From an archaeon (GTDB taxonomy: Archaea; Aenigmatarchaeota; Aenigmatarchaeia; GW2011-AR5): a stretch of 64,000 nucleotides of DNA. The DNA lies in NCBI GenBank assembly GCA_028279825.1, contig JANQNA010000003.1, positions 114,266 through 178,265 on the forward strand. Reading direction: 5' to 3'. Every line of letters begins with the position of its first letter. Positions within the stretch are counted from its first letter, which is position 1. Of this stretch, positions 1-64,000 are shown in pieces. The translations under genes and the position numbers were made by a program. The notes under the pieces are model-generated. The model saw nothing but the letters and a program-made list of their open reading frames with translations. It was not told the DNA's origin and made no database searches.

Positions 1-1
1 T

Positions 2-1534
2 GTAAGATATACAGTACCGCAGGACGTTATTGTCCTGCCTTATGAATACCAGTCAATATTTGCGTTCATATGTAACTTCGACATAACCAGAACATCCGGA
101 ATAAGAACGGGACTGGTGACGGCTGAAATTCCCGAATACACGTTTGTTTTAGCAAAGGAAAAGGACATTCCTGTAACACCTCCGATAGGAATAACTTATG
201 ATCCTTACGAAAAAGAATGCAATACATGCGGCGACGGTGCCACGACGATAGGAGAACTGTTCAGTTTGTGTACAAGACAGAAGTGTCATGATTTGTCAAC
301 AGACAAGGGTAAATGTTGGTACCAGGAATACGACGGCAGTTTAGGTTTTGGTGAACTGACTGAATACGCTTCATCCTCATTTAGTGATATATGTCATTCA
401 TGCGGCACGAAGCCGTCCTGTGACAAATTTGTGCACCCAACACAATGTGAGGGAGAAGACGAGGCGTGTGGCTTGAACTGTTACTGGGACTGGGAAGATA
501 GAAGAGCTTCAACACTAGAGGTAGGCGCAAACTTCCAGGGAAGCCACCTTGATGCAAGCGACGGTGTATGCAAAGAAAAAGAGGCAGTAAAGCTCGGAGA
601 TTGTTCCAATGTCAATACAGACGAATACAACACTTACAGAAGTGCCATAGCAAGATCTATAGAATTTCATGGATTAAGAACTTATGTTGAAAATCCGGAG
701 GCATTGGTAGCTGCAATAATATCGCAGGAATCAGCTTGGAGAGCAGATGTGACAGGTGACGGCGGCAGATCAAAAGGCCTGATGCAGATATACATCAGCA
801 AACATCCTGAATGCGACGCGGAAACAATAATGGACCCTGAGGCAAACATAGACTGCGGTGTGAAAATACTTTCAGACATAGCCAGAACAAAAAACATAAA
901 CACACCAAGAGTCTACCAGTGTAAAGGTGTTAGTTACAGCGGAACAGATGCTATACTGAGATGGTACAACGGCTGGCCTTCAGACTGCTCCGGTACTCCT
1001 GACTACGTGCCAGAAGTAAAGCAGCGCTACAGCAACTGGATAGCCTGCTTTGAAACACAGGAAACATGTACAAGGTGCCAGCAAAAGGAACAATACTGGT
1101 GCACAACGGAAACACCAAGTGAAAAAGAAGGTATTTGCCAGGCTGAATTACCATGCAGCAACAGCATTTATCTTAACTATGTACTGTCATGCCCGGGCAA
1201 TGCACAGACACAGCCTACAACATGCTCAGCATGTATTACTTCCAACCAGGTTTGGTGTTCTACCGAAGTACCTCATGAAACAAACGGCCTTTGCCAGCCA
1301 TCACAACCATGCGGCTCTGCATATCCTAAGTATGTTGAAATATGTCCGGAATCTCATTACACAATTTCATGTACAAGCTGTACCCAAAGAGGCCAGTTCT
1401 GGTGTTCATCCGCTCCGCCCAGCGAAACAAGCGGTTCCTGCCAGACTTCAGCATCTTGCGAACCTGCAAATCCGCATCCAGTACAGGACTACAGGAACTG
1501 TCCGGCTTACACAGACCCAATACCTTTTGCCTAG
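2..1534 (+). CDS. Cys-rich protein with lytic transglycosylase (SLT) domain and three C-terminal PSI-like repeats; 5'-truncated
   Basis: Frame is open from base 2, so the ORF-track GTG at 116 is probably internal. SLT motifs AIISQES (catalytic Glu), GLMQI, ANIDCGVKIL, WYNG, YVPEV. Three C-terminal CxxC-x6-WC repeats. Confidence 0.85.
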   Translation, partial: VRYTVPQDVIVLPYEYQSIFAFICNFDITRTSGIRTGLVTAEIPEYTFVLAKEKDIPVTPPIGITYDPYEKECNTCGDGATTIGELFSLCTRQKCHDLSTDKGKCWYQEYDGSLGFGELTEYASSSFSDICHSCGTKPSCDKFVHPTQCEGEDEACGLNCYWDWEDRRASTLEVGANFQGSHLDASDGVCKEKEAVKLGDCSNVNTDEYNTYRSAIARSIEFHGLRTYVENPEALVAAIISQESAWRADVTGDGGRSKGLMQIYISKHPECDAETIMDPEANIDCGVKILSDIARTKNINTPRVYQCKGVSYSGTDAILRWYNGWPSDCSGTPDYVPEVKQRYSNWIACFETQETCTRCQQKEQYWCTTETPSEKEGICQAELPCSNSIYLNYVLSCPGNAQTQPTTCSACITSNQVWCSTEVPHETNGLCQPSQPCGSAYPKYVEICPESHYTISCTSCTQRGQFWCSSAPPSETSGSCQTSASCEPANPHPVQDYRNCPAYTDPIPFA

Positions 1535-2331
1535 ACTCCCATTATAAGTCTCAAGAAATTACGTAGTCCCGGAGCCAGACCAAGTATAATTATAATGAAT
1601 TTTATGAACATACGTTCTTCTTTTTTATTTACTTCTTTGTCCAGAACATGTAACACTATAGCAATTACTACAAATTTCAGCACAAACATGACAGCCGGAC
1701 CAAACAAACCTATCAAAAAGGAAGGTAACACATGCTGCTCAAAATACGGGAAATAGCTGATCGCAACAAATGTTGTCGTCGCGTCAAACATGTGAACATC
1801 AAGGATTGCAGTATTTTCCCACGTGAAGAATTTTTCTAGCTTTTTGATTCTATCGGAAAACTTCTTTACGAATATTAGCAGAATTGTCCAGAATATCGTA
1901 AGAACAACCATGACCGTTAAGGCCAGCTGATTCACAACAGTCACCTGTGTTAGGAATATCAGAACTAAAGCAATACCGATTATAAACCATATTTTATGAT
2001 AAGCTAACTTTACATATCTCTCGGCAAGTTTCGAACCGGCCAATGCTACAAACGCCACAGCAAAGACAGCAAAATAGATCAGCGGTGTTTTAAAGAGAAG
2101 GCTGCTGAGTATTTGGGCATCCTCCAGCGCCCTTAGCGCGCCGCCAAGAATTATGAACGGAAAAACACCAAATACGAATTTGTCATCTATCTTTATCTTC
2201 AGGTATCTTAGAAGTTTCAGCGTAGCAAAGGCTGCCAATATGAGTATCAGTGCATAAGCAACAGTATTGTAAATATTGTATCCCGTACCCTGTACCAACG
2301 GATCTATAAAGTATTGTTCTACGAACCCCAC
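1531..2331 (-). CDS. DUF63 family archaeal multi-pass membrane protein
   Basis: GYNxYNT, GGALRALED, DATTTF and YFEQHVL motifs with a C-terminal LGLAPGLRN. Confidence 0.85.
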   Translation of the reverse strand: MGFVEQYFIDPLVQGTGYNIYNTVAYALILILAAFATLKLLRYLKIKIDDKFVFGVFPFIILGGALRALEDAQILSSLLFKTPLIYFAVFAVAFVALAGSKLAERYVKLAYHKIWFIIGIALVLIFLTQVTVVNQLALTVMVVLTIFWTILLIFVKKFSDRIKKLEKFFTWENTAILDVHMFDATTTFVAISYFPYFEQHVLPSFLIGLFGPAVMFVLKFVVIAIVLHVLDKEVNKKEERMFIKFIIIILGLAPGLRNFLRLIMGV

Positions 2332-2366
2332 AAATGTTTAATACTAGGGAAGTTTATAAACTAATT

Positions 2367-3566
2367 ATGAGAGCATTAATACTTGTGTTACTTGTTGTTA
2401 TGGCCAGCGGCTGTACTTTGCCCGGGTTTCCCAACGTTTTTGGAAGTGATGCTGTAAATGTGCAGCAAAAAGTTGTGGAAAACGGCGTAAAAGACGTTAT
2501 TGTTGTCAAGGACATCCAGACAATACCAACTTCACCATTATTGCCAAGTCAACAGTTATTACTTTCTTTCATAATTGAAAACCGGGATGCCCTTAAATCA
2601 AGCATTGTGAGCGTTGACTTGTTTGACGCACCCACGATGAGGGATGCCACAGGTGGAAGTCTATGCAATCTTTACACGCAGGATTCAATTGATTACAGCT
2701 GTGGTGAAGGCCAGACATGCACAAGACCGGAATCATGCAACGGTATAATTTCCGGGATAAGGTGCTCCACGGATGCTGGGTATTACTGCTGCTTTTTGGG
2801 CCTTGGGCATGCACCTCTGGAAAGTGTAGGTTTGTGCAGGCCTGATCAGTGCGGCACGGAAGGCTGTATAATCCTGCCGGGTGAAGAAAAACCAGTTACA
2901 TTTGTTATGAGAACACCTACGGAGAGCGATATAACCGGCATAAGAACAGAGACAAAAATTAGTTTCAAGACAAGCTACAAGTTCAACACTTCTTTGAATT
3001 ATCTTGTTCCTGCCGTCAACATGGACGAAGTTATAAGCAGGCAGAGGAGCGGTGATAAAACAGATATAGCAATAACAAAGGCCCATGGTTCCGGACCGGT
3101 CCAGATAGACATGGAACTTCAGGGGGCACCTTACATCATTTCCGGGTTGGACGTATCAGACCCTTACGCTACAGACTACACCCATACTAACCCCGAGTCA
3201 GTCTTAATATTCAAGATAAGGAATGTCGGCGCCGGTAATCTTGTGAACTCTGAGATACAGCCGGGTGGCATGAGAATTGAATTTCCTCAGGAATTCAAGT
3301 TAGTAGAAACAAACGGAGTTGTCAATGAAAAATTCACCTGTTATGGCAATAACGTTTGCGTAAACACGCGCACTGTCAACGGCCAGGAACTGGGAGCAAT
3401 TCCTCTTTACAAGGATGAATCAAGATCTTCGATAAGATTTGCTGTTAAGCTACAACAACCTCTCTTGCAGCCGTTCCAGACTTATCCGGTGAAAGCAACA
3501 GTCAACTATTGGTATGAGCTACGGAATTCAAAAGATGTTACAATAAACCCGTTCCAGAATGTGTGA
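2367..3566 (+). CDS. Putative lipoprotein, paralog 1 of 4, with Cys-rich insert
   Basis: Start reassigned to MRALIL. Lipobox-like ASGC; shares GP(V/L)xI, IxNVGxG and terminal YxY motifs with its neighbours. Confidence 0.75.
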   Translation: MRALILVLLVVMASGCTLPGFPNVFGSDAVNVQQKVVENGVKDVIVVKDIQTIPTSPLLPSQQLLLSFIIENRDALKSSIVSVDLFDAPTMRDATGGSLCNLYTQDSIDYSCGEGQTCTRPESCNGIISGIRCSTDAGYYCCFLGLGHAPLESVGLCRPDQCGTEGCIILPGEEKPVTFVMRTPTESDITGIRTETKISFKTSYKFNTSLNYLVPAVNMDEVISRQRSGDKTDIAITKAHGSGPVQIDMELQGAPYIISGLDVSDPYATDYTHTNPESVLIFKIRNVGAGNLVNSEIQPGGMRIEFPQEFKLVETNGVVNEKFTCYGNNVCVNTRTVNGQELGAIPLYKDESRSSIRFAVKLQQPLLQPFQTYPVKATVNYWYELRNSKDVTINPFQNV

Positions 3567-3570
3567 TCCT

Positions 3571-4392
3571 ATGAAAGCATTACTCCTGGTATCTTTGATA
3601 ATTCTAGTTAGCGGATGTACGTCCGTGGCTACTGAAGGTTTATCAGTAACTCTGCAGGCAAACCCGTCAAGAATATTCTCCGAGAGTTTTTCTACATTGC
3701 ACATAGATCTGGATAATCATGATTCCAAAATGCTCAGTAACGTTGTTGTGAGTGCATTTGACACAGGCATATTGAAAGCGTACAATGTTGACAATTATGG
3801 TAACGTTGTCTATGAAATCTGTTCAGTGGACGTCGGGAATATAGTACCTTATGAATTCAGAACAGTTTCCTGCCTGCTGCACGCACCTGCTCTGGAAGAA
3901 TCAGTGCAGACGGAAGTAAACACGCGCGTCAATTTCAACTCTTTCCTGGAAACAAACCAGTTATTCGAGATAATAACGGAAAACGAATATCAGAGAAGAG
4001 TGGCTCTGGGAAACTATGAACAGAAATCGAGAAGCTACACACACAGGGACAGCAATGTAATGGTAGAAATTGACTTCAACGAGCCCCTGCCATTGATAAT
4101 GACGCCGGGAAAGAAGTACTTTGTGTATTTCCAGATAACAAACGTGGGACCTGGAATTGTTGGTGATATAGCACCGGGCCAGTTTTTGATACACACGGCC
4201 GGTGATATACTGAGATGCCCTACCGAAGTCATTTTGACTCTCAACGGGCGCGAATTTCCCCGTGTAGCATGCGAGATTGTCCTGGACAGGGATTACCTTC
4301 AGGGTAAAGAATTTGTTGTTTCAGACATAGGAACCTCACTTGCATACAATTATGAGCTGAGAAATGCGCTCAAAATAGACGTTCTTAAGTAA
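3571..4392 (+). CDS. Putative lipoprotein, paralog 2 of 4
   Basis: MKALLLVSLIILVSGC signal peptide/lipobox; ITNVGPG and YNYELRN motifs. Confidence 0.75.
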   Translation: MKALLLVSLIILVSGCTSVATEGLSVTLQANPSRIFSESFSTLHIDLDNHDSKMLSNVVVSAFDTGILKAYNVDNYGNVVYEICSVDVGNIVPYEFRTVSCLLHAPALEESVQTEVNTRVNFNSFLETNQLFEIITENEYQRRVALGNYEQKSRSYTHRDSNVMVEIDFNEPLPLIMTPGKKYFVYFQITNVGPGIVGDIAPGQFLIHTAGDILRCPTEVILTLNGREFPRVACEIVLDRDYLQGKEFVVSDIGTSLAYNYELRNALKIDVLK

Positions 4393-4461
4393 TTTTTTAA
4401 GTTTGTTCAATTACAAAACTTATTTAAGCCACCAGAGGGTAATAATAAAAAAGATGGTTAT

Positions 4462-5430
4462 ATGAAAAAGGCAATAATACTTCTACTATTGGTTGTACTC
4501 GTTGCGGGTTGTACAAGTATGAGGCCGGTTAACACCAGTACAAGTCGTGGTGTTACAGTTACAACATTCTTTGCAACACCTATACAGTCAGATACAGGCG
4601 ACCTTGTTCTTTTTGACGTTGAAGTGGAGAACATTGGGGGCACAACCGCCAGGAATGTCCAGGTAGATCTTTATGGAGTAGAAGGCCAGTGGAGAGACAG
4701 GCTTGGCAATCTGCTTGACTCAACACTTACTCAGTGGGGAACAACAACACTTAAACCGCCACGCCCTGACAGAAACATCCCGGGCCAGATAAGGGCAACG
4801 CAGTGGGAGATAATGACCCCTGACATTCCACAGGGACTTTCAATAAACCACCCGATAGAGGCAAGAGTATCTTATGATTACAACACAAGCGGTCACTTAA
4901 TGGTCAAGCTTGTGTCAGAAGATGAATTCAGAAGAAAGCAGGTTCTTGGCGAGACAATAGACACTCCGTTTGAGATAGTGAACAGCGCAGGACCTCTTCA
5001 CATGAGTATTCCTGAGAGATACAAAACACCAATAATCATAGACACGCAGAGCGGTGATTCCGTAGAGACATATCCGTTCAGAATCCAGATTGACAACGTA
5101 GGTGATGGTTATCCTATAACGCCTGAAGACGATGGAAGGATAAGAGGAGCCGGTGGTAGATTACAGGGTACAATAGACCTGTATGGTCCTGGCGTCCAGT
5201 TTGATGAATGTCTGGGCATAAGCGGTGGAACGCACATAGATCTGGATGACGCTAATATTCTTGTAAGACTTCGCGAAATAGGACAGGGAAGCGTCCCGAT
5301 TGCATGTAACATCAAGATTGACAAGAGCATCTGGGGAACAAGACCTGTTGATTCGTTGCAGCTGATCTTCAACATAAGATACAGATACTATGTTGATGAA
5401 GTAGCAAACGTACTGGTAATAGGCCAGTAA
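4462..5430 (+). CDS. Putative lipoprotein, paralog 3 of 4
   Basis: MKKAIILLLLVVLVAGC; VENIGGTTAR, SYDY, IDNVGDG and YRYY motifs. Confidence 0.8.
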   Translation: MKKAIILLLLVVLVAGCTSMRPVNTSTSRGVTVTTFFATPIQSDTGDLVLFDVEVENIGGTTARNVQVDLYGVEGQWRDRLGNLLDSTLTQWGTTTLKPPRPDRNIPGQIRATQWEIMTPDIPQGLSINHPIEARVSYDYNTSGHLMVKLVSEDEFRRKQVLGETIDTPFEIVNSAGPLHMSIPERYKTPIIIDTQSGDSVETYPFRIQIDNVGDGYPITPEDDGRIRGAGGRLQGTIDLYGPGVQFDECLGISGGTHIDLDDANILVRLREIGQGSVPIACNIKIDKSIWGTRPVDSLQLIFNIRYRYYVDEVANVLVIGQ

Positions 5431-5538
5431 AGTCAAGATATAGTGAAACCATAGGTTTCACATATAGTTCCCAAGATAGATCCAAATTATTTCCTTGGAG
5501 AACTATATCTTTAAAATAGAGTAAACGTATGTATATTC

Positions 5539-6702
5539 ATGAAATACCTTTTACTGTTATCACTTGTTGTACTGTCTAGCGGCTGTGTGTTCTCAGGAGG
5601 TTCTGATCTGCCGTCAGCAGATGCTATAGTTGTTAATGATTTTCGCGCAGATCCATTGCTGGCAGAAGCTGATGATCTGGTAACATTTTTCCTGGATATA
5701 GAAAACGTTGGCGGAACAACTGCCAGGTGTATTACTTCTGAAATATACGGAATAGAAACCTGGTATGACGATCTTGGCCAGCCTTTGACTTATGGCGGAA
5801 CATGGACAACCGGCGGCCTTGGCTTCAGCTACACTGGCAACGGTCTAAGCTTCAGCTACTTTGATTCCGGTGACGGTTATACAAGCTTTGATTTCAACAG
5901 AGGCTTTGGAACCAGTCTGAGCTCTTTTGTGGGCGGGGCATGGGACCAGTTTTCAATGCAGTTTTGCAATTCAGCAGGCGGCTGGACGCAGTATTCTGAC
6001 ATAAAGTATTATGATTCAATGAAGCCGGCTGTTCCGGCTCAGAACAAACCGGGTCAATCCTTCACAACCCAGTGGTTTATGAGGCCTCCTATACTTCCTG
6101 AAGGTGTTCATGTGTCATACCCGGTAACAGCACGAACGTCTTATTCCTATACTTCTAATGCTGTTGTAAATTTACAGGCCTTCAACAAGGCAGAACAGCA
6201 GAGAAGAGAAGCGCTTGGCGAGCCTCTTGATTTACCGTTGATAGTCGAGACATCCTATGCCTCGCCTATACAGATAGCCCCTATTCGTGGTGTTAATCCT
6301 ATTGTTGTTAACCAGAGACAGCCTGGTTTCGAACTTGTTAACTATCTGTTTGAATTCCAGAACGTGGGAAGCGGATGGCCGTTGCCTATTGATAGTGATG
6401 CTTACGGACAAAACGGATTCATCTTTGCTACTGTAGAATTAAATGGACCTGGTGCAACATTCTATGATTGTTTAGGGGCCAACAGCGGTACGGAAATATT
6501 TGTTTACGGTAATGCAATACAGAACCTTGTAAAGTTAAGAGCAGACAGGACGGCACCATTCGGATGTACGATAGCCGTTGATAGAGCCTCATGGACAGAC
6601 AAACCTATCGGATCTATCTCACTGACCTTCAACTTATGGTACAGATACTACACGGACGCGCACACGGTAGTGGATGTCATTGGTCCGCAGGATTTGTATT
6701 GA
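5539..6702 (+). CDS. Putative lipoprotein, paralog 4 of 4, with Gly/aromatic-rich insert
   Basis: MKYLLLLSLVVLSSGC; IENVGGTTAR, SYSY, FQNVGSG and YRYY; clearly collinear with 4462..5430. Confidence 0.8.
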   Translation: MKYLLLLSLVVLSSGCVFSGGSDLPSADAIVVNDFRADPLLAEADDLVTFFLDIENVGGTTARCITSEIYGIETWYDDLGQPLTYGGTWTTGGLGFSYTGNGLSFSYFDSGDGYTSFDFNRGFGTSLSSFVGGAWDQFSMQFCNSAGGWTQYSDIKYYDSMKPAVPAQNKPGQSFTTQWFMRPPILPEGVHVSYPVTARTSYSYTSNAVVNLQAFNKAEQQRREALGEPLDLPLIVETSYASPIQIAPIRGVNPIVVNQRQPGFELVNYLFEFQNVGSGWPLPIDSDAYGQNGFIFATVELNGPGATFYDCLGANSGTEIFVYGNAIQNLVKLRADRTAPFGCTIAVDRASWTDKPIGSISLTFNLWYRYYTDAHTVVDVIGPQDLY

Positions 6703-6754
6703 GCTATATTATAGCCCAATTACTATTTTTTAAGCATTCTATTCAATTTTTCTT

Positions 6755-7315
6755 ATGTTAGACATAATAGAGAGAATCAAGGAAGCAAAGCTGCCTCTGT
6801 CTGAAGGCAATCTTGTTTTCGGTAAAGGAAACGAGAAAGCAGACATTATGTTCATTGGCGAAGCACCCGGCGAGAAAGAAGATCTTCAGGGCGAACCGTT
6901 CGTCGGAGCAGCCGGCAAGCAATTAGACAAATTGTTAGGCTCAATAGGATTGAGCCTAAATGACGTTTACATTGCCAATATCCTGAAATACAGACCGCCC
7001 GGAAATCGTGATCCTAACAAAGAAGAAATCACTGCACACACGCCTTTTCTTTTGGAACAAATCCAGAGGATTTGCCCGAAAGTTCTGATAACTTTAGGCA
7101 ACTTTTCAACAAAGTTCGTGCTTTCAGGGTTTTCGCCAGAAAACATGGAGAAGATTGATGGCATAACCAAACTTCACGGAAAGGAAAAGGTAGTGAAACT
7201 AGATGGTAAAGAAATTCTTGTATTACCTATGTTCCATCCGGCTGCTATGTTATACAACCCAGCAACGCGCGTAGCCGTAGAACAAGACTTCCAGAAGCTC
7301 AAGGCCCTGATTTAA
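6755..7315 (+). CDS. udg: Uracil-DNA glycosylase, family 4
   Basis: GEAPG, GEPFVGAAG, NILKYRPPGNRDP and FHPAA motifs. Confidence 0.93.
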   Translation: MLDIIERIKEAKLPLSEGNLVFGKGNEKADIMFIGEAPGEKEDLQGEPFVGAAGKQLDKLLGSIGLSLNDVYIANILKYRPPGNRDPNKEEITAHTPFLLEQIQRICPKVLITLGNFSTKFVLSGFSPENMEKIDGITKLHGKEKVVKLDGKEILVLPMFHPAAMLYNPATRVAVEQDFQKLKALI

Positions 7316-7336
7316 CTAGTCTGGGAAATAAGCTTT

Positions 7337-7507
7337 TTATTCCGGTTTTTTAACAGGCACAATTTCATACTTGCCTATACCGTCTCTACCTTCTGTATAG
7401 TGTATAACGCTAAGGGGATAAATAATGGGTTCAATTTCCGGTGAACCACTAAACACGCCATCAAACAATAATTCCATTTCACGCACAGCTTGTGACGATC
7501 TTGTCAT
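7337..7507 (-). CDS. Small hypothetical protein (56 aa)
   Basis: Hand-translated MTRSSQAVREMELLFDG...EIVPVKKPE; the N-terminus resembles 8306..8515. Confidence 0.5.
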   Translation of the reverse strand: MTRSSQAVREMELLFDGVFSGSPEIEPIIYPLSVIHYTEGRDGIGKYEIVPVKKPE

Positions 7508-7534
7508 AACAATAATTGTATATCAAACTATAAA

Positions 7535-7632
7535 TGCACCAGCCGGGATTTGAACCCGGATCATAAGCTATTGCCAAACTTTCATGAAAGTTTGTGGGAA
7601 GCTCACGTCCTGCCAGATTAGACTACTGATGC
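7535..7632 (-). tRNA. tRNA-Gly(CCC) with 25-nt canonical 37/38 intron (7570..7594)
   Basis: Acceptor GCATCAG/CTGGTGC+A; anticodon arm TGAGC-TTCCCA^A-GCTTA; T-arm CCGGGTTCAAATCCCGG; intron hairpin CAAACTTTC-AT-GAAAGTTTG. Confidence 0.92.
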
Positions 7633-7658
7633 CTGTTAAGAAGAAGCAAAGAAATTAT

Positions 7659-8249
7659 TTATTGTCTATGTGCAGCACATAATTTCTCTGTTGCCTCAGC
7701 GACATAGTGCCAGTCAACAACAACACGTCTGCCGTGTTCTTCCTTTAGAGACCTTTCAAGTTTTATATATTTCTCAACTTCAGCTGCTGCTTCGGGCACA
7801 ACCTCCAGAGATATTGGATGTTCTGCACTTTGTAGTGCCGTAAAGAATTGATATGCTGCGTCGGCTTCAATTTCTTTTTTTAGCTTACCCAAAAATGAAA
7901 GTCTATGAACATTAAATAATGAGACAGTAACACCTCTTTCTTGTATTCCACAAATTTCTGCATCGTAGGAATCCACCAGGCCTTCTCTACTGGAATACGT
8001 AGCCAGGCCCAGGGGACATCCAGCATCTTCCCAGCTCTCATGCCTGACAAGACTAACCCAGTTATTGAATTGTCTCCTGACTTGATCCTCAGGGACGTCT
8101 GTGTAAGAATAAACTTTGAGATCCTGTTCATTTGGATCTGATTCAATATCCAATTCAGCTAAATCAGGGAATCGCAAATCAGGGACTATAGCGTAATCAG
8201 GACTAAATATATTAACTTGCATCGGACGTCCATACCCAAAAATTGTCAT
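7659..8249 (-). CDS. Hypothetical protein
   Basis: 196-aa ORF with GAGG upstream; no family recognised. Confidence 0.6.
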   Translation of the reverse strand: MTIFGYGRPMQVNIFSPDYAIVPDLRFPDLAELDIESDPNEQDLKVYSYTDVPEDQVRRQFNNWVSLVRHESWEDAGCPLGLATYSSREGLVDSYDAEICGIQERGVTVSLFNVHRLSFLGKLKKEIEADAAYQFFTALQSAEHPISLEVVPEAAAEVEKYIKLERSLKEEHGRRVVVDWHYVAEATEKLCAAHRQ

Positions 8250-8305
8250 ACCTCAAGTTTCAATAAAGTCTATTAATACAAAGAATCAATTACGTATGAA
8301 TTACG

Positions 8306-8515
8306 CTAGTCTCTGTAATCTTCACCAACAGAAACTATTTTCACTTCTTCACGATCAGACCAGTAGTATATTCTTTTAGCATTTGGTCCCATAGGACCTC
8401 TTCGTCTGCGTGAAACGTATCTTCTTCCATGTTCCACTGTCCTAGAACAATCCCTGCCTAACAACAATTCCATCTGACGTACTGCTCGGCTCATTTCTGA
8501 CATAACACTAATCAT
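8306..8515 (-). CDS. Small hypothetical protein
   Basis: Part of a tightly packed run of minus-strand ORFs; SRAVRQMELL motif. Confidence 0.55.
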   Translation of the reverse strand: MISVMSEMSRAVRQMELLLGRDCSRTVEHGRRYVSRRRRGPMGPNAKRIYYWSDREEVKIVSVGEDYRD

Positions 8516-8780
8516 CTCCTTCTGGGTTTTCCATTTCGTAACGACAAGCCTCCATTAAAGAAAATACAGCATCTAAATCACAGCCTTTATCGTAAGGGCA
8601 AAATCCACACGGATATCTGTGCTCCCTTCCCGTTTCGAAATTCGTGACCGTACGGGCAATTAGTCTGTCCCCTTCAGTACCTTCTGCCGCATATATACGT
8701 CTTGGTCTTCTATCACGATCAAAAATACCTAATCCAAATGTTCGCTCAAACTGTCTGTTAGCACGATAAATGTCTACCAT
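8508..8780 (-). CDS. Small hypothetical protein with CxxC
   Basis: Operon-like packing; CGFC...C...C. Confidence 0.55.
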   Translation of the reverse strand: MVDIYRANRQFERTFGLGIFDRDRRPRRIYAAEGTEGDRLIARTVTNFETGREHRYPCGFCPYDKGCDLDAVFSLMEACRYEMENPEGDD

Positions 8781-8788
8781 ACCAATAC

Positions 8789-8971
8789 TTACTCCTGAAA
8801 TTTCTTAAGTCTTAGACCAGGGAAATGTGCAGGTTTGTCTGTATGTGAACATTCCATTTTACAACCCTCACATCTGTAAGTGGTTAATTCATCGCGTTTT
8901 AGTTCATAACAACCAACAAGTCCATCCATCTGTGCATAAGAACCAGTAACGGCTATTGGTTTATCTGACAT
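8789..8971 (-). CDS. Small Cys-containing hypothetical protein
   Basis: 60 aa, CEGC motif, operon-like spacing. Confidence 0.5.
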   Translation of the reverse strand: MSDKPIAVTGSYAQMDGLVGCYELKRDELTTYRCEGCKMECSHTDKPAHFPGLRLKKFQE

Positions 8972-9013
8972 TGACTATATTTGTCACAAAATAATAAAAA
9001 ACAATAACAGGAA

Positions 9014-9229
9014 TTATTCTGGAGGTTTCCAGGGTGGTATTATCTTTAAGTTCTGGATTTTACTGCAGTCATATTGTCTTGCATGCCCACTACCGAATTC
9101 AATTGTAATAGAACCGTTTTCTGCACCCTGAACCCATCCTGTAACTTCTCCAAAAAAAGACGGATACCCAAATCTCACAGGCTGACCAACATCTACCGAA
9201 TACGTCCTGTCCTTTGTCACAATATCCAT
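9014..9229 (-). CDS. Small hypothetical protein (SH3/Sm-like beta pattern)
   Basis: 71 aa; begins 2 nt after the tRNA-3'-end copy at the att site. Confidence 0.55.
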   Translation of the reverse strand: MDIVTKDRTYSVDVGQPVRFGYPSFFGEVTGWVQGAENGSITIEFGSGHARQYDCSKIQNLKIIPPWKPPE

Positions 9230-9230
9230 T

Positions 9231-9253
9231 ATGGGTCCAGCATGTATTAAACC
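9231..9253. repeat. att site: degenerate copy of the tRNA-Val 3' end
   Basis: atgggtccagcatgtattaaacc vs atgggtccagcaggaatcgaacc (20743..20765): 12 bp exact, then 4 mismatches. Confidence 0.8.
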
Positions 9254-9267
9254 GTAGGTTTGGTTCT

Positions 9268-10047
9268 CTACTCCTTTTTAGGAAATTCACCCTTCAGAGC
9301 ATCCGATGCTATTTTCTTTGCATCAGGTAAAAAATCTTTACTGATCATCCACCCAAGAAAACCCGACTCATTTTCGACCAGATAAGATAATGACTTGCCT
9401 CTATGTGGACCGAAATTTATTACAACCTCTTCACCTACCCAGACGAATTTACCTTCTTCATCAAGCCAGTTCGGGTTTCTTCTTTCATTACAAAAGTCAT
9501 GTAATTCGCGCATAGTTTTGGGTAAATCAGAGTATTGTTTTAATTGAGATTCCAGAATTTCAAATGTTGCTCTAACATCAGATTCAGAAGCGTGATGATT
9601 CTCCATTTCTTTTCCACAATATTTTTTATATGCTGCAGACAGATCTCGGGGATCATATTTATGATAAATTGTCTGAACATCCAAGATGTGACGTCCTTGC
9701 CTCGAGAATTCAACACCTGCTCTTCTAAACTCAGACTCAAGGATAGGAATGTCAAATCTTTTTACATTAAATCCACCAAGATCACACCCTTCTAAAAATT
9801 CTATGAGTTTTGGTGCGTATTGTTTAAAAGTTGGCTTATCTTGTATATCCGCATCAGTTATTCCATGAATAGCAGTTGCCTCTGGTGGAATAGGAACTCC
9901 TGGATTGATTCTTGTACTCAATATCTCCTCACTTTTATCGGGAAAGATTTTCAGAGCTGTTAGCTCTACAATTTTATCAGAAGGAGGACTAACTCCAGTA
10001 CTCTCCACATCGATAAAGACAACAGGTCTATTCAATTGAATATCCAT
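9268..10047 (-). CDS. DEDDh 3'-5' exonuclease (DNA Pol III epsilon / ExoX-like)
   Basis: DVESTG, GFNVKRFD and HHASESD motifs; C-terminal FGPHRG; start reassigned to MDIQL. Confidence 0.9.
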   Translation of the reverse strand: MDIQLNRPVVFIDVESTGVSPPSDKIVELTALKIFPDKSEEILSTRINPGVPIPPEATAIHGITDADIQDKPTFKQYAPKLIEFLEGCDLGGFNVKRFDIPILESEFRRAGVEFSRQGRHILDVQTIYHKYDPRDLSAAYKKYCGKEMENHHASESDVRATFEILESQLKQYSDLPKTMRELHDFCNERRNPNWLDEEGKFVWVGEEVVINFGPHRGKSLSYLVENESGFLGWMISKDFLPDAKKIASDALKGEFPKKE

Positions 10048-10143
10048 ATCAACACCCACTATTAGTAAGGTAGTAAAATACAAAAGGCTAAAGAAATAAT
10101 CCCAAACAACATATTTTAAATTCAAAGGTATCTATGAAAATTC

Positions 10144-10452
10144 ATGGACGTACTATTGGTTATGATTCCAATATTGTCATTTGTATTGGGTTATTTTTTA
10201 CCACAATCAGAAATCAGAGAATTTGAAAAACAAATTGCTCTCATTGTTGGCGTTTCTAGTGCCCTTAGTCTCTTGAATTTAATGCCTAGTAGCTTAATAA
10301 TAGACTCAGAGACAATGTCAACTTTTCTAAAAAATTCTGTAGGGATCATAATTGATACAACTTTAGAGACAGTCATGATTGCAATTATAAGCTCTGTTCT
10401 TGGTATAGTGGGCGTCGTGATCGGAAAAAACACTGAAATCGGTTGTGTATAA
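10144..10452 (+). CDS. Small membrane protein
   Basis: Three hydrophobic segments. Confidence 0.6.
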   Translation: MDVLLVMIPILSFVLGYFLPQSEIREFEKQIALIVGVSSALSLLNLMPSSLIIDSETMSTFLKNSVGIIIDTTLETVMIAIISSVLGIVGVVIGKNTEIGCV

Positions 10453-10558
10453 ACATCATAGCTTATAGTTCTTTACATTCTGTGATAATAGTCACAAGTA
10501 ATATATGACAAAATCTTTATTAATGAACGGTTTATTATAAGTACAGAATATATGGACA

Positions 10559-10996
10559 GTGTTAGTAATGATTAAGACTTTTGAAGCGGGATTCACTTTA
10601 CACCCTGCGGTTAATAACGGCAAAAGAAGTCAAAGATTAAGACCAGTTATAGAATTACCATTTAGATATGCTAGTGGCGAATCCTTGGATATATCATCTC
10701 TAATAGACTCTGGGGCAGATAGAAGTGTGTCATTTAAAGAGGTCGGGGAGGGTCTTGGAATAAAATTTGTCGGAAAACCGTCAGAGCCTGTTACAGGAAT
10801 AACTGGAGAGGAAAGTGCGTGGCAAAAACCAGTTTATGTTACGATAGGAAATGAAACTATCCATATTGATGTACTATGGATGGACAGAAAATTTGATCCT
10901 GATTCTGATTTTATGATGTCTCTTGGGCGAGAAAAAATATTCGACGTGTTCGATGTTTCCTTCACAAGAGATAAAAAAATAATATTTTCAAAATAA
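10559..10996 (+). CDS. Retropepsin-like (clan AA) aspartyl protease
   Basis: RPVI, LIDSGAD, VTGITG and LGRE..FDVF motifs. Confidence 0.88.
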   Translation: MLVMIKTFEAGFTLHPAVNNGKRSQRLRPVIELPFRYASGESLDISSLIDSGADRSVSFKEVGEGLGIKFVGKPSEPVTGITGEESAWQKPVYVTIGNETIHIDVLWMDRKFDPDSDFMMSLGREKIFDVFDVSFTRDKKIIFSK

Positions 10997-10998
10997 AA

Positions 10999-11214
10999 TT
11001 ACCAGGCCATTATCTTTTCTTTCTTTGGGTAACTTGTTATACCTATTTTTCTATTGGCGTAATTTTTTCGCAAAGCTGTAAGAACTTCTTTTATAGAATC
11101 ACCAAATAAAACAGCTCTATTATCGACCAGACCAACTATCCGACCCTCATATTTTGTGGAGTTCAAATCTCTAACATTTTTCGAATCAGAAGTCCTTAGC
11201 ATCGTGATAGCCAT
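10999..11214 (-). CDS. DUF5678-like small protein
   Basis: KYEGRIVGLVDNRAVLFGDS..EV pattern, typical of the DUF5678 partners of aspartyl proteases. Confidence 0.7.
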   Translation of the reverse strand: MAITMLRTSDSKNVRDLNSTKYEGRIVGLVDNRAVLFGDSIKEVLTALRKNYANRKIGITSYPKKEKIMAW

Positions 11215-11436
11215 AAATACCGCCTTTATAGGAACCTTTATAAGTAAATAACGCACCTAAGTCGTATTTAAACGTTTTTCACACTTTTGGTCATTTCAAC
11301 GGGTTTTGGTGTTTTTAAGTTTTGGAGCACAAAGGTCAATCATTTTACTATGATATATATGTGTGCAAAAAAATTTAACTTATTATGAATCCTTGATATC
11401 TCTTGTCAAAAACACAAATAACTTATTTGTAAACTT

Positions 11437-12120
11437 CTAATCATCTTCAGCATATTCTTCATCTGATTCTAAACCCTTTTTAGATCTGGTTATTTTTTCG
11501 TCAATATGCTCGTATACAACATTTGGTTTAATAGTCTCATCTTCTCCACCCGTTTCTTCGTGGTCCTTAGTTGTTTGTTCAGGTTTGCTTGTATTGAATA
11601 ATTCCCATTTGATTTTTTTCGCCTCAATGACCTTTTTTAGTTGACGTTCTTGTGAATTTAGAGTACTCTTTCCGCTTTTGACCTCTAGGAATATGACTTT
11701 TTTGATATCTTTTTTGCCCATGCCATCAAAAATAACAAAATCAATAGGAGCACCCATAAATTTCATATCAGAGGGGTTGTATGGAAATTTCGGCAGATAC
11801 GGGGATACTTGTTCCCACATTTTTCCAATTATCGTTCTACGTGATCTCTTGACAGCATCTTCACGTAGATACTTTTCAGATCCTTTTATCATATCTTTTA
11901 TCTCAGCAAGATCAGAAGCATATTTCATCTTCCAATCTTTGTCGAGTCCTTCGAATTTCAATTTCCACTCATTATTCTGTTCATTGAGTTCATTCTTCCA
12001 CTTTTCATCCAATAGTTTCTTTTTGTCTCCCCATTTACCTTTTTCACCCGCACGCTTCCCTAAAATGACACCAACTAGTAATGTGAGAGAAACTATGAGG
12101 ATCAATAATAAATCCATCAT
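11437..12120 (-). CDS. Membrane-anchored endonuclease related to Holliday junction resolvase (Endonuc_Holl family)
   Basis: N-terminal TM plus coiled coil, then SR..IIGK.WEQ.SPYLP, FMGAPIDFVIFDG and EVKSGKS.L. Confidence 0.88.
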   Translation of the reverse strand: MMDLLLILIVSLTLLVGVILGKRAGEKGKWGDKKKLLDEKWKNELNEQNNEWKLKFEGLDKDWKMKYASDLAEIKDMIKGSEKYLREDAVKRSRRTIIGKMWEQVSPYLPKFPYNPSDMKFMGAPIDFVIFDGMGKKDIKKVIFLEVKSGKSTLNSQERQLKKVIEAKKIKWELFNTSKPEQTTKDHEETGGEDETIKPNVVYEHIDEKITRSKKGLESDEEYAEDD

Positions 12121-12176
12121 CACACCTAATTTTAATAAATTGCCAAAATACATAAAGACTAGGGGTGGCAAGTGGT

Positions 12177-13247
12177 ATGAAATATAGTATAAGAGCTGTG
12201 GGTATTACAGTTTTGTGTATCTGTATTTTGTCCGCCAGTGCCTACGCCATTCCAGTTGGATTTATTGATATGAAATTGGACGAAAATCTAGATAAATTAC
12301 ATGTTAAAACAATGATAATGAATCCTGAACCCGTTACAAAGGGATGTCATGACGATTTAGGTAATTGTACAAAAGAATTTATGTTTACAACATGGTCTTG
12401 GCTTGCTACAGATACACCAGAAGAGGCGGAATTAAGAACACAGAGAATGTATATATTTTCTCATCCAGAAACAAAAGCTTACAAAATCGATAACTGTTCA
12501 GATTTAGCTATCGGATATATATTAGAGCCAAATATTTTATTGAGACTTAATCGAAGTAAGGATCCACCATTTGATATTGATATTCTTCCATCCGAAAACA
12601 CAACCATTTCACTTGCAATCTTAAATGATTCACACTCTTCCTGTACTTATTTTGATTTTTTTTATCTGAATCCAAACCTAGTGGATAAAAGAAATCAGTT
12701 TTTTTACCCCTTTGATACGTACACTGCCGTAATAGGAATATACATACCAGGCAAACCTTATGCAAATGTAGAAATGGAAGTTCCAGATGATTTTAAAATT
12801 AACAATATAATGAGTTCACCTACCACCAACAAAAAATTCAATACCGAAAATATAGCATTTGTTGCATATAACTTATACGAAAACAAAACAACAGTAACAA
12901 TAACTTTCGCAAGATATAAAGACTTATCAGATTTCATATACCCATTATTTTCACTATTAACACTGCCTATTATAATCATGTTTTATGTTTTTTACTTATA
13001 CAAATCAAAAGATGAAACAACCAATAAAAATATAAAATATTTAGGCTTTGTTTTTATTACCCTGCCGTTATTTTTTAATTTTGCATCATTTTATACTGAT
13101 AAACCTAGTGTTTTTACCGTACTCGATATTAGCTTTATTTTAAGCGTCTTATTTATGATATTTGGTTTGTATATAATCCAAAAAACAAAAAAAGTAAAGG
13201 GTAAGAATAAGCATATAAAACAAGTCATTTGTAATACACAAGGTTAA
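12177..13247 (+). CDS. Exported/membrane protein with three C-terminal TM helices
   Basis: Signal peptide, FYPFDTY motif and C-terminal hydrophobic helices. Confidence 0.7.
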   Translation: MKYSIRAVGITVLCICILSASAYAIPVGFIDMKLDENLDKLHVKTMIMNPEPVTKGCHDDLGNCTKEFMFTTWSWLATDTPEEAELRTQRMYIFSHPETKAYKIDNCSDLAIGYILEPNILLRLNRSKDPPFDIDILPSENTTISLAILNDSHSSCTYFDFFYLNPNLVDKRNQFFYPFDTYTAVIGIYIPGKPYANVEMEVPDDFKINNIMSSPTTNKKFNTENIAFVAYNLYENKTTVTITFARYKDLSDFIYPLFSLLTLPIIIMFYVFYLYKSKDETTNKNIKYLGFVFITLPLFFNFASFYTDKPSVFTVLDISFILSVLFMIFGLYIIQKTKKVKGKNKHIKQVICNTQG

Positions 13248-13251
13248 GGAG

Positions 13252-13404
13252 ATGACCATCAATATGAAATGCTCAAGATGCAGTAAGAAAGCCGAATTTC
13301 TTATTCCCAGTATAAAAAAAGGTCTTTGTGAGGATCATGCAGTTGAACACTTATCGGATACAAAAAATCAAGGATTTTTACTAAAGATTGAAAAGAAGAC
13401 ATGA
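13252..13404 (+). CDS. Small zinc-finger protein (50 aa)
   Basis: Hand-translated MTINMKCSRCSKKA...LCEDH; AAGGAG upstream. Confidence 0.55.
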   Translation: MTINMKCSRCSKKAEFLIPSIKKGLCEDHAVEHLSDTKNQGFLLKIEKKT

Positions 13405-13728
13405 TTGACGTTTATAATCATGGAATCCAAGAACCTATATCAGTTGATACATGAAGGTCTGGAGGGATGGCGTAAAACAGGAGTTCTTCCAAATGGAGAA
13501 AAATGGTTCCCATATGACCAAGTACAAACATCGCCACACGTGAGAAGATTCCAAGTAAGTTCATTTACATCGTTGTTTTGCTCAAAGTTCAACATGAATA
13601 GACAAATAGCCATATCAGTTCTTAGATATCTTGAGGATTCTGATATTATCAAGATTGTCTGGCAAAGTCCAAGAGGTTCTTATTTTAATTTGTTAAAATG
13701 CGACCAATTCAAAAAAAAGAAATCATAA
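13405..13728 (+). CDS. Hypothetical protein, possible winged helix
   Basis: Helix pattern followed by a beta-hairpin (LEDSDIIKIVW..RGSYF). Confidence 0.5.
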   Translation: MTFIIMESKNLYQLIHEGLEGWRKTGVLPNGEKWFPYDQVQTSPHVRRFQVSSFTSLFCSKFNMNRQIAISVLRYLEDSDIIKIVWQSPRGSYFNLLKCDQFKKKKS

Positions 13729-14341
13729 AGAATTGTAAATATAGATCAAAAATATCTTTTTCTTTTTTGTTTAATTTGTTATTATTTATGTAAATATGTG
13801 GAACAAAACTCATTGCTAAATCCATAAAAGTATATTTTCTCTTTTGCTTTTGATAAAAAACTAGTTTATTCGTACCGATGATAATATGTTTTTTACCTGA
13901 TAACATACACGAACTTACCATATCATCTTTTATTTTTGAAACATATTTTTTATTGAAGTAATCATTTCTCCATGTGGGGGAAACGGAGATTTCTTTAATG
14001 ACGTCTTTAAAGTGTTTTCTTAGGGTTTCAATTATTTCTTCGATCACACCTTCTTTTATAAACCCTATTTGAGTGTTTGCAGTGATGCCAAGTTTAACAA
14101 TTGGATCCAGATTATAATCATAAATAACTGTATATCTTTTTCCAGTTTTTGGTATTTTATATCGCTTAATAAGTTTTGCAGAGGACATCTGTTTAAGGTA
14201 TTGATTAACTACAGGTTGTTTGAATCCCGTGTCTTCAGAAATGTCATGCTCCGTTTTCTTTCCACTAGCTACAGACAAAAATACTTGCAACATACTGTTA
14301 CTTTTCCATATATCCTTGATTTTTTCCATTACAGACACCAT
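13709..14341 (-). CDS. ArsR-like winged-HTH transcriptional regulator
   Basis: TEHDISEDTGFKQPVVNQYLKQM..AKLI HTH; start reassigned to MVSVME. Confidence 0.75.
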   Translation of the reverse strand: MVSVMEKIKDIWKSNSMLQVFLSVASGKKTEHDISEDTGFKQPVVNQYLKQMSSAKLIKRYKIPKTGKRYTVIYDYNLDPIVKLGITANTQIGFIKEGVIEEIIETLRKHFKDVIKEISVSPTWRNDYFNKKYVSKIKDDMVSSCMLSGKKHIIIGTNKLVFYQKQKRKYTFMDLAMSFVPHIYINNNKLNKKEKDIFDLYLQFFMISFF

Positions 14342-14369
14342 TATAGGTAATAACCTATTATTACCTATA
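14342..14369. promoter_or_regulatory. Perfect 12-bp inverted repeat, putative operator
   Basis: TATAGGTAATAA-CCTA-TTATTACCTATA between the divergent HTH and RHH genes. Confidence 0.7.
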
Positions 14370-14403
14370 TAGATATATAAGATTATCATTCATATGTTTC
14401 ATT

Positions 14404-14532
14404 ATGTCAGTAAAAAGAATTTGTTTGTCAGTAGAAAAGGATTTATTAGAAAAAATAGATTTGACACGTGAAGATGTTTCAAGAAGTAAATTCATTGCAC
14501 GAATTCTTCGAAATAAAATTGATGCTCTATGA
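14404..14532 (+). CDS. Ribbon-helix-helix (CopG-like) protein, 42 aa
   Basis: Hand-translated MSVKRICLSVEKDLLEKIDLTREDVSRSKFIARILRNKIDAL. Confidence 0.75.
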   Translation: MSVKRICLSVEKDLLEKIDLTREDVSRSKFIARILRNKIDAL

Positions 14533-14687
14533 AAAATAATTTAACACTTTATCAAATTTTGACGTCTCCCCTTGATAATGAAATTGAGAGATATATGAGA
14601 CGACAAGGCCTAGGCTGGTATATTTCTCGTCGCAAGAAATTTCAGAGGTATTTGATTAAGCAGCATGAGGGTGATTCTGGTGTATAA
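14529..14687 (+). CDS. Small basic hypothetical protein (52 aa)
   Basis: ATGA overlap with the RHH gene. Confidence 0.45.
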   Translation: MKNNLTLYQILTSPLDNEIERYMRRQGLGWYISRRKKFQRYLIKQHEGDSGV

Positions 14688-14804
14688 GTATGTGTATTTA
14701 CCATCGACATATCACATTGAATATGGATATACATATAATGTGTACGAAGTTCCTGTTAAGGGTTCCCATTGTCAATACACATACACAATAGGAGACGCAT
14801 TGTC

Positions 14805-15062
14805 ATGAAGCATCGAATAAATATATTGGTCGATTATCAAAATTGGAGAGATTTTGTAAAACTCAATGGAAAGGGTGGGCTAAGTAGATTCGTTGATGAG
14901 AAAATATCTGAATATCTAGAAAAAATGCGTTTGCGATGGTGGATTGTATGTCCCGAATGTAAGCAAAAGGTCCACATACGAATAGTTCTTAATAATGGTG
15001 GTCATTGTGATAAAAACAATTGCAAAGGCGTTATAGCAGAAAAAATCAACGGGGTGAGTTGA
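14805..15062 (+). CDS. RHH-like plus zinc-finger protein
   Basis: RINILVD...GGLSRFVDEKI followed by CPEC...C...C. Confidence 0.6.
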   Translation: MKHRINILVDYQNWRDFVKLNGKGGLSRFVDEKISEYLEKMRLRWWIVCPECKQKVHIRIVLNNGGHCDKNNCKGVIAEKINGVS

Positions 15063-15063
15063 A

Positions 15064-15330
15064 ATGGAAGTATTTGAGGAGAGAACATCATTGCTAAAAC
15101 TGGATGGTCTTACACCAGCAGAATTAGGCTTTATTTGCTACGCTATTCAAAAGGCCATGATAGATGCCAAAAAGGAAGATATTCTATACATAGATGCGGA
15201 TATCAATTGTCCTTTTTATCTATCGTTTGAGGAAGCTAAGGCACTTCTTGAGAAAATAAAAAAGGTGTGTATACGGGATGAAATGCGTTTTGCTATGGGT
15301 GTGGACCCAGAAATAGCAAAGATAGCTTAG
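15064..15330 (+). CDS. Hypothetical protein
   Basis: GGGGTGA ribosome-binding site; starts 1 nt after the previous stop. Confidence 0.6.
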   Translation: MEVFEERTSLLKLDGLTPAELGFICYAIQKAMIDAKKEDILYIDADINCPFYLSFEEAKALLEKIKKVCIRDEMRFAMGVDPEIAKIA

Positions 15331-15388
15331 CTTTGTTCTGGAAAAACCATCGAAAACATAACAATTCTCCATATTTTTTCGGTAATTT

Positions 15389-16018
15389 ATGATATTCATG
15401 GGAAAGTTGACTGTAGAGGACTGTAAAATATTATCAGTCAGGGAAGTTTTGAAGGGGGTAACAAATCCAGAGACCATTAGAGATAGAGATCTAGTGGAAT
15501 ATGTCACTATCGTGGTGGGAATAAACGGATGGGATGGCAAATTCGACCAGAGAATAGGATTTGTACAAACACCAACTCAATTTAATGGATTCAGAGTCTG
15601 GTTTAAATGTCCGCATTGCACTACAAAGGTAAATAAAATTTATTCGCCTCAGGGAAGATATCCATTCGCATGCCGTAAATGTTATAGATTAGACTATGAA
15701 CTGCATCTTAAGGGCAAAACTAAGAGATATTCAGCCATAAAATGTCGGAAAGCAGAAGAAAAATATTTCAAAACACATGGTAATTCAAAGAAATATGAAA
15801 AAAGACGTAATGAATGGCTTTTTTGGCGGAAAAAGAGGGATATTTATCTTATAGAAATGTGTATGAAAACAAGTCGGGAATTTGAAAAAATTACCTCACG
15901 CCACAATATTGGAGATATAAAAGATGATTGCTATCAGAACTTTAATCCCAAAAGAAGAGAAAGAAGGCACCATCCAGCTAAGCTAATTGGTATGTGCTCA
16001 AAGCTTGGGTGGTGGTGA
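15389..16018 (+). CDS. Zinc-finger protein of a type seen in mobile elements
   Basis: GFRVWFKCPHC...KIY...FACRKCYRLDY. Confidence 0.7.
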   Translation: MIFMGKLTVEDCKILSVREVLKGVTNPETIRDRDLVEYVTIVVGINGWDGKFDQRIGFVQTPTQFNGFRVWFKCPHCTTKVNKIYSPQGRYPFACRKCYRLDYELHLKGKTKRYSAIKCRKAEEKYFKTHGNSKKYEKRRNEWLFWRKKRDIYLIEMCMKTSREFEKITSRHNIGDIKDDCYQNFNPKRRERRHHPAKLIGMCSKLGWW

Positions 16019-16045
16019 GTGCATCCATTTTTGTCATAAAGAGAA

Positions 16046-16369
16046 TTAATTGTTATCTTTGGGCGATATTTTTTCAAGACTTATTTTCAGTTCTTTTGCC
16101 TTGTCAAGAATTTGTTCACGTTTTGTAGCATCGGTCAACCTATAACGTTTCTCTTTGAAACCACTACCTTTTCCAGATAGACCTTCCTCTACCAATCCCA
16201 TAACTATCATTTCGCGCAACACTTTCTGTAGACCGCCGTCCGTGAGTCCAGCAGCCTCTTTAAGATCAGTCCACCTCTTTGGTCCAGACTCAAGTGCCTC
16301 TAATACAGAGTAAGTGCTATCGCGCATAAGTATCGCCACAGATTTCCATTCCTTAGGAGCATAACGCAT
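16046..16369 (-). CDS. HxlR-like winged-HTH regulator
   Basis: GPKRWTDLK...LTDGGLQKVLREM...GLV...YRLT. Confidence 0.85.
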   Translation of the reverse strand: MRYAPKEWKSVAILMRDSTYSVLEALESGPKRWTDLKEAAGLTDGGLQKVLREMIVMGLVEEGLSGKGSGFKEKRYRLTDATKREQILDKAKELKISLEKISPKDNN

Positions 16370-16471
16370 TATAGGTTATTGCAATATCTAACTTATAAGA
16401 TATATACACTCTATTAGAATATAAAATATCTAATAGATAGTTATATAAAGGTACGAGTTAATAAACTATTT

Positions 16472-17023
16472 ATGAAAAATAGATGGACAGCAACTATCAT
16501 AGTTGCTATAATCTTAATTGTTGGATGTACTTCAAACGATACAACCTCAGGTAGTACAGAAATAAATAAAATAGTAGCACAGTCCCAGGCTGAAATAAAT
16601 TGTCCTTTCTTGAACAAAAACATTGTATTACAAAGCACGCGCATACCCGAAAAAGATACACTTTGGACATGGCACGATTACGGTAACTATAAGCCTGAGT
16701 TTAGTAAATATAGATTTGGCATATCATGTTCAATGGGAAATGAGGCAGGCGAAAACAAGAATTATTTTTACTGCAAATTTGACACAGGATGTGTAGAAGT
16801 TACTGAGAAAGATGTAATAAAAGGCTACCTGAGAACTTACGCTAAAGCTGGTTATAAAGTCACCGATTCTATGATTGATCACGTGAATGAATACGGATCT
16901 GATTCAACTGGTCGAGTGAATTTAACATCGTACAACATAAGTGCTGAAATGATGGAATGTGTTTCAAATCAAAAAGAAAATAATGACATTGTAGACTGTC
17001 ATAAATATGAGCCTCCATTTTAG
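16472..17023 (+). CDS. Putative lipoprotein
   Basis: Hydrophobic signal ending IVGC. Confidence 0.7.
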   Translation: MKNRWTATIIVAIILIVGCTSNDTTSGSTEINKIVAQSQAEINCPFLNKNIVLQSTRIPEKDTLWTWHDYGNYKPEFSKYRFGISCSMGNEAGENKNYFYCKFDTGCVEVTEKDVIKGYLRTYAKAGYKVTDSMIDHVNEYGSDSTGRVNLTSYNISAEMMECVSNQKENNDIVDCHKYEPPF

Positions 17024-17133
17024 ATATATCACCTTCTGAAAAACTAAGAAATTTTATTGACGGAAGAAGCAATGAAAATACTCCCAAAAGATAATAGAAT
17101 TAATTTAAAAAAATTTGTTATATAAATCTTATA

Positions 17134-17853
17134 ATGTCAAATACATTTTTTAAAAATATTGTATTAGTTTTATTAATTTTATCTGTTTTTTTTGTTGCTG
17201 GGTGTACAAATCCTAAAAATTTGAATACGGATACAGTTAACGAAAACATAAAGAAAATTAATGACTCTGTGGTTGAAATATGGGGTTGCCAAGTTCCAAT
17301 AGAGAGAAATCCCATCTGTGAATTAAGTCCAGGATTTTCTTTTAATGATAGAGGCAATATAATGACCACATATCATACAATAAAAAACAATCCTTATAGG
17401 TATATAGTTTTTTCTAATGGCACAAGACAAGCAGTACCTGAAACAAGTTCATTGTATGCTTTTAGTGAATACCAAGATTTAGCTTTTTTAATTATTGATA
17501 CAGATGTTCCAAAGGTGATTTTTGAAAATTTTACAATAAGTGAAAGTGATATGCGTAATAATTCAGTAGGCTTCATAGGGTTCCCTAATGGCGTTAAAAT
17601 AAAGACTTTAGCTGTAGGAAAAATTAGTGACATAGTTAGGGATTCTGAATATTTGTTTACTGTTTTTAAGATAGAGGGATCAGTTTATTCGGGTAACAGT
17701 GGAAGTCCCGTGTTTTTAATGGATACAGGTAAAGTGATAGGTGTTTTGGTTAAAGGTGATCATAAAACAAATCTTACAGGTTTTGCTATACCTCTTGACA
17801 GAACATACTTGGATGAATTTGATAAATCCTTGAACAGTGTAGATTCCAGGTAA
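17134..17853 (+). CDS. Trypsin-like serine protease, lipoprotein
   Basis: VAGC lipobox; triad motifs TTYH, DLAFL and GNSGSP. Confidence 0.88.
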   Translation: MSNTFFKNIVLVLLILSVFFVAGCTNPKNLNTDTVNENIKKINDSVVEIWGCQVPIERNPICELSPGFSFNDRGNIMTTYHTIKNNPYRYIVFSNGTRQAVPETSSLYAFSEYQDLAFLIIDTDVPKVIFENFTISESDMRNNSVGFIGFPNGVKIKTLAVGKISDIVRDSEYLFTVFKIEGSVYSGNSGSPVFLMDTGKVIGVLVKGDHKTNLTGFAIPLDRTYLDEFDKSLNSVDSR

Positions 17854-17880
17854 GCATACAAAAACTAATTATTGAACAAA

Positions 17881-17888
17881 TTTATAAA
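17881..17888 (+). promoter_or_regulatory. Archaeal TATA box
   Basis: TTTATAAA with a purine-rich upstream segment, beginning about 28 nt before the GGGCAC start of the structured RNA. Confidence 0.55.
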
Positions 17889-17907
17889 CTTCAAGTCTAA
17901 TAATCTT

Positions 17908-17998
17908 TAGGGCACATGGTGCCGAGTCGGAGTCTAAGGCCCCGAAAGGGTTCGGTCGTTTGGCCGCCGAAGGCAAAGAACACTTGGGACGTGCCCTA
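17908..17998 (+). ncRNA. Putative structured RNA / 5' leader, family not recognised
   Basis: TAGGGCAC/GTGCCCTA closing stem, GTGCCGAGT/ACTTGGGAC inner stem, and hairpins CCC-GAAA-GGG, CGGTC-GTTT-GGCCG and GCC-GAA-GGC. 55/87 G+C in 17910..17996 within AT-rich DNA. Confidence 0.7.
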
Positions 17999-18006
17999 TC
18001 TTAATT

Positions 18007-19488
18007 ATGAGTTCAAATATAGTATTCCGCTGTAAAACTTCTGATGATTTCAAAATATTTAAAAAAGAAGTGTCAGATGAGTTTGATATAGAAGACAAGG
18101 AAACCAAGGAAAGTTTTGTTTCTAACAGATTTATTCTTACAGGTTTGAAGATAACGATTACATACTATATGAGCGGTAAGGTAATGATACAGGGTAGTCC
18201 AGATATTGCTGAAATTGAAAAACTTGTTAATATCGCGAAAAGACGTTTTAAGTTTGATACACCCAGATTGTTCAAGAAGTCAATAAAAGATATATCAGAA
18301 ATCAACAAGAAATATTTTATTGGACTTGATGAGTCAGGTGTTGGAGAAACTTTTGGTTGTATGTACCTTGGTATTGCTATAATAAAAAAAGAAGATCTTC
18401 TCGAAGCCCATAAAATATTTCGGCCACAGGATGTAAAACAATTCGATGTAAAAACTGTAATAGACCTTAATATAAAATCGAATAAATTCTTTGAGAAAAA
18501 TCTTAAGAGATACAATGCAAGAGATATTGACACTTCGAACAAAATATTACTTCTTGACAGGGGGTATGAAGAGCTTCTGTTGAAATATAAAAACTTGATA
18601 CCCGATTCTTGTATTATTCTTGATGACTACGGAATTGGAACAGTTTTTAAAAACTTTATAAAGAAATGGGAAAAGGCAGGAGCGATATTCATATTACGTC
18701 ATAAGGCCGATAGTATTTATTTACCACCGATGGCAGCCTCTATTATTGCCAGGAAATCAAGAAATACAGAAATTAAGACGCTTACATCAAAATATTCAAT
18801 TATAGATCCAAAAACAGGGGAAAAGATAGAACTCACAACAGGTAGTCCGTCAAACCCATTAACAGAAAAATGGCTTATAGCATATCGTAGAGCCAATCCA
18901 TACTCAGATTTCCCATTTTTCGTAAGAAATAAATGGAAAAATGTACAGGAAATAGAAAAAAGGTTTCCGAAAAAAAGCATATCCCATGTCTTTAGCTGTC
19001 AAAAATGTGGAAATGGTCTTGGTAAAGTATACATAAGATATGACAAAATTAAGGACAGCACCGAGATTCAATGTCCGACTTGTGGTGAACAAGTTAATCC
19101 AATTTTCTTCAAAAAGAATTTCTCGTACGGAACAATAGTTATGGATACAAGTTCTCTAATAACAAGGATAGTATCAAAAGACTTACGAACAACAAAAATA
19201 TTTGAAAACATGAAATTTATTATACCTTCTTGTGTATATGAAGAGATTGACACAAAACAACCTGATAAAAAGAAAGGCGCTGAAAATGAAATAAGTTTTC
19301 TCAAAGAGTGTCAAACAAAAGGTATTATAGAGTTAGAGGATGTTGATGTAGATATATTATCTGGTTTATCAAAAGACAAGAAAATTATAGAAGTTGCGAG
19401 ACAACATAAAGCATCACTGATAACGTATGATAGAACTCAAAATTTATGGTCATCAATAAGATCTTTTGTATTTTATATAGTCAACTAA
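18007..19488 (+). CDS. Fusion: TBP-like (RNase HIII N-terminal) + RNase HII/HIII catalytic + Zn ribbon + PIN domain
   Basis: ITYYMSGKVMIQG; IGLDESGVGETFG, ILDDY, HKADS, AASIIAR; CQKC...CPTC; VMDTSSLI, VYEEI, DKKII, LITYDR. Confidence 0.85.
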   Translation: MSSNIVFRCKTSDDFKIFKKEVSDEFDIEDKETKESFVSNRFILTGLKITITYYMSGKVMIQGSPDIAEIEKLVNIAKRRFKFDTPRLFKKSIKDISEINKKYFIGLDESGVGETFGCMYLGIAIIKKEDLLEAHKIFRPQDVKQFDVKTVIDLNIKSNKFFEKNLKRYNARDIDTSNKILLLDRGYEELLLKYKNLIPDSCIILDDYGIGTVFKNFIKKWEKAGAIFILRHKADSIYLPPMAASIIARKSRNTEIKTLTSKYSIIDPKTGEKIELTTGSPSNPLTEKWLIAYRRANPYSDFPFFVRNKWKNVQEIEKRFPKKSISHVFSCQKCGNGLGKVYIRYDKIKDSTEIQCPTCGEQVNPIFFKKNFSYGTIVMDTSSLITRIVSKDLRTTKIFENMKFIIPSCVYEEIDTKQPDKKKGAENEISFLKECQTKGIIELEDVDVDILSGLSKDKKIIEVARQHKASLITYDRTQNLWSSIRSFVFYIVN

Positions 19489-20696
19489 TTAGAATCAGTT
19501 TTAATATTCTTCTTATACTCCCTTAATATTTCTTTATCGGTCTTTGTAAGTAACTCTGGGGCTTTTGCCAAAATGTTCTGAAGGAGAGTGTTGACATTTA
19601 TTGCAGTTTCCAATGAAAGTATTGAACCACACGAGTTGCAGAACTTGGATCCAGGACTATTTCTCTGTTTACATGTTCTGCATACTTGTATTGTTGTTTT
19701 CACTTGATACTTATTTTCAATATCAATACCGTTCATGCGTTTTATTGCGTCTTCTGTATCGCGCGCAGACATATGAACATATACACTTGGCATGTCTGAT
19801 CCACCTGACCATCCATAATAGGTCTTCATCTGCGCCTCTGTTAGGAATTTAGCAGCTCTTGTGGCGGAGCTGTGCCTGAATAGGTGTGGATGAATACGTT
19901 TCTTGATACCAGCTCTCGTGGCAAGTAATTTTAACACCTTATTCGCACCAGCATATGTAAGCTGGTCATATCCTCTGTTACCTTCTATCCTGTTGTGTTT
20001 TGTAAGGAAAAGGAAACTATCGGGATTGCTCTTTTTAGGATGAATATCCAAATACGTTGCCAATATTGGAACACTTGCTATAATCGTAACACGTCTCATG
20101 CCTGTTTTACCATTCAGCATAACAAATCCAATGTTATCTTGGAATACTATGTGCTTTATTTTGGTGTTTAGAATTTCTCCTATACGCGCACCTGATTCGT
20201 ATAACAATAAGGTAAATGCCTTGTCCCTTGGGTTATCCGCAGCCTCTAACATCTTTTCAAGTTCTTCTTCTGTTATTAGATCATCAGGGAGTTTGTTATT
20301 AGATTTCTTTTCTGTTGTTTCAATCCAGGAGACAACACCTGGGTAGTGACCCTTTTCTTCTATATTAAAGAGCCACTTATAGAATTTCTTCAATGCAATG
20401 TTGTGATTATTCTTTGTTTTACTTGTCCATTTTTGTGATTCAATCAGACTCTTTAACTTGACTATATCACTTTTCTGTGCTGCAGTAAATTTCTTCTTTA
20501 GATGAGATGCAATAAACCATATAGAATAAAGATCTTTTGTTATTGTAGCTGGTTTCAACCCACGCGCCTTGCACAATTCAGTAAATTCTGCTATTTTCTT
20601 TCTGTTGAATGAAGATATAGTTTTGTCAGTTTGGATTTTCTTTTCTATGTGTTTCAATCGTTCGTCAAACTTGTGTATATCTCTGGTCTCGTCCAT
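19485..20696 (-). CDS. int: Tyrosine recombinase/integrase with C-terminal zinc ribbon
   Basis: LYESGARIGE, GKTGMR, HPHLFRHS, YGW...VYVH; C-terminal CRTC...CNSC. Confidence 0.95.
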   Translation of the reverse strand: MDETRDIHKFDERLKHIEKKIQTDKTISSFNRKKIAEFTELCKARGLKPATITKDLYSIWFIASHLKKKFTAAQKSDIVKLKSLIESQKWTSKTKNNHNIALKKFYKWLFNIEEKGHYPGVVSWIETTEKKSNNKLPDDLITEEELEKMLEAADNPRDKAFTLLLYESGARIGEILNTKIKHIVFQDNIGFVMLNGKTGMRRVTIIASVPILATYLDIHPKKSNPDSFLFLTKHNRIEGNRGYDQLTYAGANKVLKLLATRAGIKKRIHPHLFRHSSATRAAKFLTEAQMKTYYGWSGGSDMPSVYVHMSARDTEDAIKRMNGIDIENKYQVKTTIQVCRTCKQRNSPGSKFCNSCGSILSLETAINVNTLLQNILAKAPELLTKTDKEILREYKKNIKTDSN

Positions 20697-20743
20697 ATTT
20701 CATATTTATGGGGCGTTATATATAAACTTCACCTGAGGTTAAA

Positions 20744-20855
20744 TGGGTCCAGCAGGAATCGAACCTGCAGTCTCATCCACGTCAAGGACACGTCATACCA
20801 TTTTCCCAACCTTCCGCTTTTAAAGTCATGGAAAGGTTGTCTAGACCATGGACCC
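20744..20855 (-). tRNA. tRNA-Val(GAC) with ~40-nt non-canonical D-loop intron (~20801..20840); integration target
   Basis: Acceptor GGGTCCA/TGGACCC+A; GGTCTAG^TGGTATGAC after intron removal; anticodon loop TTGACGT; T-arm GCAGGTTCGATTCCTGC. Confidence 0.88.
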
Positions 20856-20916
20856 ACTGGTGTATGAAGTACCGGAGATACTTCTGTCTTATCTTCTGTT
20901 TTCTAGAAAAGCTTTT

Positions 20917-21138
20917 TTAAAGCAAACTGTCGAAATAGTCTTCTCCGTCGTCCGTTATTTTATATAAAACTTTTCCGTCACCGCTGTAGTTCCTGCACCT
21001 TCTCACCATATCTTCACGTAATAAAGAATTAAAGGCTCTTCGATAATCACGTAACAAGCTAAAATCATCCTGACAGATTGCACGCCTAAATCTTAAATTC
21101 CCTAATATAACAAACTTGGTCCCTGACAATGCACTCAT
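20917..21138 (-). CDS. Small winged-helix-like protein
   Basis: LLREDMV...YKITDDGEDY wing motif. Confidence 0.5.
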   Translation of the reverse strand: MSALSGTKFVILGNLRFRRAICQDDFSLLRDYRRAFNSLLREDMVRRCRNYSGDGKVLYKITDDGEDYFDSLL

Positions 21139-21158
21139 AGAATGGAAGTATGAGAAAT

Positions 21159-21485
21159 CTATTTAATTGATATTTTCTCGCCTTTTTTGAAGTCAGCCAG
21201 ACCTTTTTTTACTTCCAGAGTATACTTTGCCTCTTTGTTTCTGTAGCCTTTCCAGCTTCTTGGGTGGAGAAAATGTCTGGCCGTCTGTTTCTCGAGAACA
21301 ACGAAGTTATTATCCAGAAAGTACAGATCAAGCGTTCTGCATAGAAACGTGCCTATATTGTTCGTATAGACCAATGCGCCGTCCAAAGTTATCAATGGAT
21401 GTAGAGTCAGGCCAAATATAGACTTAACTCCTTTACAGTCCCTGACGCGAAGCGTCTTACCCCTGTGCTTCAGTATCATTTCCAC
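21159..21485 (-). CDS. DUF192-like protein
   Basis: LDLYFLD, AKYTLEV and C-terminal GEKI pattern. Confidence 0.6.
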   Translation of the reverse strand: MEMILKHRGKTLRVRDCKGVKSIFGLTLHPLITLDGALVYTNNIGTFLCRTLDLYFLDNNFVVLEKQTARHFLHPRSWKGYRNKEAKYTLEVKKGLADFKKGEKISIK

Positions 21486-21990
21486 GCCTCGCGAACTTCA
21501 AAAGATCTTCCCCTTTATACTGTCCAGCATAGCCGGATGTTTCGTTATCCAGCCTGAAGAAAACCATCTGACCAAGTTTGGCGTTCCTGTATATCCTGAC
21601 AGGCCTTGATACTTCAGCATGGAAAAACGATCTTCCTTCGTAGCCAGGATCCCAGACCGCTGTATGTTCAACAATTCCGCATACCAGCGCAGAAGATCTT
21701 GGAAGAATCAAAGCAGCTATGTTTTTTGGAAGGATTATGGTCTCGTTCATAGAAATATGATACACGCCTGGTTTCAGATTCCAGTGGTCACCCTGAATAG
21801 GAATTTCCACATACTTAGGAAGTTTACGTTTTTCGTTAGAAAAATCAAGTACTCCTTCCCCTTCCATTGTGAAAACTTTCGCGGCTGTCAGATCTATTCC
21901 ACATTGTTGTATCTGTTTTTCAGGGTCAATCATGTCTTTTACAAGCAGCCCCTTTGATACGTAACTTCGTATATCTTTGTCAGTTAACAT
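21457..21990 (-). CDS. Trimeric dUTPase / dCTP deaminase family protein
   Basis: QQCGIDL, PRSS, AVWDPGYEGR, GQMVF and Y.GQY.GE motifs. Confidence 0.9.
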   Translation of the reverse strand: MLTDKDIRSYVSKGLLVKDMIDPEKQIQQCGIDLTAAKVFTMEGEGVLDFSNEKRKLPKYVEIPIQGDHWNLKPGVYHISMNETIILPKNIAALILPRSSALVCGIVEHTAVWDPGYEGRSFFHAEVSRPVRIYRNAKLGQMVFFRLDNETSGYAGQYKGEDLLKFARRGNDTEAQG

Positions 21991-22006
21991 AGCTAGAGTT
22001 GTTATC

Positions 22007-22375
22007 TTATTTTTTAAAAAGCTTCTTTATCCTCTGTTTAAAGAGCTCTTTTCTGTGAGAAAGAATCTGCCCTGTTGTAATCCTGCCCGTCTTGTAAGAA
22101 TGCAGATATTTTGATCCGCATCTTATACAAAATTCCGCCTTTTCAGTTATGAAGTTTTTATGGCAGGAAGAGCACACGTAGGTGTAAAGCACATTTGGTG
22201 TTGCTTTGTCACCCCTTTCCACTTCCTTTACAGGGCCTTTACAGAAGATACATTCTTCTACAGGCGTGAACGTATCAAACCCGTGTGCACATTTCTGGCA
22301 TATGTACATATGCTTCAGTCTTTTACGATAGTTATGATAGTCTAAAAGCTCACTTGGGGGAAGTCTGTCCAACAT
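22007..22375 (-). CDS. Double zinc-ribbon protein
   Basis: Four CxxC motifs. Confidence 0.7.
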   Translation of the reverse strand: MLDRLPPSELLDYHNYRKRLKHMYICQKCAHGFDTFTPVEECIFCKGPVKEVERGDKATPNVLYTYVCSSCHKNFITEKAEFCIRCGSKYLHSYKTGRITTGQILSHRKELFKQRIKKLFKK

Positions 22376-22379
22376 ATAA

Positions 22380-22673
22380 TCACCCTAGAATATTACCAAA
22401 ACCCTCTATTGCCGAGTTCTCCTGTTCGTCTATTTTCTTAAGCACCTTGTCTTTGTCTTTGTATACTTCAGCTAGGTCCTTCAAAAGCTCTTTAGCTTTA
22501 GGCATCTTCTCTTCAGGAACATCAACTATGATAAAATAACAATCCTCATCTATATCCAGCGAAGCTGCACTCTTTACAATTATACTCCCTCTGTTTACTT
22601 CTTCATCCCGCTTCAGCACGTCTTCTGCTTTCATCTTTTTTTCATTGTCAACTTTGAATACTTCACGCATCAT
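22380..22673 (-). CDS. Archaeal hypothetical protein
   Basis: Acidic protein ending EQENSAIEGFGNILG. Confidence 0.7.
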   Translation of the reverse strand: MMREVFKVDNEKKMKAEDVLKRDEEVNRGSIIVKSAASLDIDEDCYFIIVDVPEEKMPKAKELLKDLAEVYKDKDKVLKKIDEQENSAIEGFGNILG

Positions 22674-22725
22674 TTTATTTCGACAGAAACCTTTTAATCC
22701 TCAAAGATTGTAGCAGATATTACAC

Positions 22726-22798
22726 GCCTCGATAGCTCAGCCGGTAGAGCATCTGTTTCGTAAACAGAAGGTCGGGAGTTCGATCCTCTCTCGAGGCT
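22726..22798 (+). tRNA. tRNA-Thr(CGT)
   Basis: GCCTCGA/TCGAGGC+T; anticodon arm TCTGT-TTCGTAA-ACAGA; GGGAGTTCGATCCTCTC. Confidence 0.95.
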
Positions 22799-22800
22799 CT

Positions 22801-23430
22801 ATGGATGATAAAGAACTTTTCGAGAAAGTGTATGAGAAGCCGGATGCAGTCTGGACAGAGCAAGATCCACCAGAAGAGCTAGTCAAATTAGTCGAAAGTG
22901 GAAAAATCAAACCATGTAGAGTTCTTGATGTTGGCTGTGGCGAGGGATTTTATTCTATTTATCTTGCTTCCAAGGGTTTCGATGTTGTAGGTGTAGATCT
23001 TTCAGAAAAGGCTATTGAATACGCGAAGCAAAATGCAAAAAAAGCTGGAGTAAACATCAAGTTTTTGGCAATGGGCATCCTGGACCTGAAGGAAGAGAAG
23101 TTTGATTTTGTTTTTGAATGGTCAATAATGCATCACATGGAACCTTCTAGAAGATCAAAATATGTGGAAAACATTGCCAGAGTACTAAATAAAGGCGGAA
23201 AGTACTTATCTGTTTCTTTTAATGTCAAAAGCCCTGAATTCGGCAAACCTGGTGCTGGAGTCAGGGAAGTCCCTCCGGGATCAAGGGCCTTGGTCGGGGC
23301 AAAACTTTACTTTTCGTCTCTCGAAGAACTAAGAGAGTTGTTCAAATCTTTCAGGATACTTGAATCAAAGATAATTCACTTTAACGTAAAAAAGCCACAT
23401 ATAGGAAACTATTTTCTTTTAGAAGCTTAA
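22801..23430 (+). CDS. Class I SAM-dependent methyltransferase
   Basis: VLDVGCGEG, GVDLS and FDFV motifs. Confidence 0.9.
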   Translation: MDDKELFEKVYEKPDAVWTEQDPPEELVKLVESGKIKPCRVLDVGCGEGFYSIYLASKGFDVVGVDLSEKAIEYAKQNAKKAGVNIKFLAMGILDLKEEKFDFVFEWSIMHHMEPSRRSKYVENIARVLNKGGKYLSVSFNVKSPEFGKPGAGVREVPPGSRALVGAKLYFSSLEELRELFKSFRILESKIIHFNVKKPHIGNYFLLEA

Positions 23431-23669
23431 TCTCTTCTTGCGTACTTGTCGTCTTCCTTTTTCATCGACCAGAACGGCACTTCCGCTTTTTTGCGCTCTT
23501 TCTTGTCGTAAAGAATGAGCACGGAGATTATTATGGCTGCGGAAAGGGGCCCGAATATGCCGTATATCAGAACTATTGGCACTTGCTGCTGGAAGAACCC
23601 GTTTAGATAAACAGTCAGGAAAACAGCAACGAAGAAACCAACACCAATACCGTTCAGAATAATACCCAT
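23427..23669 (-). CDS. Small membrane protein
   Basis: Two TM helices. Confidence 0.6.
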   Translation of the reverse strand: MGIILNGIGVGFFVAVFLTVYLNGFFQQQVPIVLIYGIFGPLSAAIIISVLILYDKKERKKAEVPFWSMKKEDDKYARRD

Positions 23670-23703
23670 ATGAAATTATTAGAACAAACCCTATATATTA
23701 TTT

Positions 23704-23982
23704 TTATTTGCCCTTTAACATCTTTAATCCTGTTTTTATGCATATTGCAGAAGCAAGAATAACGGCAATTATCCATATCCATGCCATTGTCAGAATTGTT
23801 CCAACAGATTTTGCAGATTCCTGCAATCCGGACAAATCAGTCCCTGCCGGTAACTCAGCTGCTGCAGGCGCAGATAGAAATTCAAGAGCTGCCCCTATAG
23901 AAATATTAACATAAGCACCAACCAGCGCGCCGATTAACGCAACCACGCCAACAATTATGTACAGGATTCCAAACTGGTTCAT
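23704..23982 (-). CDS. Small membrane protein
   Basis: Two TM helices. Confidence 0.65.
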   Translation of the reverse strand: MNQFGILYIIVGVVALIGALVGAYVNISIGAALEFLSAPAAAELPAGTDLSGLQESAKSVGTILTMAWIWIIAVILASAICIKTGLKMLKGK

Positions 23983-23984
23983 AT

Positions 23985-24566
23985 TTACACCGGAGCTATT
24001 GTTGCTATGTTTGTTAACATTGACAATCCCACAGATGCATAAGTTGCAAGCAGCAATGTAAGGATTGTAACGGAAACTGCAACAAATGAAGTTATCATAT
24101 CTGTCTTATACAACTCTTTTATCCCTCTATACAGCATGCTCAAACCAAGAGCAAAACCAAGTGCGAGTATAATCAGCTGAATTCCGCCTGTGAAAGGAGC
24201 CAGAGACGCTATTGCTGATACAAACACGGCCAGTCCTATCGGTAGCATTGAATAGCTGACAACAGTCAGACCTTCAAAGAACTTACCTTTCCCGCCAAGT
24301 GTTGTAACAACAACGTTTACTATTACTGATAAAAGCAGAAGGCCGATAAATAGTGCCGCAAATACGGAAGCTATTGAGCCCAAAAGAAACACCTCTGAAA
24401 GACCTGAACCTGCAACAACAATTCCGCTTGCCAGAGCAAACAGTACAGATGTTTCTATAAGCGTAAGAACTGATTTTCTGAGATTCTTGACCCTTTTGGC
24501 ATCACTCAGGCTTTTTACAGGGTTCTTTATTATATCAAGACACAAAAGGCTACACCCTGCAAACAA
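23985..24566 (-). CDS. Yip1-domain membrane protein
   Basis: IIKNP start, LGGKGKF, YSMLP; five TM helices. Confidence 0.75.
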   Translation of the reverse strand: MFAGCSLLCLDIIKNPVKSLSDAKRVKNLRKSVLTLIETSVLFALASGIVVAGSGLSEVFLLGSIASVFAALFIGLLLLSVIVNVVVTTLGGKGKFFEGLTVVSYSMLPIGLAVFVSAIASLAPFTGGIQLIILALGFALGLSMLYRGIKELYKTDMITSFVAVSVTILTLLLATYASVGLSMLTNIATIAPV

Positions 24567-24610
24567 TTGATTTTCTGTGTTTTTAAAGGTTCTGTGTTAA
24601 TGGGTTTCCT

Positions 24611-25048
24611 ATGGAAACCAAGAAAGAAGAGATAGACAAGAAGCGAAAAGAAAAGTGGTTTGAGCTGATGTTCACCATAGAGGCATTAGCCGTCAAAAAG
24701 GAAATAGTTGAAAAATCACTAAAGACGCATATAGAGAAACTTGGCAATATTAAAGACGTTTTCGTATATGAGACTGAATATATGGACACTGTAAAGGTGG
24801 AGAAGCCTCTGAAAAACGTGGAAGAGGCCTATTCTGCCGTCGTAAAACTAAAACTGTTCATACGTAATTTACCCACACTGATACAGATTGTAATGGTCTA
24901 TGGTCCATCTTCTATAGAAGTTTTCGGGCCGGAAAGAACAGAATTGAGCCTTTCGGAAACACAGGATATAACAAACCTATTGGCCGGAATTGTACACCAA
25001 TTTGCGGCAGCAGGTGCAGGCGGCATAGTCATAACTCCTGCGAAATAG
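24611..25048 (+). CDS. Conserved archaeal hypothetical protein
   Basis: YGPSSIEV..P motif. Confidence 0.7.
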   Translation: METKKEEIDKKRKEKWFELMFTIEALAVKKEIVEKSLKTHIEKLGNIKDVFVYETEYMDTVKVEKPLKNVEEAYSAVVKLKLFIRNLPTLIQIVMVYGPSSIEVFGPERTELSLSETQDITNLLAGIVHQFAAAGAGGIVITPAK

Positions 25049-25136
25049 ACTATACAGAATATCCTCCTGTATAACACAATACACGACCCGTATCATGAGT
25101 ATTGTGTTTATATGCGTATTTTAACTATAATAGAAT

Positions 25137-26063
25137 ATGAGATTCTATTTTCTAGTAGCCGTACTCTTCCTGTTATCGCTGACCCCGTCATATGCAGCGT
25201 TGGAAGAGTGGGATGTAGATGTATCCGTGAATACTGACGGATCCAATGACTGGATCATTAAATTAACCTACAACGAGTCTGTGGCAAAGAGTGACTATTT
25301 TGTGCTTTCTAGAATATTCCGTGTAGAAGTGTTAGCCAATAATCAGACCATCCTATGTGACGTAACTGAAGATATTGGAACATCTATTGTCTGTGACGAT
25401 ATTCACGCGTCTGAAGTTATCTATAAATTCCACACAAAAGATTTCGTAGATAACATACGAGACCTGAAAATGTTCCGGTATCCTTTCTCAGTCACACAGG
25501 TTGTCGGCAAAATGAATATAGCCCTGGAATTGCCGTTAGGTACGGCTCTTGTGGAAGAATCGCAATTAACAGGTACCGGACTAAAACCGTTTGATCCTAA
25601 CTTCGGAAGACAGGGCAGCGACGGACGCAGGATATTCATAGAATGGGAATTCGATAAACCTACCCTAGGGCAGACAATCAACATATCTGCAATATATGAG
25701 ATATTAGGGGGTTTTGACCCGTTTACGCTGTTTTTCGTGATCCTGGCACTTATTGTAATAGCATTCCTGACCATTCTATGGTATTATTCCAAGAGACACA
25801 ATGTGAAAAATATCCTGCCTGTTCTAACCGAGGGCGAACGCAAGGTAATGGAGATACTGCTTCGTGAAAAAGGCACTGTTGACCAAAGAGTTATTGTAAA
25901 AGAAACTGACTTCTCCAAAGCAAAAGTAACAAGAGTTATTAACGATCTGGAAAAGAGAGGTATTGTTGAGAAGGTATCTAAAGGGCGTAAGAACCTCATA
26001 AAGCTGAAGAAAGAGGTAAAACAGCTAAAACAGCAAAATGAAAAACAGGAAAAGGATAAATAA
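25137..26063 (+). CDS. Membrane-anchored protein with C-terminal winged HTH (COG2512-like)
   Basis: Signal peptide, TM, then LTEGERKV...Q..IVKETDFSKAKVTRVI..LEKRG. Confidence 0.82.
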   Translation: MRFYFLVAVLFLLSLTPSYAALEEWDVDVSVNTDGSNDWIIKLTYNESVAKSDYFVLSRIFRVEVLANNQTILCDVTEDIGTSIVCDDIHASEVIYKFHTKDFVDNIRDLKMFRYPFSVTQVVGKMNIALELPLGTALVEESQLTGTGLKPFDPNFGRQGSDGRRIFIEWEFDKPTLGQTINISAIYEILGGFDPFTLFFVILALIVIAFLTILWYYSKRHNVKNILPVLTEGERKVMEILLREKGTVDQRVIVKETDFSKAKVTRVINDLEKRGIVEKVSKGRKNLIKLKKEVKQLKQQNEKQEKDK

Positions 26064-26373
26064 GATTTAACAAGCTAAAACGCCTAAATATTAGCTTTGG
26101 AACATTTTCTAAAGATATATAAGTTTTGTAAACTTTTAAAATAGTACAGTTCTAGTATACAAATAGAGCGTGAAACTGTTTCGCGTCACTATTATATATA
26201 TAGGCGGTTCATATAATGTGTATGAAATTTGGCCGACATATGACTATGTTTGCCTGTTTCATATAGGATATTCAAACCATACATCTCCCGGATGTACATG
26301 GTTTGATCCGGAACAAACCAGAACTGTCCAATATAACAATATTGGACTTGTAAAAACATATACAGGAGGTTGC

Positions 26374-29067
26374 ATGGAAATGCAATTCAAAAAATTGGTA
26401 GCAGCAGGTACACTAGGTGTCCTAATGGCAGGATCCTCAGTGGCATTTGCAGCTCTAAGTGACTTCCCAGAACCTTTCGTGACTAGCAGTGGTGTGCAGT
26501 CATTTGTGGTTGTGGGAGCAGCAGCCGCTCCATCTGACGTTGTAGGTGCAGTAGACCTAGCAGCTCGTTTGGGTGGCGAAGTAACAACGGACGTCACAAT
26601 CTCCGGAGCATCTGTCGGCTTTAATATCGACGGAGAGGGCCGTGAAGTGGCAACAACAAACACAAAACTATACCTTGACGACAGTCTTGGTAAAAGTGGT
26701 GTAAGAACAACCATGACACGAGAAGACCTTCCGACGCTATTGGCAACAGAAGCACTAGAAGATACAGACGCCAGTACAACACACAACTATCAGCAATTCA
26801 TATACCTAACACCAAGTGCAACTGGTTCGGCACTATACACACTACAATTCGACAAACCAGGTAGTACCTCTTCAGTCGATCCAGACTACAATATCGGTAG
26901 ATGGCCAACATCTCTTACAGACGCATGGATGTACAGAACATACATTACGTTCGACAAGGACGTTAACACATCCACAGCTGCTGGAGAGAGAATGACCCTA
27001 TTCGGTAGAGTATATACAGTACACACCGATACAACAGCAAACCCAGGTGCTCTAGACTCAACAGACAAGCTAGTATTGTCTGGTGGTGCATCTGAGTCAG
27101 CTATCCTATCTGGTGGTGAGACAGTAGAGGTTTCACACGGTGGAACCACATATGAGGTAACATACGTTGCTTCATCTGACTCAACAACCGGTATCGTAAA
27201 GGTAGGAAGCGACCAGAATACCATTACACAGGGACAGTCCAGAAAAGTCGGCGGTCTTGACATCTTCATGGAAAGAGTGTTCGACATATCAAGTACTGAC
27301 CCAACTCTAGACTCCGCAAAAATGCAGTTTGGTGCCTCAAAAATCGTGCTAACGCACACAAACAAGGTAAAAACTGGAGACTCAGAGGACTCTGTTGACG
27401 GTACCTACGTTAACTTGACGCTATCCGGCGGTAAGCTGGCAGCATTCCAGGTAGCAGTAGGCGGTAAAAGCTCAACTGAAGATTTCGTAAAAGCAGGCGG
27501 CGGTACATACACTGACCCTGTTTGGAAGTCATTCGGCTTGAACTTCGCTTCAGTAACACCTGGTCTGATGGACGCATCAAGAAGCGTAATAAAGGTAAAC
27601 CCATCAGGGGACAACAACCTGGAAGTAACATACAATGACGACAGAGGCAACGAGAAGACAATAAACTGGGGTTACAAAGCACTAAGTACAGACACGACCT
27701 TTACCCTTGCTGACAGCAGCGGTAACGAAATCGTAGTCGTAGAAAATGTACCAGTAGCAAGAGACGCTTATTTCACAACAACGGCAGGTGACTTTAGCCA
27801 CTTGTTCAGAGTTTCTGGATTGAGCGCAGACGCTACATCGTCTTCAAACGCAGACATCCTGGACATCTTTTCAGGAAACACACTGCGATTGAACCTGGGT
27901 ACTGACGACTATGAAGCAAAGGTAATCGACGGTCAGACATTCCACCTGAGCGCTAACTCAACCCACCTAAACACAACAACATGGGGTACTGGCGCAGCTC
28001 TTAACGACGTTGGTTCATTCCTAACAGTGTTCCCAACAGTCAAGGGTAAGAATGGTGAGAAACTGGCCTTTTTCGAGCCTGTAACCATAAACGTAACTAC
28101 ATTCCCAACATGGGATCTTCCAACTGGTGCTGTGACATTCGCTTACTCGACCAACGGTCCAGATAAGAGATTTAACATTACAGCAGCAAGCAAGGAAGAC
28201 ACGACATCATCTGCTCTAGCAGCAGCCGTAACCAACGTGAACGCATCTGATACACCATCGACACTATTCACTCTTGGTAGAACAGCAACCGGCGGATTAA
28301 TCTACAACATAACATTCGCTGACGATGTTGCAACCTTGAGAGTTGTTGGTAGTACAGGCGGAGTCGGCCTAACACAACCAGGTATGATCTTGGTTGAAGA
28401 GAAAGATGATGCAAGTAACCAGTACAGTGTTGTCGTATCCGGTAACACAGAGACTTCAGGTAGTAACTATCTGGCAGTTCCATCTGCACCAGACTTTACT
28501 GCAACAGAAGACTCTTCGTCACTAGGAAGCGATTCAACATTGACAGACTACGTTGACCTATACGGTACCTATGTGAGAAGAACAACCACAAGTCAGGACA
28601 CATTGACGATCTACTACCCAGATGAACAGGTAACAGCAAACCTATTCGTTTTGGATAAAGACGCAACTGTGACCCAGACAGCGGGCGGTACTTCATCAAC
28701 AGTCAAGAGCGCAACACCAGTAAAGACAGCTCTTGGTAAGTTGGACACAGAGGTAACATCTGCAGACAAGAACAACAAGAACCTGATCTTAGTCGGCGGT
28801 CCAGCTGTAAACACTCTGGTAGCAGAGTTGGCAACAGCAGAAAAGACCAAGGCAAGACAGTGGTACGTTGATCAGGGAGCTGGTACATCATTGCTAAACC
28901 TAGTTGAGGATGCATTCACAACTGGTAAATCAGCATTGGTCGTAGCAGGTCACTCAGCTGCAGACACCCGAGCGGCAACGAGCATGATGCAAAACTATGA
29001 CGCACAGACATTCAGTTCTGACGAAGTAGTTTTGAAGAACGGTGTCATCTCAACAGCAACTGCGTAA
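26374..29067 (+). CDS. S-layer protein
   Basis: GGAGG RBS before ATG 26374; VVGAAAAPSDVVGA N-terminal and NLILVGGPAVN...LVVAG C-terminal S-layer motifs; Thr/Ser-rich. Confidence 0.92.
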   Translation: MEMQFKKLVAAGTLGVLMAGSSVAFAALSDFPEPFVTSSGVQSFVVVGAAAAPSDVVGAVDLAARLGGEVTTDVTISGASVGFNIDGEGREVATTNTKLYLDDSLGKSGVRTTMTREDLPTLLATEALEDTDASTTHNYQQFIYLTPSATGSALYTLQFDKPGSTSSVDPDYNIGRWPTSLTDAWMYRTYITFDKDVNTSTAAGERMTLFGRVYTVHTDTTANPGALDSTDKLVLSGGASESAILSGGETVEVSHGGTTYEVTYVASSDSTTGIVKVGSDQNTITQGQSRKVGGLDIFMERVFDISSTDPTLDSAKMQFGASKIVLTHTNKVKTGDSEDSVDGTYVNLTLSGGKLAAFQVAVGGKSSTEDFVKAGGGTYTDPVWKSFGLNFASVTPGLMDASRSVIKVNPSGDNNLEVTYNDDRGNEKTINWGYKALSTDTTFTLADSSGNEIVVVENVPVARDAYFTTTAGDFSHLFRVSGLSADATSSSNADILDIFSGNTLRLNLGTDDYEAKVIDGQTFHLSANSTHLNTTTWGTGAALNDVGSFLTVFPTVKGKNGEKLAFFEPVTINVTTFPTWDLPTGAVTFAYSTNGPDKRFNITAASKEDTTSSALAAAVTNVNASDTPSTLFTLGRTATGGLIYNITFADDVATLRVVGSTGGVGLTQPGMILVEEKDDASNQYSVVVSGNTETSGSNYLAVPSAPDFTATEDSSSLGSDSTLTDYVDLYGTYVRRTTTSQDTLTIYYPDEQVTANLFVLDKDATVTQTAGGTSSTVKSATPVKTALGKLDTEVTSADKNNKNLILVGGPAVNTLVAELATAEKTKARQWYVDQGAGTSLLNLVEDAFTTGKSALVVAGHSAADTRAATSMMQNYDAQTFSSDEVVLKNGVISTATA

Positions 29068-29077
29068 GATAGAAAAA

Positions 29078-29110
29078 CTTTTTTATTTTTTCTTTCTCCC
29101 TTATTTTTTT
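29078..29110 (+). terminator. Oligo-T terminator after the S-layer gene
   Basis: Several T tracts immediately after the stop codon. Confidence 0.55.
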
Positions 29111-29131
29111 ATTATCAATCTAGTGGTTGGA

Positions 29132-30034
29132 ATGTATTATACAAAATCACCCGGTACAGGCGGTAAGACAGAAACGGAAGATGATTTCATAGTTGAAGAA
29201 ATACAAAACTTTCCAAAGTTCCTCAGAACCAGGCAGGGAATCAAACCTATGAGCGGGCCTTACACACTTTTCTTACTTACTAAACGCAATATGACCACGG
29301 AAGAAGCTGTGAAATTTTTAGAGAAGAAATTCGGCCCTGTCGGTTATGCAGGCCTGAAAGATAAATTTGCCGTTACTTCCCAATACGTCACAATAAAAGG
29401 CGGACGGAACATAAAAACAAAAAACCTGCAGCTAAAGAAAATAGGCAGCCTAAACAGGCCTATACAGGTCGGGGAACTTATCGGCAACAAATTCAGAATA
29501 ACCCTTAAAAACTGTAAGCACCCTGAAAATATGGAAAAACTGGCCAAAGAACTAAAGATCATGCCAAATTATTTCGGCCCGCAGCGCTTCTCAAGAAGCA
29601 ACATTGAGACAGGCAAGAAAATCCTGAAGAGAAAGGTTAGAATTGACAAGAAAAGGGCAAAATTCCTGATAAATGCTTATCAATCCCGCATATTCAATAG
29701 TGTGTTATCTGAGTACGTGCGTAAGCACGGAAGACCTACATTCGGGAAATTCCCAATACCGGGTTTTGGCACAAAGCTGCGAAGCAGCTTTGCTGATAAA
29801 GAGACAAAAAAACTCCTGAAAGCCGAGGGTATAAAGCTCAAAGACTTCCAGATAAGCGAATCCAGGCTTTGTTGTGATGGTTCAGAGCGCCATGCATTTG
29901 TCAAGGTTAAGAGCCTTACATACAAGATAAATGGCAATATTATAGTCATGGAGTTTGAATTACCAAAGGGATCTTATGCAACAGTGCTTATAAAAGAGGT
30001 GACAAAAAACCAAAAAATAACGCAGGGTTTTTAA
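29132..30034 (+). CDS. truD: tRNA pseudouridine(13) synthase TruD (compact)
   Basis: DFIVEE, YAGLKDKFAVT, NYFGPQRF and FELPKGSYAT. Confidence 0.92.
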   Translation: MYYTKSPGTGGKTETEDDFIVEEIQNFPKFLRTRQGIKPMSGPYTLFLLTKRNMTTEEAVKFLEKKFGPVGYAGLKDKFAVTSQYVTIKGGRNIKTKNLQLKKIGSLNRPIQVGELIGNKFRITLKNCKHPENMEKLAKELKIMPNYFGPQRFSRSNIETGKKILKRKVRIDKKRAKFLINAYQSRIFNSVLSEYVRKHGRPTFGKFPIPGFGTKLRSSFADKETKKLLKAEGIKLKDFQISESRLCCDGSERHAFVKVKSLTYKINGNIIVMEFELPKGSYATVLIKEVTKNQKITQGF

Positions 30035-30081
30035 ACTTTTAAACCCTCCAAATCTAAGGTATATGAAAGAGAGGTCAAATT

Positions 30082-31563
30082 ATGAAATTTAGTAGCGTGG
30101 TCTTGTTTATTCTGATGTCTCTATATTTTGCATATTTCGCTTACGCCGTGGTATTCCTGTTTCCATTGCTTACAACAACAGGTTCTGTTATACTGAACGT
30201 TTTGCTTGTAAGTGCGGAAATGCTGGCAGGATTATTCTCCATATATCTGTACCATTCAGTGTTTTCCACATTGGAATGGAAGCATCCCGAATTCAGAAAA
30301 ATGAAAAAGTGGCCTTCCGTCACAATACAGGTTCCTATATTCAACGAATCAATAGGAATTGTACGGAAGACTTTGCTTAATGCCCTCAACCAGGACTATT
30401 TGGGTAAGTATGAAATAATCGTTGCTGATGATTCCACTGACACGGCAAAGGCAAGAGCCGTCAGGAATTTCTGTAAGGAACATAAAATAAAATACGTATA
30501 CCGCAAGCACCGCAGCGGCTTCAAGGCAGGCGCGCTTAACAACATACTTTCAATGTCCAAAGGCGATGTTATAGCTCTTTTGGACGCAGACGACATGCCT
30601 GAGAAGACATTTCTTTCACACGCTGTTAGTACGTTATATTCTGATAAAAAGTACGCATTCGTCCAGACAAGAAACGAGGAGAGAAATCATGGGGTCAACA
30701 CCGTGACAGGCATAGGAAGGCTTGTAAGGGATCTTTTCTTCGGGGCTATTCTGAAATCCAAGGACAACAGGGATCTTGCAATATTCTGCGGAAGTGCAGG
30801 CGCGATAAAGAAAAAGATATTGAAGGAACTGGGCGGCTGGCCTGAAAAGACAGTTACGGAAGATATTGATCTGTCAACAATGGCATTCGCCAAGGGTTAT
30901 ACTTCCCGTTTTATTAATCCGGCTCAGTGCAGAGGTCTGCTCCCTCCGACATTCACGGGTTTGTGCGGACAGACATTCAGATGGTCTTTTGGAACAACAA
31001 AGACGCTTATACTTCGCTGGAAACTGATCCTGAAAATACCCGGATTCTGGCGAAAGATCGAGCACTTTCTGTCATGTATGACCTATGTTCTTGGTCCGGC
31101 AATTGTGGCTATAGACCTGATAATGATTACACACCTTTTCCTTGGAACACCAATATTCCATATGTATGAATCAAAAACAGTATGGATATTCGGGGCAATG
31201 CTCACGTTGAGTTCATTTCTCGCTTTAATGTTTGTCCAGTTGCGTGACGGAAGGGTGTCAATAAAACGTACGCTGGACTATATCTTTGTAATATTCGGTT
31301 TGTCAGTCAATTTCACAAAAGCTGTGGCCGGTGCAATACTTGGCAGAAAATTCTCTTTTTTCAGGACACCAAGATCTGCAACTACCGGCAAGAACTATAA
31401 TCTTCTTAGGCGATTCTGGCTGGAACTGGCGATAGGTGTTTTGTCGCTGATAGCAGGAGTTGTCCGCATAACCGATCCTATATACACGGCCCAGTCCACG
31501 TGGGTCCTGTTTTTCGGGATCGGCTTCCTTACAGCACCATATTTTGCCGTAAAATACGGTTAA
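30082..31563 (+). CDS. Processive GT2 glycosyltransferase, cellulose-synthase-like
   Basis: DDS, FKAGALN, DAD, FVQT, FCGS, TED and QTFRW motifs plus TM helices. Confidence 0.9.
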   Translation: MKFSSVVLFILMSLYFAYFAYAVVFLFPLLTTTGSVILNVLLVSAEMLAGLFSIYLYHSVFSTLEWKHPEFRKMKKWPSVTIQVPIFNESIGIVRKTLLNALNQDYLGKYEIIVADDSTDTAKARAVRNFCKEHKIKYVYRKHRSGFKAGALNNILSMSKGDVIALLDADDMPEKTFLSHAVSTLYSDKKYAFVQTRNEERNHGVNTVTGIGRLVRDLFFGAILKSKDNRDLAIFCGSAGAIKKKILKELGGWPEKTVTEDIDLSTMAFAKGYTSRFINPAQCRGLLPPTFTGLCGQTFRWSFGTTKTLILRWKLILKIPGFWRKIEHFLSCMTYVLGPAIVAIDLIMITHLFLGTPIFHMYESKTVWIFGAMLTLSSFLALMFVQLRDGRVSIKRTLDYIFVIFGLSVNFTKAVAGAILGRKFSFFRTPRSATTGKNYNLLRRFWLELAIGVLSLIAGVVRITDPIYTAQSTWVLFFGIGFLTAPYFAVKYG

Positions 31564-31588
31564 AAGACTGGGTATACAATAATATTGA

Positions 31589-32113
31589 ATGGGAGTTCTG
31601 AAAGACCTGTTCAATGATCCTGTTTATTTTTTTAAGGGTAAGCGGAGTTTTAAGGAAGGCTTCGCGTGGATGCTTGTAGCCCTGTTTGTTTTTGTTTCCC
31701 TGAACCAGCTAATGATTGAGATGGGTTTTGTTGTGTTTGAAAGAGATGTAACTCCGTTGAACGCGATACTGATAAACTTTGTTACCCTTGTTGCAGGCTT
31801 TTTTGTGCTTACGGCAGTATCCTCTATACCATTCAGGCTCATAGGGGGAAAGGACACAGGAAAACTTTTCATGGTTGTGGCATACTCAATGGTACCTGTG
31901 ATCTTTCTGTGGATCCCGCATATAATTGCACAGTCAATAATCATATTCCTTTCCATGATAATCATGACAAAAGGGGTTTCCAGATACTCCAAAGCAGAAA
32001 CAAGGAAGTCGTTAATAGTTACCATAACATTCCTGGCTCTTGTTATTTTGTCTTCAACGGTAGTGCAAAACTCCCTTCTTTTGTTCGGTAACTTTAATAT
32101 TTTGCCTTCGTAA
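31589..32113 (+). CDS. Yip1-domain membrane protein
   Basis: DP..FF start, IGGK, AYSMVP; five TM helices. Confidence 0.7.
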   Translation: MGVLKDLFNDPVYFFKGKRSFKEGFAWMLVALFVFVSLNQLMIEMGFVVFERDVTPLNAILINFVTLVAGFFVLTAVSSIPFRLIGGKDTGKLFMVVAYSMVPVIFLWIPHIIAQSIIIFLSMIIMTKGVSRYSKAETRKSLIVTITFLALVILSSTVVQNSLLLFGNFNILPS

Positions 32114-32121
32114 GTCTTTCT

Positions 32122-33363
32122 ATGTTGGAATCAGTTTTGCTTGTTATTTTCATTGCGATTACCGTTCTTTACATAGTATGGATAAGCGCGATAATGATCC
32201 CAAGAAGAAAATACCGGACAGATTACACCCCGCCTGTTTCTATTATAGTGCCTGCACATAACGAGGAAAGATACATAGAAGGCACGATAAAGAGTTTGTT
32301 GGGCGAAGCTTATCCGAAAAAGGAAATAATCATTATTGATGATGGTTCCACAGACAAAACGGCTGATATCGCGAAGAGATTCCCCGTTCGTCTGCTTCAC
32401 ACAAACCATGAAGGCAAGTCAGCCGCCCTGAACAAAGGTCTTCGTCATGCAAAGTACGATGTAATTCTCATGCTTGATGCTGATTCTGCGCTGGAAAAAA
32501 ACAGCCTGAGGGAGATAGTCCGTCCCCTTAAAGACAAAAAAGTAGGCGGGGCAACCGGTGTTATCAGAGCTCGTGTAACAAAAAACCCCCTGACGTGGTT
32601 TCAGGATTATGAGTATATAATGTCCTCCGGCTGGCGTTACACGTGTACAAAGATGAAGGGCAATTCAATTCTGCCGGGCTTTGCAGCCTTCAAAAAAAGC
32701 GTAATAAAAAAGATTGGCGGGTTTTCCAGGGATACGTTAACGGAAGATTTTGATATTGTTGTATCCTTAAGAAAAATCGGATATGAAACCGTTACAGTCA
32801 GCACGGCCCAGATGAGAACAAACGTACCTCTCACAATAAAGGCCTTTATCAAGCAAAGATTGAGATGGGGCCGCGGAACGCTGCAGGTTATGCGCAAACA
32901 CTCAAGGTTTATTTTCTCCAGGAAGAGCGGACCCCTGGGTTATTTTGCTATACCATCCCAGTTTTACTGGTACGTACATGCGTTTGTATACGTTCCAATA
33001 ATACTCTACATGATGCTTGTGTTCTGGTCAACCACTGTCGTCAATGTGTCAGGTTACTTTTCTTTGGAATTTATCCAATACATATTCACAATGTTCTCCG
33101 TATACGGTATTTACACGTTAATTGTGAAAGTAATCACGCTGGAATACGCAATGACAGAAATGATACTCTTCAGTCTGACAATGTTTTTCTTGTCGGTTAT
33201 CTACACACTGATAGTTTTTGCAAAGGTATCAAGACCAAGTATACATATCATACCTGTATACATCTTCTTCTTCCCGTTCAGCATATTCAACATGCTTATT
33301 CTGGCAGCTTCCGCCTTGCTGGCAGTGGCAAGGCCAAACCGCCGGAACAGGTGGAACCTATAA
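32122..33363 (+). CDS. Processive GT2 glycosyltransferase
   Basis: DDGSTD, GKSAALN, DAD, TED and QRLRW. Confidence 0.9.
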   Translation: MLESVLLVIFIAITVLYIVWISAIMIPRRKYRTDYTPPVSIIVPAHNEERYIEGTIKSLLGEAYPKKEIIIIDDGSTDKTADIAKRFPVRLLHTNHEGKSAALNKGLRHAKYDVILMLDADSALEKNSLREIVRPLKDKKVGGATGVIRARVTKNPLTWFQDYEYIMSSGWRYTCTKMKGNSILPGFAAFKKSVIKKIGGFSRDTLTEDFDIVVSLRKIGYETVTVSTAQMRTNVPLTIKAFIKQRLRWGRGTLQVMRKHSRFIFSRKSGPLGYFAIPSQFYWYVHAFVYVPIILYMMLVFWSTTVVNVSGYFSLEFIQYIFTMFSVYGIYTLIVKVITLEYAMTEMILFSLTMFFLSVIYTLIVFAKVSRPSIHIIPVYIFFFPFSIFNMLILAASALLAVARPNRRNRWNL

Positions 33364-33387
33364 AAAGATTAAATAAAATGTCTAGAA

Positions 33388-33933
33388 ATGAAGAAAATTC
33401 TTCTGATGTTGGTTATAATGATAGCCGGCTGTACAACCACTCCAGGTCAGGCACCCATTACAGAGATATCTATACCCGGCCACGCTAATCAGATTTACAC
33501 GTTTGCAAATGACATAAGAGAATCTTTAGAAGTATCAACAAACGATCCTGAAGGAATAAAGGCCATAGGAAACAACTTCACAAAAATGAATATCGTCTTT
33601 GACGGTTCCAATGATGTAGACAACGGCTATTTCCGCGTTACACTCGTGAACTTCCTTGCAAAGATTCCGATATACTATTCTTACGAAGGAAGACTGGTCA
33701 AATTCGACAGTTTCTACTTTATTGACGATGTATGGTATAACTCTTCGGCAGAAGTGATCAACGAACCTGTTTTTGAGGACCCTGTGCTCTGGTTGGTTGG
33801 TCCGTCAAACGCAGAAGATACATCAGTAAATCTTGTAGATAATACAATATACCTGTCAGGAACCAGCTATAAAAATCTCACTTTAGCAGGAGATAAACTA
33901 ACATTAATTCTTTTTGGAATTGACAAGATATAA
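33388..33933 (+). CDS. Putative lipoprotein
   Basis: IAGC lipobox. Confidence 0.7.
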   Translation: MKKILLMLVIMIAGCTTTPGQAPITEISIPGHANQIYTFANDIRESLEVSTNDPEGIKAIGNNFTKMNIVFDGSNDVDNGYFRVTLVNFLAKIPIYYSYEGRLVKFDSFYFIDDVWYNSSAEVINEPVFEDPVLWLVGPSNAEDTSVNLVDNTIYLSGTSYKNLTLAGDKLTLILFGIDKI

Positions 33934-33937
33934 CCAA

Positions 33938-34279
33938 CTAGGCAAGGAGTGGCAGTGATCCTGTAACTTTATTCACTTTTTCTTCCTTATCCGGCCCTAT
34001 TGCCAGGGCCGTGGCAGTACCGGGCTTCAATTCTGTCAATCCTGCGTCACACACAAGATAATGGTTTATTTTCAGCTTCCTGCACTTGTCCTGCAGGGAC
34101 AAAAGTTCTTTTTCTGTTTTAACTTTAACAGCAACCTTCTTTTGCCCTCCACGTGTCCACGAAGAAATAATTTTCTTGTCTGCTTTCTGTGCAGCAGCAA
34201 CAGCCGCGTGCGAGGCTTGCACGGCTAGTTTGCCTTTGGACATTTTCAGATCAGTTCTTACAATAATCATCTGTTTCAT
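33938..34279 (-). CDS. pth2: Peptidyl-tRNA hydrolase Pth2
   Basis: KQMIIVRTDLKMSKGK.AVQASHA, DAGLTE and LAIGP. Confidence 0.95.
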   Translation of the reverse strand: MKQMIIVRTDLKMSKGKLAVQASHAAVAAAQKADKKIISSWTRGGQKKVAVKVKTEKELLSLQDKCRKLKINHYLVCDAGLTELKPGTATALAIGPDKEEKVNKVTGSLPLLA

Positions 34280-34917
34280 TTTCTCACAACTGATTCTAAT
34301 ATATAGCCCCCAACCTTTATACTTTCCCATATAGGCATTGAAGAACCAATACCGTATTTTACTGTTACGGGCATTTCCTTTATTTTCAGCCTATTCCTGA
34401 CGGCTTTTACGAGCATCTCTACCTCAAACTCGTATCTCTTATTCTTCAGTTTCAATTCAGAAAAATCCTCCTTGTTTATTGCCCTGAAACCGCACATAAC
34501 GTCGTTGAATTTTCTCCCGACAGATTTGGATATGACTCTTTTTGCAAAAGAATTTGACAGCCTTCTCTGTAAAGGTATATTTTTCAGGTCCCTCTTTCCT
34601 ATAACAAGATCATTTTTCTTCAATTCTGTCAAAAACCTTGGTATTTCCAGAGCGTTTAATTGGTTATCTGCGTCTATAAAGACCAGGTTGTTTGTCGTAG
34701 CTATCTTTGCACCTATCGTACATGCATGACCCTTTCCCATATTCTTGTTCAATCTCACACATACACAATCTTCTTTTTTCGCGATATTTATCGTGTTATC
34801 CGTGGATCCGTCATCAACGACTATTATTTCGTAATTCCCGGCCTTGTTTATCTTTCGTATAACTTTGGCTATATTTCTCCCTTCATTATGGGCGGGTAAA
34901 ATAACTGAAGCTTTCAT
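34276..34917 (-). CDS. GT2 glycosyltransferase (dolichol-phosphate mannosyltransferase-like)
   Basis: VDDGSTD, NMGKG, DAD and CGFRA. Confidence 0.88.
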   Translation of the reverse strand: MKASVILPAHNEGRNIAKVIRKINKAGNYEIIVVDDGSTDNTINIAKKEDCVCVRLNKNMGKGHACTIGAKIATTNNLVFIDADNQLNALEIPRFLTELKKNDLVIGKRDLKNIPLQRRLSNSFAKRVISKSVGRKFNDVMCGFRAINKEDFSELKLKNKRYEFEVEMLVKAVRNRLKIKEMPVTVKYGIGSSMPIWESIKVGGYILESVVRK

Positions 34918-34918
34918 G

Positions 34919-35434
34919 CTACCACGGATTCCTCTTCACCTTAACAACATATCCAAGAATATTGGCAAGCCAGTGAATTACTGGTGTCAGCACAACAAGT
35001 ATAATGAATGTGTTGAGACCAGGAAGATACACAGGTGATACAAACACAAAGGCTATCAGCAAAAATCCAAGCTGATCCAGCATCAATGCTTTTTCACCGC
35101 GTTTTATGCCTGTCCTTCTTTTTATGAAAGATCCTATGAGATCCCCGGCCATTGCACCTACTGCAAGCAGAAACACTATAGGAAACGTCATTTCAGCCAG
35201 TCCATATTCCGGAGGAATGTACGACTGACCGTATATCTGTAAAGAACCTATAAAAACACCAAATATGATTCCGCCCAGAAGACCCTCCCAGGTCTTTCCA
35301 TCGCCAAAGAATCTTGCACCACCAAACATTTTGCCGCCGTCTATGGGTCTTTGCCCTCTCATCAAAGGTGGAAAGGCATTGGATGCGTATGCAGCCGCTA
35401 TGAACCAGAATGCCTGTAAAAGAAGTAGCCACAT
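34919..35434 (-). CDS. carS: CDP-archaeol synthase
   Basis: PIDGG, GDGKTWEG, GDLIGSFIKRR and LDQL. Confidence 0.93.
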   Translation of the reverse strand: MWLLLLQAFWFIAAAYASNAFPPLMRGQRPIDGGKMFGGARFFGDGKTWEGLLGGIIFGVFIGSLQIYGQSYIPPEYGLAEMTFPIVFLLAVGAMAGDLIGSFIKRRTGIKRGEKALMLDQLGFLLIAFVFVSPVYLPGLNTFIILVVLTPVIHWLANILGYVVKVKRNPW

Positions 35435-35439
35435 GAAAA

Positions 35440-36162
35440 CTACCTTATCACTTCATATTGTATCTTCTTTACTTCTCTTTCGAATTTGCCTTTGTTAATG
35501 AAATATTTCAGATATATTTTGGTATATTTCTTTATCAAACCGGACCCGCCCCATTTATTCATACGACGTGTTGAAGTATAAACACACGTAGCCTTGGAAA
35601 ACATGAATTTCCCTAATTCGCCAACTCTCATGGCAAAGTCATGGTCCTCCATAACTTTTAACTTCTCGTTAAATCCGTCAACTTTCTTGAATGCACTTCT
35701 GCGGCAGGCTATTACTATGCCGGGTGCATGAGGCTTTTTTGCATATGTTGTCAAAAAGTCCACAAGATTGTTGCTCAGATTGTAAATAACCTGATCCTTC
35801 CATTTTGGCGTGAAGGCGTAGATACTGCACGTCCATCCCTGGACGCGTTTTTTCTTGAAGTCTTTCTTTATGACCTCCATTATATTCGGATAAACAATCG
35901 TATCAGCGTCAATAAACAGTATTATGTCGCCCTTTGCAGCTTTGCCTCCGGCGTTGCGTCCATAGGAAGCTGCACCGCGTTTGCAGTATACAACCTTTGC
36001 ACCGTATTTCCTTGATACCTTTGCCGTGTCATCTTCAGAATGAGAATCGGCAACGATTATCTCGTAAGGCTTCAGCTGTTTCAGATGGAAAAGCGTAGTT
36101 CCGATGTATTTACCCTCATTGAGTGCGGGTATAACAACCGATATTCTGTCTCCCATTATCAA
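35440..36162 (-). CDS. GT2 glycosyltransferase
   Basis: SVVIPALNE, GRN.G, FIDAD, EDHD and TSTRR. Confidence 0.88.
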   Translation of the reverse strand: MIMGDRISVVIPALNEGKYIGTTLFHLKQLKPYEIIVADSHSEDDTAKVSRKYGAKVVYCKRGAASYGRNAGGKAAKGDIILFIDADTIVYPNIMEVIKKDFKKKRVQGWTCSIYAFTPKWKDQVIYNLSNNLVDFLTTYAKKPHAPGIVIACRRSAFKKVDGFNEKLKVMEDHDFAMRVGELGKFMFSKATCVYTSTRRMNKWGGSGLIKKYTKIYLKYFINKGKFEREVKKIQYEVIR

Positions 36163-36196
36163 TTTATTGGCCCTGCTCTTTTATAAAGTTCTCTGA

Positions 36197-36296
36197 TGCT
36201 CCCATGGGGATTTGAACCCCAGTCACCAGGTCCGCAACCTGGCGTTCTCTCCGGAAGAAAAGTTATCCTTCTTTATCCAAGCTAAACTATAGGAGC
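36197..36296 (-). tRNA. tRNA-Arg(GCG) with ~26-nt non-canonical D-loop intron (~36248..36273)
   Basis: GCTCCTA/TGGGAGC+A; CCAGG-TTGCGGA-CCTGG; TGGGGTTCAAATCCCCA; extra hairpin AGAAGG...TTTTCT in the D-loop. Confidence 0.88.
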
Positions 36297-36355
36297 CTAG
36301 AGATACATCGTTACTCCATTTAAAAAGTTAATGATTGAAATTATAACTGATAACA

Positions 36356-36514
36356 ATGAAATGCTCATCATGTAACGATAACCTTATGTCAGAGGACAAC
36401 TTCACTAAATTCCAGTGTCCTTCCTGCCTGAAGGCTGAAGTCGTAAGATGCAGCAAATGCAGGCTGAAAAGCACTGTTTATTTATGCCCTGTTTGTGGCT
36501 TCAAAGGACCGTGA
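36356..36514 (+). CDS. Small zinc-ribbon protein (DUF1610 / HVO_2753-like)
   Basis: Hand-translated MKCSSC...FQCPSC...RCSKCR...CPVCGFKGP; sits directly upstream of aEF-1beta, as is typical. Confidence 0.88.
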   Translation: MKCSSCNDNLMSEDNFTKFQCPSCLKAEVVRCSKCRLKSTVYLCPVCGFKGP

Positions 36515-36518
36515 TTAA

Positions 36519-36770
36519 ATGGGTCAGGTAGCATTAACAATGAGAGTAACTCCGGAGAGTCCTGAAGTAGATCTAAAGGTCTTGAAAGAAAAGATCATGG
36601 AGATCGAAGGAGTTAAGCAGATAAACGATAAGCCTATAGGGTTTGGTTTAGTAGCTTTAGAGGTTTTCATGGTTTTTGACGATAAAGAAGGCGCACCTGA
36701 TTTTGAGGAAAAAATTAAGTCCATAGAAGGCGTTGGTTCTGTTGAATCAGGCGATATCACGCTGATTTAA
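36519..36770 (+). CDS. ef1b: Translation elongation factor aEF-1beta
   Basis: PESPEVDL and PIGFGLVAL motifs. Confidence 0.93.
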   Translation: MGQVALTMRVTPESPEVDLKVLKEKIMEIEGVKQINDKPIGFGLVALEVFMVFDDKEGAPDFEEKIKSIEGVGSVESGDITLI

Positions 36771-36793
36771 ACCACTCAAACCCAAATAATTTA

Positions 36794-37840
36794 ATGTTAT
36801 GGGAAATTGTTATAGCGGTTGTGGCAATAATTGACATAGCATACGTAATCATGATTTTTTCCATAAACTCGAAACACAAAAACCCAGTTATAAAAAAACT
36901 GCCAAAAATATCCGTTATTATTGCGGCAAGGGACGAACCGCTTCTGGAGAGAACTCTGAAAAATCTGAAGAAAATAAAGCGTCCGAAACTGGAGATAATT
37001 GTCGTAGGCTCCAAAAAAGACGTGTCTGTAGCAAAGAAATACGCAAAGACAATCGTGGACAAGGGAATAGGAAAGGGACCCGCCCTTAATTCAGCCATTC
37101 GTAAAGCCACTTCAAGTATTGTGTATTTTCTGGATGCAGATTCGATGGTAGAGAAGGACACAATAGCCAAAGTATGTTCCGGTTTAGAGAACCATGATGC
37201 TGCAGTCGGTGTAAATATACCGGAAAACAATGAAAATATGACAACCAGGATAGCCCGGTTATATTTGACATTCCTGCCAAAAATACAGCTTGGCATGTAT
37301 AACATGGTTGGAACAACCATTGTGTCGGGAAGAAACTTTGCCGTAAAGAAAAGCACGCTGAAGAACATAAAATTCAGGAACAAACTGACAGAGGATCTGG
37401 ATATTTCTCTTAGCCTTTTCGTAAAACACAAAAAAGTCAATTTTGTGAACGCTATATCAAGGGAGCGGGTACCAAATAAGCTGGCTCATTACTTTAAACA
37501 GCAGCAAAGATGGAACAGGGGAGCAGGTAACGTGTTATTGGAATGGGACAAAAGAGTTCATCACCATGACATAATCATAATGGCCTTTCTCCTGATGATA
37601 GCATTCATGCCGGTACTTTCTCTATTCTCTATTCTGTTAACACTACTGACAGGCAGCTATATTTTCATGTCAGTTCTGCTTGTAGGATTCTTGTTGGCAG
37701 TCTCAGGTGCATCTATGCTGGACAGGGACGACCTTCATTATCTTCCCTTAACATTTTTGGCTTTCATTTTCATCCAGACGCTTACAATAATCTACTCAAT
37801 AAAAGGAACAAACGTATGGTACAGGACGCCAAAAAGTTAG
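36794..37840 (+). CDS. Processive-type GT2 glycosyltransferase
   Basis: GKGPALN, DAD, TED and QQQRW plus TM helices. Confidence 0.87.
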   Translation: MLWEIVIAVVAIIDIAYVIMIFSINSKHKNPVIKKLPKISVIIAARDEPLLERTLKNLKKIKRPKLEIIVVGSKKDVSVAKKYAKTIVDKGIGKGPALNSAIRKATSSIVYFLDADSMVEKDTIAKVCSGLENHDAAVGVNIPENNENMTTRIARLYLTFLPKIQLGMYNMVGTTIVSGRNFAVKKSTLKNIKFRNKLTEDLDISLSLFVKHKKVNFVNAISRERVPNKLAHYFKQQQRWNRGAGNVLLEWDKRVHHHDIIIMAFLLMIAFMPVLSLFSILLTLLTGSYIFMSVLLVGFLLAVSGASMLDRDDLHYLPLTFLAFIFIQTLTIIYSIKGTNVWYRTPKS

Positions 37841-37870
37841 GGTTATAAGCATTTTTGTCAACTTATACAC

Positions 37871-38305
37871 ATGGATCCTGAAGATAAGATACATTCTACG
37901 TTTGCAGCCGTGGCTACAAGCCTTGGCTACAGCGAGGTGCACGGACGCATAATTTCAGCACTTATGGTGGCTGATAAACCTTTGTCAATGGATGAGCTCA
38001 AGCAGAAAACGGGCTATTCACCGGCTTCTTTATCACTTTCCCTGGATCTTTTAGAGGTCATAGGCATAATCCGCAAAAGCAAGGGTAATGATCGCAAGCT
38101 TTACGCGCGGTTGGAAGGGGATCTTATAGAAGGATTGAGAGACGCAATGATGATCAAGATACAGAAAGAGATTAACTCAACACTATTAGAGCTGCAGGAA
38201 CTGAAGGGACCAAAAACAAAAAAGTCCGTTGCAATTGTTGAAAAAGAGGTCCACAGATTAAAAGAATATGTAAACCGGCTGTCAAAGGTTGACGTGCCAA
38301 AATAG
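37871..38305 (+). CDS. GbsR/MarR-family transcriptional regulator
   Basis: GRII..L....PLSMDEL...TGYS.ASLS..L. Confidence 0.85.
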   Translation: MDPEDKIHSTFAAVATSLGYSEVHGRIISALMVADKPLSMDELKQKTGYSPASLSLSLDLLEVIGIIRKSKGNDRKLYARLEGDLIEGLRDAMMIKIQKEINSTLLELQELKGPKTKKSVAIVEKEVHRLKEYVNRLSKVDVPK

Positions 38306-38348
38306 GTTTATATATTTTCTAGTAAATAGATGTTACAGGATATGAATT

Positions 38349-39356
38349 ATGGGAATACAACTCACCCAACTGGTTGAAGGTGACTTTGTAGATACACAAA
38401 GCCTCTTTGATCGTGTTGTGGCAATAGATGCCTTTAATTGGATATATCAATTCTTGAGCACGATCCGCCAGCCTGACGGAACGCCCCTCAAAGATTCGAA
38501 GGACCGGGTTACTTCTCACCTGTCTGGTCTATATTATAGGACAATCAAGTTAATCGAGGCAGGTATACGTCCTGTTTACGTCTTTGACGGCAAGCCTCCT
38601 GAATTCAAGCAGGTAATCGCGCAGAGAAGAGACGTAAGAGCTGAAGCCCTTCGTGAGTGGCAAAAAGCCCTGGAAGAAAAAGATTACGTTGCTGCAAGCA
38701 AGTTTGCTAAACGTTCAACACAAATAACCCAGGATCATATTGAATCCAGCAAAACACTTCTCGAGACTATGGGTGTACCGTTTATCCAGGCCCCTTCCGA
38801 AGGTGAAGCCATGTGTGCAACTCTTGTGCAGAATAAAGACGCATACTGCGCAGCTTCGCAGGATTATGATACACTTTTGTTCGGGGCAACAAGACTAATA
38901 AGAAATCTGTCAATTTCTGGAAAAAAGAAACGCGGTTCTGACTATATCTATGTGAACCCGGAGATGCTGGTATTGGAAAATCTAACGGAGAAATTAGGGA
39001 TAAACCGCGACCAACTGATATTGGTAGGCATGTTAATTGGTACAGACTTCAATCCGGGCGGTATTCCCGGTTACGGGCCAAAAAAAGCGCTGGATCTGGT
39101 AAAAGAAAAGAAAACCATGTCCAGGGTATTGGAAGGCCTTCCATGGGAGTTTTCTGTCAGTCCGGAACAGATTTTTGAATTCTTCAAGAATCCGCCAACC
39201 GTTGATTACGACATAAAATTCGACGAGCCGGATGAAGACAAGGTAAAAGCATTCATGTGCGATGAACATGATTTCTCAGAAGAGCGCATAGGTAATGCAC
39301 TAAAGAGAATAAAAGAAAAAAGTAATCAGAAGTCACTCAGTCGCTGGGCCAAATAG
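38349..39356 (+). CDS. fen: Flap endonuclease 1
   Basis: DAFNWIYQFL, VFDG, APSEGEA, SQDYD, GTDFN; PIP box QKSLSRW. Confidence 0.97.
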   Translation: MGIQLTQLVEGDFVDTQSLFDRVVAIDAFNWIYQFLSTIRQPDGTPLKDSKDRVTSHLSGLYYRTIKLIEAGIRPVYVFDGKPPEFKQVIAQRRDVRAEALREWQKALEEKDYVAASKFAKRSTQITQDHIESSKTLLETMGVPFIQAPSEGEAMCATLVQNKDAYCAASQDYDTLLFGATRLIRNLSISGKKKRGSDYIYVNPEMLVLENLTEKLGINRDQLILVGMLIGTDFNPGGIPGYGPKKALDLVKEKKTMSRVLEGLPWEFSVSPEQIFEFFKNPPTVDYDIKFDEPDEDKVKAFMCDEHDFSEERIGNALKRIKEKSNQKSLSRWAK

Positions 39357-39357
39357 G

Positions 39358-39663
39358 CTATACTTGACAGCCACACGCTCTCTTACATTGTTCGGTGTCA
39401 TAACCCTTTGCACGGCAAAGCTGGTCAAAGGTTGCGTCTACTGACTCACCAGGCAGCTTGAAGCCGATAACGGTGAAGCCTGTGCTGGCACAGTTCTCTA
39501 TTGTCCTTAATGTATTACAACCCTGGCTAAAAGCACCTTCAAGTTCTATACTTGCGGTCCCGGATCCAAGTCTTCCAGCAAAAAATGCTGCGACAACAAC
39601 GAGAACAAGTACAGCGATAGCGATAACGACTATCATGTTTATGGGCATTTCCATTCCTTTCAT
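39358..39663 (-). CDS. Archaeal type IV pilin-like protein
   Basis: Class III signal MKG|MEMPIN followed by a hydrophobic helix; Cys-rich head. Confidence 0.8.
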   Translation of the reverse strand: MKGMEMPINMIVVIAIAVLVLVVVAAFFAGRLGSGTASIELEGAFSQGCNTLRTIENCASTGFTVIGFKLPGESVDATFDQLCRAKGYDTEQCKRACGCQV

Positions 39664-39820
39664 AAAACCTACTATGGGTTATGAGATATAAATACTTTTT
39701 TGGACTTTTATTAGTATGTCAATATTTCCAAGCCTGCTGGTGATTCTGTTTATTATTATACCGGTTATTATCCTGCTTTATTTTCTGGCTGAGAACAATA
39801 CGGAAGAAACAGCAAGGTAG

Positions 39821-40093
39821 CTATTTTTTCAGTTGTATGTGAATTTTTGACACGTTAATATCCTTGTTATCCAGTTTTATCGAATCAGTCCCTATGTTTA
39901 TCTGTTCTACTTTAACATCCTGTACAAACCTGTTTCTCACGATTTCAACAACGTCAACAGCCTTAGAAATTGACTGGCCTCTGGCCTTAACTATGACGTT
40001 TGTTTGTCCGCTGCCCAGCTGGGTCACAACAGCCAGTACATAAGACATCGAAGGCTTTTTCCCCACAAAAACCACATTATCGGCAGGTTTCAT
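39821..40093 (-). CDS. albA: DNA/RNA-binding protein Alba
   Basis: VFVGKKP.MSYVLAV and KARGQSISKAVDV. Confidence 0.95.
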   Translation of the reverse strand: MKPADNVVFVGKKPSMSYVLAVVTQLGSGQTNVIVKARGQSISKAVDVVEIVRNRFVQDVKVEQINIGTDSIKLDNKDINVSKIHIQLKK

Positions 40094-40124
40094 AAGAATA
40101 ACTGTCGGAAAACTTTAAGTTTTG

Positions 40125-40469
40125 TTATGGACAGGTCATGCAGCACTCTTTTATACATTCAAGACTTGCAGACCCTGAACATGAAGGATAATGCCCGAAT
40201 GACCTTCTGTGAAGCTCACCGCATGCAGATCCTATACCTTCCAGCACATCGTTATCCTTGCCTACCGGCAAAGGATTAACTCCGTCGCCCTTGCATTGAA
40301 AATCATTAGTTGTATAGATACCGCAGAACCTGTTGCGGTTGGCCTCCAGGGTAAACTGATCCTGCGCGGGATTTGCCTGCGACATGAAAAAGAACAATGC
40401 AACCGAAAGCACGGTCACTGCAAGTATCAGGTAAACAATTGTTTCCATCGCTATGGATATTCCCTTCAT
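40125..40469 (-). CDS. Archaeal type IV pilin-like protein
   Basis: MKG|ISIAMET followed by a hydrophobic helix; Cys-rich head. Confidence 0.8.
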   Translation of the reverse strand: MKGISIAMETIVYLILAVTVLSVALFFFMSQANPAQDQFTLEANRNRFCGIYTTNDFQCKGDGVNPLPVGKDNDVLEGIGSACGELHRRSFGHYPSCSGSASLECIKECCMTCP

Positions 40470-40500
40470 AACAATACCTTTACCTTTATCTAATTAAAAG

Positions 40501-42357
40501 TTACGTAAACCCGATACTAAAGCCGCTGTTCGTACATCTCAGATCCTGGCCGTACAGTGTATTCAGGCATGCCTGCAGCCTGTTGTTCGGCTGGCCGTAG
40601 CCTCCGGTAGTAAGCTGTTGGCCAGGGTTTAGACCGTCTATGTTTACGTTACAGCTGAACAGATAACCTCCGCAACACAGTACGTCGTTGGTTCCTTCCC
40701 AGTTAAAGAATACCGGCAGTATCGGAAGACTCGCATTCGCGAATTCATTCACCCATAATGTACAGTCTAAAGCCGGCATATAATCCTGCACGTTGAATTC
40801 AAGGTTCATCGGCCTTTTCTTAAACTCAAGATCCACCTCATCGTGATAATAATAAATTCCGCTTGCCCCGCTTGATTTACATTTTTTTAGTTTCGACTCA
40901 CTACAGTCAATAAAGTTACATGGGTCAACACGCGTTGTTTCATCAGTCCTTATTTCAAAATGAAGGTGTGTGCCTGTGGACGCACCGGTGCTTCCCATTA
41001 TTCCTATTGACTGCCCCTCTGAAACCCTTTCACCTTTTTTCACGCTGACAGGACCCATATGAGCGTAAAAAGAATAAAAGCCCTCGTGCTCTATAAGAAC
41101 ATAATTGCCGTATCCTGTATAACACGGTTCAAACGTGCATATATTTCGTGCATCTACAACAGTACCGTCTGCCACAGCATTTATATGATTTTCCCCGCTG
41201 CCCAGCTGACCTATATCTATTCCCTGATGGAATCTACCATCCCCGTGTATAGGATGCAATCTCCAGCCATAACAGCTTGTCATGAGCCTGCTTTCCACAG
41301 GCCATGGCAACACTCCTTCTATTCCAAGTTCAAAAGGCTCAAAATACTTGACTTTTGCATCATACATCACTACTAAACCAGATCCTTCCGGCACCAGGGT
41401 GGCTGTCGAATAGTTCGAGCCAAAAACGTGAACTTCTTCAACAATGACCGTTAGGTTTATGTCATCGTACGGTTTGGTTATTGTAATGAAGTTGGTCACG
41501 AATGCCCTTATCTGAGCCTTGTAATTCAAAACGCTTTGGGTGGGCAATGTTGAAAAATAATTTGGTTGATAGTGGACGCCCCAGTTAAACGTCTCGGATC
41601 TTTTGAAAAATGAATCACCAAGAATAAGCAGTGATTCCACGGCTACCCTCCCGGACTCAACCATTCTTTTCAGCGAAGTAACTATAAGACTTGTGCTTGC
41701 AGTTTCTGTTTTTATATCACCTCTTCCGTATTCCGCCTCGATTTTTTGTGAAAAGTTAGACGTTATGTTCCTTTCTCTTAGCTGGAATTCTTTGAGCATT
41801 TTATTCAGGTCAACGGTTATCTGGACACCGTCTGCGTCAATATCAGTAGGTATATCCGTATACTTTCCAATCTCAAACTTGTCTCTCAGGTATTGCACTA
41901 CATGCTCGTCTCTCGGGTAACAGATCCTGGGACTTATTCCCGGACTGTTATGTTTGTTTGCAGAAGGTATCCTTTCGTATTCTTCACCATCATGATTGAC
42001 ATCACCGGGTAGAACCCTTGCTCTGTCCATTTTACCTTGGTACCAGTAACGTTCATCCATTTCCGACTGGAAATAGCCGCATCCTATGCTTTCATCAATG
42101 GTTGCAAAAATAGTTTGCACCGTCGATATAAACCAGGTTACACCCAGGGACGAATTAAACGTGTAGAAAGTTGATTTGAGTTTCAGGATTTCTAAAGAAT
42201 CTAAATTAAGCTGTATGTTGCTTTGCAGCTGGTTCTCAGCCATGTACATATAGATTCCAAAAAATGTCAGAAGTATAACCATGACAATTAGTGTCTGTGC
42301 TGTTGTTGCCACGCCCTTAGATGTATGAGAACTTTTGTTATCTTTTGGGTTATTCAT
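40501..42357 (-). CDS. Pilin-like protein with M23 metallopeptidase domain
   Basis: SKG|VATT followed by a TM helix; M23 domain at ~40910..41310: WPV, YGWRLHP, HQGID, GYGNYV, YAH, STGTHLHFEIR, VDP. Confidence 0.88.
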   Translation of the reverse strand: MNNPKDNKSSHTSKGVATTAQTLIVMVILLTFFGIYMYMAENQLQSNIQLNLDSLEILKLKSTFYTFNSSLGVTWFISTVQTIFATIDESIGCGYFQSEMDERYWYQGKMDRARVLPGDVNHDGEEYERIPSANKHNSPGISPRICYPRDEHVVQYLRDKFEIGKYTDIPTDIDADGVQITVDLNKMLKEFQLRERNITSNFSQKIEAEYGRGDIKTETASTSLIVTSLKRMVESGRVAVESLLILGDSFFKRSETFNWGVHYQPNYFSTLPTQSVLNYKAQIRAFVTNFITITKPYDDINLTVIVEEVHVFGSNYSTATLVPEGSGLVVMYDAKVKYFEPFELGIEGVLPWPVESRLMTSCYGWRLHPIHGDGRFHQGIDIGQLGSGENHINAVADGTVVDARNICTFEPCYTGYGNYVLIEHEGFYSFYAHMGPVSVKKGERVSEGQSIGIMGSTGASTGTHLHFEIRTDETTRVDPCNFIDCSESKLKKCKSSGASGIYYYHDEVDLEFKKRPMNLEFNVQDYMPALDCTLWVNEFANASLPILPVFFNWEGTNDVLCCGGYLFSCNVNIDGLNPGQQLTTGGYGQPNNRLQACLNTLYGQDLRCTNSGFSIGFT

Positions 42358-43184
42358 TTAGCAGTCACCTCAAAATATCCAAGAATTTTCTGCTTGTACA
42401 ATAGTGGCACGGTTGCCTTTGTAGCAATACCCGAAGTTACTTCAAGATCGCCTGTTCTCTCACCACAGCAGACTATTGTTTTTCCCTCGTTTATGTCCTT
42501 GCATTCAGGTTTGTAACCCAGACCTATCTGGCCTTCCGAACAGAACGGCCCTAGCCGCCATGGAATTGAAACGGGCGGCACACCAATGTAAATGGTTTCT
42601 TTTTCACCTTCCGAACAATATCCTTTCTCTTCGTCACAACTTTGCATATCATAGCCGGTATATTCTGAAGGCGAAGCTTTGCAGCATATTTCATTAAAAC
42701 TGCATTCCTCCTCAATATCATCCGTTTTTACTCTTCCCACATCACATCCGGTAAACTGGTTTACACACCAGCCTTTACTGTCCAGTCCGCATGTCTGCTC
42801 CCCTGTTTGTATATGCAGAAGTTCTTCTTCACCCTTTTTTACTTTAACCCGGTAAAATTTCATGTCGTACGCTTTCATGAACGATTCTATCTTGGGTGCC
42901 AGTGAATCCGCATTCGCTCTTTCGGGCGAAGTAACAATCATCTGTATGGCCTGTTCCAGTACAGGTCTGTCATCAAGTTTTGTGTGCGCAAGCACCTGTG
43001 AAATCAGGAAAGGTTTGTTGGCTATCTCGACGAATTCTATCGAATATATTTCAACAGGTCCCGTGGAGCTTAAGCTAAACATTAGCCTCGCGTAAAACAT
43101 GAATGCAATCACAAGAAGAGCTACAACTATTACAGCCAGTATAGGCGTCCATACCGCACTTTCCGGGAATTCCATTCCTTTCAT
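42354..43184 (-). CDS. Pilin-like protein with Cys-rich domain
   Basis: MKG|MEFPE followed by a TM helix. Confidence 0.72.
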   Translation of the reverse strand: MKGMEFPESAVWTPILAVIVVALLVIAFMFYARLMFSLSSTGPVEIYSIEFVEIANKPFLISQVLAHTKLDDRPVLEQAIQMIVTSPERANADSLAPKIESFMKAYDMKFYRVKVKKGEEELLHIQTGEQTCGLDSKGWCVNQFTGCDVGRVKTDDIEEECSFNEICCKASPSEYTGYDMQSCDEEKGYCSEGEKETIYIGVPPVSIPWRLGPFCSEGQIGLGYKPECKDINEGKTIVCCGERTGDLEVTSGIATKATVPLLYKQKILGYFEVTAK

Positions 43185-43186
43185 GA

Positions 43187-44203
43187 TTACTCAACACACA
43201 ATACAACATTTGATACGGTGGTATCAAATTCCAGCGGCTCATAATTTTCTTTCAGCTGATCACACTCAGCGTATGATGTAACAGGATAGGCTGTTATGAA
43301 TTCATTTTCACCCAGCGAGCCGTCAAAGTATAATTCGAGGGGTTCAAATTGCAGATCAGGCATGTATCTGCAGTCATGGGGAAGATATCCCAGGGAAGGG
43401 CCATCCCTGTAGTAAATGCATACATGAGTTCCGTCCGTGTCTGTACGTTTGAAAATAATAGAAGGGCTTACACCGACGTAGCCGCTGTATAGCCTGCCCA
43501 TTTGCGTTGAAAATTTGGTTTTTGTTTCATAAGCTTTCTGTGTTATACAAGCCAGTCTTGTAAGCATTGAATCATGGGATGTTAATGTAAGTTTGGCAGG
43601 TAACGTTGTTTCGTGAACACCCGAGGTAGATGATATGCCTACAGGAAAAGAAGCCTTGACGCTCGATACAGAAACACTCCTGTCGGCAGGAGTATAACCG
43701 TACTTCCAGTGATAACCGCTTTGCCATTCATCATCCTTCTTGCATTCACAGAAATTACCGCCAAATACTTCTATGTTACATCCGCAGTTACCCGTTAATG
43801 TGCCTGCGGCAGACATTTGTATCTCGCTGTCATCAAGTCCGCAAACGGTCTTGCAGAACTCTCTGCATTTGCCGCTGTCCTCTTCACAAATAGTCTTTCC
43901 TCCTATAGCCTCAAGTTCCAGGGTATAACCAAAATCACAGCTTCTTGCATACAGTTCTATGTTCCTGTTTGGATCCTTTTTTTCAGCTTCAAAAAGCTGT
44001 ACAGGGTCGAAAACCGCTTTATGCATTGCCAGCGGCGAAGCCGCAAGCGCATCTGACAGCTCTAGATTAAACCGCTCCATTTCCTCACCAATGACAGCAA
44101 CCCTGAATGAGAAAAACATCAGGAGTATAAACAGTATGAAAAGTATCGGGGGAAATATACGAAGTATAAACATGATGATAGCCATTGGATCCATTTTTGC
44201 CAT
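43187..44203 (-). CDS. Membrane-anchored Cys-rich protein of the pilus locus
   Basis: N-terminal TM; operon packing. Confidence 0.7.
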   Translation of the reverse strand: MAKMDPMAIIMFILRIFPPILFILFILLMFFSFRVAVIGEEMERFNLELSDALAASPLAMHKAVFDPVQLFEAEKKDPNRNIELYARSCDFGYTLELEAIGGKTICEEDSGKCREFCKTVCGLDDSEIQMSAAGTLTGNCGCNIEVFGGNFCECKKDDEWQSGYHWKYGYTPADRSVSVSSVKASFPVGISSTSGVHETTLPAKLTLTSHDSMLTRLACITQKAYETKTKFSTQMGRLYSGYVGVSPSIIFKRTDTDGTHVCIYYRDGPSLGYLPHDCRYMPDLQFEPLELYFDGSLGENEFITAYPVTSYAECDQLKENYEPLEFDTTVSNVVLCVE

Positions 44204-44596
44204 TTACACACCTTCTATTCTCAGGGTACCCTTGTCCTTTGTTAATCTCAATGAAGGGGTCTGTCTGCATTGAAATTCTTTTTCCTCAAAATCCAGACCT
44301 GTCTCTATAATACTCACAGCTTCCGAAAGTGTCTTTCCGTCCAGTGACCTTATCTCCAGATAAACAACACCTTTTGATATCCTGATCGTGCATCTTGAGT
44401 CAGGTGTGTCTATAATGTATGTGGTTTTATCAGGAGCAGTGGACATGAGATTTATAGAGCTCGCTACCTGCATCGCCTGCAGCCGTGCATTATTCTCGAC
44501 AGCTTCTTCTGTTGCAGCCTGCAGAGGATTAACAGCACCGACAACAAATATGAGTGTCAAGGCCGTGAGAATAAATGTCCAGTGAAGTGAATCCAT
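44204..44596 (-). CDS. Membrane-anchored (minor pilin-like) protein
   Basis: Start reassigned to MDSLHW after GGGGTGA; N-terminal TM. Confidence 0.65.
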   Translation of the reverse strand: MDSLHWTFILTALTLIFVVGAVNPLQAATEEAVENNARLQAMQVASSINLMSTAPDKTTYIIDTPDSRCTIRISKGVVYLEIRSLDGKTLSEAVSIIETGLDFEEKEFQCRQTPSLRLTKDKGTLRIEGV

Positions 44597-44600
44597 TATA

Positions 44601-46172
44601 TCACCCCGGCCATCCCCACCACCACTTGCGGTCAAAAGCGTCCAGAAGACCCTTGCCTTTTTCCAGTGCAACATCCGTCGGTCCTAGGACAACCGTTTGT
44701 GTGTCAGCAATGTAGCCTGAGTTTAACGGCACAGGTGATTCAAAGAAAATTCCGAATGCACCTCTTATCGCATCGGTTGTTGTTACCCATTCCCAGAATC
44801 CTCCGGCATTCTTGTAAGGATTAGGCGTCCAGCAGTAGTCATCCTTTAATTCAGTTATGGATACCTGCAGGCACACATCCTGTGAAGAAAATTTGTCGGC
44901 AGCACTGCCTGGAATATCATCAATCTCGTTGCCAACGGATTCAACACAGACATAATGCTCAACTTCTTTACCTTTTGAATCTCTTACAGCAATCAGTTTC
45001 TCACTCTTTGTATCATACTCGTACAAAGGATATTTTACCACGTTAGTACACGGTGTATAAGAAGCGTCAATGTAACCGTCTATACTTTGCTGCGCCTGCG
45101 TACAGGAGGCCTTTGTTATTTTCATTTCATTTATCGAGCAAGGGCTAACAACATCAAAGTTGGAGACTTTGAAAGATATGTGTCTTTCAAGAACGTTTGC
45201 AATAAGATCGTAAAGCAGAACAGTAGCACCGATATATGGAACCCTCTTGAACCATCCTTTTATACCAAGGCCGGAAAGAAACTTGCCTACAGTTACACCA
45301 CCGCCAATACCCAGTGATTCAGCAACTTGTGTCTGGTAATTAACATCACCAACTCCGTTGTAGACAAGCTGCACTGCCTTTATATCATCACAGTTGCGTA
45401 AAGGAAATCTGTGAACACCGTCCCTTGTTTTTAAACAAAGAGATTGCGCGCCGCACGGGATATACTTTATTGCAGACTTCTCAAAAGTATTGAGGCTCAT
45501 ATAATTTGTGAATGAAAATACGTTGTCGCCCTGTGAAGGCGTTTCATCATGGTCTTTTTTCTCCCAGTCCCCGTATTCACCGACGTCTTTCAGAATATCC
45601 TGCCCTATGTCAGCCGTTGTTCCCAGTGATGTCCTTTCGTCTTCCTGGTCCAGATATATTTTATTGCTTAGTATTATGTTGTTTATTACAACACCTGTTA
45701 TAGGATCAATACCTTTTCCCTCGGCCGTATCTCTTACTTCTTTTATGAAGTCTTTCACATCCTGGTAGTTGTCTCCCTCGCGGCCGGCGGGATACGGCAC
45801 AATCAGCCTGTTATGCATGTTCTGGTATACTTCCCATCCCACGGCGTCACTCTGTGGAAAAGCTTCATAGTAAACCACGTAGTTGGGATCGCCGTTTGTG
45901 TTTATCAGCCATATAGGCATTACCGTGAATATAGCTGTTAATGACGGCTTGTTCTGCGGCAGCGAAAAAGATATAGTGACAGGGTTCAAGGGATCGTTGT
46001 TAAGGCATGCATGATTCATGCTTGAACGCAGCTTTTCTACATTTGCAAATGCAATCTGGTTGTAAGGATTTGCCACAGCCATTACTATGGAAATCAGAAG
46101 TACTATACCGATCAGCAGAAAAACTAGACTGGTTGTAGTAAAGATTACTTCTGGTGTAGTCACTTCTGCCAT
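44601..46172 (-). CDS. Large membrane-anchored protein of the pilus locus
   Basis: MAEVTTPE followed by a TM helix; internal Gly-rich amphipathic segment. Confidence 0.72.
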   Translation of the reverse strand: MAEVTTPEVIFTTTSLVFLLIGIVLLISIVMAVANPYNQIAFANVEKLRSSMNHACLNNDPLNPVTISFSLPQNKPSLTAIFTVMPIWLINTNGDPNYVVYYEAFPQSDAVGWEVYQNMHNRLIVPYPAGREGDNYQDVKDFIKEVRDTAEGKGIDPITGVVINNIILSNKIYLDQEDERTSLGTTADIGQDILKDVGEYGDWEKKDHDETPSQGDNVFSFTNYMSLNTFEKSAIKYIPCGAQSLCLKTRDGVHRFPLRNCDDIKAVQLVYNGVGDVNYQTQVAESLGIGGGVTVGKFLSGLGIKGWFKRVPYIGATVLLYDLIANVLERHISFKVSNFDVVSPCSINEMKITKASCTQAQQSIDGYIDASYTPCTNVVKYPLYEYDTKSEKLIAVRDSKGKEVEHYVCVESVGNEIDDIPGSAADKFSSQDVCLQVSITELKDDYCWTPNPYKNAGGFWEWVTTTDAIRGAFGIFFESPVPLNSGYIADTQTVVLGPTDVALEKGKGLLDAFDRKWWWGWPG

Positions 46173-46177
46173 TGTAA

Positions 46178-46303
46178 TCACTCAAACCCAAACAGTTCAA
46201 ATACAGAATGTATGCCCGGCAATCCCCCTGAAAGCAGTGACAGCACAACTGCAAACGCTATCAGGAGAAGCACTATGCTAACAACAACATATTCTATTCT
46301 CAT
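46178..46303 (-). CDS. Mini pilin-like peptide (41 aa)
   Basis: Hand-translated MRIEYVVVSIVLLLIAFAVVLSLLSGGLPGIHSVFELFGFE; ATGA overlap with the upstream ORF. Confidence 0.65.
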   Translation of the reverse strand: MRIEYVVVSIVLLLIAFAVVLSLLSGGLPGIHSVFELFGFE

Positions 46304-46434
46304 CTAATAACACCTAACAACATCTCAATATTATTTTCTATTCCGCCGTTAAAATAAACGTAAATAATAAGTGCTATACCCAGGGCTATTACTCCGCCGA
46401 TGATATACAATGCATTTGATACTGTCAGTTCCAT
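46300..46434 (-). CDS. Mini pilin-like peptide (44 aa)
   Basis: Hand-translated MELTVSNALYIIGGVIALGIALIIYVYFNGGIENNIEMLLGVIR; abuts the upstream stop. Confidence 0.65.
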   Translation of the reverse strand: MELTVSNALYIIGGVIALGIALIIYVYFNGGIENNIEMLLGVIR

Positions 46435-47283
46435 TTACTGCGCCTCACATCCCATATATATGCCAAACAACGAGGCAGACGCACAGTTTGCCCTGGCTTC
46501 CGGACATTGTCTGCACTCTTCTTGATTGTAATTACCGCAGCTGCTGAACGGCCTGCATAATCTGCAATTCTCTATATATATTGGTACAACAGTGGGGAAT
46601 GCTGTAACACGAGTTTCATCCCAGTAGCAACCCCTTTCCAGGTTCAGTTTGCATAAGTCTTCCTCTTTGATATCGTTGCAGAAGTTTCTCCTGCATTCTG
46701 TTTCAATATTGGTTGTTATATCAAATGAAGCTATGTAATACTCCGGATAATTGTCAAGCATCTTCCCGAACGTCATCTCGGGATCGTTTATGGCCCCTGC
46801 CACGCCTGAACCCGCTTCCCATAATGTAAAGTGGAATGTATAGTTGCCTTCAAGTCTTCCTATCCTGTTAAGGATGAAATCCATCTTGATATCCTGCGGA
46901 CATTCATATTCATCATCATTGACCCCGCAAGGTAGGACGTTTCGTCCGTCCTGGTCTGTACCTAAAAAGAGCAATGAGTTCAGGTCAAGTACTACAAGAA
47001 AGTCTATCCTGTCTTTTTCACTGCTTGGTATTTCTGTTGTCCCGAATTTTAGTCCGTTTATAGTGAGTATATGATCATCCTGCGCAGGACACGTAAGCCT
47101 GGCCCAGTCTGAAAGAGAATGTGCATCTATTATGCCGACAGTTCCGGGTTCAAAATTTTCTTTGAAAGTCTTTTTTTCGAAAACTTTCATGGGATTTCCG
47201 CCGCCGAGTATCATCAGCGCGACCAATATGGTTAACAGCATCCCAAGTAAGTAAAAGAGCAGGTCTCTTTCTATCCCTTTCAT
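46435..47283 (-). CDS. Pilin-like protein with Cys-rich C-terminus
   Basis: MKG|IERDL followed by a TM helix. Confidence 0.72.
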   Translation of the reverse strand: MKGIERDLLFYLLGMLLTILVALMILGGGNPMKVFEKKTFKENFEPGTVGIIDAHSLSDWARLTCPAQDDHILTINGLKFGTTEIPSSEKDRIDFLVVLDLNSLLFLGTDQDGRNVLPCGVNDDEYECPQDIKMDFILNRIGRLEGNYTFHFTLWEAGSGVAGAINDPEMTFGKMLDNYPEYYIASFDITTNIETECRRNFCNDIKEEDLCKLNLERGCYWDETRVTAFPTVVPIYIENCRLCRPFSSCGNYNQEECRQCPEARANCASASLFGIYMGCEAQ

Positions 47284-47317
47284 AATCTATAACTTGCGCA
47301 GACCCAAATAAAACGTT

Positions 47318-48208
47318 TTAGATGGTCAGGATTCCGGCTTTTATTGTAAAATCACCGTCTTGACCGCCTAACCTCGAGTCTTCGCAGAACAGGAGTTCGT
47401 TAAAGTCATTTGTCTGTCTTGTGCATTCATTGTCTTTCCAGAAACTAAGATAAACAACTTCTGTCACGTCAAATTCTCTGTCACTTCTGTAGTCAATTTC
47501 CGCTCTGACTAATCTGTTATTACAGTCAGGCTCTTCATTTACTCTTACAATTACCTCGCCGCCGCACATCTTCACCCTTTGTTCACAAATCTCTCTTTTT
47601 TCTCCCTCTCTGCATTCCCTGAGAAAACTTGTATATTGCTTGTCAGTATCACACTCCATGGAGAATTGTGCCCAGCATTCGGCAAAAACATCAGTAATAT
47701 CCACCTGATCCAGATCCCTGCGTCTTTTTATCAGTGTATTAACCAGAAGCGCAGCGTCCCTGTCACCTCTTACAATAGCCGGAACGTATTGTCTGAATGG
47801 ATAGTTTGAATATCTCTCAAGATCAACTATAGGTGCAATAACTGTCTGCAGTGTACCTGTAAGTATCGGCTGCGCAGTTACACCGGCTTCCGCCCTGAAA
47901 GTGTCCTGTCCGTTGGAGAGTTCTGCCCTTACGTACTGCTCCTTGAATCTTATTATTGTGATTACGTCTTCCTCGCCTTCACCGATAACCTTCAGTATAG
48001 GCTGAGCTTTTATGTCATAATGATAACTTGTACCGAGTTTTGTCGGTTCTACTGTCACCTCTCCTCCGATCAGGTTTATTGACATGTGTTGTGTAAGATT
48101 GCCGCTGGCATCAAGGCCTGCTCTCAGTTCATGCGCTGCAACATTGAGCGTTAATCCGAGCACTATTAATGCAAGAACCAGTGAAAGAACAAACTTGTTC
48201 TGTTCCAT
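47318..48208 (-). CDS. Membrane-anchored/exported protein of the pilus locus
   Basis: N-terminal hydrophobic helix; start overlaps the upstream stop. Confidence 0.7.
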   Translation of the reverse strand: MEQNKFVLSLVLALIVLGLTLNVAAHELRAGLDASGNLTQHMSINLIGGEVTVEPTKLGTSYHYDIKAQPILKVIGEGEEDVITIIRFKEQYVRAELSNGQDTFRAEAGVTAQPILTGTLQTVIAPIVDLERYSNYPFRQYVPAIVRGDRDAALLVNTLIKRRRDLDQVDITDVFAECWAQFSMECDTDKQYTSFLRECREGEKREICEQRVKMCGGEVIVRVNEEPDCNNRLVRAEIDYRSDREFDVTEVVYLSFWKDNECTRQTNDFNELLFCEDSRLGGQDGDFTIKAGILTI

Positions 48209-48384
48209 TAGCTTACACCCGGGAGACTGCCCACAATAGAATCAAAAAATCCGTAAGCTATATTGCTTACGCCGCTTGGTGCTTCTCCCCCGATAGTCGC
48301 AAATAGTATGAAGAAGACAAACACACCGGCTACAGCCAGTATTACCGCGGTAAGCCACCATGTAACTGTTGATAAACCTTTCAT
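48208..48384 (-). CDS. Flp-like mini pilin
   Basis: MKG|LSTVTWW followed by a TM helix. Confidence 0.72.
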   Translation of the reverse strand: MKGLSTVTWWLTAVILAVAGVFVFFILFATIGGEAPSGVSNIAYGFFDSIVGSLPGVS

Positions 48385-48533
48385 TATGACCATCCTCCAA
48401 GCAGGCCCTGAAGTCCTTCAGAGGCACCCTTTGAGATCTCCGGGGCATATAGCTCCCAGTATGCAAACATGACGAATACTATAACTACAACCCCTATTAT
48501 AGCTAAAAGCAGATGCATGTAACTACCTTTCAT
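48384..48533 (-). CDS. Flp-like mini pilin (49 aa)
   Basis: Hand-translated MKG|SYMHLLLAIIGVVVIVFVMFAYWELYAPEISKGASEGLQGLLGGWS; TAATG overlap with the next gene. Confidence 0.7.
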   Translation of the reverse strand: MKGSYMHLLLAIIGVVVIVFVMFAYWELYAPEISKGASEGLQGLLGGWS

Positions 48534-48659
48534 TTAGCAGACCCCCAGCATACCGCATCGTACGCTGCTTTCAAATGTGATCAGAAACCCGAATACAACC
48601 AGCAGTAAGGCAATCCCTATGAACATCCACAATTGTGAATCAACCATACCTTTGAGCAT
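48534..48659 (-). CDS. Flp-like mini pilin (41 aa)
   Basis: MLKG|MVDSQLWMFIGIALLLVVFGFLI; first gene of the minus-strand operon. Confidence 0.7.
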   Translation of the reverse strand: MLKGMVDSQLWMFIGIALLLVVFGFLITFESSVRCGMLGVC

Positions 48660-48693
48660 TGTATATATTAATTTTGCCTTCAATTTATAGTTT

Positions 48694-49131
48694 ATGAAAA
48701 AGTTAATACCGCCAATTGTTCTTGTATTACTGTTAGTAGTGGCAGTTCTCATCCAAAAACCCGTTGTAGAGGACAGGCTGGTTACCAGAATTATCGATGG
48801 TGATACAATTGTTGTTGAAGGCGGTGAAAGAGTCAGGCTGTTAGACATTGATACGCCTGAACGCGGTGAACCTTGTTATCAGGAAGCTAAAGATCGATTA
48901 GAAGAGCTGATAGATGGTAAGGAAGTTACTTTAGAGCCGCATGCTGAAGATCGTGACAGGTATGGCCGTTTACTGAGGTATGTTTTTCTTGAAGACCAAT
49001 TGATCAACTTGGTTCTTGTTCACGAAGGACTGGCCACGTTGTATGTATATAACAAAGGACCCTACCACAACTACTTTGTAAAAGCAGAGCAAACAGCAAA
49101 GGAATACGGCTGTGTGTTTAACCAAGAATAG
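48694..49131 (+). CDS. Membrane-anchored thermonuclease (SNase family)
   Basis: IIDGDT, VRLLDIDTPE, DRYGRLLRYV and LVHEGLA. Confidence 0.93.
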   Translation: MKKLIPPIVLVLLLVVAVLIQKPVVEDRLVTRIIDGDTIVVEGGERVRLLDIDTPERGEPCYQEAKDRLEELIDGKEVTLEPHAEDRDRYGRLLRYVFLEDQLINLVLVHEGLATLYVYNKGPYHNYFVKAEQTAKEYGCVFNQE

Positions 49132-51085
49132 ACGTTATCAGCGGTCCGAACATTGCAAGTGTAAGTATCATACAACCGACGAAAACAGTATAGCCCATGA
49201 CAAGCGCGTATCCTGTTGTGTTCTGACGTCCAATAGGATCCTCGCCGTTTTCTATTGAATTTATGAACATTGAAAGTATGAAAGCCGTTTCTATCAAATA
49301 GATACTGACAATAGCTATGAATTCAAACGGGGTTATAGCAACGTCTGCAAACGAAGAAAGGAAAGGCACGTTCACGTTGCCTAAGTCTGTGACTCTTTCG
49401 CCAATCTGACCGAGAATTCTCATTATTATAATAGCAAGTGTTACAACAACGCCGGAGATCATCGGCGAAAGAAAGTACGCCTGGAATCTGAGAGAATTCA
49501 ATGTATCACTTAATTCACCTTTCACCTCTTCCTGGGTGTCATGCAGACCCTTCAGGTATTTGGATATAGAAAGCATAGCAACGGCTGCCGTTCTTACACC
49601 TTTTCTCGTAGATTCAACAACCGTCTTCATTATGGATTTTATCAGTTTTGACGGATAGTAGCGGATGGCTCCATATTGTTTGTCAAAGAATGCCTGTGCA
49701 AACGTAAAGCCCAGCATTTTCATGTTTCTTAGAGCTCTCTGGAAGAGGTCCTTTATGGTCAGGTTCTTTATTCTCTCCATTGAATGCTCTATGGAAAGTT
49801 CTATCGGTATTCCTCCGGATATCTGGCTGCCTAACTGGAAGAGTGCTTCAGCGAACTCCCCTTCTATCTTTCTGACCTTTTCTCTTACTTTCATCCTCTG
49901 TTTTGAGAGAAGAATATAGTATATGCCGAAACTAAGTGAGAAGCCAAAGCCAACTGTTACAGCCGGAAGAATTCCTTCCGGTGTGCCGGAAGCCGCTTCG
50001 TTAAGATACAACAGTAATCCAAATGATATCAGTACTATTCCGATAACAAGTCCGATAGGCCATGCCCTTACATCCTTCTTGCCCATTTTGAACTTTCCCG
50101 GCGGCGGCACATTCGGATTCTCTGTAATATCTATCTTACTGAATGTTGGTGGTCTCGTTTCCAGTATGTTCGTTATAACAAAATAAAGTATGAGGGGCAG
50201 CATTATGTCATACCCAACAAACAGGAACACTGAAGATACGCCAAGGAACACTGCAACTATAGGGAACAGCACCAGACCCATGATAGGCAATATTACCCCC
50301 AATGCATGTACTACCATGACAGGCATTTTCAGGTTCTGGTTAAAGTGTCTTGCCTCTTCACGGCTTCCGTCAAGTATCTTATCCACAGCCTCATCCAGTA
50401 GTTCAATTCTTTTCTGTCCGACCTGTTTCAGCGAAGTTATTGTAAGTTCAACGGCCTCTACAAAAGACCTGTTCTTTTTCCATCTTTTCGTATAATCAGT
50501 AAGCGCATCTTCCATAGAGAGAAACGTACCAAGCTCAACATCCCACAAGAGTTTCTTTATCTCGTATCCAAGCGTAGTGTCAATATTCTCGGCAGCAAAC
50601 TTCACGGCGCTTTCCAGATTCGGTACATTTCTCAGGTACATCGCAATGTACAGAACAAAAGTAACTATGTCCGCCCCTGCTTCCGTCTCATATTTTCTTT
50701 TCAGCCTGCTGGGATAAGTGTGAATATAGAGCGTAAAGAACAGTGCAAGCACAAGAAACATAATCCCAAAGCCGAACGGAAGCCCTGGAAGTCCAAAAAA
50801 TCCCAGAAGCATTAGGAATATAAGCGGCAGCGTGGCAAAGACGGCAAAAGTCATTGTCAGTGAAGCCACACCGGTTGGTGTAACACGAAGATGTGCAAAC
50901 TGTATTGTCTCTTCCAGTTTCTTCCTGCTTTTCTTGTCGGGATCAACCTTAATGATGCCTGTTGCTGTTTTACACGCCTTCTCGTACATAGTCTTCGGAA
51001 GGTTACGGAACTGTTCCTCTTCCTTATACAACCGGTATTCCCGGGATATTAACTTCTTTATTTCTTTTTCCCGTCTCTTTTTCAT
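49118..51085 (-). CDS. Type IV pilus/T2SS membrane platform protein (fused TadB/TadC-like)
   Basis: Two T2SS-F-like halves (NLESAV...; EFAEALFQLG...GIPIE) with TM bundles; adjacent to the ATPase. Confidence 0.82.
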   Translation of the reverse strand: MKKRREKEIKKLISREYRLYKEEEQFRNLPKTMYEKACKTATGIIKVDPDKKSRKKLEETIQFAHLRVTPTGVASLTMTFAVFATLPLIFLMLLGFFGLPGLPFGFGIMFLVLALFFTLYIHTYPSRLKRKYETEAGADIVTFVLYIAMYLRNVPNLESAVKFAAENIDTTLGYEIKKLLWDVELGTFLSMEDALTDYTKRWKKNRSFVEAVELTITSLKQVGQKRIELLDEAVDKILDGSREEARHFNQNLKMPVMVVHALGVILPIMGLVLFPIVAVFLGVSSVFLFVGYDIMLPLILYFVITNILETRPPTFSKIDITENPNVPPPGKFKMGKKDVRAWPIGLVIGIVLISFGLLLYLNEAASGTPEGILPAVTVGFGFSLSFGIYYILLSKQRMKVREKVRKIEGEFAEALFQLGSQISGGIPIELSIEHSMERIKNLTIKDLFQRALRNMKMLGFTFAQAFFDKQYGAIRYYPSKLIKSIMKTVVESTRKGVRTAAVAMLSISKYLKGLHDTQEEVKGELSDTLNSLRFQAYFLSPMISGVVVTLAIIIMRILGQIGERVTDLGNVNVPFLSSFADVAITPFEFIAIVSIYLIETAFILSMFINSIENGEDPIGRQNTTGYALVMGYTVFVGCMILTLAMFGPLITSILG

Positions 51086-51221
51086 ACTATCTGTATGGTC
51101 CCAGAGTATCTAATAAGTTTTCTTTCTCAGAAGGGTCTTTCTTTTCCATAAAAATAGATTATTTCTACGAATCAATAATAATTCTTTTTCCCTTGAGGGT
51201 TTTTCTTCTGAAGAAAAAGGC

Positions 51222-53444
51222 TCAATAGTTTTTCTTCAGCCAGTTCAGCCATCTTTCGTATATCAATGAATTATCCAAGGTCCCGACTTCTTCCTTGACT
51301 TCATTGCCTATGATGTGGAATCGTGAGTTTGATTTTATCACATTCTCAGCTTCCAAAAGATTGGTGTTGTTTGTTTTCTTTGAATAGTCCAGCAGGGTCT
51401 GCAGGATTTTTGCACGTAGTGTTATATTATTCCATACAGAATCCCAGTTGCCTTTCCAGTCACGCACTCTTGCAGCTATGTCATTAAGCACTTGTGATTC
51501 GCCCATCAAAAGGGTCTTTGACGGCTTCAGTGCGTCTTCCTTTGCTGAATACTCCAGAAGATTCACAAAACCGCCCTCGTCCATTGGGTCTACTTTCCAG
51601 TGTTTTCGCACTTCAGTCATTTCCACTATTCTTCTAAAAGAATGCAACCCGTCCGGAGACTTTAACATGTTGGCAATCACGACAATATCTGTAGACTTGA
51701 AACTTGTGGGCGGCACGCCAAGATCATTTACAACACGGTCAAAAACACCGTATGCGGAATCACCATGGATTGTACCGGCTACTACATTGGCTAATGCACC
51801 GATTCTCATCGCTTCATACAGCGCAAGCGCCTCCTTACTTCTGACTTCACCGATTATAAGACAGGAGTCCCCTAAACGAAGTGCTGTTCTCAGTGCAGCC
51901 TCAGCAGGTAATTCAGTCTCAACATTAGTTATCACGCTTCGCGACTTCAATCTTTCAATATTATAGCCCATTGCAGCTAATTGCTCTGTTGGCAGTTCAA
52001 TCGTATCTTCCACTGTTATGATCCTAAGTTTAGGCATTATCTGTACCATGCACGCGCCCAACAGAGAAGACTTACCGCTCGATCTTGTACCTGCTATCAG
52101 CATTGTTCTTGAACCGTCTATTAAGAACCATAAAAGCCCTGCAGAGAAAGCGTCGAATGCTTTAGCCTTCATGAAAAGAGGAAACGTCCATGGTTTATCC
52201 CTGTGCCTTCTCAACGCAAATCCTAAACCGTCCACAGAAAGTGTCCTTGTAATGGCTGCTACTCTAGCTCTTCCACCAGGCACGGATACCTCTGTATCTA
52301 AAACAGGATTTGATTCATCCAGTGGTCTGCCGCTCTTTAACCTGAACCTGGTTGCCCATGATTCGCCGTCCTCACGGCTGGGAACAATGTTTGTCTCGCA
52401 TTCCTGATGGCCGCCATGGAACAGGTATATAGGCGAAGCACCAAGCGGCGCGTTTATCTCTATATCCTGGACATGCTCGTCCTGAAGTATCAGATCCAGC
52501 ACGCCTAAACCGGCTGTATATCTTGTAAGTATGCTTGCTAATTCCTCTAACCTATGTTCACTTATCTCATAATCCTGGGCCAGATCTCTCAGCATATCCA
52601 GTCCAATCCTAAACAGGTTCTCCCTTATCCTTTCCGGCTGCTCCAGTTCTCCTTCTCTCGGCTCGTGTCTTCCTAGATATCTTCTCGCTGTGTCAAGCAT
52701 GGTGTATTCTATTTCATTCAGCTTAAACTCCGGAGGAATAATGTGATATAACTTACGCACGCTGCCGGGAATAGCGTATATCTCTATGTCAGTCCCGCCT
52801 ATTTTGTACCTTTCCAAAAGTTCTGAGTTGGCCGGAGGAAGAGAAATGTAACGGGTATATATGAAGTTTGGTCTTACAGTCGGGTGAAAGATCCGGCGGT
52901 ATAGTGAACGATCTTTATGGTCACGCAGATTAGGTTTGGCAAGCTGGATAAGCCTGCAATCATCAAGAATCTTTGCTATGGGCAACAACGCCTTTGTCAG
53001 GTATTGATTATACGAATCTTTTTTGATATCCGTTTCCCTTTCCACTTTAATTCGTATTACTCTTATCTCGCGAAGCAGATTCTTGTACGCCTGTATAGGG
53101 TCAAATCTTATGTCATTCATCAGTCTCTGAAGAAATTTATAACGCTCAGGCGCGCTTGCCTCATCTCCAACAACCACAACATTCTTTATAGAAACAAGTT
53201 TTTCTTTGAGTATTCTCTCAAGAGCCATGGCAACTTCCAGTAACATTTTTGATTCTGTAAAATCATATTCGTATTCACGGGTCCCGGCAAAAACAATACG
53301 CACCACCTTTTTGAGCTCAAGAAGTTTATCAATCGTAGTAGCCATGCACGCGCTGTAGTCCTCTATTGAATCGCCATACAGCCCGCCTAAACAGTTTATC
53401 CGCATTTTCTGCGTGTCCTCGTCATATTCGTAATCGTAAACCAT
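51222..53444 (-). CDS. Type II/IV secretion / pilus assembly ATPase (TadA/ArlI-like)
   Basis: Walker A AGTRSSGKS, VEDTIE Asp box, LIIGEVR Walker B, GTIHG. Confidence 0.93.
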   Translation of the reverse strand: MVYDYEYDEDTQKMRINCLGGLYGDSIEDYSACMATTIDKLLELKKVVRIVFAGTREYEYDFTESKMLLEVAMALERILKEKLVSIKNVVVVGDEASAPERYKFLQRLMNDIRFDPIQAYKNLLREIRVIRIKVERETDIKKDSYNQYLTKALLPIAKILDDCRLIQLAKPNLRDHKDRSLYRRIFHPTVRPNFIYTRYISLPPANSELLERYKIGGTDIEIYAIPGSVRKLYHIIPPEFKLNEIEYTMLDTARRYLGRHEPREGELEQPERIRENLFRIGLDMLRDLAQDYEISEHRLEELASILTRYTAGLGVLDLILQDEHVQDIEINAPLGASPIYLFHGGHQECETNIVPSREDGESWATRFRLKSGRPLDESNPVLDTEVSVPGGRARVAAITRTLSVDGLGFALRRHRDKPWTFPLFMKAKAFDAFSAGLLWFLIDGSRTMLIAGTRSSGKSSLLGACMVQIMPKLRIITVEDTIELPTEQLAAMGYNIERLKSRSVITNVETELPAEAALRTALRLGDSCLIIGEVRSKEALALYEAMRIGALANVVAGTIHGDSAYGVFDRVVNDLGVPPTSFKSTDIVVIANMLKSPDGLHSFRRIVEMTEVRKHWKVDPMDEGGFVNLLEYSAKEDALKPSKTLLMGESQVLNDIAARVRDWKGNWDSVWNNITLRAKILQTLLDYSKKTNNTNLLEAENVIKSNSRFHIIGNEVKEEVGTLDNSLIYERWLNWLKKNY

Positions 53445-53516
53445 ACTAAGTAATAGTCAAGAGTATTTTTTAAGCTACTTTACAGCGTTTTTATTTGTTT
53501 TGGACATCGTCTTAGG

Positions 53517-54377
53517 ATGGAGCCCGTTTATGTTAGAACTATTGCTGAAAGAAAACCCATTTATCGTGGCGGAATAACAATGTTTTTGGACCTGCCTTTA
53601 GATGTTGGCGAGGAGGCGCATGCTAAATGGGTAGAAAGGTATGGTAAAGAATTTACTTTTCCGAATTTGAGGTCACCGGGACCATCACTGCTCAGCCAAG
53701 CAAGAGAGGCACTTATAAGCGGTGACGAAGAAGCCGCCGACAACTTATTTGCAGAAACAATAAAACATACGATAAAAAGTTACGATGAAAAATCAGATCC
53801 TGAAAAATGGGGTGATATGGCAGTTCAATTGCCAGGAGATTGGGGTCCTTCTTTACCAGAAAAACGAAAACTCAGAGAAATGCTTACAGAACTTGCACAT
53901 GGGAGAGTACTGGAAGCTATGTGCGGCTTTAATTCATACTTTGGAGAATCTGATAGAGTAACAGATTTAGTGGCGCTGGATTTCTGTAAGGAAGCCCTGG
54001 AGCGATATGAATATCCAGAAAGAGAGAGAATTCTGTACGATCTGGAAAGAATTGCAGAAGGAGAAAGAATGGACTTTTTCTATGACGAATCATTTGACAC
54101 TGTAGGTATTGTTGCAGGAGTGAACTACCTGTCTGATGCTTTTGTTGTATATAGAGAATTTCACCGAATTTTGTCCCGCGACGGTAGATTACTGGTTGTA
54201 AATGCAACATCGCATGGTTATACAGATATGATAAAAAAAGATTTTGAACCTGAAGAACAATCAAAACTTGTTGAAGCGGCAGGCTTTTCTGTCAGGGTAG
54301 AAGAACTTGGATTGACCAAGGAAAATGAAATAGGAGAGTATTTTCTGATAGAAGGCACCAAGCTCCACAAACCTTAA
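53517..54377 (+). CDS. Class I SAM-dependent methyltransferase
   Basis: VLEAMCG, ALDFC, ESFDTV and RILSRDG. Confidence 0.78.
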   Translation: MEPVYVRTIAERKPIYRGGITMFLDLPLDVGEEAHAKWVERYGKEFTFPNLRSPGPSLLSQAREALISGDEEAADNLFAETIKHTIKSYDEKSDPEKWGDMAVQLPGDWGPSLPEKRKLREMLTELAHGRVLEAMCGFNSYFGESDRVTDLVALDFCKEALERYEYPERERILYDLERIAEGERMDFFYDESFDTVGIVAGVNYLSDAFVVYREFHRILSRDGRLLVVNATSHGYTDMIKKDFEPEEQSKLVEAAGFSVRVEELGLTKENEIGEYFLIEGTKLHKP

Positions 54378-54403
54378 AATACAGTACGGGACATTATAGA
54401 GAT

Positions 54404-54787
54404 ATGGATCCAACTAATTACCAGGTTATTCTGCAGGAGTTAGTGAGACGCAGTAATGAAGATGCACGCAGACTCAGGGCCATGGAACAGAGACTTGATG
54501 CTGTAGAAAGTAAAATGAATACCTTTGAGAATACAAACATTGAAAGAGTAAAGAAAAACAACACCAGATTTGTTGATAATGAATCTTCCATCAAGGCACT
54601 AAATGAGACTATGATAAAGATGAGCAATAATCTTGACAAAATAAACAGGCAGATCACTAAGTTTGCCAGAAAACAGGATCTTAAAGAGATTGAACGAATG
54701 CTCGATCTGATAAGCCCTATAAAACAGGAATTCGTAACAAAGGGAGAATTAGATGAACTGGAAGAAGAATTAAGAGCAAGAAATTAG
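54404..54787 (+). CDS. Coiled-coil hypothetical protein
   Basis: RRLRAMEQR...FARKQDLKEIE..LDLISP. Confidence 0.75.
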   Translation: MDPTNYQVILQELVRRSNEDARRLRAMEQRLDAVESKMNTFENTNIERVKKNNTRFVDNESSIKALNETMIKMSNNLDKINRQITKFARKQDLKEIERMLDLISPIKQEFVTKGELDELEEELRARN

Positions 54788-54817
54788 CTTTTTATAGATT
54801 AATGATTTATTCTGAGG

Positions 54818-55048
54818 ATGCCAACATATATTGGATTATTTCATAAGAAAAGAGCAGAAGAACTAGGTATTGATCCAGCAGCCGCTAGCCTCTCAGGTCC
54901 TCATGGATTTTTTAACTGTGGATTAGACCGGGAAAGGGGAGAGATATACGTCTTCGATGCCATAGCCAATGCAGAAAAACCAGGAGAAACACTAACAAAA
55001 CTTAGAGAATCAGGTGAATACGCAGAGGTTCTTTTTTCGGGTAATTAA
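54818..55048 (+). CDS. Small hypothetical protein
   Basis: GAGG upstream; 76 aa. Confidence 0.5.
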   Translation: MPTYIGLFHKKRAEELGIDPAAASLSGPHGFFNCGLDRERGEIYVFDAIANAEKPGETLTKLRESGEYAEVLFSGN

Positions 55049-55049
55049 T

Positions 55050-55709
55050 TTACACTTCTGTTACAGTTTGTTTATCCTTCATCTCGTGTATCATTGAAGA
55101 AAGAGATTCTATATTGCGCGTTAGCGATGGAAGAAACTGTTTGAACGCTTTCTCAAGACCGCCAACCCTGGATTCTAAATCCTCTAACTGTTCTGTTATG
55201 CCGACTATCTTCGTCTCAAATTCCTTTTCCGGCGAATCCTTTCTTATCTGGTCCATATGCAGTTCAAACTGTTTTATCTCGGATTTGATCTTGTCGAAAC
55301 TATCATCTACCGTCTTGAATTTATCCTCTACTTTTCTCCATTTTTCATCGACAATACCTTCCACCAATTCTTCTAGCATCAATTCCGGCGCTTCTAAATC
55401 CTCCTGAGGTGCCGGCGGTAAGTCAGGTAAACCAGGCTGCTGGAATGCATCAGGAGAAAATTCTTCGTTGAAGAAATTATCTGCTGCTGGCGGAGCCGTG
55501 TCAATCCTATGCTCGACTTTTGGTTCTTCCTCTGAAACCCCATCTTTCACAGCCTTCAGCATTGCTGATTCTATTGATTCGTAAGAATAACCCTTGGATT
55601 TCAGGTGTTTTATGATGTCCTTGTCGCTCATACCCTTCTTTGTCATCTTCTGTATCTCATCGACAGGAACTTCCTTCTTTTCTTTATGTTTCTTCTTGCC
55701 AAAAAGCAC
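55050..55709 (-). CDS. Acidic coiled-coil protein near the pilus ATPase
   Basis: GMSDKDII..L..KGY, EELVEGIVDEKW and GLEKAFKQFLPSL. Confidence 0.75.
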   Translation of the reverse strand: MLFGKKKHKEKKEVPVDEIQKMTKKGMSDKDIIKHLKSKGYSYESIESAMLKAVKDGVSEEEPKVEHRIDTAPPAADNFFNEEFSPDAFQQPGLPDLPPAPQEDLEAPELMLEELVEGIVDEKWRKVEDKFKTVDDSFDKIKSEIKQFELHMDQIRKDSPEKEFETKIVGITEQLEDLESRVGGLEKAFKQFLPSLTRNIESLSSMIHEMKDKQTVTEV

Positions 55710-55751
55710 TTCATCAACCCCTGTTATACTATAGGATTTCCAGTATATAAA

Positions 55752-56216
55752 TTACTTACCGGCTATGAAATAAACAGCCAACGCCATGAGTATTATGATG
55801 AAAACTATTCCTATCACGGCATCACTTACCACTACAATTGAGCCGCCGATTGCTATGAAAAATACTATTATACCAACGCCTACCAGCACAGCCGCGGCAG
55901 CTTTGTTGTCAAACAGCTTTGAAAAATCCCCACCGGACATTGTCACGAATAAAGCTATCACGAGTATTCCTGCTATCACGACAGCCGCATAACCAAACAG
56001 GTTAACAAAGAAGCCTGCCAGGAAAGGTCCGCCAAAACCGATCACGAAGAATGCAAATACGAGAGAAATCACACCAACTATCCTTGGATTTTCAAATACT
56101 TTCATTTTAGTTAACAAACCATAAGAAATGGCAAATACGAAGACCCATGGCAGAAGAAATCCGAAAAAACCCAGGGCGTTCAGGTTTGCCACGAGCATTG
56201 TAAATGGATCAGCCAT
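55752..56216 (-). CDS. Multi-pass membrane protein, paralog family member
   Basis: FLLPWVFVFAISYGLL.K motif. Confidence 0.75.
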   Translation of the reverse strand: MADPFTMLVANLNALGFFGFLLPWVFVFAISYGLLTKMKVFENPRIVGVISLVFAFFVIGFGGPFLAGFFVNLFGYAAVVIAGILVIALFVTMSGGDFSKLFDNKAAAAVLVGVGIIVFFIAIGGSIVVVSDAVIGIVFIIILMALAVYFIAGK

Positions 56217-56245
56217 AGTATCACTCTAATCTTCTTAAGTGAGAA

Positions 56246-56755
56246 TTAAGGGCTACCGCCACCACCGGAACCGCCGCCTCCGCCACCACCCTTTGTGATC
56301 ATGTAGACAGCAGCTGCTATGATTATCAGCCAGAATACAAGAACGGCAATGTCAGAACCGATTACAACAGATCCCACAAATGCACCCGTTGATCCTATGA
56401 ACAACAATGCACCGATTACCACAAGTATAAGCACTACGACAATGTGGTTTGCATTCTCCATCTTAAAGCCAACCATGGATATGAACAGTAATATCACAAG
56501 TATACCGGCAAGGTAAGTTGCTGCACCGCCAAACAGGTTAATGAAGAACGATGCTAACTGTGGTCCTGCTGAAGCAGTCACAAAGAATGCAATAACAAAC
56601 GAAAGTGCTATGTTTATCTTAGGACTTTTATCAGAACCAAACAAAGTAAGCTTTGAAAGTAGTCCGTAAACAATTGCAAATGTGAATATCCACGGAAGTA
56701 AAAACCCATAGAACTCAGGTCCCAGTACCGTTGCGGGATTAAGTGCGAAACTCAT
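56246..56755 (-). CDS. Multi-pass membrane protein, paralog family member
   Basis: FLLPWIFTFAIVYGLL.K motif; Gly-rich tail. Confidence 0.75.
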   Translation of the reverse strand: MSFALNPATVLGPEFYGFLLPWIFTFAIVYGLLSKLTLFGSDKSPKINIALSFVIAFFVTASAGPQLASFFINLFGGAATYLAGILVILLFISMVGFKMENANHIVVVLILVVIGALLFIGSTGAFVGSVVIGSDIAVLVFWLIIIAAAVYMITKGGGGGGGSGGGGSP

Positions 56756-56831
56756 CTATTATCACTTTCTATTATTTACTGCCGGGTGTTTATATAAGTT
56801 TTGTAAAGGCAGACAAATTACGTTACAATTA

Positions 56832-57287
56832 CTATGATGCTTTATGTGAGTAAATGAACCAGAAAAACAGGAATACAAGTATCAGCCCGCCTATCCATAA
56901 TACAGCCGTGGGATCAAACCCTAAAGGAACGAAACGGGTTAACTCTTGCGAGAAAGCCCCAAGCAGCATTGCGAGTAATATGATTGTAACAAGAATAGGC
57001 AGCTTGTCACCGCCCCCCTCGCCTTTTGTAAACATCTTTTTCAGGAGTGCCAGGAAAAACAGCACAATTAACACGCCTACTGCTATAGGCATGTATTGTG
57101 TTAACGCTAATACCAATGGCTCATAAGCCATCGAGAACAGTGCTATTGCCAGCGCTAACGCACCGTTAACGCGCCTGTCGTCAAAGACCTTTGCATAAGA
57201 AAGTACGCCGAATACTACTGCAAATACAAACAGAAATGTCGATACCAGCGGAAGCAGATCCGCCGGTAAGAATGGTATTGTCGCCAT
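56832..57287 (-). CDS. Multi-pass membrane protein, paralog family member
   Basis: FLFVFAVVFGVL..AKVF..RRVN motif. Confidence 0.75.
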   Translation of the reverse strand: MATIPFLPADLLPLVSTFLFVFAVVFGVLSYAKVFDDRRVNGALALAIALFSMAYEPLVLALTQYMPIAVGVLIVLFFLALLKKMFTKGEGGGDKLPILVTIILLAMLLGAFSQELTRFVPLGFDPTAVLWIGGLILVFLFFWFIYSHKAS

Positions 57288-57296
57288 GAATATTAC

Positions 57297-57857
57297 CTAT
57301 GAGTATTTTTTCCAATGTCCGTGTCTTTTTTTAAGCCTTTTTTCAATACCTTCCAATCTTCTGACTTCTTCAGCCCATACAGGTGCATCGTCAGATTTAT
57401 GTTCTCGTGACTTTCTAAGTTCTTCTCTTGCTTTAGCAAGATCCTTCTTTAATTCACTTCTTCTATAAGTTTCTTCTATCTCACCATGAACTCCTGCTTC
57501 ATAACCCCCACCTTCTGAGTATCCTCCGCCGCCTTTGCTGAAGTGTTCGGCAAAGTAGTAGACTATACCCATTATGAATATCAGGAAGATAAAGTACGGG
57601 CCTGATATCAGGGCAAACGTTGAATAGTAACCGCCTGCAACAATGAACATATACGCACCCAATGCAAGCAGCAGCCTAAGTCTGCTTTGTGCTACAATCC
57701 TACCGGTCATGCTGTAAACAACAAGTATTATGAAAATCGTCGGGACAACCAGGAAAAGTACTAAATCTCTGTAGATATTACCTGTAAACGGCTGGCCCGG
57801 ATACTGCGTCATGCCGAGAATTTCCACAAAAAGAAGGTAACCAATATCAATTGCCAT
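57297..57857 (-). CDS. Membrane protein with charged C-terminal tail
   Basis: Three or four TM helices followed by a coiled tail. Confidence 0.7.
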   Translation of the reverse strand: MAIDIGYLLFVEILGMTQYPGQPFTGNIYRDLVLFLVVPTIFIILVVYSMTGRIVAQSRLRLLLALGAYMFIVAGGYYSTFALISGPYFIFLIFIMGIVYYFAEHFSKGGGGYSEGGGYEAGVHGEIEETYRRSELKKDLAKAREELRKSREHKSDDAPVWAEEVRRLEGIEKRLKKRHGHWKKYS

Positions 57858-57899
57858 ACCCTAACTATGTACTAAACCGAATAAAAAGATAGCGGGAAT

Positions 57900-58556
57900 T
57901 CACTCTACAACCACGTTAATCTTGTTGCCGTCTCCACAATAACTTCCGTGAGTCTCGAAGTCAACTATTTCCACTGTATAATTTCCCTTCTCCCACACTG
58001 CATGGGTACCTTTCAGTGCACCACTCTCATCAGTCCTGGTCCAGACAATTTTTTCCCCGCTGGGTCCTATAACTCTGAAATTAGCACCTATTCCTGCAAC
58101 TGTCGAATATTCACCTGTATGTTCTGTTTGCCAGTTATAGTAGATAACCCCTGCTTCGTATCCATCACCGGCAACCTCCCAGTTACTTGACCCGCTTTCA
58201 CCATAAACCTTTATCTCTCCAACTTCAAAAGGATCCGGTGTACATAAACCCTTTGGTTCTGAAAATATCAGTTCTATCTCTTCCTCTGTATTATTTTCTT
58301 GTATATCTCCACCCTTCTTTATTGCTCCTTCTTGAAGTTGATCCATTGCAGAATCAATGTCTGTAGGCAGAGGCTGGCATGTACAGTTTCTTGTATGGCA
58401 GATTTGATCTTCAGGGCAGTCATCTTTACATGTGTAGTAATTCGGGTCATAGTCACTCCCCAGTTCATGGTTAGCACAGCTAATTTCAGATGTTATACTT
58501 TCTGTACAACCACTTGCCAATACCATTAGAAACAGTAAGGGCAATATCCATCGCAT
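57900..58556 (-). CDS. Putative lipoprotein with Cys-rich domain
   Basis: LASGC lipobox. Confidence 0.72.
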   Translation of the reverse strand: MRWILPLLFLMVLASGCTESITSEISCANHELGSDYDPNYYTCKDDCPEDQICHTRNCTCQPLPTDIDSAMDQLQEGAIKKGGDIQENNTEEEIELIFSEPKGLCTPDPFEVGEIKVYGESGSSNWEVAGDGYEAGVIYYNWQTEHTGEYSTVAGIGANFRVIGPSGEKIVWTRTDESGALKGTHAVWEKGNYTVEIVDFETHGSYCGDGNKINVVVE

Positions 58557-58592
58557 ACTGTTGTATTGAAAATTAACATATTAAAGGCAAAA

Positions 58593-59135
58593 CTAAGCAG
58601 CCATTGTTTCTCTGGCGTTACGCAGATAATCCTCAGCAACGCTTCTCTGGCGTTTTCTGACATCAATTTCAGCGACTTTATGTGACACTCTCCTTCTCTT
58701 TCTTTGTCTCATTGTTTCCCATTCGTGGTATGCCACTTCTACTTTCTTAGCTGAATCAAGATCCTTTGCTAAGTAAACTGTACTACCGTCTTCGTAACCA
58801 TATGAATTATTGAACCTTTGCCTCATTTGTCCTATCGGAAGTTCTTTTACAGTATAACCAGATCTTTCAATATCCCTGACTATTTGCGCATATGCACGTT
58901 CACCGGCTTCCTTGTAACCTTCCATAGAACCACTGAAACCTTGTGGCGGAGGCGGAGGCGGCGTTGGACCGTCTTGATCTATCCCAAATGCTCTTTTGAT
59001 AGCAGAAATAGGCTTCCCAAGAGGAATCTTACCGTGATCATCTTCCTCTACTATTTGCTGCTGCGTTTTAACAACTAGAGTTTTTGACCCTGGATACCTT
59101 CCAGTTAAACCATCTACACCGGGTATTGCAGGCAT
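58593..59135 (-). CDS. Hypothetical protein
   Basis: AGGTGA RBS; Pro-rich linker; AYHEWE motif. Confidence 0.65.
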   Translation of the reverse strand: MPAIPGVDGLTGRYPGSKTLVVKTQQQIVEEDDHGKIPLGKPISAIKRAFGIDQDGPTPPPPPPQGFSGSMEGYKEAGERAYAQIVRDIERSGYTVKELPIGQMRQRFNNSYGYEDGSTVYLAKDLDSAKKVEVAYHEWETMRQRKRRRVSHKVAEIDVRKRQRSVAEDYLRNARETMAA

Positions 59136-59226
59136 TTCATATCACCTAATTATACATATGCACGGGACCAGTATATAAAGGTTATCACTGATAAGTAGTA
59201 TATAAAGTAAACCCTTTTTAAAGGGT

Positions 59227-59637
59227 CTACCTTTGATCATGGAAGAAGTCACCGTCCTTGACTTTCTCCAGCATCTGGCCTAGTTCTCCACGACCGCCTA
59301 ATACTACCATCATTTTACGGTCTCCTTGATAACTGAACAAGCCGTTCGGCTGTTTTATCATGGACATAACTACTTTATTCCTTTTTCTATCTACATAATA
59401 GACGCTTCCGTCTTTCTCAACGTGGGGGACAAGATAGAACGTTTCAGATTCAGCATCATCAGTCTCTTTTCCGTATTGCAAAGGTTTACCTCTCCAGCTC
59501 TTATGTAGCTTGGTCGCATAAGCATAAAGTTCTCTGTCAGAAGCACCTGAATTTGCAATGATACTCGCAGAGCCCTCCGGCAAATAGCCACGAGCCTCTT
59601 CATTACGGGCCCATCTGTTTAGTTCACTATATGACAT
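59227..59637 (-). CDS. Hypothetical protein
   Basis: Start reassigned to MSYSE after GAGGTG. Confidence 0.6.
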   Translation of the reverse strand: MSYSELNRWARNEEARGYLPEGSASIIANSGASDRELYAYATKLHKSWRGKPLQYGKETDDAESETFYLVPHVEKDGSVYYVDRKRNKVVMSMIKQPNGLFSYQGDRKMMVVLGGRGELGQMLEKVKDGDFFHDQR

Positions 59638-59939
59638 AGCAAACACCTCTGGAGAATATAGCAACGTTAGCCTTGATAACAAGGGCTGACTTTATGTAAT
59701 CTAGAAATTGTACTTTCCGCATGATAAACACCTGTATTCAAGTTCATAGTTCAACCCTCTGCCAATCCAGTGTTTTAACCACAATATAAGTATATGTGAG
59801 GTCCAGTAGACAAGATTAACTATTGGTAAAACAAGCAATTACCTAACTAACTGACATTAAAAGTAAGACAAAATAATATATAATACCTACTTTTTAAATT
59901 AATAGTATAACTTTATATAGAAAAAGTAAGACTATATAT

Positions 59940-60155
59940 ATGATGAAGTCAAAAATTTCCTCTAAAGGTCAATTGGTTATTCCAAAGTATTTACGCGACT
60001 CTGTAGACATGAAGCCGGGTGACAAAGTAGTCATAGTCAAGGTAGACGACAAACTCATGGTCATGAAAAAACCGAAAGATCCGGTAAACACGTTAGTGGA
60101 AACAGGTAAGAAAACATCAATGAAAAATATCCGGAGAAAAATCAAGGAGGAGTAG
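59940..60155 (+). CDS. vapB: AbrB/MazE-type antitoxin
   Basis: SKISSKGQLVIPKYLR....KPGD.V. Confidence 0.9.
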   Translation: MMKSKISSKGQLVIPKYLRDSVDMKPGDKVVIVKVDDKLMVMKKPKDPVNTLVETGKKTSMKNIRRKIKEE

Positions 60156-60163
60156 GGAATAAT

Positions 60164-60589
60164 ATGACTAAAGAAAAATTCTATCTGGACACGTTCATTT
60201 TCATGGACATACTCTCGGGAGAACCCGATCATACAAGAAAAGCAACAAAGTATCTGGAAAAAATGAAAGAAGGAACCAAATGCATAGTATCAAGTGTGTT
60301 ATTTAGCGAACTTTCTTTCCACATACGTAGAAAGCGTGGTCGTGAAAGAGTGGAGGAAGTCTTAACCTACGTCTCACTTCTACCCAATTTGCAGATAGTG
60401 CCGGTGAGTCCGGATATAGCCAGGCTCGCCGGCCTTATACGTGCCAAATATCTGAGAAAGATCCCAAAGAAGTTAACCTACTTCGATTGTGTGCATATCG
60501 CCACAGCCAAGAAAGAAGACTGCACCAAGTTCATTACCGGAGACAGAGGCTTTAGAGACATAAAGGATATCAAAATGGAGATTTATTGA
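60164..60589 (+). CDS. vapC: PIN-domain toxin
   Basis: YLDT, SEL, FDCVHIATA and ITGD. Confidence 0.9.
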   Translation: MTKEKFYLDTFIFMDILSGEPDHTRKATKYLEKMKEGTKCIVSSVLFSELSFHIRRKRGRERVEEVLTYVSLLPNLQIVPVSPDIARLAGLIRAKYLRKIPKKLTYFDCVHIATAKKEDCTKFITGDRGFRDIKDIKMEIY

Positions 60590-60972
60590 TGAAAGTAGCA
60601 TACTGCGGCGTTTATTGTGGCGCATGCCCTTCTTTTCAAATTAGCTGTGAAGGTTGTCGTTCAGAAGCACCTCAAAAGAGAAAAAGCAAGTGGAGCTGCA
60701 AAATACGGGTTTGCTGTAAGAAAAAGAAGAACTCTTGCTACCAGTGCAAAGAATTTCCTTGTAAGAAATACAAAAAACTGTGTGATTCTCATCCAGGTGA
60801 TTCAAAGTTTGAATACAGACATGAATTGCCTGCTAATATGAGGAGGCTAAAGAAAATCGGCTTAAGCAAGTGGTCAAAAGAACAAGAAAAGCGATGGTCT
60901 TGTAAGTGCGGGGGCACAATACTGTTCTATCACTACAAATGCGATAAATGCGGAAACAAACCTAAGAATTAG
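60586..60972 (+). CDS. DUF3795 family Cys-rich protein
   Basis: AYCGVYCGAC...CEGC...CKIR.CC...C..C.EFPC. Confidence 0.85.
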   Translation: MMKVAYCGVYCGACPSFQISCEGCRSEAPQKRKSKWSCKIRVCCKKKKNSCYQCKEFPCKKYKKLCDSHPGDSKFEYRHELPANMRRLKKIGLSKWSKEQEKRWSCKCGGTILFYHYKCDKCGNKPKN

Positions 60973-61537
60973 CTTTCTGCTGCGCGCCGAAGATATTTCT
61001 GCCAGTCTTTGCGCTTTCAACAATCAGTTTAATTCGTTTTTTCCTTGTTTCTTCTAGTTTTCCTCTCAACAGCCATCTGTAATACGTTTTCTTGACAGAA
61101 GGTGAAAATCTCTCAAAACATTCCCTGGCTTTTTCTTTGTCCAGTGCTGCTTTCAACTCTTTAGGCATTGCAGGGTTTTTAGGTATCCCATCATCATGTG
61201 TAGGTCTCTTCCTCCCTTCTTCATAGTACTTTAGTCCAACAGGTGTCATCTTTTTCTGCTTGATCAGTTGTTTCGCATAAGAAATCGTATTGTCGCTCCA
61301 TTTACTATTCTTATTTCTTTTCGTAAACTTTCTTTGATATCTATCTTCATCTAACCTATTTACAGTCGTATCAATCCATCCAAAACAAATAGCCTCTTCT
61401 ATTAGTTCTCTGTGAGAGGGCGATTTCTTACCAGTATGCTTCTTATAGACGATTAAAGAAACCCTTTGCTCTTTTTCATGATTTTTAACCAGCCATTTCC
61501 TGAAATCCCCGCGATTTGAAACAGTTATCGTTTTCAT
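60962..61537 (-). CDS. YdeI/OmpD-associated family protein
   Basis: FRKWL..NH, EAICFGWID, SKWS..N and KLEETRKKRI. Confidence 0.88.
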   Translation of the reverse strand: MKTITVSNRGDFRKWLVKNHEKEQRVSLIVYKKHTGKKSPSHRELIEEAICFGWIDTTVNRLDEDRYQRKFTKRNKNSKWSDNTISYAKQLIKQKKMTPVGLKYYEEGRKRPTHDDGIPKNPAMPKELKAALDKEKARECFERFSPSVKKTYYRWLLRGKLEETRKKRIKLIVESAKTGRNIFGAQQKANS

Positions 61538-61573
61538 TATCAGTATGATCTACAGTTTCTCATTTAAAAAGAT

Positions 61574-61849
61574 TTGTATAATTATAAACCTATGGCAAAC
61601 GATGTTATTGATGTTGGCGTTGCTGTTCCTGAATGTAGAAAAGAGTCGCGTCACTCTATGTTAATGGGCGTTAAGAGCCTATATAACGCGTGGGAAAGTG
61701 TTGGCCTCCCACTTTCCATTGATTCTCTTGTTTCTGCAGATGGAATCGGTATTGATTATGCGTTTCGGCATGTTCCAAAAGATAAAGCTGATGATTTAGT
61801 CACCGCTGTTAATAAAAACACCGGTTATGCTGCAAAGATATTATCCTGA
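61574..61849 (+). CDS. Small hypothetical protein
   Basis: Fills the intergenic gap; no motif recognised. Confidence 0.5.
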   Translation: MYNYKPMANDVIDVGVAVPECRKESRHSMLMGVKSLYNAWESVGLPLSIDSLVSADGIGIDYAFRHVPKDKADDLVTAVNKNTGYAAKILS

Positions 61850-61850
61850 A

Positions 61851-63161
61851 TCAGTTAAGAAAAGCTCTTGGATCAACGCGATCCACGAATTCTCCGGCCA
61901 CATCTTCAAGAAACAGCTTCTTTGCGCGTTCAAGATCCTTTTCCTGTCCTAACGACCAGCCTAGCTTCACTAAAGCTGTTTCAGGTGTCATTGATACTGG
62001 AACAACACCAGCATCCAGTATCAGTCTTCCTGTGGAGTATACATTCATGTTGACCTTTCCGTATATGCACTGAGAAGTCATTGCAACTATCATCTTCTTT
62101 GACATTCTTCTCATGGCATCCAGAAGCTTTTTGTGATCCTTTGTGAACTCATCAACAGAGTTTATAGGCGCCTGCCCTAATCCCGTACCTTCCAGAATCA
62201 CGCCTCTGTAACCATTCTGCTCGTAGTATTCCAGTTGTTTGTAATCGAAACCAGGATAAAGCTTCACCAAAGCCACACGATTGTCAAAGACGATCGTAGG
62301 TCTGAACGTCTTACCCTGTTGTATTTTTTCTATATACTCTATATGACCTTCCATATTCACCCTTGCTATCGGCATTTTGTCTATAGACCTGAACGAGTCG
62401 CGTCGTGAAGTATGCATCTTTCTTACATGCAGACCCGGATGTATCAAACAGTAGTCATCATTCATGTTTTCATGCATGCACACACCAACGCCTGCAAAAC
62501 CGCCGTTTATAATGAATTGCGCTGCACAGACAAGATTCATTGTTGCATCACTCGAGCCACGGTCACTGCTGCGTTGCGCGCCAACAACTAAAACCGGCTT
62601 TGGAATATTATGAAGCATTAGCGCAAGCGCTGCTGACGTATAGTGTATAGTATCCGTTCCCATTGTAAGAATAATGCCGTCATATCTGGAATGTTCTTCA
62701 GCCATTTTCTTCGCATATAACATCCAATGATCTGATTTTATGTCATCAGACCATATCTGTGAAACTACTTCTGCCTTTACGTTTACGAGATCACCAAGTT
62801 GTGGTATGGAAGAAACAATATCCGCTGGAGTCAGAGCAGGATGAACTGCACCAGTCTCATAATGTATCTTTGACGCAATCGTCCCGCCTGTGTGAAGAAT
62901 CAGTATTGTTTTTTTGCTTTTATCATGTTCGTACTTGAATGGTTTTTTCTTTTTCATTTCTTTATCCAGCTTCTTTATCTTTATATCGGACGTCAGTCCC
63001 ATGTTGTAACCACTAGTCAATTTGACAACTAAAATCCCGGGATCGCCTGTGTTAGGCATTATCGTTCCTTCCATAGTGTTGCCATTTTTTTCAATTGCAA
63101 CAAAATCGCCTACCTTTACCTTAGATTTGCGAAGCAAATCTTCTATTTCTTCAGAATACAT
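61851..63161 (-). CDS. gatD: Glu-tRNA(Gln) amidotransferase subunit D
   Basis: VVKLTSGYNMG N-domain, HTGGTIAS, GTDT, GAQRSSDRGSSD and RKMHTSRRD. Confidence 0.95.
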   Translation of the reverse strand: MYSEEIEDLLRKSKVKVGDFVAIEKNGNTMEGTIMPNTGDPGILVVKLTSGYNMGLTSDIKIKKLDKEMKKKKPFKYEHDKSKKTILILHTGGTIASKIHYETGAVHPALTPADIVSSIPQLGDLVNVKAEVVSQIWSDDIKSDHWMLYAKKMAEEHSRYDGIILTMGTDTIHYTSAALALMLHNIPKPVLVVGAQRSSDRGSSDATMNLVCAAQFIINGGFAGVGVCMHENMNDDYCLIHPGLHVRKMHTSRRDSFRSIDKMPIARVNMEGHIEYIEKIQQGKTFRPTIVFDNRVALVKLYPGFDYKQLEYYEQNGYRGVILEGTGLGQAPINSVDEFTKDHKKLLDAMRRMSKKMIVAMTSQCIYGKVNMNVYSTGRLILDAGVVPVSMTPETALVKLGWSLGQEKDLERAKKLFLEDVAGEFVDRVDPRAFLN

Positions 63162-63192
63162 GAATATACATAGAAAACGAATTATAAAAACA

Positions 63193-63534
63193 CTATTGGC
63201 CTCGCATAACTCGGAGATCATGTTCTCTGGCCACTTTGTCAAGCGGATGATGTCGACGTCTCAAAGAATTATAAGTTTTTTTATCCATTTTTCTTCTTCC
63301 GAGATGTTCAGCTAAAGCTGCTGCATATAATCCACTCTCACCGGGCATTTTTGAATATCTACCCAGCTTTGTTTGGACAGGTTCTGGATCTAATTCTTTT
63401 GGCGTGCCACGTCTCATATGATAGACAAATCTTGCTCTACGGGTTTTCAATCTTTTAATTTCTGCCTCACGCCCGTGAATTTCTGAATTTAATCTATCTA
63501 CAACTTCCCCATATCCTCTTGCTTTTTCACTCAT
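63193..63534 (-). CDS. Hypothetical protein
   Basis: ATGA overlap with the upstream ORF. Confidence 0.55.
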   Translation of the reverse strand: MSEKARGYGEVVDRLNSEIHGREAEIKRLKTRRARFVYHMRRGTPKELDPEPVQTKLGRYSKMPGESGLYAAALAEHLGRRKMDKKTYNSLRRRHHPLDKVAREHDLRVMRGQ

Positions 63535-63863
63535 CTGAAACCCCGTCCTTCTCCGACATTATACACTAGCAATGCCATTCTGACATCAAATGGCACGCCA
63601 GTTCTGGGCATGACAAATGCGGTCCGCAATACCTGGGTTCTCCTGTCTTCTGCATAATCCCTTGGAGATTGGTATGAAGTTGCTTCATATTCTCGCACGA
63701 ATCCTTTCGTAACTGGATTGTCCTCGCCTAATCTTCCATCAAGCGAGTCCCAGAGTTTGCCAAATTCTTCAAGTGCATAGCGTTCAGAACCCCCTTTATG
63801 TGTTCTGGCATTCTCCAGATGTCTCTTCTCGTCAGGCGTTAATTCTGCACTCATCTCAATCAC
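63531..63863 (-). CDS. Hypothetical protein
   Basis: 110-aa ORF; no motif recognised. Confidence 0.55.
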   Translation of the reverse strand: MIEMSAELTPDEKRHLENARTHKGGSERYALEEFGKLWDSLDGRLGEDNPVTKGFVREYEATSYQSPRDYAEDRRTQVLRTAFVMPRTGVPFDVRMALLVYNVGEGRGFR

Positions 63864-64000
63864 CTGCCCAATCTGGAAGTCTTCGATGTCCAGGATTCAT
63901 TTGAATACCTGAGTGCAGTCCAAATACGTAATCAAGTACTTCACCCCTGGTGTCGCACATTGGTCTTACACCTTTGTATGTCGGTAAGTAAACAGGTCTA

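Follow-up and report, generated by a model that had tools for sequence, protein, structure and literature searches.

The window, a stretch of 64,000 nt of archaeal DNA, contains a structured RNA of 91 nt directly upstream of a gene for a nuclease with an RNase H core and a PIN domain, and on comparison of related sequences this element appears to be a member of a conserved, previously undescribed RNA family. The reading that we favour, with somewhat less than even confidence, is that the RNA family has its own TATA-driven start, forms a mobile module with the nuclease and serves as the dedicated control element of that enzyme. The parts of the RNA and the box preceding it are the following, in coordinates of the window.

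17881 to 17888, forward strand: TATA-like box TTTATAAA, read from the sequence, 20-27 nt upstream of the 5' end of the RNA
17908 to 17998, forward strand: conserved structured RNA, 91 nt (cmsearch 74.7 bits, E 1.1e-13; consensus structure)
17908 to 17915, forward strand: 5' strand of P1, pairing with 17991-17998 (RNAfold and covariation)
17922 to 17927, forward strand: 5' strand of P2 (CCGAGT), pairing with 17982-17987 (ACTTGG; covariation)
17929 to 17931, forward strand: non-bulged strand of the kink-turn (K-turn), GGA, directly 5' of P3; N-G-A in 24/24 covering sequences
17932-17935 with 17971-17974, forward strand: P3 (consensus structure)
17938-17940 with 17966-17968, forward strand: P3b (consensus structure)
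17941 to 17950, forward strand: P4 hairpin with a GAAA loop (consensus structure)
17951 to 17953, forward strand: junction TTC between P4 and P5
17954 to 17965, forward strand: P5 hairpin with a GTTT loop (consensus structure)
17975 to 17980, forward strand: bulged strand of the K-turn, a 3-nt bulge AAA, then G-A, then A (25/25 sequences)

The element runs TAGGGCAC...GTGCCCTA (the ends of 17908-17998, read from the sequence) and is laid out as P1, an internal loop, P2, the K-turn, P3, P3b and a three-way junction bearing P4 and P5; RNAs of the family are about 88 nt long. Its G+C content is 0.62 over 17910-17997 (cmsearch), against 0.32 in the surrounding kilobase and 0.41 in the contig, in agreement with the G+C-rich folded segment amid AT-rich DNA that had been described in an earlier note on the window (91 nt, about 62% G+C). 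The extent of 87 nt given there denotes the same element but leaves out the outer T-A and A-T pairs, with which the full span is 91 nt; the gap of 8 nt between closing helix and start codon was read correctly, the helix ending at 17998 and the ATG lying at 18007. As for the multi-hairpin junction, the hairpins with GAAA and GUUU loops were recovered, whereas the third (GCC-GAA-GGC) was rejected because its bases form the 3' strands of P3b and P3 in the covarying consensus, in which the junction carries two hairpins and not three. When the fold was calculated with RNAfold, as had been proposed, a minimum free energy (MFE) of -39.5 kcal/mol was obtained (z = -2.52). Since 3 of 200 shuffled sequences were equally stable, thermodynamics by itself is only modest evidence for a structured RNA.

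It is the comparative evidence that appears decisive for the reality of the structure. Five helices are supported by 23 distinct sequences, and over 20 sequences and 28 pairs, 96.4% of the paired cells were observed as paired, compared with 82.8% in shuffles. Compensatory changes, affecting both sides of a pair, were found in 21 of the 28 pairs where 10.8 would be expected, and none of 500 shuffles matched the observed values of pairing and covariation; slid controls were 37-46% paired. Both-side changes occur in five of the seven pairs of P1, in all seven of P2 and in nine of 14 in helices 3-5, which are 96-100% paired. The covariation check that had been suggested for the RNA thus came out in favour of a real structure. 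The helices are variable and the junction nucleotides highly conserved, the three-way junction (GGC-CCC...GGG-UUC-helix-GCC) being as conserved as the K-turn. The variable single-stranded part of the RNA is limited to the short P4 loop, and conserved purine-rich letters sit in the hairpin loop of P5, outside the junction.

A K-turn by itself requires about 20 nt, and its strands are named here in the customary way. In the present family it sits between P2 and P3, which both covary, with the three-way junction next to it. Its 5' strand reads P2-N-GA-P3 in 24/24 sequences and its 3' strand P3-NNN-GA-N-P2 in 25/25, where the letters of the bulge vary and GA is invariant. At sequence level this arrangement (helix, 3-nt bulge, GA / NNN-GA) corresponds to the published K-turn, in which a canonical helix and a 3-nt bulge are followed by a non-canonical helix that begins with tandem G.A / A.G pairs (PMC1874613). 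An L7Ae-family gene was found in the host genome (87 bits), and L7Ae would probably occupy the K-turn. L7Ae was reported to bind K-turns of archaeal mRNA leaders (PMC5539422, PMC6298567).

Searches of Rfam 15 returned nothing on the window element, either at the gathering score or at E up to 10, and nothing on eight other member loci at E up to 1. A D-arm-like plus variable-arm-like string in the element prompted a test for tRNA; a tRNA or tRNA-like gene was rejected, as neither ARAGORN nor the Rfam tRNA model at E up to 10 gave a call and the element lacks both a T-arm and an anticodon arm. The letters of the P5 loop could be read as hammerhead-like, but this was also abandoned, these letters lying in a loop and not in a junction. 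No tandem array was detected by TRF in 17000-19600, and no repeats or spacers were found near the unit. The Rfam scan proposed in the earlier note and the other searches uncovered no ordinary known element: there is no Rfam match, no tRNA call and no repeat.

The RNA was found upstream of 22/22 PIN-bearing homologs of the nuclease (21/21 loci and the window, the loci counted being those with at least 120 nt of upstream sequence) vs 1/43 PIN-less RNase HIII-like homologs. In a cmsearch of 98 sources (726 kb), 25 matches were obtained, all on the strand of the gene and directly upstream of it, and each of three genomes, including that of the window, has one copy of the RNA, adjoining the gene. 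The coupling of RNA and nuclease, surmised earlier from one locus, is thereby confirmed, and the RNA is also kept beside the nuclease gene in loci without an integrase. No other protein cluster is common to more than 3 of 23 loci, with one apparent exception, a cluster in which antisense ORFs and integrases are mixed. Because no neighbouring gene is conserved, the RNA is the sole conserved partner of the nuclease, the two making up a self-contained two-part module. The distribution is sporadic, with the nuclease protein present in 0/10 genomes of the same genus and the RNA in 1/151 genomes of the phylum. Homologs were recovered through protein searches only; nucleotide BLAST of the element against 41 related genomes yielded only chance matches of 14-21 nt, and a collection of viral contigs contained neither a relative of the protein nor a match to a degenerate pattern of the RNA.

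The box noted earlier at 17881 is present as TTTATAAA at 17881-17888, and an A/T-rich TATA-like box was seen by eye about 20-33 nt upstream of P1 in 22/22 loci. It would act as a promoter, with the 5' end of the RNA at the transcription start. The spacer between RNA and start codon ranges from 3 to 38 nt among loci, and the AUG is unpaired in the MFE fold of the window; simple occlusion of the start codon is therefore unlikely. Judging from their layout, the short-spacer loci, the window included, would have to co-transcribe RNA and ORF. Where the spacer is long, it contains an A/T box that might act as a second promoter or as a terminator, so that a leader role purely in cis cannot hold for all loci. 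A possible T-run is found between RNA and ORF in some loci.

The nuclease is composed of the following parts.

18007 to 19488, forward strand: nuclease of 493 aa (Pfam, predicted structure, Foldseek, alignments)
Residues 1-85: TBP-like (DUF3378-like) N-domain
Residues 103-320: RNase HII/HIII core with catalytic D108, E109, D206 and D235
Residues C331, C334, C356 and C359: C4 Zn ribbon
Residues 376-475: PIN domain with acidic D380, E413, D457 and D475

The earlier description of this protein (493 aa; RNase HIII-type N-domain, RNase H core, Zn ribbon and PIN) holds, and the four-domain architecture is supported by a model with pLDDT 85 and by Foldseek, which matched the nuclease to 4py5, 3vn5 and 2d0a, and the PIN part to 3ix7 and the PIN domain of SMG6, 2hww (probability 1.00). 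Among the profiles, RNase_HII (PF01351) scored 45.7 bits against a cut-off of 25.8 (9.2e-12), DUF3378 22.3 bits under a cut-off of 27, and PIN_4 21.7 against 21.9, just under, as was the match to the Zn ribbon profile; the RNase HIII equivalog TIGR00716 gave 61.8, under 161.2. In a profile alignment, residues 49-271 match Bst RNase HIII (2d0a); the DEDD residues fall on the DE, D and D positions of P. horikoshii RNase HII (1uax). The protein thus has the RNase_HII domain and the four catalytic acids of a type 2 RNase H, as well as the fold and conserved acidic residues of a PIN domain, and both nuclease centres, with the residues listed above, are invariant in 14 homologs. As a separate RNase HII of 233 aa is encoded in the same genome, the PIN-bearing nuclease is accessory and not housekeeping. 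PADLOC gave a weak CARF_PIN match alone (E 0.0017) and assigned no defence family to the nuclease beyond this weak PIN match. In the literature searched, no description of an RNase HIII-PIN fusion or of the RNA was found; 'RNase H', 'PIN' and 'k-turn' are absent from the main text of Weinberg et al. 2017 (PMC5737381), the motif lists of which are in the supplements.

The surroundings of the unit in the window are marked by four features.

9231 to 9253, forward strand: left-hand copy of the tRNA 3' end (12 nt exact, 19/23 identical)
19485 to 20696, reverse strand: tyrosine integrase, convergent with the nuclease gene and overlapping its stop codon (Phage_integrase 8e-21; phrog_1 integrase 3e-27)
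20743 to 20765: right-hand attachment repeat, which is the tRNA 3' end
20744 to 20855, reverse strand: tRNA gene interrupted in the D-arm region by an intron (30.3 bits with the Rfam tRNA model over 20744-20807; 7-bp acceptor stem)

The copy at 9231-9253 is probably the other end of an island of 11.5 kb, and in the part of the window between about 10 kb and 21 kb the G+C content is lowered to 0.29-0.37, from 0.40-0.44. The unit does adjoin the integrase, as had been stated, and the att-like repeat and the drop in G+C make the integrated element probable. The RNA itself was considered as the attachment site and rejected, the att-like repeat lying away from it at 9231-9253 and 20743-20765. This genome also has tRNAs with unusual introns that were missed by ARAGORN. 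Elsewhere, the RNA and the nuclease are carried by the casposons L030 and L033, in which perfect inverted repeats of 76 nt and 79 nt enclose Cas1, RNA, nuclease and PolB (Cas1 5.7e-42 and DNA_pol_B_2 2.5e-24 in L030; the genes of L033 were assigned via blastp clusters with L030). Cas1, a family B polymerase and terminal inverted repeats, by which casposons are recognised, are found in these two and not in the context of the window. At other loci, EcoRII-C-like, N6_Mtase/Eco57I, Fic and OLD/GajA-like genes are among those found nearby, the annotation of neighbourhoods covering about ten loci; such defence neighbourhoods are guilt by association. The setting of island and defence cargo envisaged earlier thus recurs, in casposons or beside restriction-modification and OLD-type genes. 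The module of RNA and nuclease appears to travel as cargo of mobile elements, in a tRNA-integrated island here and in casposons elsewhere, and this joint travel points to the RNA as a regulator or partner of the nuclease.

According to the reading that we tentatively prefer, transcription would begin at the TATA-driven start at the 5' end of the RNA. In the folded RNA, a stalk of P1 and P2 would lead via the kink-turn to the three-way junction and its two hairpins. Host L7Ae would hold the K-turn of the folded RNA, the nuclease itself would recognise the RNA, and the bound RNA would limit synthesis or activity of the nuclease, either in cis, as an autoregulatory mRNA leader, or after release, as an antitoxin or inhibitor. 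On loss of control, the RNase H head would cut RNA:DNA hybrids and the PIN head single-stranded RNA, of invader or host. Against a control element counts that the RNA is present as a single copy, unlike the repeat arrays of known RNA antitoxins, and against an antitoxin that PIN toxins are usually paired with protein antitoxins; the nuclease could instead be non-toxic and serve the element in replication or repair (RNase H plus flap-type nuclease).

Among the competing explanations, the one that survives best, though we consider it unlikely, is that L7Ae or another host protein sets translation or stability of the mRNA and that the nuclease never touches the RNA. The invariant K-turn, the L7Ae gene and the necessary co-transcription at short-spacer loci would all suit such a leader, and the L7Ae-bound leaders mentioned above provide a precedent (PMC5539422, PMC6298567). 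The leaders in question are plain K-turn stem-loops, found on the L7Ae gene and a few others; the present RNA resembles them in being an archaeal 5'-leader K-turn in a host with L7Ae, but adds a three-way junction, equally conserved, which L7Ae binding leaves unexplained. Moreover, the variable spacer and the AUG that is not sequestered speak against this explanation, as does the fact that in widely differing hosts the RNA is strictly tied to a single mobile nuclease family.

A bolder form of the preferred reading, and a rather unlikely one, is a new type of archaeal RNA-protein addiction or abortive-infection module, in which an L7Ae-clamped RNA would keep the two-headed nuclease inactive. 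Infection or loss of the element would upset either the transcription of this RNA or the availability of L7Ae, and the freed nuclease would destroy RNA:DNA hybrids and RNA.

The combination of conserved junction nucleotides, variable helices and a 5' leader position would also fit a riboswitch, in which the junction is an aptamer for a small molecule, e.g., a nucleotide signal, that switches expression of the nuclease; the K-turn could bring the junction back against the stalk, an arrangement found in some bacterial riboswitches. This is improbable: no expression platform is conserved, with spacer and start context varying and no alternative pairing kept, the RNA is linked to a single non-metabolic gene family, no Rfam riboswitch matched at E up to 1-10, and riboswitches are rare in archaea. 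Still less probable is an element for processing or stability, such as a self-cleaving ribozyme, a leader-trimming signal or a 5' cap-like protection of a mobile mRNA. The conserved junction at the very 5' end of the inferred transcript, and a module that moves between hosts with its own putative promoter, are in keeping with it; however, no ribozyme family of Rfam 15 was matched, the conserved purines lie in a hairpin loop and not at the junction as in hammerheads, and a mere stabiliser would need less sequence conservation.

Transposon nucleases with an adjacent structured RNA are exemplified by IscB, with its upstream omega/HEARO RNA, and TnpB, and the structured RNA beside a nuclease on casposons invites comparison with them, all the more as an RNase H head suits cutting within an RNA:DNA hybrid. 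It is very improbable that the RNA is such an omega-RNA-like guide or scaffold programming the RNase H/PIN enzyme against a nucleic-acid target. Its 5' and 3' ends pair with each other in P1, which covaries, and the 5' end lies at the inferred transcription start, so that no free variable guide segment would be left, and only the short P4 loop is single-stranded and variable; the nuclease fold is another one, and neither an Rfam HEARO match nor repeats or spacers nearby were found. That the segment is something ordinary and already known (a tRNA or a piece of one, the attachment site of the integrase, a transposon end), or a G+C-rich hairpin arisen at random, is scarcely credible, since the D-arm-like string, the odd-intron tRNAs missed by ARAGORN and the close integrase are outweighed by the missing tRNA call and Rfam tRNA match, the att-like repeat elsewhere, the single copy and the compensatory changes beside the same gene, including at loci without an integrase.

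Taken as a whole, the interpretation offered in the earlier note is supported in part. It had drawn a parallel to type III toxin-antitoxin systems, but their hallmarks were not found: there is neither a tandem array of RNA repeats (TRF, model scan) nor a ToxN-type toxin (Pfam, PDB, Foldseek). The known antitoxin RNAs of this type are tandem arrays of short repeats that are processed by the toxin. Similarities to ToxIN, CptIN and TenpIN lie in an RNA directly upstream of and co-oriented with a ribonuclease, the lack of a protein partner, carriage on mobile elements or defence islands, and the possible T-run before the ORF in some loci; the module here differs in its one RNA of 88 nt with K-turn and three-way junction, in its RNase HII/HIII, Zn ribbon and PIN protein and in its archaeal host.

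Structured autoregulatory leaders of ribonucleases are represented by those of bacterial rnc and rne, and Regnase-1, a PIN plus zinc-finger RNase, cleaves a stem-loop in its own mRNA. The present case shares with these a conserved structure in the transcript of the nuclease itself, and its PIN plus zinc resembles Regnase-1, but there is no sequence or structural homology and the gene resides on an archaeal mobile element. Compared with bacterial RNase HIII and archaeal RNase HII, to which N-domain (2d0a) and DEDD core (1uax) align, the nuclease has sub-equivalog scores and an extra Zn ribbon and PIN, and is an accessory gene. Two-headed RNases of conflict systems, in which HEPN is fused to RNase H or TBP-like domains, were described in the part of PMC3710099 that treats them. 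These are likewise two fused heads, directed at RNA:DNA hybrids via an RNase HIII-type TBP-like domain and predicted to act in defence; the second head is PIN here and HEPN there, and no associated RNA is described in that part of the paper (PMC3710099).

Hardly any structured regulatory RNAs have, to our knowledge, been described from archaea, and the small-genome lineages sampled here have so far yielded none. The RNA is short enough for immediate biochemistry and has good support from covariation; that it is strictly paired with a single nuclease family makes for a concrete, testable hypothesis. Restraint of the nuclease by the RNA would extend RNA-based toxin control or defence to archaea and to casposons, about whose cargo functions little is known. 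An L7Ae-dependent switch would be a natural case of the K-turn/L7Ae device that is already in use in synthetic biology. Should the addiction or abortive-infection reading be true, archaea would have their first RNA-antitoxin-like system, which would also be the first with a universal ribosomal/snoRNP protein as co-factor and would provide a function for casposon cargo. Either way, annotation gains a new RNA family and a new accessory nuclease family composed of RNase HIII-like, Zn ribbon and PIN domains.

Upstream of the 493-aa nuclease ORF (18007-19488, plus strand), the following features were assigned:

17881-17888 (+): TATA-like box TTTATAAA, read in the sequence
17908-17998 (+): G+C-rich RNA element, read in the sequence
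17908-17915 with 17991-17998 (+): helix P1, consensus structure
17922-17927 with 17982-17987 (+): helix P2, consensus structure

The box at 17881, the G+C-rich element and the 8-nt gap between its closing helix and the nuclease ATG at 18007 had all been pointed out in an earlier note on this sequence, and each was confirmed. The G+C content of the RNA is 0.62 over 17910-17997 (cmsearch), compared with 0.32 in the surrounding kilobase; the archaeal genome as a whole has 0.98 Mb and 41% G+C. RNAfold gave a minimum free energy of -39.5 kcal/mol (z = -2.5) and, since 3 of 200 shuffled sequences folded equally well, the folding energy by itself is weak evidence for an RNA. The earlier note had allowed for an ordinary known element; ARAGORN found no tRNA at this position, the window element matched no Rfam 15 family either at the gathering score or at E up to 10, and eight further members gave zero family matches at E up to 1.

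A nucleotide BLAST of the element against 41 related genomes returned chance matches only and homologs were therefore sought through the nuclease protein. This yielded 16 proteins in a collection of 5.8 billion, the window's own counted, and 78 metagenome and 18 genome loci; none was found in viral contigs. The same RNA was found upstream of the homologs, with differing helix letters. In an alignment of 20 sequences (A2), the consensus has 28 pairs, 21 of which show compensatory double changes; no helix lacks such changes, and the proteins concerned share only 33-58% identity with the window nuclease. It was found that 96.4% of cells are paired (82.8% after shuffling) with a covariation score of 0.515 (0.246 after shuffling), and none of 500 shuffles reached the observed value of any measure; sliding the partners by 1-3 columns lowers pairing to 37-46%. 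The homologs of the RNA thus covary, on which the earlier proposal had been made to depend. The covariance model R1 gave 25 matches, 23 of them distinct, in 98 sources (726 kb), all on the strand of the gene and directly upstream of it; the raw locus counts are inflated by kinship, several marine loci being near-identical. The window RNA scores 74.7 bits (E 1e-13).

P1 and P2 are separated by an asymmetric loop with a 5' side of ATGGTG in the window, usually TCGGTA elsewhere and missing in four members, and a 3' side of 3 nt. The loop between P2 and P3 reads N-G-A on the 5' strand (24/24) and three variable letters followed by G-A on the 3' strand (25/25). P3 flanks this loop, its first pair being G-C in most members, and we take P3 to be the canonical stem and P2 the non-canonical one. 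At the level of sequence the loop is a kink-turn signature, by the definition in PMC1874613. A small internal loop after P3 leads to P3b, which closes a three-way junction of hairpin P4 (loop variable, GAAA in the window), an invariant UUC linker and hairpin P5; the third hairpin of the earlier note falls outside this comparative consensus. The letters of the first loop and P2 together form a self-complementary GGTACC in 17 other members, and GGTGCC in the window (17919-17924). This may permit pairing between two RNA molecules, or may be a coincidence, because CC is part of P2.

By eye, an A/T-rich TATA-like box lies about 20-33 nt upstream of P1 in 22 of 22 listed loci, the distance expected in archaea if transcription begins with the first RNA base; the putative promoters and terminators are readings of the sequence. 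By the length of the spacer between P1 and the start codon, two classes of loci can be told apart. The first comprises eight loci with an ATG no more than about 11 nt away (the window and homologs L031, L034, L036 and L041 among them) and L108, at about 25 nt; on this arrangement the RNA is necessarily the mRNA leader. When the window RNA is folded together with the ORF's first 34 nt, the AUG stays unpaired. In the second class the distance is 30-38 nt, and all of its loci except L028 have a TTG, CTG or GTG start together with a T-run or A/T box in the spacer; here, the RNA could serve as a leader or stand alone as a small RNA, with a second promoter behind it. The ORF apparently begins with TTG or even CTG in L029, L030, L032, L033, L035 and L037-L044, and L030 has no in-frame ATG, GTG or TTG from the upstream stop to the conserved N-terminus. 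Such codons suggest deliberately weak initiation or an unusual start.

The specificity of the association was assessed by re-scoring every fetched locus by tblastn and crossing the result with the R1 matches. Every PIN-bearing locus with at least 120 nt upstream carries the RNA (21 of 21; 22/22 with the window), three PIN-bearing loci without upstream sequence being excluded, and one further locus, with 88 nt, has a 5'-truncated copy. Of 43 PIN-less RNase HIII-like genes with sufficient flank, mostly Nitrosopumilus and Nitrososphaeraceae records, only one is preceded by the RNA, as is 1 of 15 loci cut by a contig end. In the sole PIN-less case (L061), the gene ends after the Zn ribbon and is followed by a convergent integrase; either disruption of the copy or a mistake in the assembly may account for this. 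Within L061:758-2850, the integrase abuts the ORF and the gene order is that of the window. The model found one copy per genome in the window's own genome and two others, and in a phylum sample of 151 genomes only the own genome scored; the filters of this phylum scan were stricter and may have dropped weak matches. Since every homolog locus was located by way of the protein, only these 153 genomes could reveal RNA copies elsewhere than next to the gene. The RNA is linked exclusively to the apparently active two-headed nuclease.

The earlier reading of this protein as an RNase HIII-type N-domain, RNase H core, Zn ribbon and PIN domain is supported. Pfam reports RNase_HII (9.2e-12), with DUF3378 (the RNase HIII N-domain), PIN_4 and a Zn ribbon slightly below the cut-offs. 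An AlphaFold2 model built with 14 homologs (mean pLDDT 85) was matched by Foldseek to RNase HIII (4py5, 3vn5, 2d0a), archaeal RNase HII (1uax, TM 0.79 over the target) and PIN domains (3ix7, SMG6 2hww). In the family alignment, RNase H residues D108, E109, D206 and D235, cysteines C331, C334, C356 and C359, and PIN acidic residues D380, E413, D457 and D475 are invariant, and the DEDD positions align with those of P. horikoshii RNase HII. Its domain and catalytic residues place the protein among the type 2 RNases H, but it is an equivalog of neither RNase HII nor RNase HIII, scoring far under the NCBIfam cut-offs for both. An ordinary 233-aa RNase HII is encoded separately in the own genome, and the nuclease query had no match at E <= 1e-5 in 10 other genomes of the genus; hence, it was concluded that the nuclease is an accessory enzyme. 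At the order level, a single short contig (G030) matches into the PIN part. The fusion fits the 'two-headed RNase' idea of conflict systems, as proposed in PMC3710099.

The module probably lies within an integrated 11.5-kb island at a tRNA gene (9231-20765), in keeping with the integrated element next to an integrase that the earlier note described. Features of the island, and two elements that bear the module at other loci, are:

9231-9253, matching 20743-20765: att-like repeat, copy of the tRNA 3' end (12 nt exact, 19/23)
9268-10125 (-): RNase_T-type exonuclease
11437-12171 (-): Holliday-junction-resolvase-related endonuclease
17134-17853 (+): trypsin-like peptidase, directly upstream of the RNA
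L030, 3857-12877: casposon of 9.0 kb, perfect 76-nt terminal inverted repeats
L033, 1617-9316: casposon of 7.7 kb, perfect 79-nt terminal inverted repeats

The G+C content falls to 0.29-0.37 from about 10 to 21 kb, the integrase is located at the tRNA end, and several HTH proteins are encoded; no capsid-like gene was recognised in the island. The peptidase, which resembles protease parts of PADLOC defence systems (RT-Protease_XI 7e-14, LmuA 1.5e-7), could be further defence-type cargo. The tRNA genes at 20744-20855 (-) and about 36197-36300 (-) have an insertion (intron) in the D-arm region; both were missed by ARAGORN, whose intron-mode list for the genome holds many dubious calls, and half-detected by Rfam (30.3 bits each). 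L030 and L033 are casposons, since a solo Cas1, a protein-primed family B DNA polymerase and the perfect repeats enclose the module, and these repeats suggest recent activity. Among the roughly 10 loci with neighbours annotated in this way, the module adjoins an EcoRII-C-like gene (L028) or lies near an 892-aa N6_Mtase/Eco57I gene (L104), an integrase (L108), or Fic, an OLD/GajA-like ATPase-TOPRIM and an integrase (L043). The module is thus carried on mobile elements. When 307 ORFs from 23 loci were all compared with one another, no other protein was common to more than three loci, except for one mixed cluster of antisense ORFs and integrases.

Since no partner other than the RNA is conserved beside this potentially dangerous nuclease, control of the nuclease is the most likely role of the RNA. 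We tentatively prefer, at a little short of an even chance, that the nuclease would recognise the RNA, which would act in cis as an autoregulatory leader or, once released, as an RNA-antitoxin-like inhibitor. On this reading L7Ae, encoded in the own genome, would probably occupy the K-turn, for which PMC5539422 and PMC6298567 provide precedent. The absence of an RNA repeat array, the variable spacer to the start codon and the lack of any PADLOC defence family for the nuclease count against this preferred reading. Control by a host factor only is unlikely. A riboswitch is improbable, and a processing element, ribozyme or stabiliser slightly more so. A guide scaffold, which the earlier note had entertained, is very improbable, as the RNA ends pair together and leave no free variable segment; an ordinary element or chance is negligible. 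Possibly, the nuclease is a non-toxic primer-removal or repair enzyme of the mobile element. In its proposed working, with recognition of the RNA by the nuclease, the module comes closest to a type III toxin-antitoxin pair or an autoregulated RNase leader, and it is not a member of the former, having neither a repeat array nor a ToxN-type toxin. No prior description of the RNA or of the nuclease architecture was found in the literature (supplementary motif lists aside) or in Rfam 15, and the module is therefore rated as a new RNA family with a new nuclease architecture, of the 'RNA plus nuclease' kind.

Follow-up and report, generated by a model that had tools for sequence, protein, structure and literature searches.

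A lineage-restricted archaeal scaffold protein with an inserted M23 endopeptidase in a type IV filament-like operon

The gene at 40501..42357 (minus strand) of the window, the 64,000-nucleotide stretch of contig JANQNA010000003.1 that was analyzed, codes for a 618-aa scaffold protein. Judged by alignment, its M23 endopeptidase domain is a cargo module that occupies a single, constant insertion site in a scaffold restricted to one lineage. We consider it fairly probable (roughly 0.6) that this protein is the cell-surface carrier of a dedicated type IV filament-like system (pilus, pseudopilus, or bindosome-like) in this DPANN archaeon of the Aenigmarchaeota and presents the M23 domain to bacterial walls. 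A Lys-Gly leader followed by a hydrophobic helix would anchor the carrier in the membrane or, once cleaved by prepilin peptidase, in a filament. The helix would run into a two-part scaffold that docks on the protein encoded just upstream by a translationally coupled gene, and the zinc M23 endopeptidase would be held on two flexible linkers between both scaffold parts, at a site where cargo seems to have been gained or lost often among relatives. Facing outward, the enzyme could cut the peptide cross-links of a bacterial wall on contact, by which the tiny cell may attach itself to a bacterium, get through its wall, or feed on it.

Domain layout, the M23 enzyme and authenticity of the locus

The first-pass annotation had described a KG motif with a hydrophobic N-terminus and a complete M23 domain in the middle of the protein, and the ORF and the Pfam search bore this out. 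All parts lie on the minus strand. A hydrophilic leader (aa 1-15, 42313..42357) ends in K14-G15, by its conservation a candidate class III signal cleavage site, and is followed by a single long helix (aa 16-88, 42094..42312; DSSP on the model). The scaffold N domain (aa 89-345, 41323..42093) is a confidently modeled mixed alpha/beta domain of no known family, with no match in Pfam. Then come the inserted Peptidase_M23 domain (aa 346-500, 40858..41322; Pfam and Foldseek) and the scaffold C domain (aa 501-618, 40504..40857), in which the alignment shows the motif YYYHD..F.KRP..EDYLPALDC.. with a conserved Cys. The conserved stretches, aa 11-340 and aa 501-615, thus flank the M23 domain; the C domain is kept in all aligned homologues and directly follows the N domain in cargo-free forms. 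The AF2 model of the whole protein has a pLDDT of 85.8, which drops below 50 in the linkers on both sides of the M23 domain (aa 343-347 and aa 496-499).

The Pfam match to PF01551 (Peptidase_M23; E 8.5e-26, 90.4 bits vs a cut-off of 28.7) spans aa 375-479 and covers profile positions 1-96 of 96. The two zinc motifs reported earlier are present, HQGID as H377..D381 and HLH as H464..H466, and H433 in YAHM is the second catalytic His, so the catalytic and zinc pentad (H377, D381, H433, H464, H466) is complete. By analogy with the LytM and lysostaphin structures, H377, D381, and H466 are presumably the zinc ligands, and H433 and H464 the catalytic residues. The structural check that had been proposed confirmed the fold: Foldseek returned 64 PDB matches at E<=1e-3, and those listed were M23/LytM-domain entries, among them NMB0315, ShyA, Csd3, LytM, and lysostaphin, with the exception of one cyanophage pre-ejectosome entry. 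The highest TM-score on the target (0.84) was obtained with the LytM domain of EnvC. In the 95 scaffold proteins, 32 of the 43 M23 copies carry the full pentad and 11 are without part of it. The enzyme of the 618-aa protein looks intact on sequence grounds.

M23 is the sole Pfam family in the protein at E<=0.1; no cell-wall-binding domain (LysM, PG_binding_1, SH3, and the like) and no SLT/GH23 domain was found by Pfam. Two further M23-like ORFs of the genome (545 aa and 186 aa) were considered as second enzymes and rejected since they lack HxxxD and HxH. A separate 1610-aa ORF of the genome carries SLT; a PHROGs search of this protein and six neighbours pointed to no phage context, with matches only on the SLT stretch.

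M23 is typically a bacterial family, as seen in the control genomes, and the closest M23 sequences outside the scaffold look bacterial, which could be taken to indicate bacterial contamination or a chimeric assembly join. This explanation is hardly credible and was rejected. The fusion is kept in the same operon in many relatives, which share the gene order, and a 52.6-kb contig separately assembled from a public run, which may be the source sample, shows 0 differences over window positions 38000-46500; a chimeric contig, the flaw that had been feared here, is thereby ruled out. A search of sequencing runs listed a single DNA run with this sequence, which may be the source sample, and no RNA run, and so bears neither way on expression. 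The GC content of the M23 segment (0.449) matches that of its flanks (0.409 and 0.472), so that GC gives no signal of a recent transfer of the segment either. A FastTree analysis of 131 M23 domain rows puts 16 of the 17 scaffold copies, along with two unnamed hits, in one cluster (SH-like 93). The M23 phylogeny that had been called for thus groups the scaffold copies, and the naming of a donor from it was dropped because the rows have too few columns. The wider context is archaeal, with Alba and FEN1 (XPG domains) encoded near the locus.

Operon, anchor and scaffold

The gene lies in an archaeal operon on the minus strand, as had been noted. The overlap described for its neighbours is found on one side only: the scaffold gene start overlaps the stop of the upstream gene by 4 nt (ATGA), and the downstream gene starts 31 nt after the scaffold gene. 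The upstream gene (42354..43184) codes for a 276-aa MKG-anchored protein with two Cys-rich modules, and this adjacency is conserved. It is preceded by genes for six membrane-anchored or pilin-like, Cys-rich proteins of 338, 156, 526, 282, 296, and 61 aa (43187..48393), several with the KG and hydrophobic pattern and none with a Pfam family. Further upstream, 49118..51085 codes for a T2SSF/TadC-like platform membrane protein of 655 aa (Pfam T2SSF, E 1.6e-6), and 51222..53444 for a T2SSE-family assembly ATPase of 740 aa (Pfam T2SSE, E 2.7e-18). On the downstream side are a 114-aa pilin-like protein beginning MKGISIAMETIVYLILA.. (40125..40469), a neighbour conserved by synteny, and a 101-aa pilin-like protein beginning MKGMEMPINMIVVIAIAVLVLVV.. 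(39358..39663), which by its size may be the major subunit; an Alba gene separates the latter from the rest of the cluster. In total, nine KG and hydrophobic ORFs are clustered in the operon; N-termini of neighbouring genes read MKGMEFPES.., MKGISIAM.., MKGMEMPINM.., and MKGIERD... Each of the nine operon proteins examined for Cys has an even number of these residues; they include five of the six at 43187..48393, with the 61-aa ORF outside the count. A secreted-type staphylococcal nuclease gene lies inside the operon on the opposite strand.

The linkage to the filament machinery is also seen in relatives. Of the five relatives whose contigs are long, four have an ATPase orthologue (64-80% identity) at a distance of 8-10 kb, upstream of the scaffold gene and on its strand; in G014, 133 kb lie between the two. 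The genome also codes for a prepilin peptidase homologue (Peptidase_A24, 271-aa ORF, 37.2 bits vs a cut-off of 26.5, contig C6). The N-terminus of the 618-aa protein, ...SK14G15 followed by the hydrophobic VATTAQTLIVMVILLTFFGIYMYMA, appears to conform to the class III signal rule, which is described as a charged residue at -2, Gly or Ala at -1, and a hydrophobic tract of about 20 residues (PMC3387779). Among 26 aligned homologues, at least 90% retain K14 and G15, and a KG-like N-terminus is found in 61 of 69 full-length scaffold representatives (literally KG in 56). The hydrophobic first part of the helix is the predicted membrane or filament anchor. These results support an extracellular enzyme that sits on an anchor resembling a class III signal and is encoded among type IV filament genes.

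The part of the scaffold that resembles a pilin is the long N-terminal helix only. A model of the cargo-free scaffold (pLDDT 88.2, pTM 0.81) gave 0 PDB matches at E<=1e-3 in Foldseek, and therefore no pilin fold was recognized; the best match was at chance level (E 8.7e-3, prob 0.06). No pilin family profile matched the cargo-free scaffold or the nine operon neighbours in Pfam, even at E<=10. In the ESM Atlas, aa 16-342 matched only unnamed archaeal clusters at 0.90-0.92, and the closest named cluster, DUF7286 at 0.82, is a lead only. Of the first-pass description as a pilin-like, pilus-displayed protein, the anchor and the operon are supported; display on a pilus is putative, and no pilin fold or family was recognized.

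These features could also be those of a plain membrane-anchored ecto-enzyme, with the KG and hydrophobic stretch as a signal anchor that never enters a filament and the enzyme, held in the cell membrane and perhaps complexed with neighbouring proteins, still cutting murein at the contact zone. We regard this as rather doubtful. In its favour, besides the lack of a recognized pilin fold or family, are the unusual length of the N-terminal helix (73 residues in the model, compared with about 50 reported for a typical pilin; PMC8179133), neighbour leaders that consist of just MKG, and the size of the globular part, which at over 500 aa is bulky for a filament subunit. However, the K-G pair is kept far better than the positive-inside rule needs, the operon ties the gene to a dedicated ATPase and platform in most of the relatives compared, and the genome encodes a prepilin peptidase. 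Moreover, bulky modular pilins at bacterial filament tips have been described (PMC8179133).

Consistent with the carrier of a filament-like system, the scaffold is predicted to dock onto the product of the upstream gene. Co-folding of the scaffold ectodomain with the upstream-gene protein, for which the orthologue pair of G005 with custom alignments was used as input in place of the window's own pair, gave an ipSAE of 0.71 vs 0.01 for the best control, a mark attained by 58 of 80 solved complexes and 2 of 110 mismatched pairs. The runs shared at least 96% of contacts, with a partner pLDDT of at least 74. The predicted interface coincides with the most conserved motifs of both families (25 orthologues were aligned for the upstream-gene protein), including the G005 equivalents of scaffold aa 70-81 and, on the partner side, a C-terminal PLLYK..EVT strand. 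In the scaffold this segment, the end of the long helix, carries the conserved motif SLGxTWxISTVQ, and the 618-aa protein itself reads SLGVTWFISTVQ there. The model supports docking of the scaffold onto the 276-aa protein.

Cargo at the insertion site and the probable target

In a set of 1.84 billion proteins there are 143 representatives of the scaffold, which was found only in one order, that of the window; public relatives are labelled Aenigmatarchaeota. Orthologues in relatives are 36-47% identical and take the same operon position. Mapping of 33 genome copies placed the cargo site between the N and C domains in every one, and three orthologues from the same genus (449-466 aa) are without exactly aa ~338-500, with the flanks joined. 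Cargo is present in 23 of the 33 genome copies and in 49 of 69 full-length representatives. The 23 cargo-bearing copies comprise 10 with M23 only, 4 with SLT and M23, 4 with SLT only, 3 with SLT and Amidase_2, 1 with Amidase_3 and M23 (and a weak SLT match), and 1 with glucosaminidase, M23, and Amidase_3. In the full-length representatives, Pfam recognized SLT in 33, M23 in 29, Amidase_2 in 3, and Amidase_3, VanY, and CHAP in 1 each. On the tree of the 33 scaffold rows, at least 7 changes each are required for M23, for SLT, and for the presence of any cargo, and the cargo-free G005 is the sister of the M23-bearing G002 and G006 (support 100). No recognized hydrolase is present in 10 of the 33 orthologues, so wall cutting is an accessory and not the core function of the apparatus.

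All the cargo families act on murein, and the cargo sets of relatives jointly cover glycan, amide, and peptide bonds. That the site holds wall-cutting cargo or nothing suggests a contact apparatus aimed at bacteria. In the 978-kb genome, which is 90.9% complete, no match to Mur_ligase_M, Transpeptidase (PBP), or FtsW/RodA was found, which makes a bacterial wall the likely target; since the archaeon makes no murein, the enzyme would be presented outward, against such a wall. The target is very probably bacterial murein. The bacterial target claimed at first pass is thus backed by the cargo spectrum and by the lack of murein genes; the host or prey suggested with it is conjectural.

A different substrate, either the wall of an archaeal partner (pseudomurein or a proteinaceous sheath) or the cell's own surface proteins, is very improbable. 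M23 enzymes are glycyl-bond endopeptidases and are able to cut some proteins. In addition, the hosts conjectured for Aenigmarchaeota are archaeal, with Pyrobaculum as the reported example (PMC8407114). However, orthologues carry SLT, MurNAc-L-Ala amidases, glucosaminidase, and the D-Ala-D-Ala carboxypeptidase VanY at the same site. These would have no substrate in pseudomurein, whose established composition includes neither MurNAc nor D-amino acids.

The apparatus might also obtain amino acids and amino sugars by digesting dead bacteria or free wall debris, with no particular living organism as host or prey. Such a diet would suit the limited metabolism of DPANN genomes, the secreted-type nuclease encoded inside the operon, and the combined bond coverage of the relatives' cargo. 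However, M23, the sole cargo here, releases no monomers by itself, and the enzyme is tethered, not freely secreted. Scavenging is unlikely. For the order as a whole we tentatively put forward, as a possibility short of probable, that a type IV filament with an "enzyme holder" at its tip or surface, whose single swappable site takes murein endopeptidases, lytic transglycosylases, amidases, and carboxypeptidases, combined differently from lineage to lineage, forms a contact-dependent bacteriolytic pilus.

Few DPANN archaea have a known partner, and the Aenigmarchaeota host has been conjectured to be archaeal (PMC8407114). Here a conserved surface carrier is encoded in an operon and its cargo is in every case a murein hydrolase, which suggests that the partners or prey are bacteria. 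If the bacteriolytic-pilus reading is true, bacteria and not archaea would be the organisms on which this DPANN order lives or preys, and the cargo would track the wall chemistry of the local partner. For experiments, the locus offers a soluble enzyme that could be tried on sacculi of bacteria found alongside the archaeon, a two-protein complex predicted here, and an antigen at the cell surface that could be imaged. The site at which cargo is swapped may also illustrate the way in which archaea can adapt a type IV filament system to interactions across domains, and the scaffold might double as a natural display platform.

Comparison with known systems

In the tip complex of T2SS minor pseudopilins, GspK-GspI-GspJ, a large subunit with an inserted domain docks onto the smaller products of adjacent genes. 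The predicted complex of the scaffold and its neighbour fits this picture; membership is not claimed, and the scaffold is unlike that complex in having no PDB fold match at E<=1e-3.

The modular type IV pilins PilB (vWA module) and PilC (lectin module) of Streptococcus sanguinis are similar in that a module sits on short linkers on a carrier with a class III signal and is presented by a filament, probably at its tip; many architectures, including ones with peptidase modules, are reported (Raynaud et al., 2021, PMC8179133). In PilB, however, the module follows a recognizable small pilin fold, whereas here it is inserted inside a carrier of about 450 aa in which no pilin fold is recognized. The survey in that article covers bacterial IPR012902 pilins only (PMC8179133). 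The Sulfolobus bindosome (Bas system) likewise has class III signals on non-filament proteins, and its display is described as needing a pilus-like ATPase and platform (PMC3047682, PMC3387779). The likeness is one of function, and the Bas system differs in displaying sugar-binding proteins for uptake (PMC3387779), where a wall hydrolase is found here.

Archaeal enzymes against bacterial walls have been reported previously. Halogranum salarium has two peptidoglycan hydrolases, Woldo (M23) and Danwoldo, with which bacteria are killed (Strock et al., 2025, PMC12352652). Like Woldo, the scaffold protein has a bacterial-type M23 domain in a murein-free archaeon, is read as aimed at bacteria, and is patchy among close relatives. 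However, Woldo is described as Tat-secreted and diffusible, with PG_binding_1 domains (PMC12352652), whereas here the enzyme sits inside a membrane- or filament-anchored scaffold and no wall-binding domain was found. The survey of Strock et al. (2025) required a binding domain of a modular peptidoglycan hydrolase, and therefore the 618-aa protein would not count there; the words "pilin", "pilus", and "Aenigm" are absent from the article's text as available (PMC12352652).

Within DPANN, large proteins with murein-like lytic transglycosylase domains (fam00969) have been described (PMC8204110; Vigneron et al., 2022, PMC9723730). They too are surface proteins with murein hydrolase domains; they were proposed to attach to bacterial walls or degrade them, which suggests episymbiosis on or predation of bacteria. 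As described there, they are defined by SLT, reach up to 3,000 aa, and occur in other phyla, and by this description they are set apart from the 618-aa protein with M23 alone. SLT is present in many scaffold orthologues. "Pili" and "pilus" do not occur in the available text of either article (PMC8204110, PMC9723730), and a literature search confined largely to the main text of open-access articles turned up no paper that connects murein hydrolases with archaeal operons for pilin-like proteins or type IV filaments. Taken together, murein hydrolases of DPANN archaea aimed at bacteria are already in print, and the gain over that idea is mechanistic and lineage-specific: what is new is a carrier, encoded in a pilus-type operon, whose cargo can be swapped at one site.

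The modular carrier and its M23 domain

The new finding of this analysis is a modular carrier, in which a lineage-restricted scaffold of about 450 aa receives a changing set of murein hydrolases at one insertion site and is accompanied by a predicted partner subunit. In the window, the scaffold gene is the ORF at 40501-42357 (-), which encodes 618 aa. The sole Pfam family in this protein is Peptidase_M23 (E 8.5e-26; score 90.4 bits, cut-off 28.7), and the match at aa 375-479 spans the entire 96-position profile. In an alignment of M23 copies, the residues H377 and D381 (HQGID), H433 (YAHM), and H464 and H466 (HLH) were located; with roles assigned as in LytM and lysostaphin, they make up the full zinc-binding and catalytic set. 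The protein begins with MNNPKDNKSSHTSK14G15, followed by VATTAQTLIVMVILLTFFGIYMYMA. ORF, Pfam and residue mapping thus bore out the reading frame, the M23 domain with HQGID and HLH, and the KG plus hydrophobic N-terminus described in the first-pass annotation. The overlapping neighbours that it reported are reduced to one: the scaffold gene starts within the last 4 nt of the upstream gene (ATGA shared by start and stop codon), and 31 nt separate it from the next gene.

For the window protein, AlphaFold2 with a 26-row alignment gave a model (mean pLDDT 85.8) that contains a single helix at residues 16-88, a mixed alpha/beta N domain, the M23 domain, and a C domain. The M23 domain is bordered on either side by a short low-confidence segment (aa 343-347 and 496-499; pLDDT below 50). 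A Foldseek search against the PDB gave 64 hits at E<=1e-3, and those among the matches listed were all M23/LytM-domain entries except one cyanophage pre-ejectosome entry. The model of an orthologue free of inserted cargo was better than that of the window protein (pLDDT 88.2, pTM 0.81), and the same search with it returned 0 hits at E<=1e-3, and its weaker matches included no pilin. Therefore, the term "pilin-like" holds for the N-terminal signal and the long helix, and not for the fold.

Range and turnover of the inserted cargo

Full-length orthologues with 36-47% identity occupy the same operon position in relatives. The orthologues in three congeners (G005, G007, and G010) are 449-466 aa long and lack the residues equivalent to about 338-500, and the flanking motifs are joined where M23 is missing (..ATxTYxE / YYYHD..). 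Domains were mapped in the full-length scaffold ORFs of 33 genomes of the order, one per genome, namely the matching genomes whose locus was fetched, excluding fragmentary or split copies (G003, G017, G023, G041, G051, and G058) and weak N-terminal-only hits. Any extra domain sits between the N and C parts of the scaffold in all 33 ORFs. According to Pfam, 23 of them contain one or more murein hydrolase domains: M23 only (10 ORFs), SLT with M23 (4, one with two M23 copies), SLT only (4), SLT with Amidase_2 (3), Amidase_3 with M23 plus a weak SLT match (1), and glucosaminidase with M23 and Amidase_3 (1). No recognisable murein hydrolase domain was found by Pfam in the other 10. The 1021-aa orthologue of G027 (L016:1672-4737, +) contains SLT and two M23 copies; both copies lack parts of the catalytic pentad (HDGYH, QDHHR) and may have a regulatory or binding role, as LytM-type domains do in EnvC and NlpD.

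When the cargo-free scaffold profile was searched against 1.84 billion representative proteins, only 143 matches were obtained at E<=1e-3. The Pfam scan covered 69 of the 73 hits possessing both scaffold parts and detected SLT (33), M23 (29), Amidase_2 (3), Lysozyme_like (2), SLT_2 (2), and one each of Amidase_3, VanY, Peptidase_M15_4, CHAP, and Glyco_hydro_cc. Local probes indicated cargo in 49 of the 69, and 14 of the 20 cargo-free proteins do not exceed 520 aa. The metagenome homologue P0010 (903 aa) harbours, besides M23, a further insert of about 280 aa, which is located elsewhere, after a GCGYD motif. Within the order, a cargo-free scaffold query matched 39 of 70 genomes at E<=1e-5. The scaffold profile matched 36 of 301 genomes sampled across the phylum, including 3 short N-terminal-only hits (family f2). 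All 36 fall within the window's own order (55 sampled), and 0 of the 246 sampled genomes outside it gave a match, where many sampled genomes are 65-90% complete and a missing match does not equal absence.

A tree of 33 rows was built from 424 scaffold columns, with the cargo columns excluded; on it, at least 7 changes each are needed for M23, for SLT, and for the presence of any cargo. The window's genus was recovered with 99% support; within it, the cargo-free G005 is sister to the M23-bearing G002 and G006 (100%), and the cargo-free G007 and G010 form a second group (100%). Therefore, cargo has been gained or lost often and cleanly. The GC content of the M23 segment matches its flanks, and 16 of 17 scaffold M23 copies group together in a weakly resolved M23 domain tree, the phylogeny that the first-pass annotation had proposed. 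M23 is thus old in the scaffold family, and its interpretation as a recent import or contaminant was rejected on these two grounds.

Filament operon and predicted partner

The operon encodes a T2SSE-family ATPase (51222-53444, -; Pfam E 2.7e-18) and a T2SSF/TadC-like platform protein (49118-51085, -; Pfam E 1.6e-6). The rest comprises about ten minus-strand genes with small to mid-sized products, for which no Pfam family was found. Several operon proteins (61, 282, 276, 114, and 101 aa) start with MKG and a hydrophobic stretch. A genome-wide scan of ORFs of at least 60 aa with a loose KG plus hydrophobic pattern marked 62 of 3298 ORFs, 9 of them within this operon; marked ORFs form two further clusters, one with a canonical archaeal pilin start (MKGVSPLIAAVLL). 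The genome (978 kb, 8 contigs, 90.9% complete) also encodes a Peptidase_A24 prepilin peptidase homologue. In each of the nine operon proteins counted (39358-48208, -), the number of cysteines is even (6, 8, 14, 12, 14, 2, 10, 14, and 8), in line with disulphide-bonded extracellular proteins. Alba and FEN1 genes adjoin the operon. Of 5 relatives with long contigs, 4 have the ATPase orthologue 8-10 kb upstream of the scaffold gene in the same orientation; in G014, 133 kb separate the two genes.

Other features of these regions were observed. The ATPase orthologue of G046 (C4:526539-530276, +) lies inside a 1292-aa open frame with about 490 aa extra between query residues 491 and 478, which may be an intein. 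A gene of the staphylococcal nuclease family (48694-49131, +; PF00565, E 2.7e-17) lies within the filament operon in the opposite orientation; its product has a hydrophobic, signal-like N-terminus and is possibly a secreted nuclease working alongside the wall hydrolase. A row of four genes at 55752-57857 (-) encodes multi-pass membrane proteins that resemble each other in architecture (151-186 aa), one ending in a glycine run (GGGGGGSGGGGSP). GC content at 10001-20000 is 0.31-0.34 versus about 0.41 for the whole window, and this stretch may be an island.

The upstream neighbour (42354-43184, -) is the predicted partner. Ectodomains of the G005 scaffold orthologue (aa 60-449) and its upstream neighbour (aa 45-263), each with a custom alignment, co-folded with a median ipSAE of 0.71 (runs 0.75, 0.66, and 0.71) versus 0.01 for the best control. 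In the calibration, which is only rough for custom alignments, this mark was attained by 58 of the 80 solved complexes and by 2 of the 110 mismatched pairs. Contact agreement between runs was at least 96%, and partner pLDDT was at least 74. On the scaffold side, the predicted interface involves the terminal part of the long helix (SLGxTWxISTVQ) together with the first strands past the insertion site; on the neighbour side, it involves NKPYxxxExLxH..DR..LE and the C-terminal PLLYK..LEV strand. It falls on the most conserved motifs of both families. This modelled orthologue pair supports a putative multi-subunit surface assembly of scaffold and neighbour. The neighbour family, which matched no known family in Pfam, has two tandem Cys-rich modules (CG..G.C....C.VGR.EI...C....CC; alignment A7), with extra copies in some relatives (L014, L022, and L026 ORFs).

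Putative target and known systems

Mur_ligase_M, PBP transpeptidase, and FtsW/RodA had no match in the 90.9%-complete genome, and each search was positive in bacterial control genomes; therefore, the enzyme is without substrate in its own cell. The cargo families cut the glycan MurNAc-GlcNAc bond (SLT, glucosaminidase), the MurNAc-L-Ala amide bond (Amidase_2/3, CHAP), and the D-amino-acid peptide bond (M23, VanY/M15). Pseudomurein contains neither MurNAc nor D-amino acids. Given this bond range and chemistry, bacterial murein is the coherent target. The hydrophobic helix would keep the enzyme tethered, an arrangement that suits an enzyme acting on contact better than a diffusible bacteriocin. 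The enzyme may serve attachment, breaching or feeding. The earlier idea of a wall-cutting enzyme directed at bacteria, with display on a pilus as a putative element, was right in direction: the evidence points to an intact, outward-facing murein endopeptidase with a class-III-signal-type anchor, which a DPANN archaeon of the Aenigmatarchaeota lineage encodes within a type IV filament operon and which is probably aimed at bacteria.

A second murein-type hydrolase in the genome is a 1610-aa ORF (G000:C2:110967-115799, +) that enters the window at 1-1534, with an SLT lytic transglycosylase domain at aa 1331-1396 and an N-terminus without obvious anchor; PHROGs gave no phage context for it and six neighbours. 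Weak M23-like proteins of 545 aa, with a lipobox-like LVSGC (L002:700-2337, +), and 186 aa (L003:1327-1887, +) are encoded elsewhere in this genome, on other contigs. Neither contains HxxxD or HxH, and both were rejected as M23 enzymes, being degenerate LytM-type domains.

Murein hydrolases with bactericidal activity are documented in a haloarchaeon, and a survey of archaea in the same study, which demanded a wall-binding domain, found them prominent in Nanoarchaeota; the paper mentions neither pilins nor Aenigmarchaeota (PMC12352652). For Woese- and Pacearchaeota, large extracellular proteins with SLT domains have been suggested to attach to bacterial walls or break them down, and pili are unmentioned in these papers (PMC8204110, PMC9723730, PMC10936187). 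A dedicated Aenigmarchaeota study conjectured an archaeal host, and the words peptidoglycan, murein, and M23 are absent from it (PMC8407114). A full-text search, of incomplete coverage and excluding supplements, found no literature joining archaeal pilin-like or type IV filament operons with murein hydrolases. Bacterial modular pilins (PMC8179133) and the Sulfolobus bindosome (PMC3387779) are the nearest mechanistic precedents.
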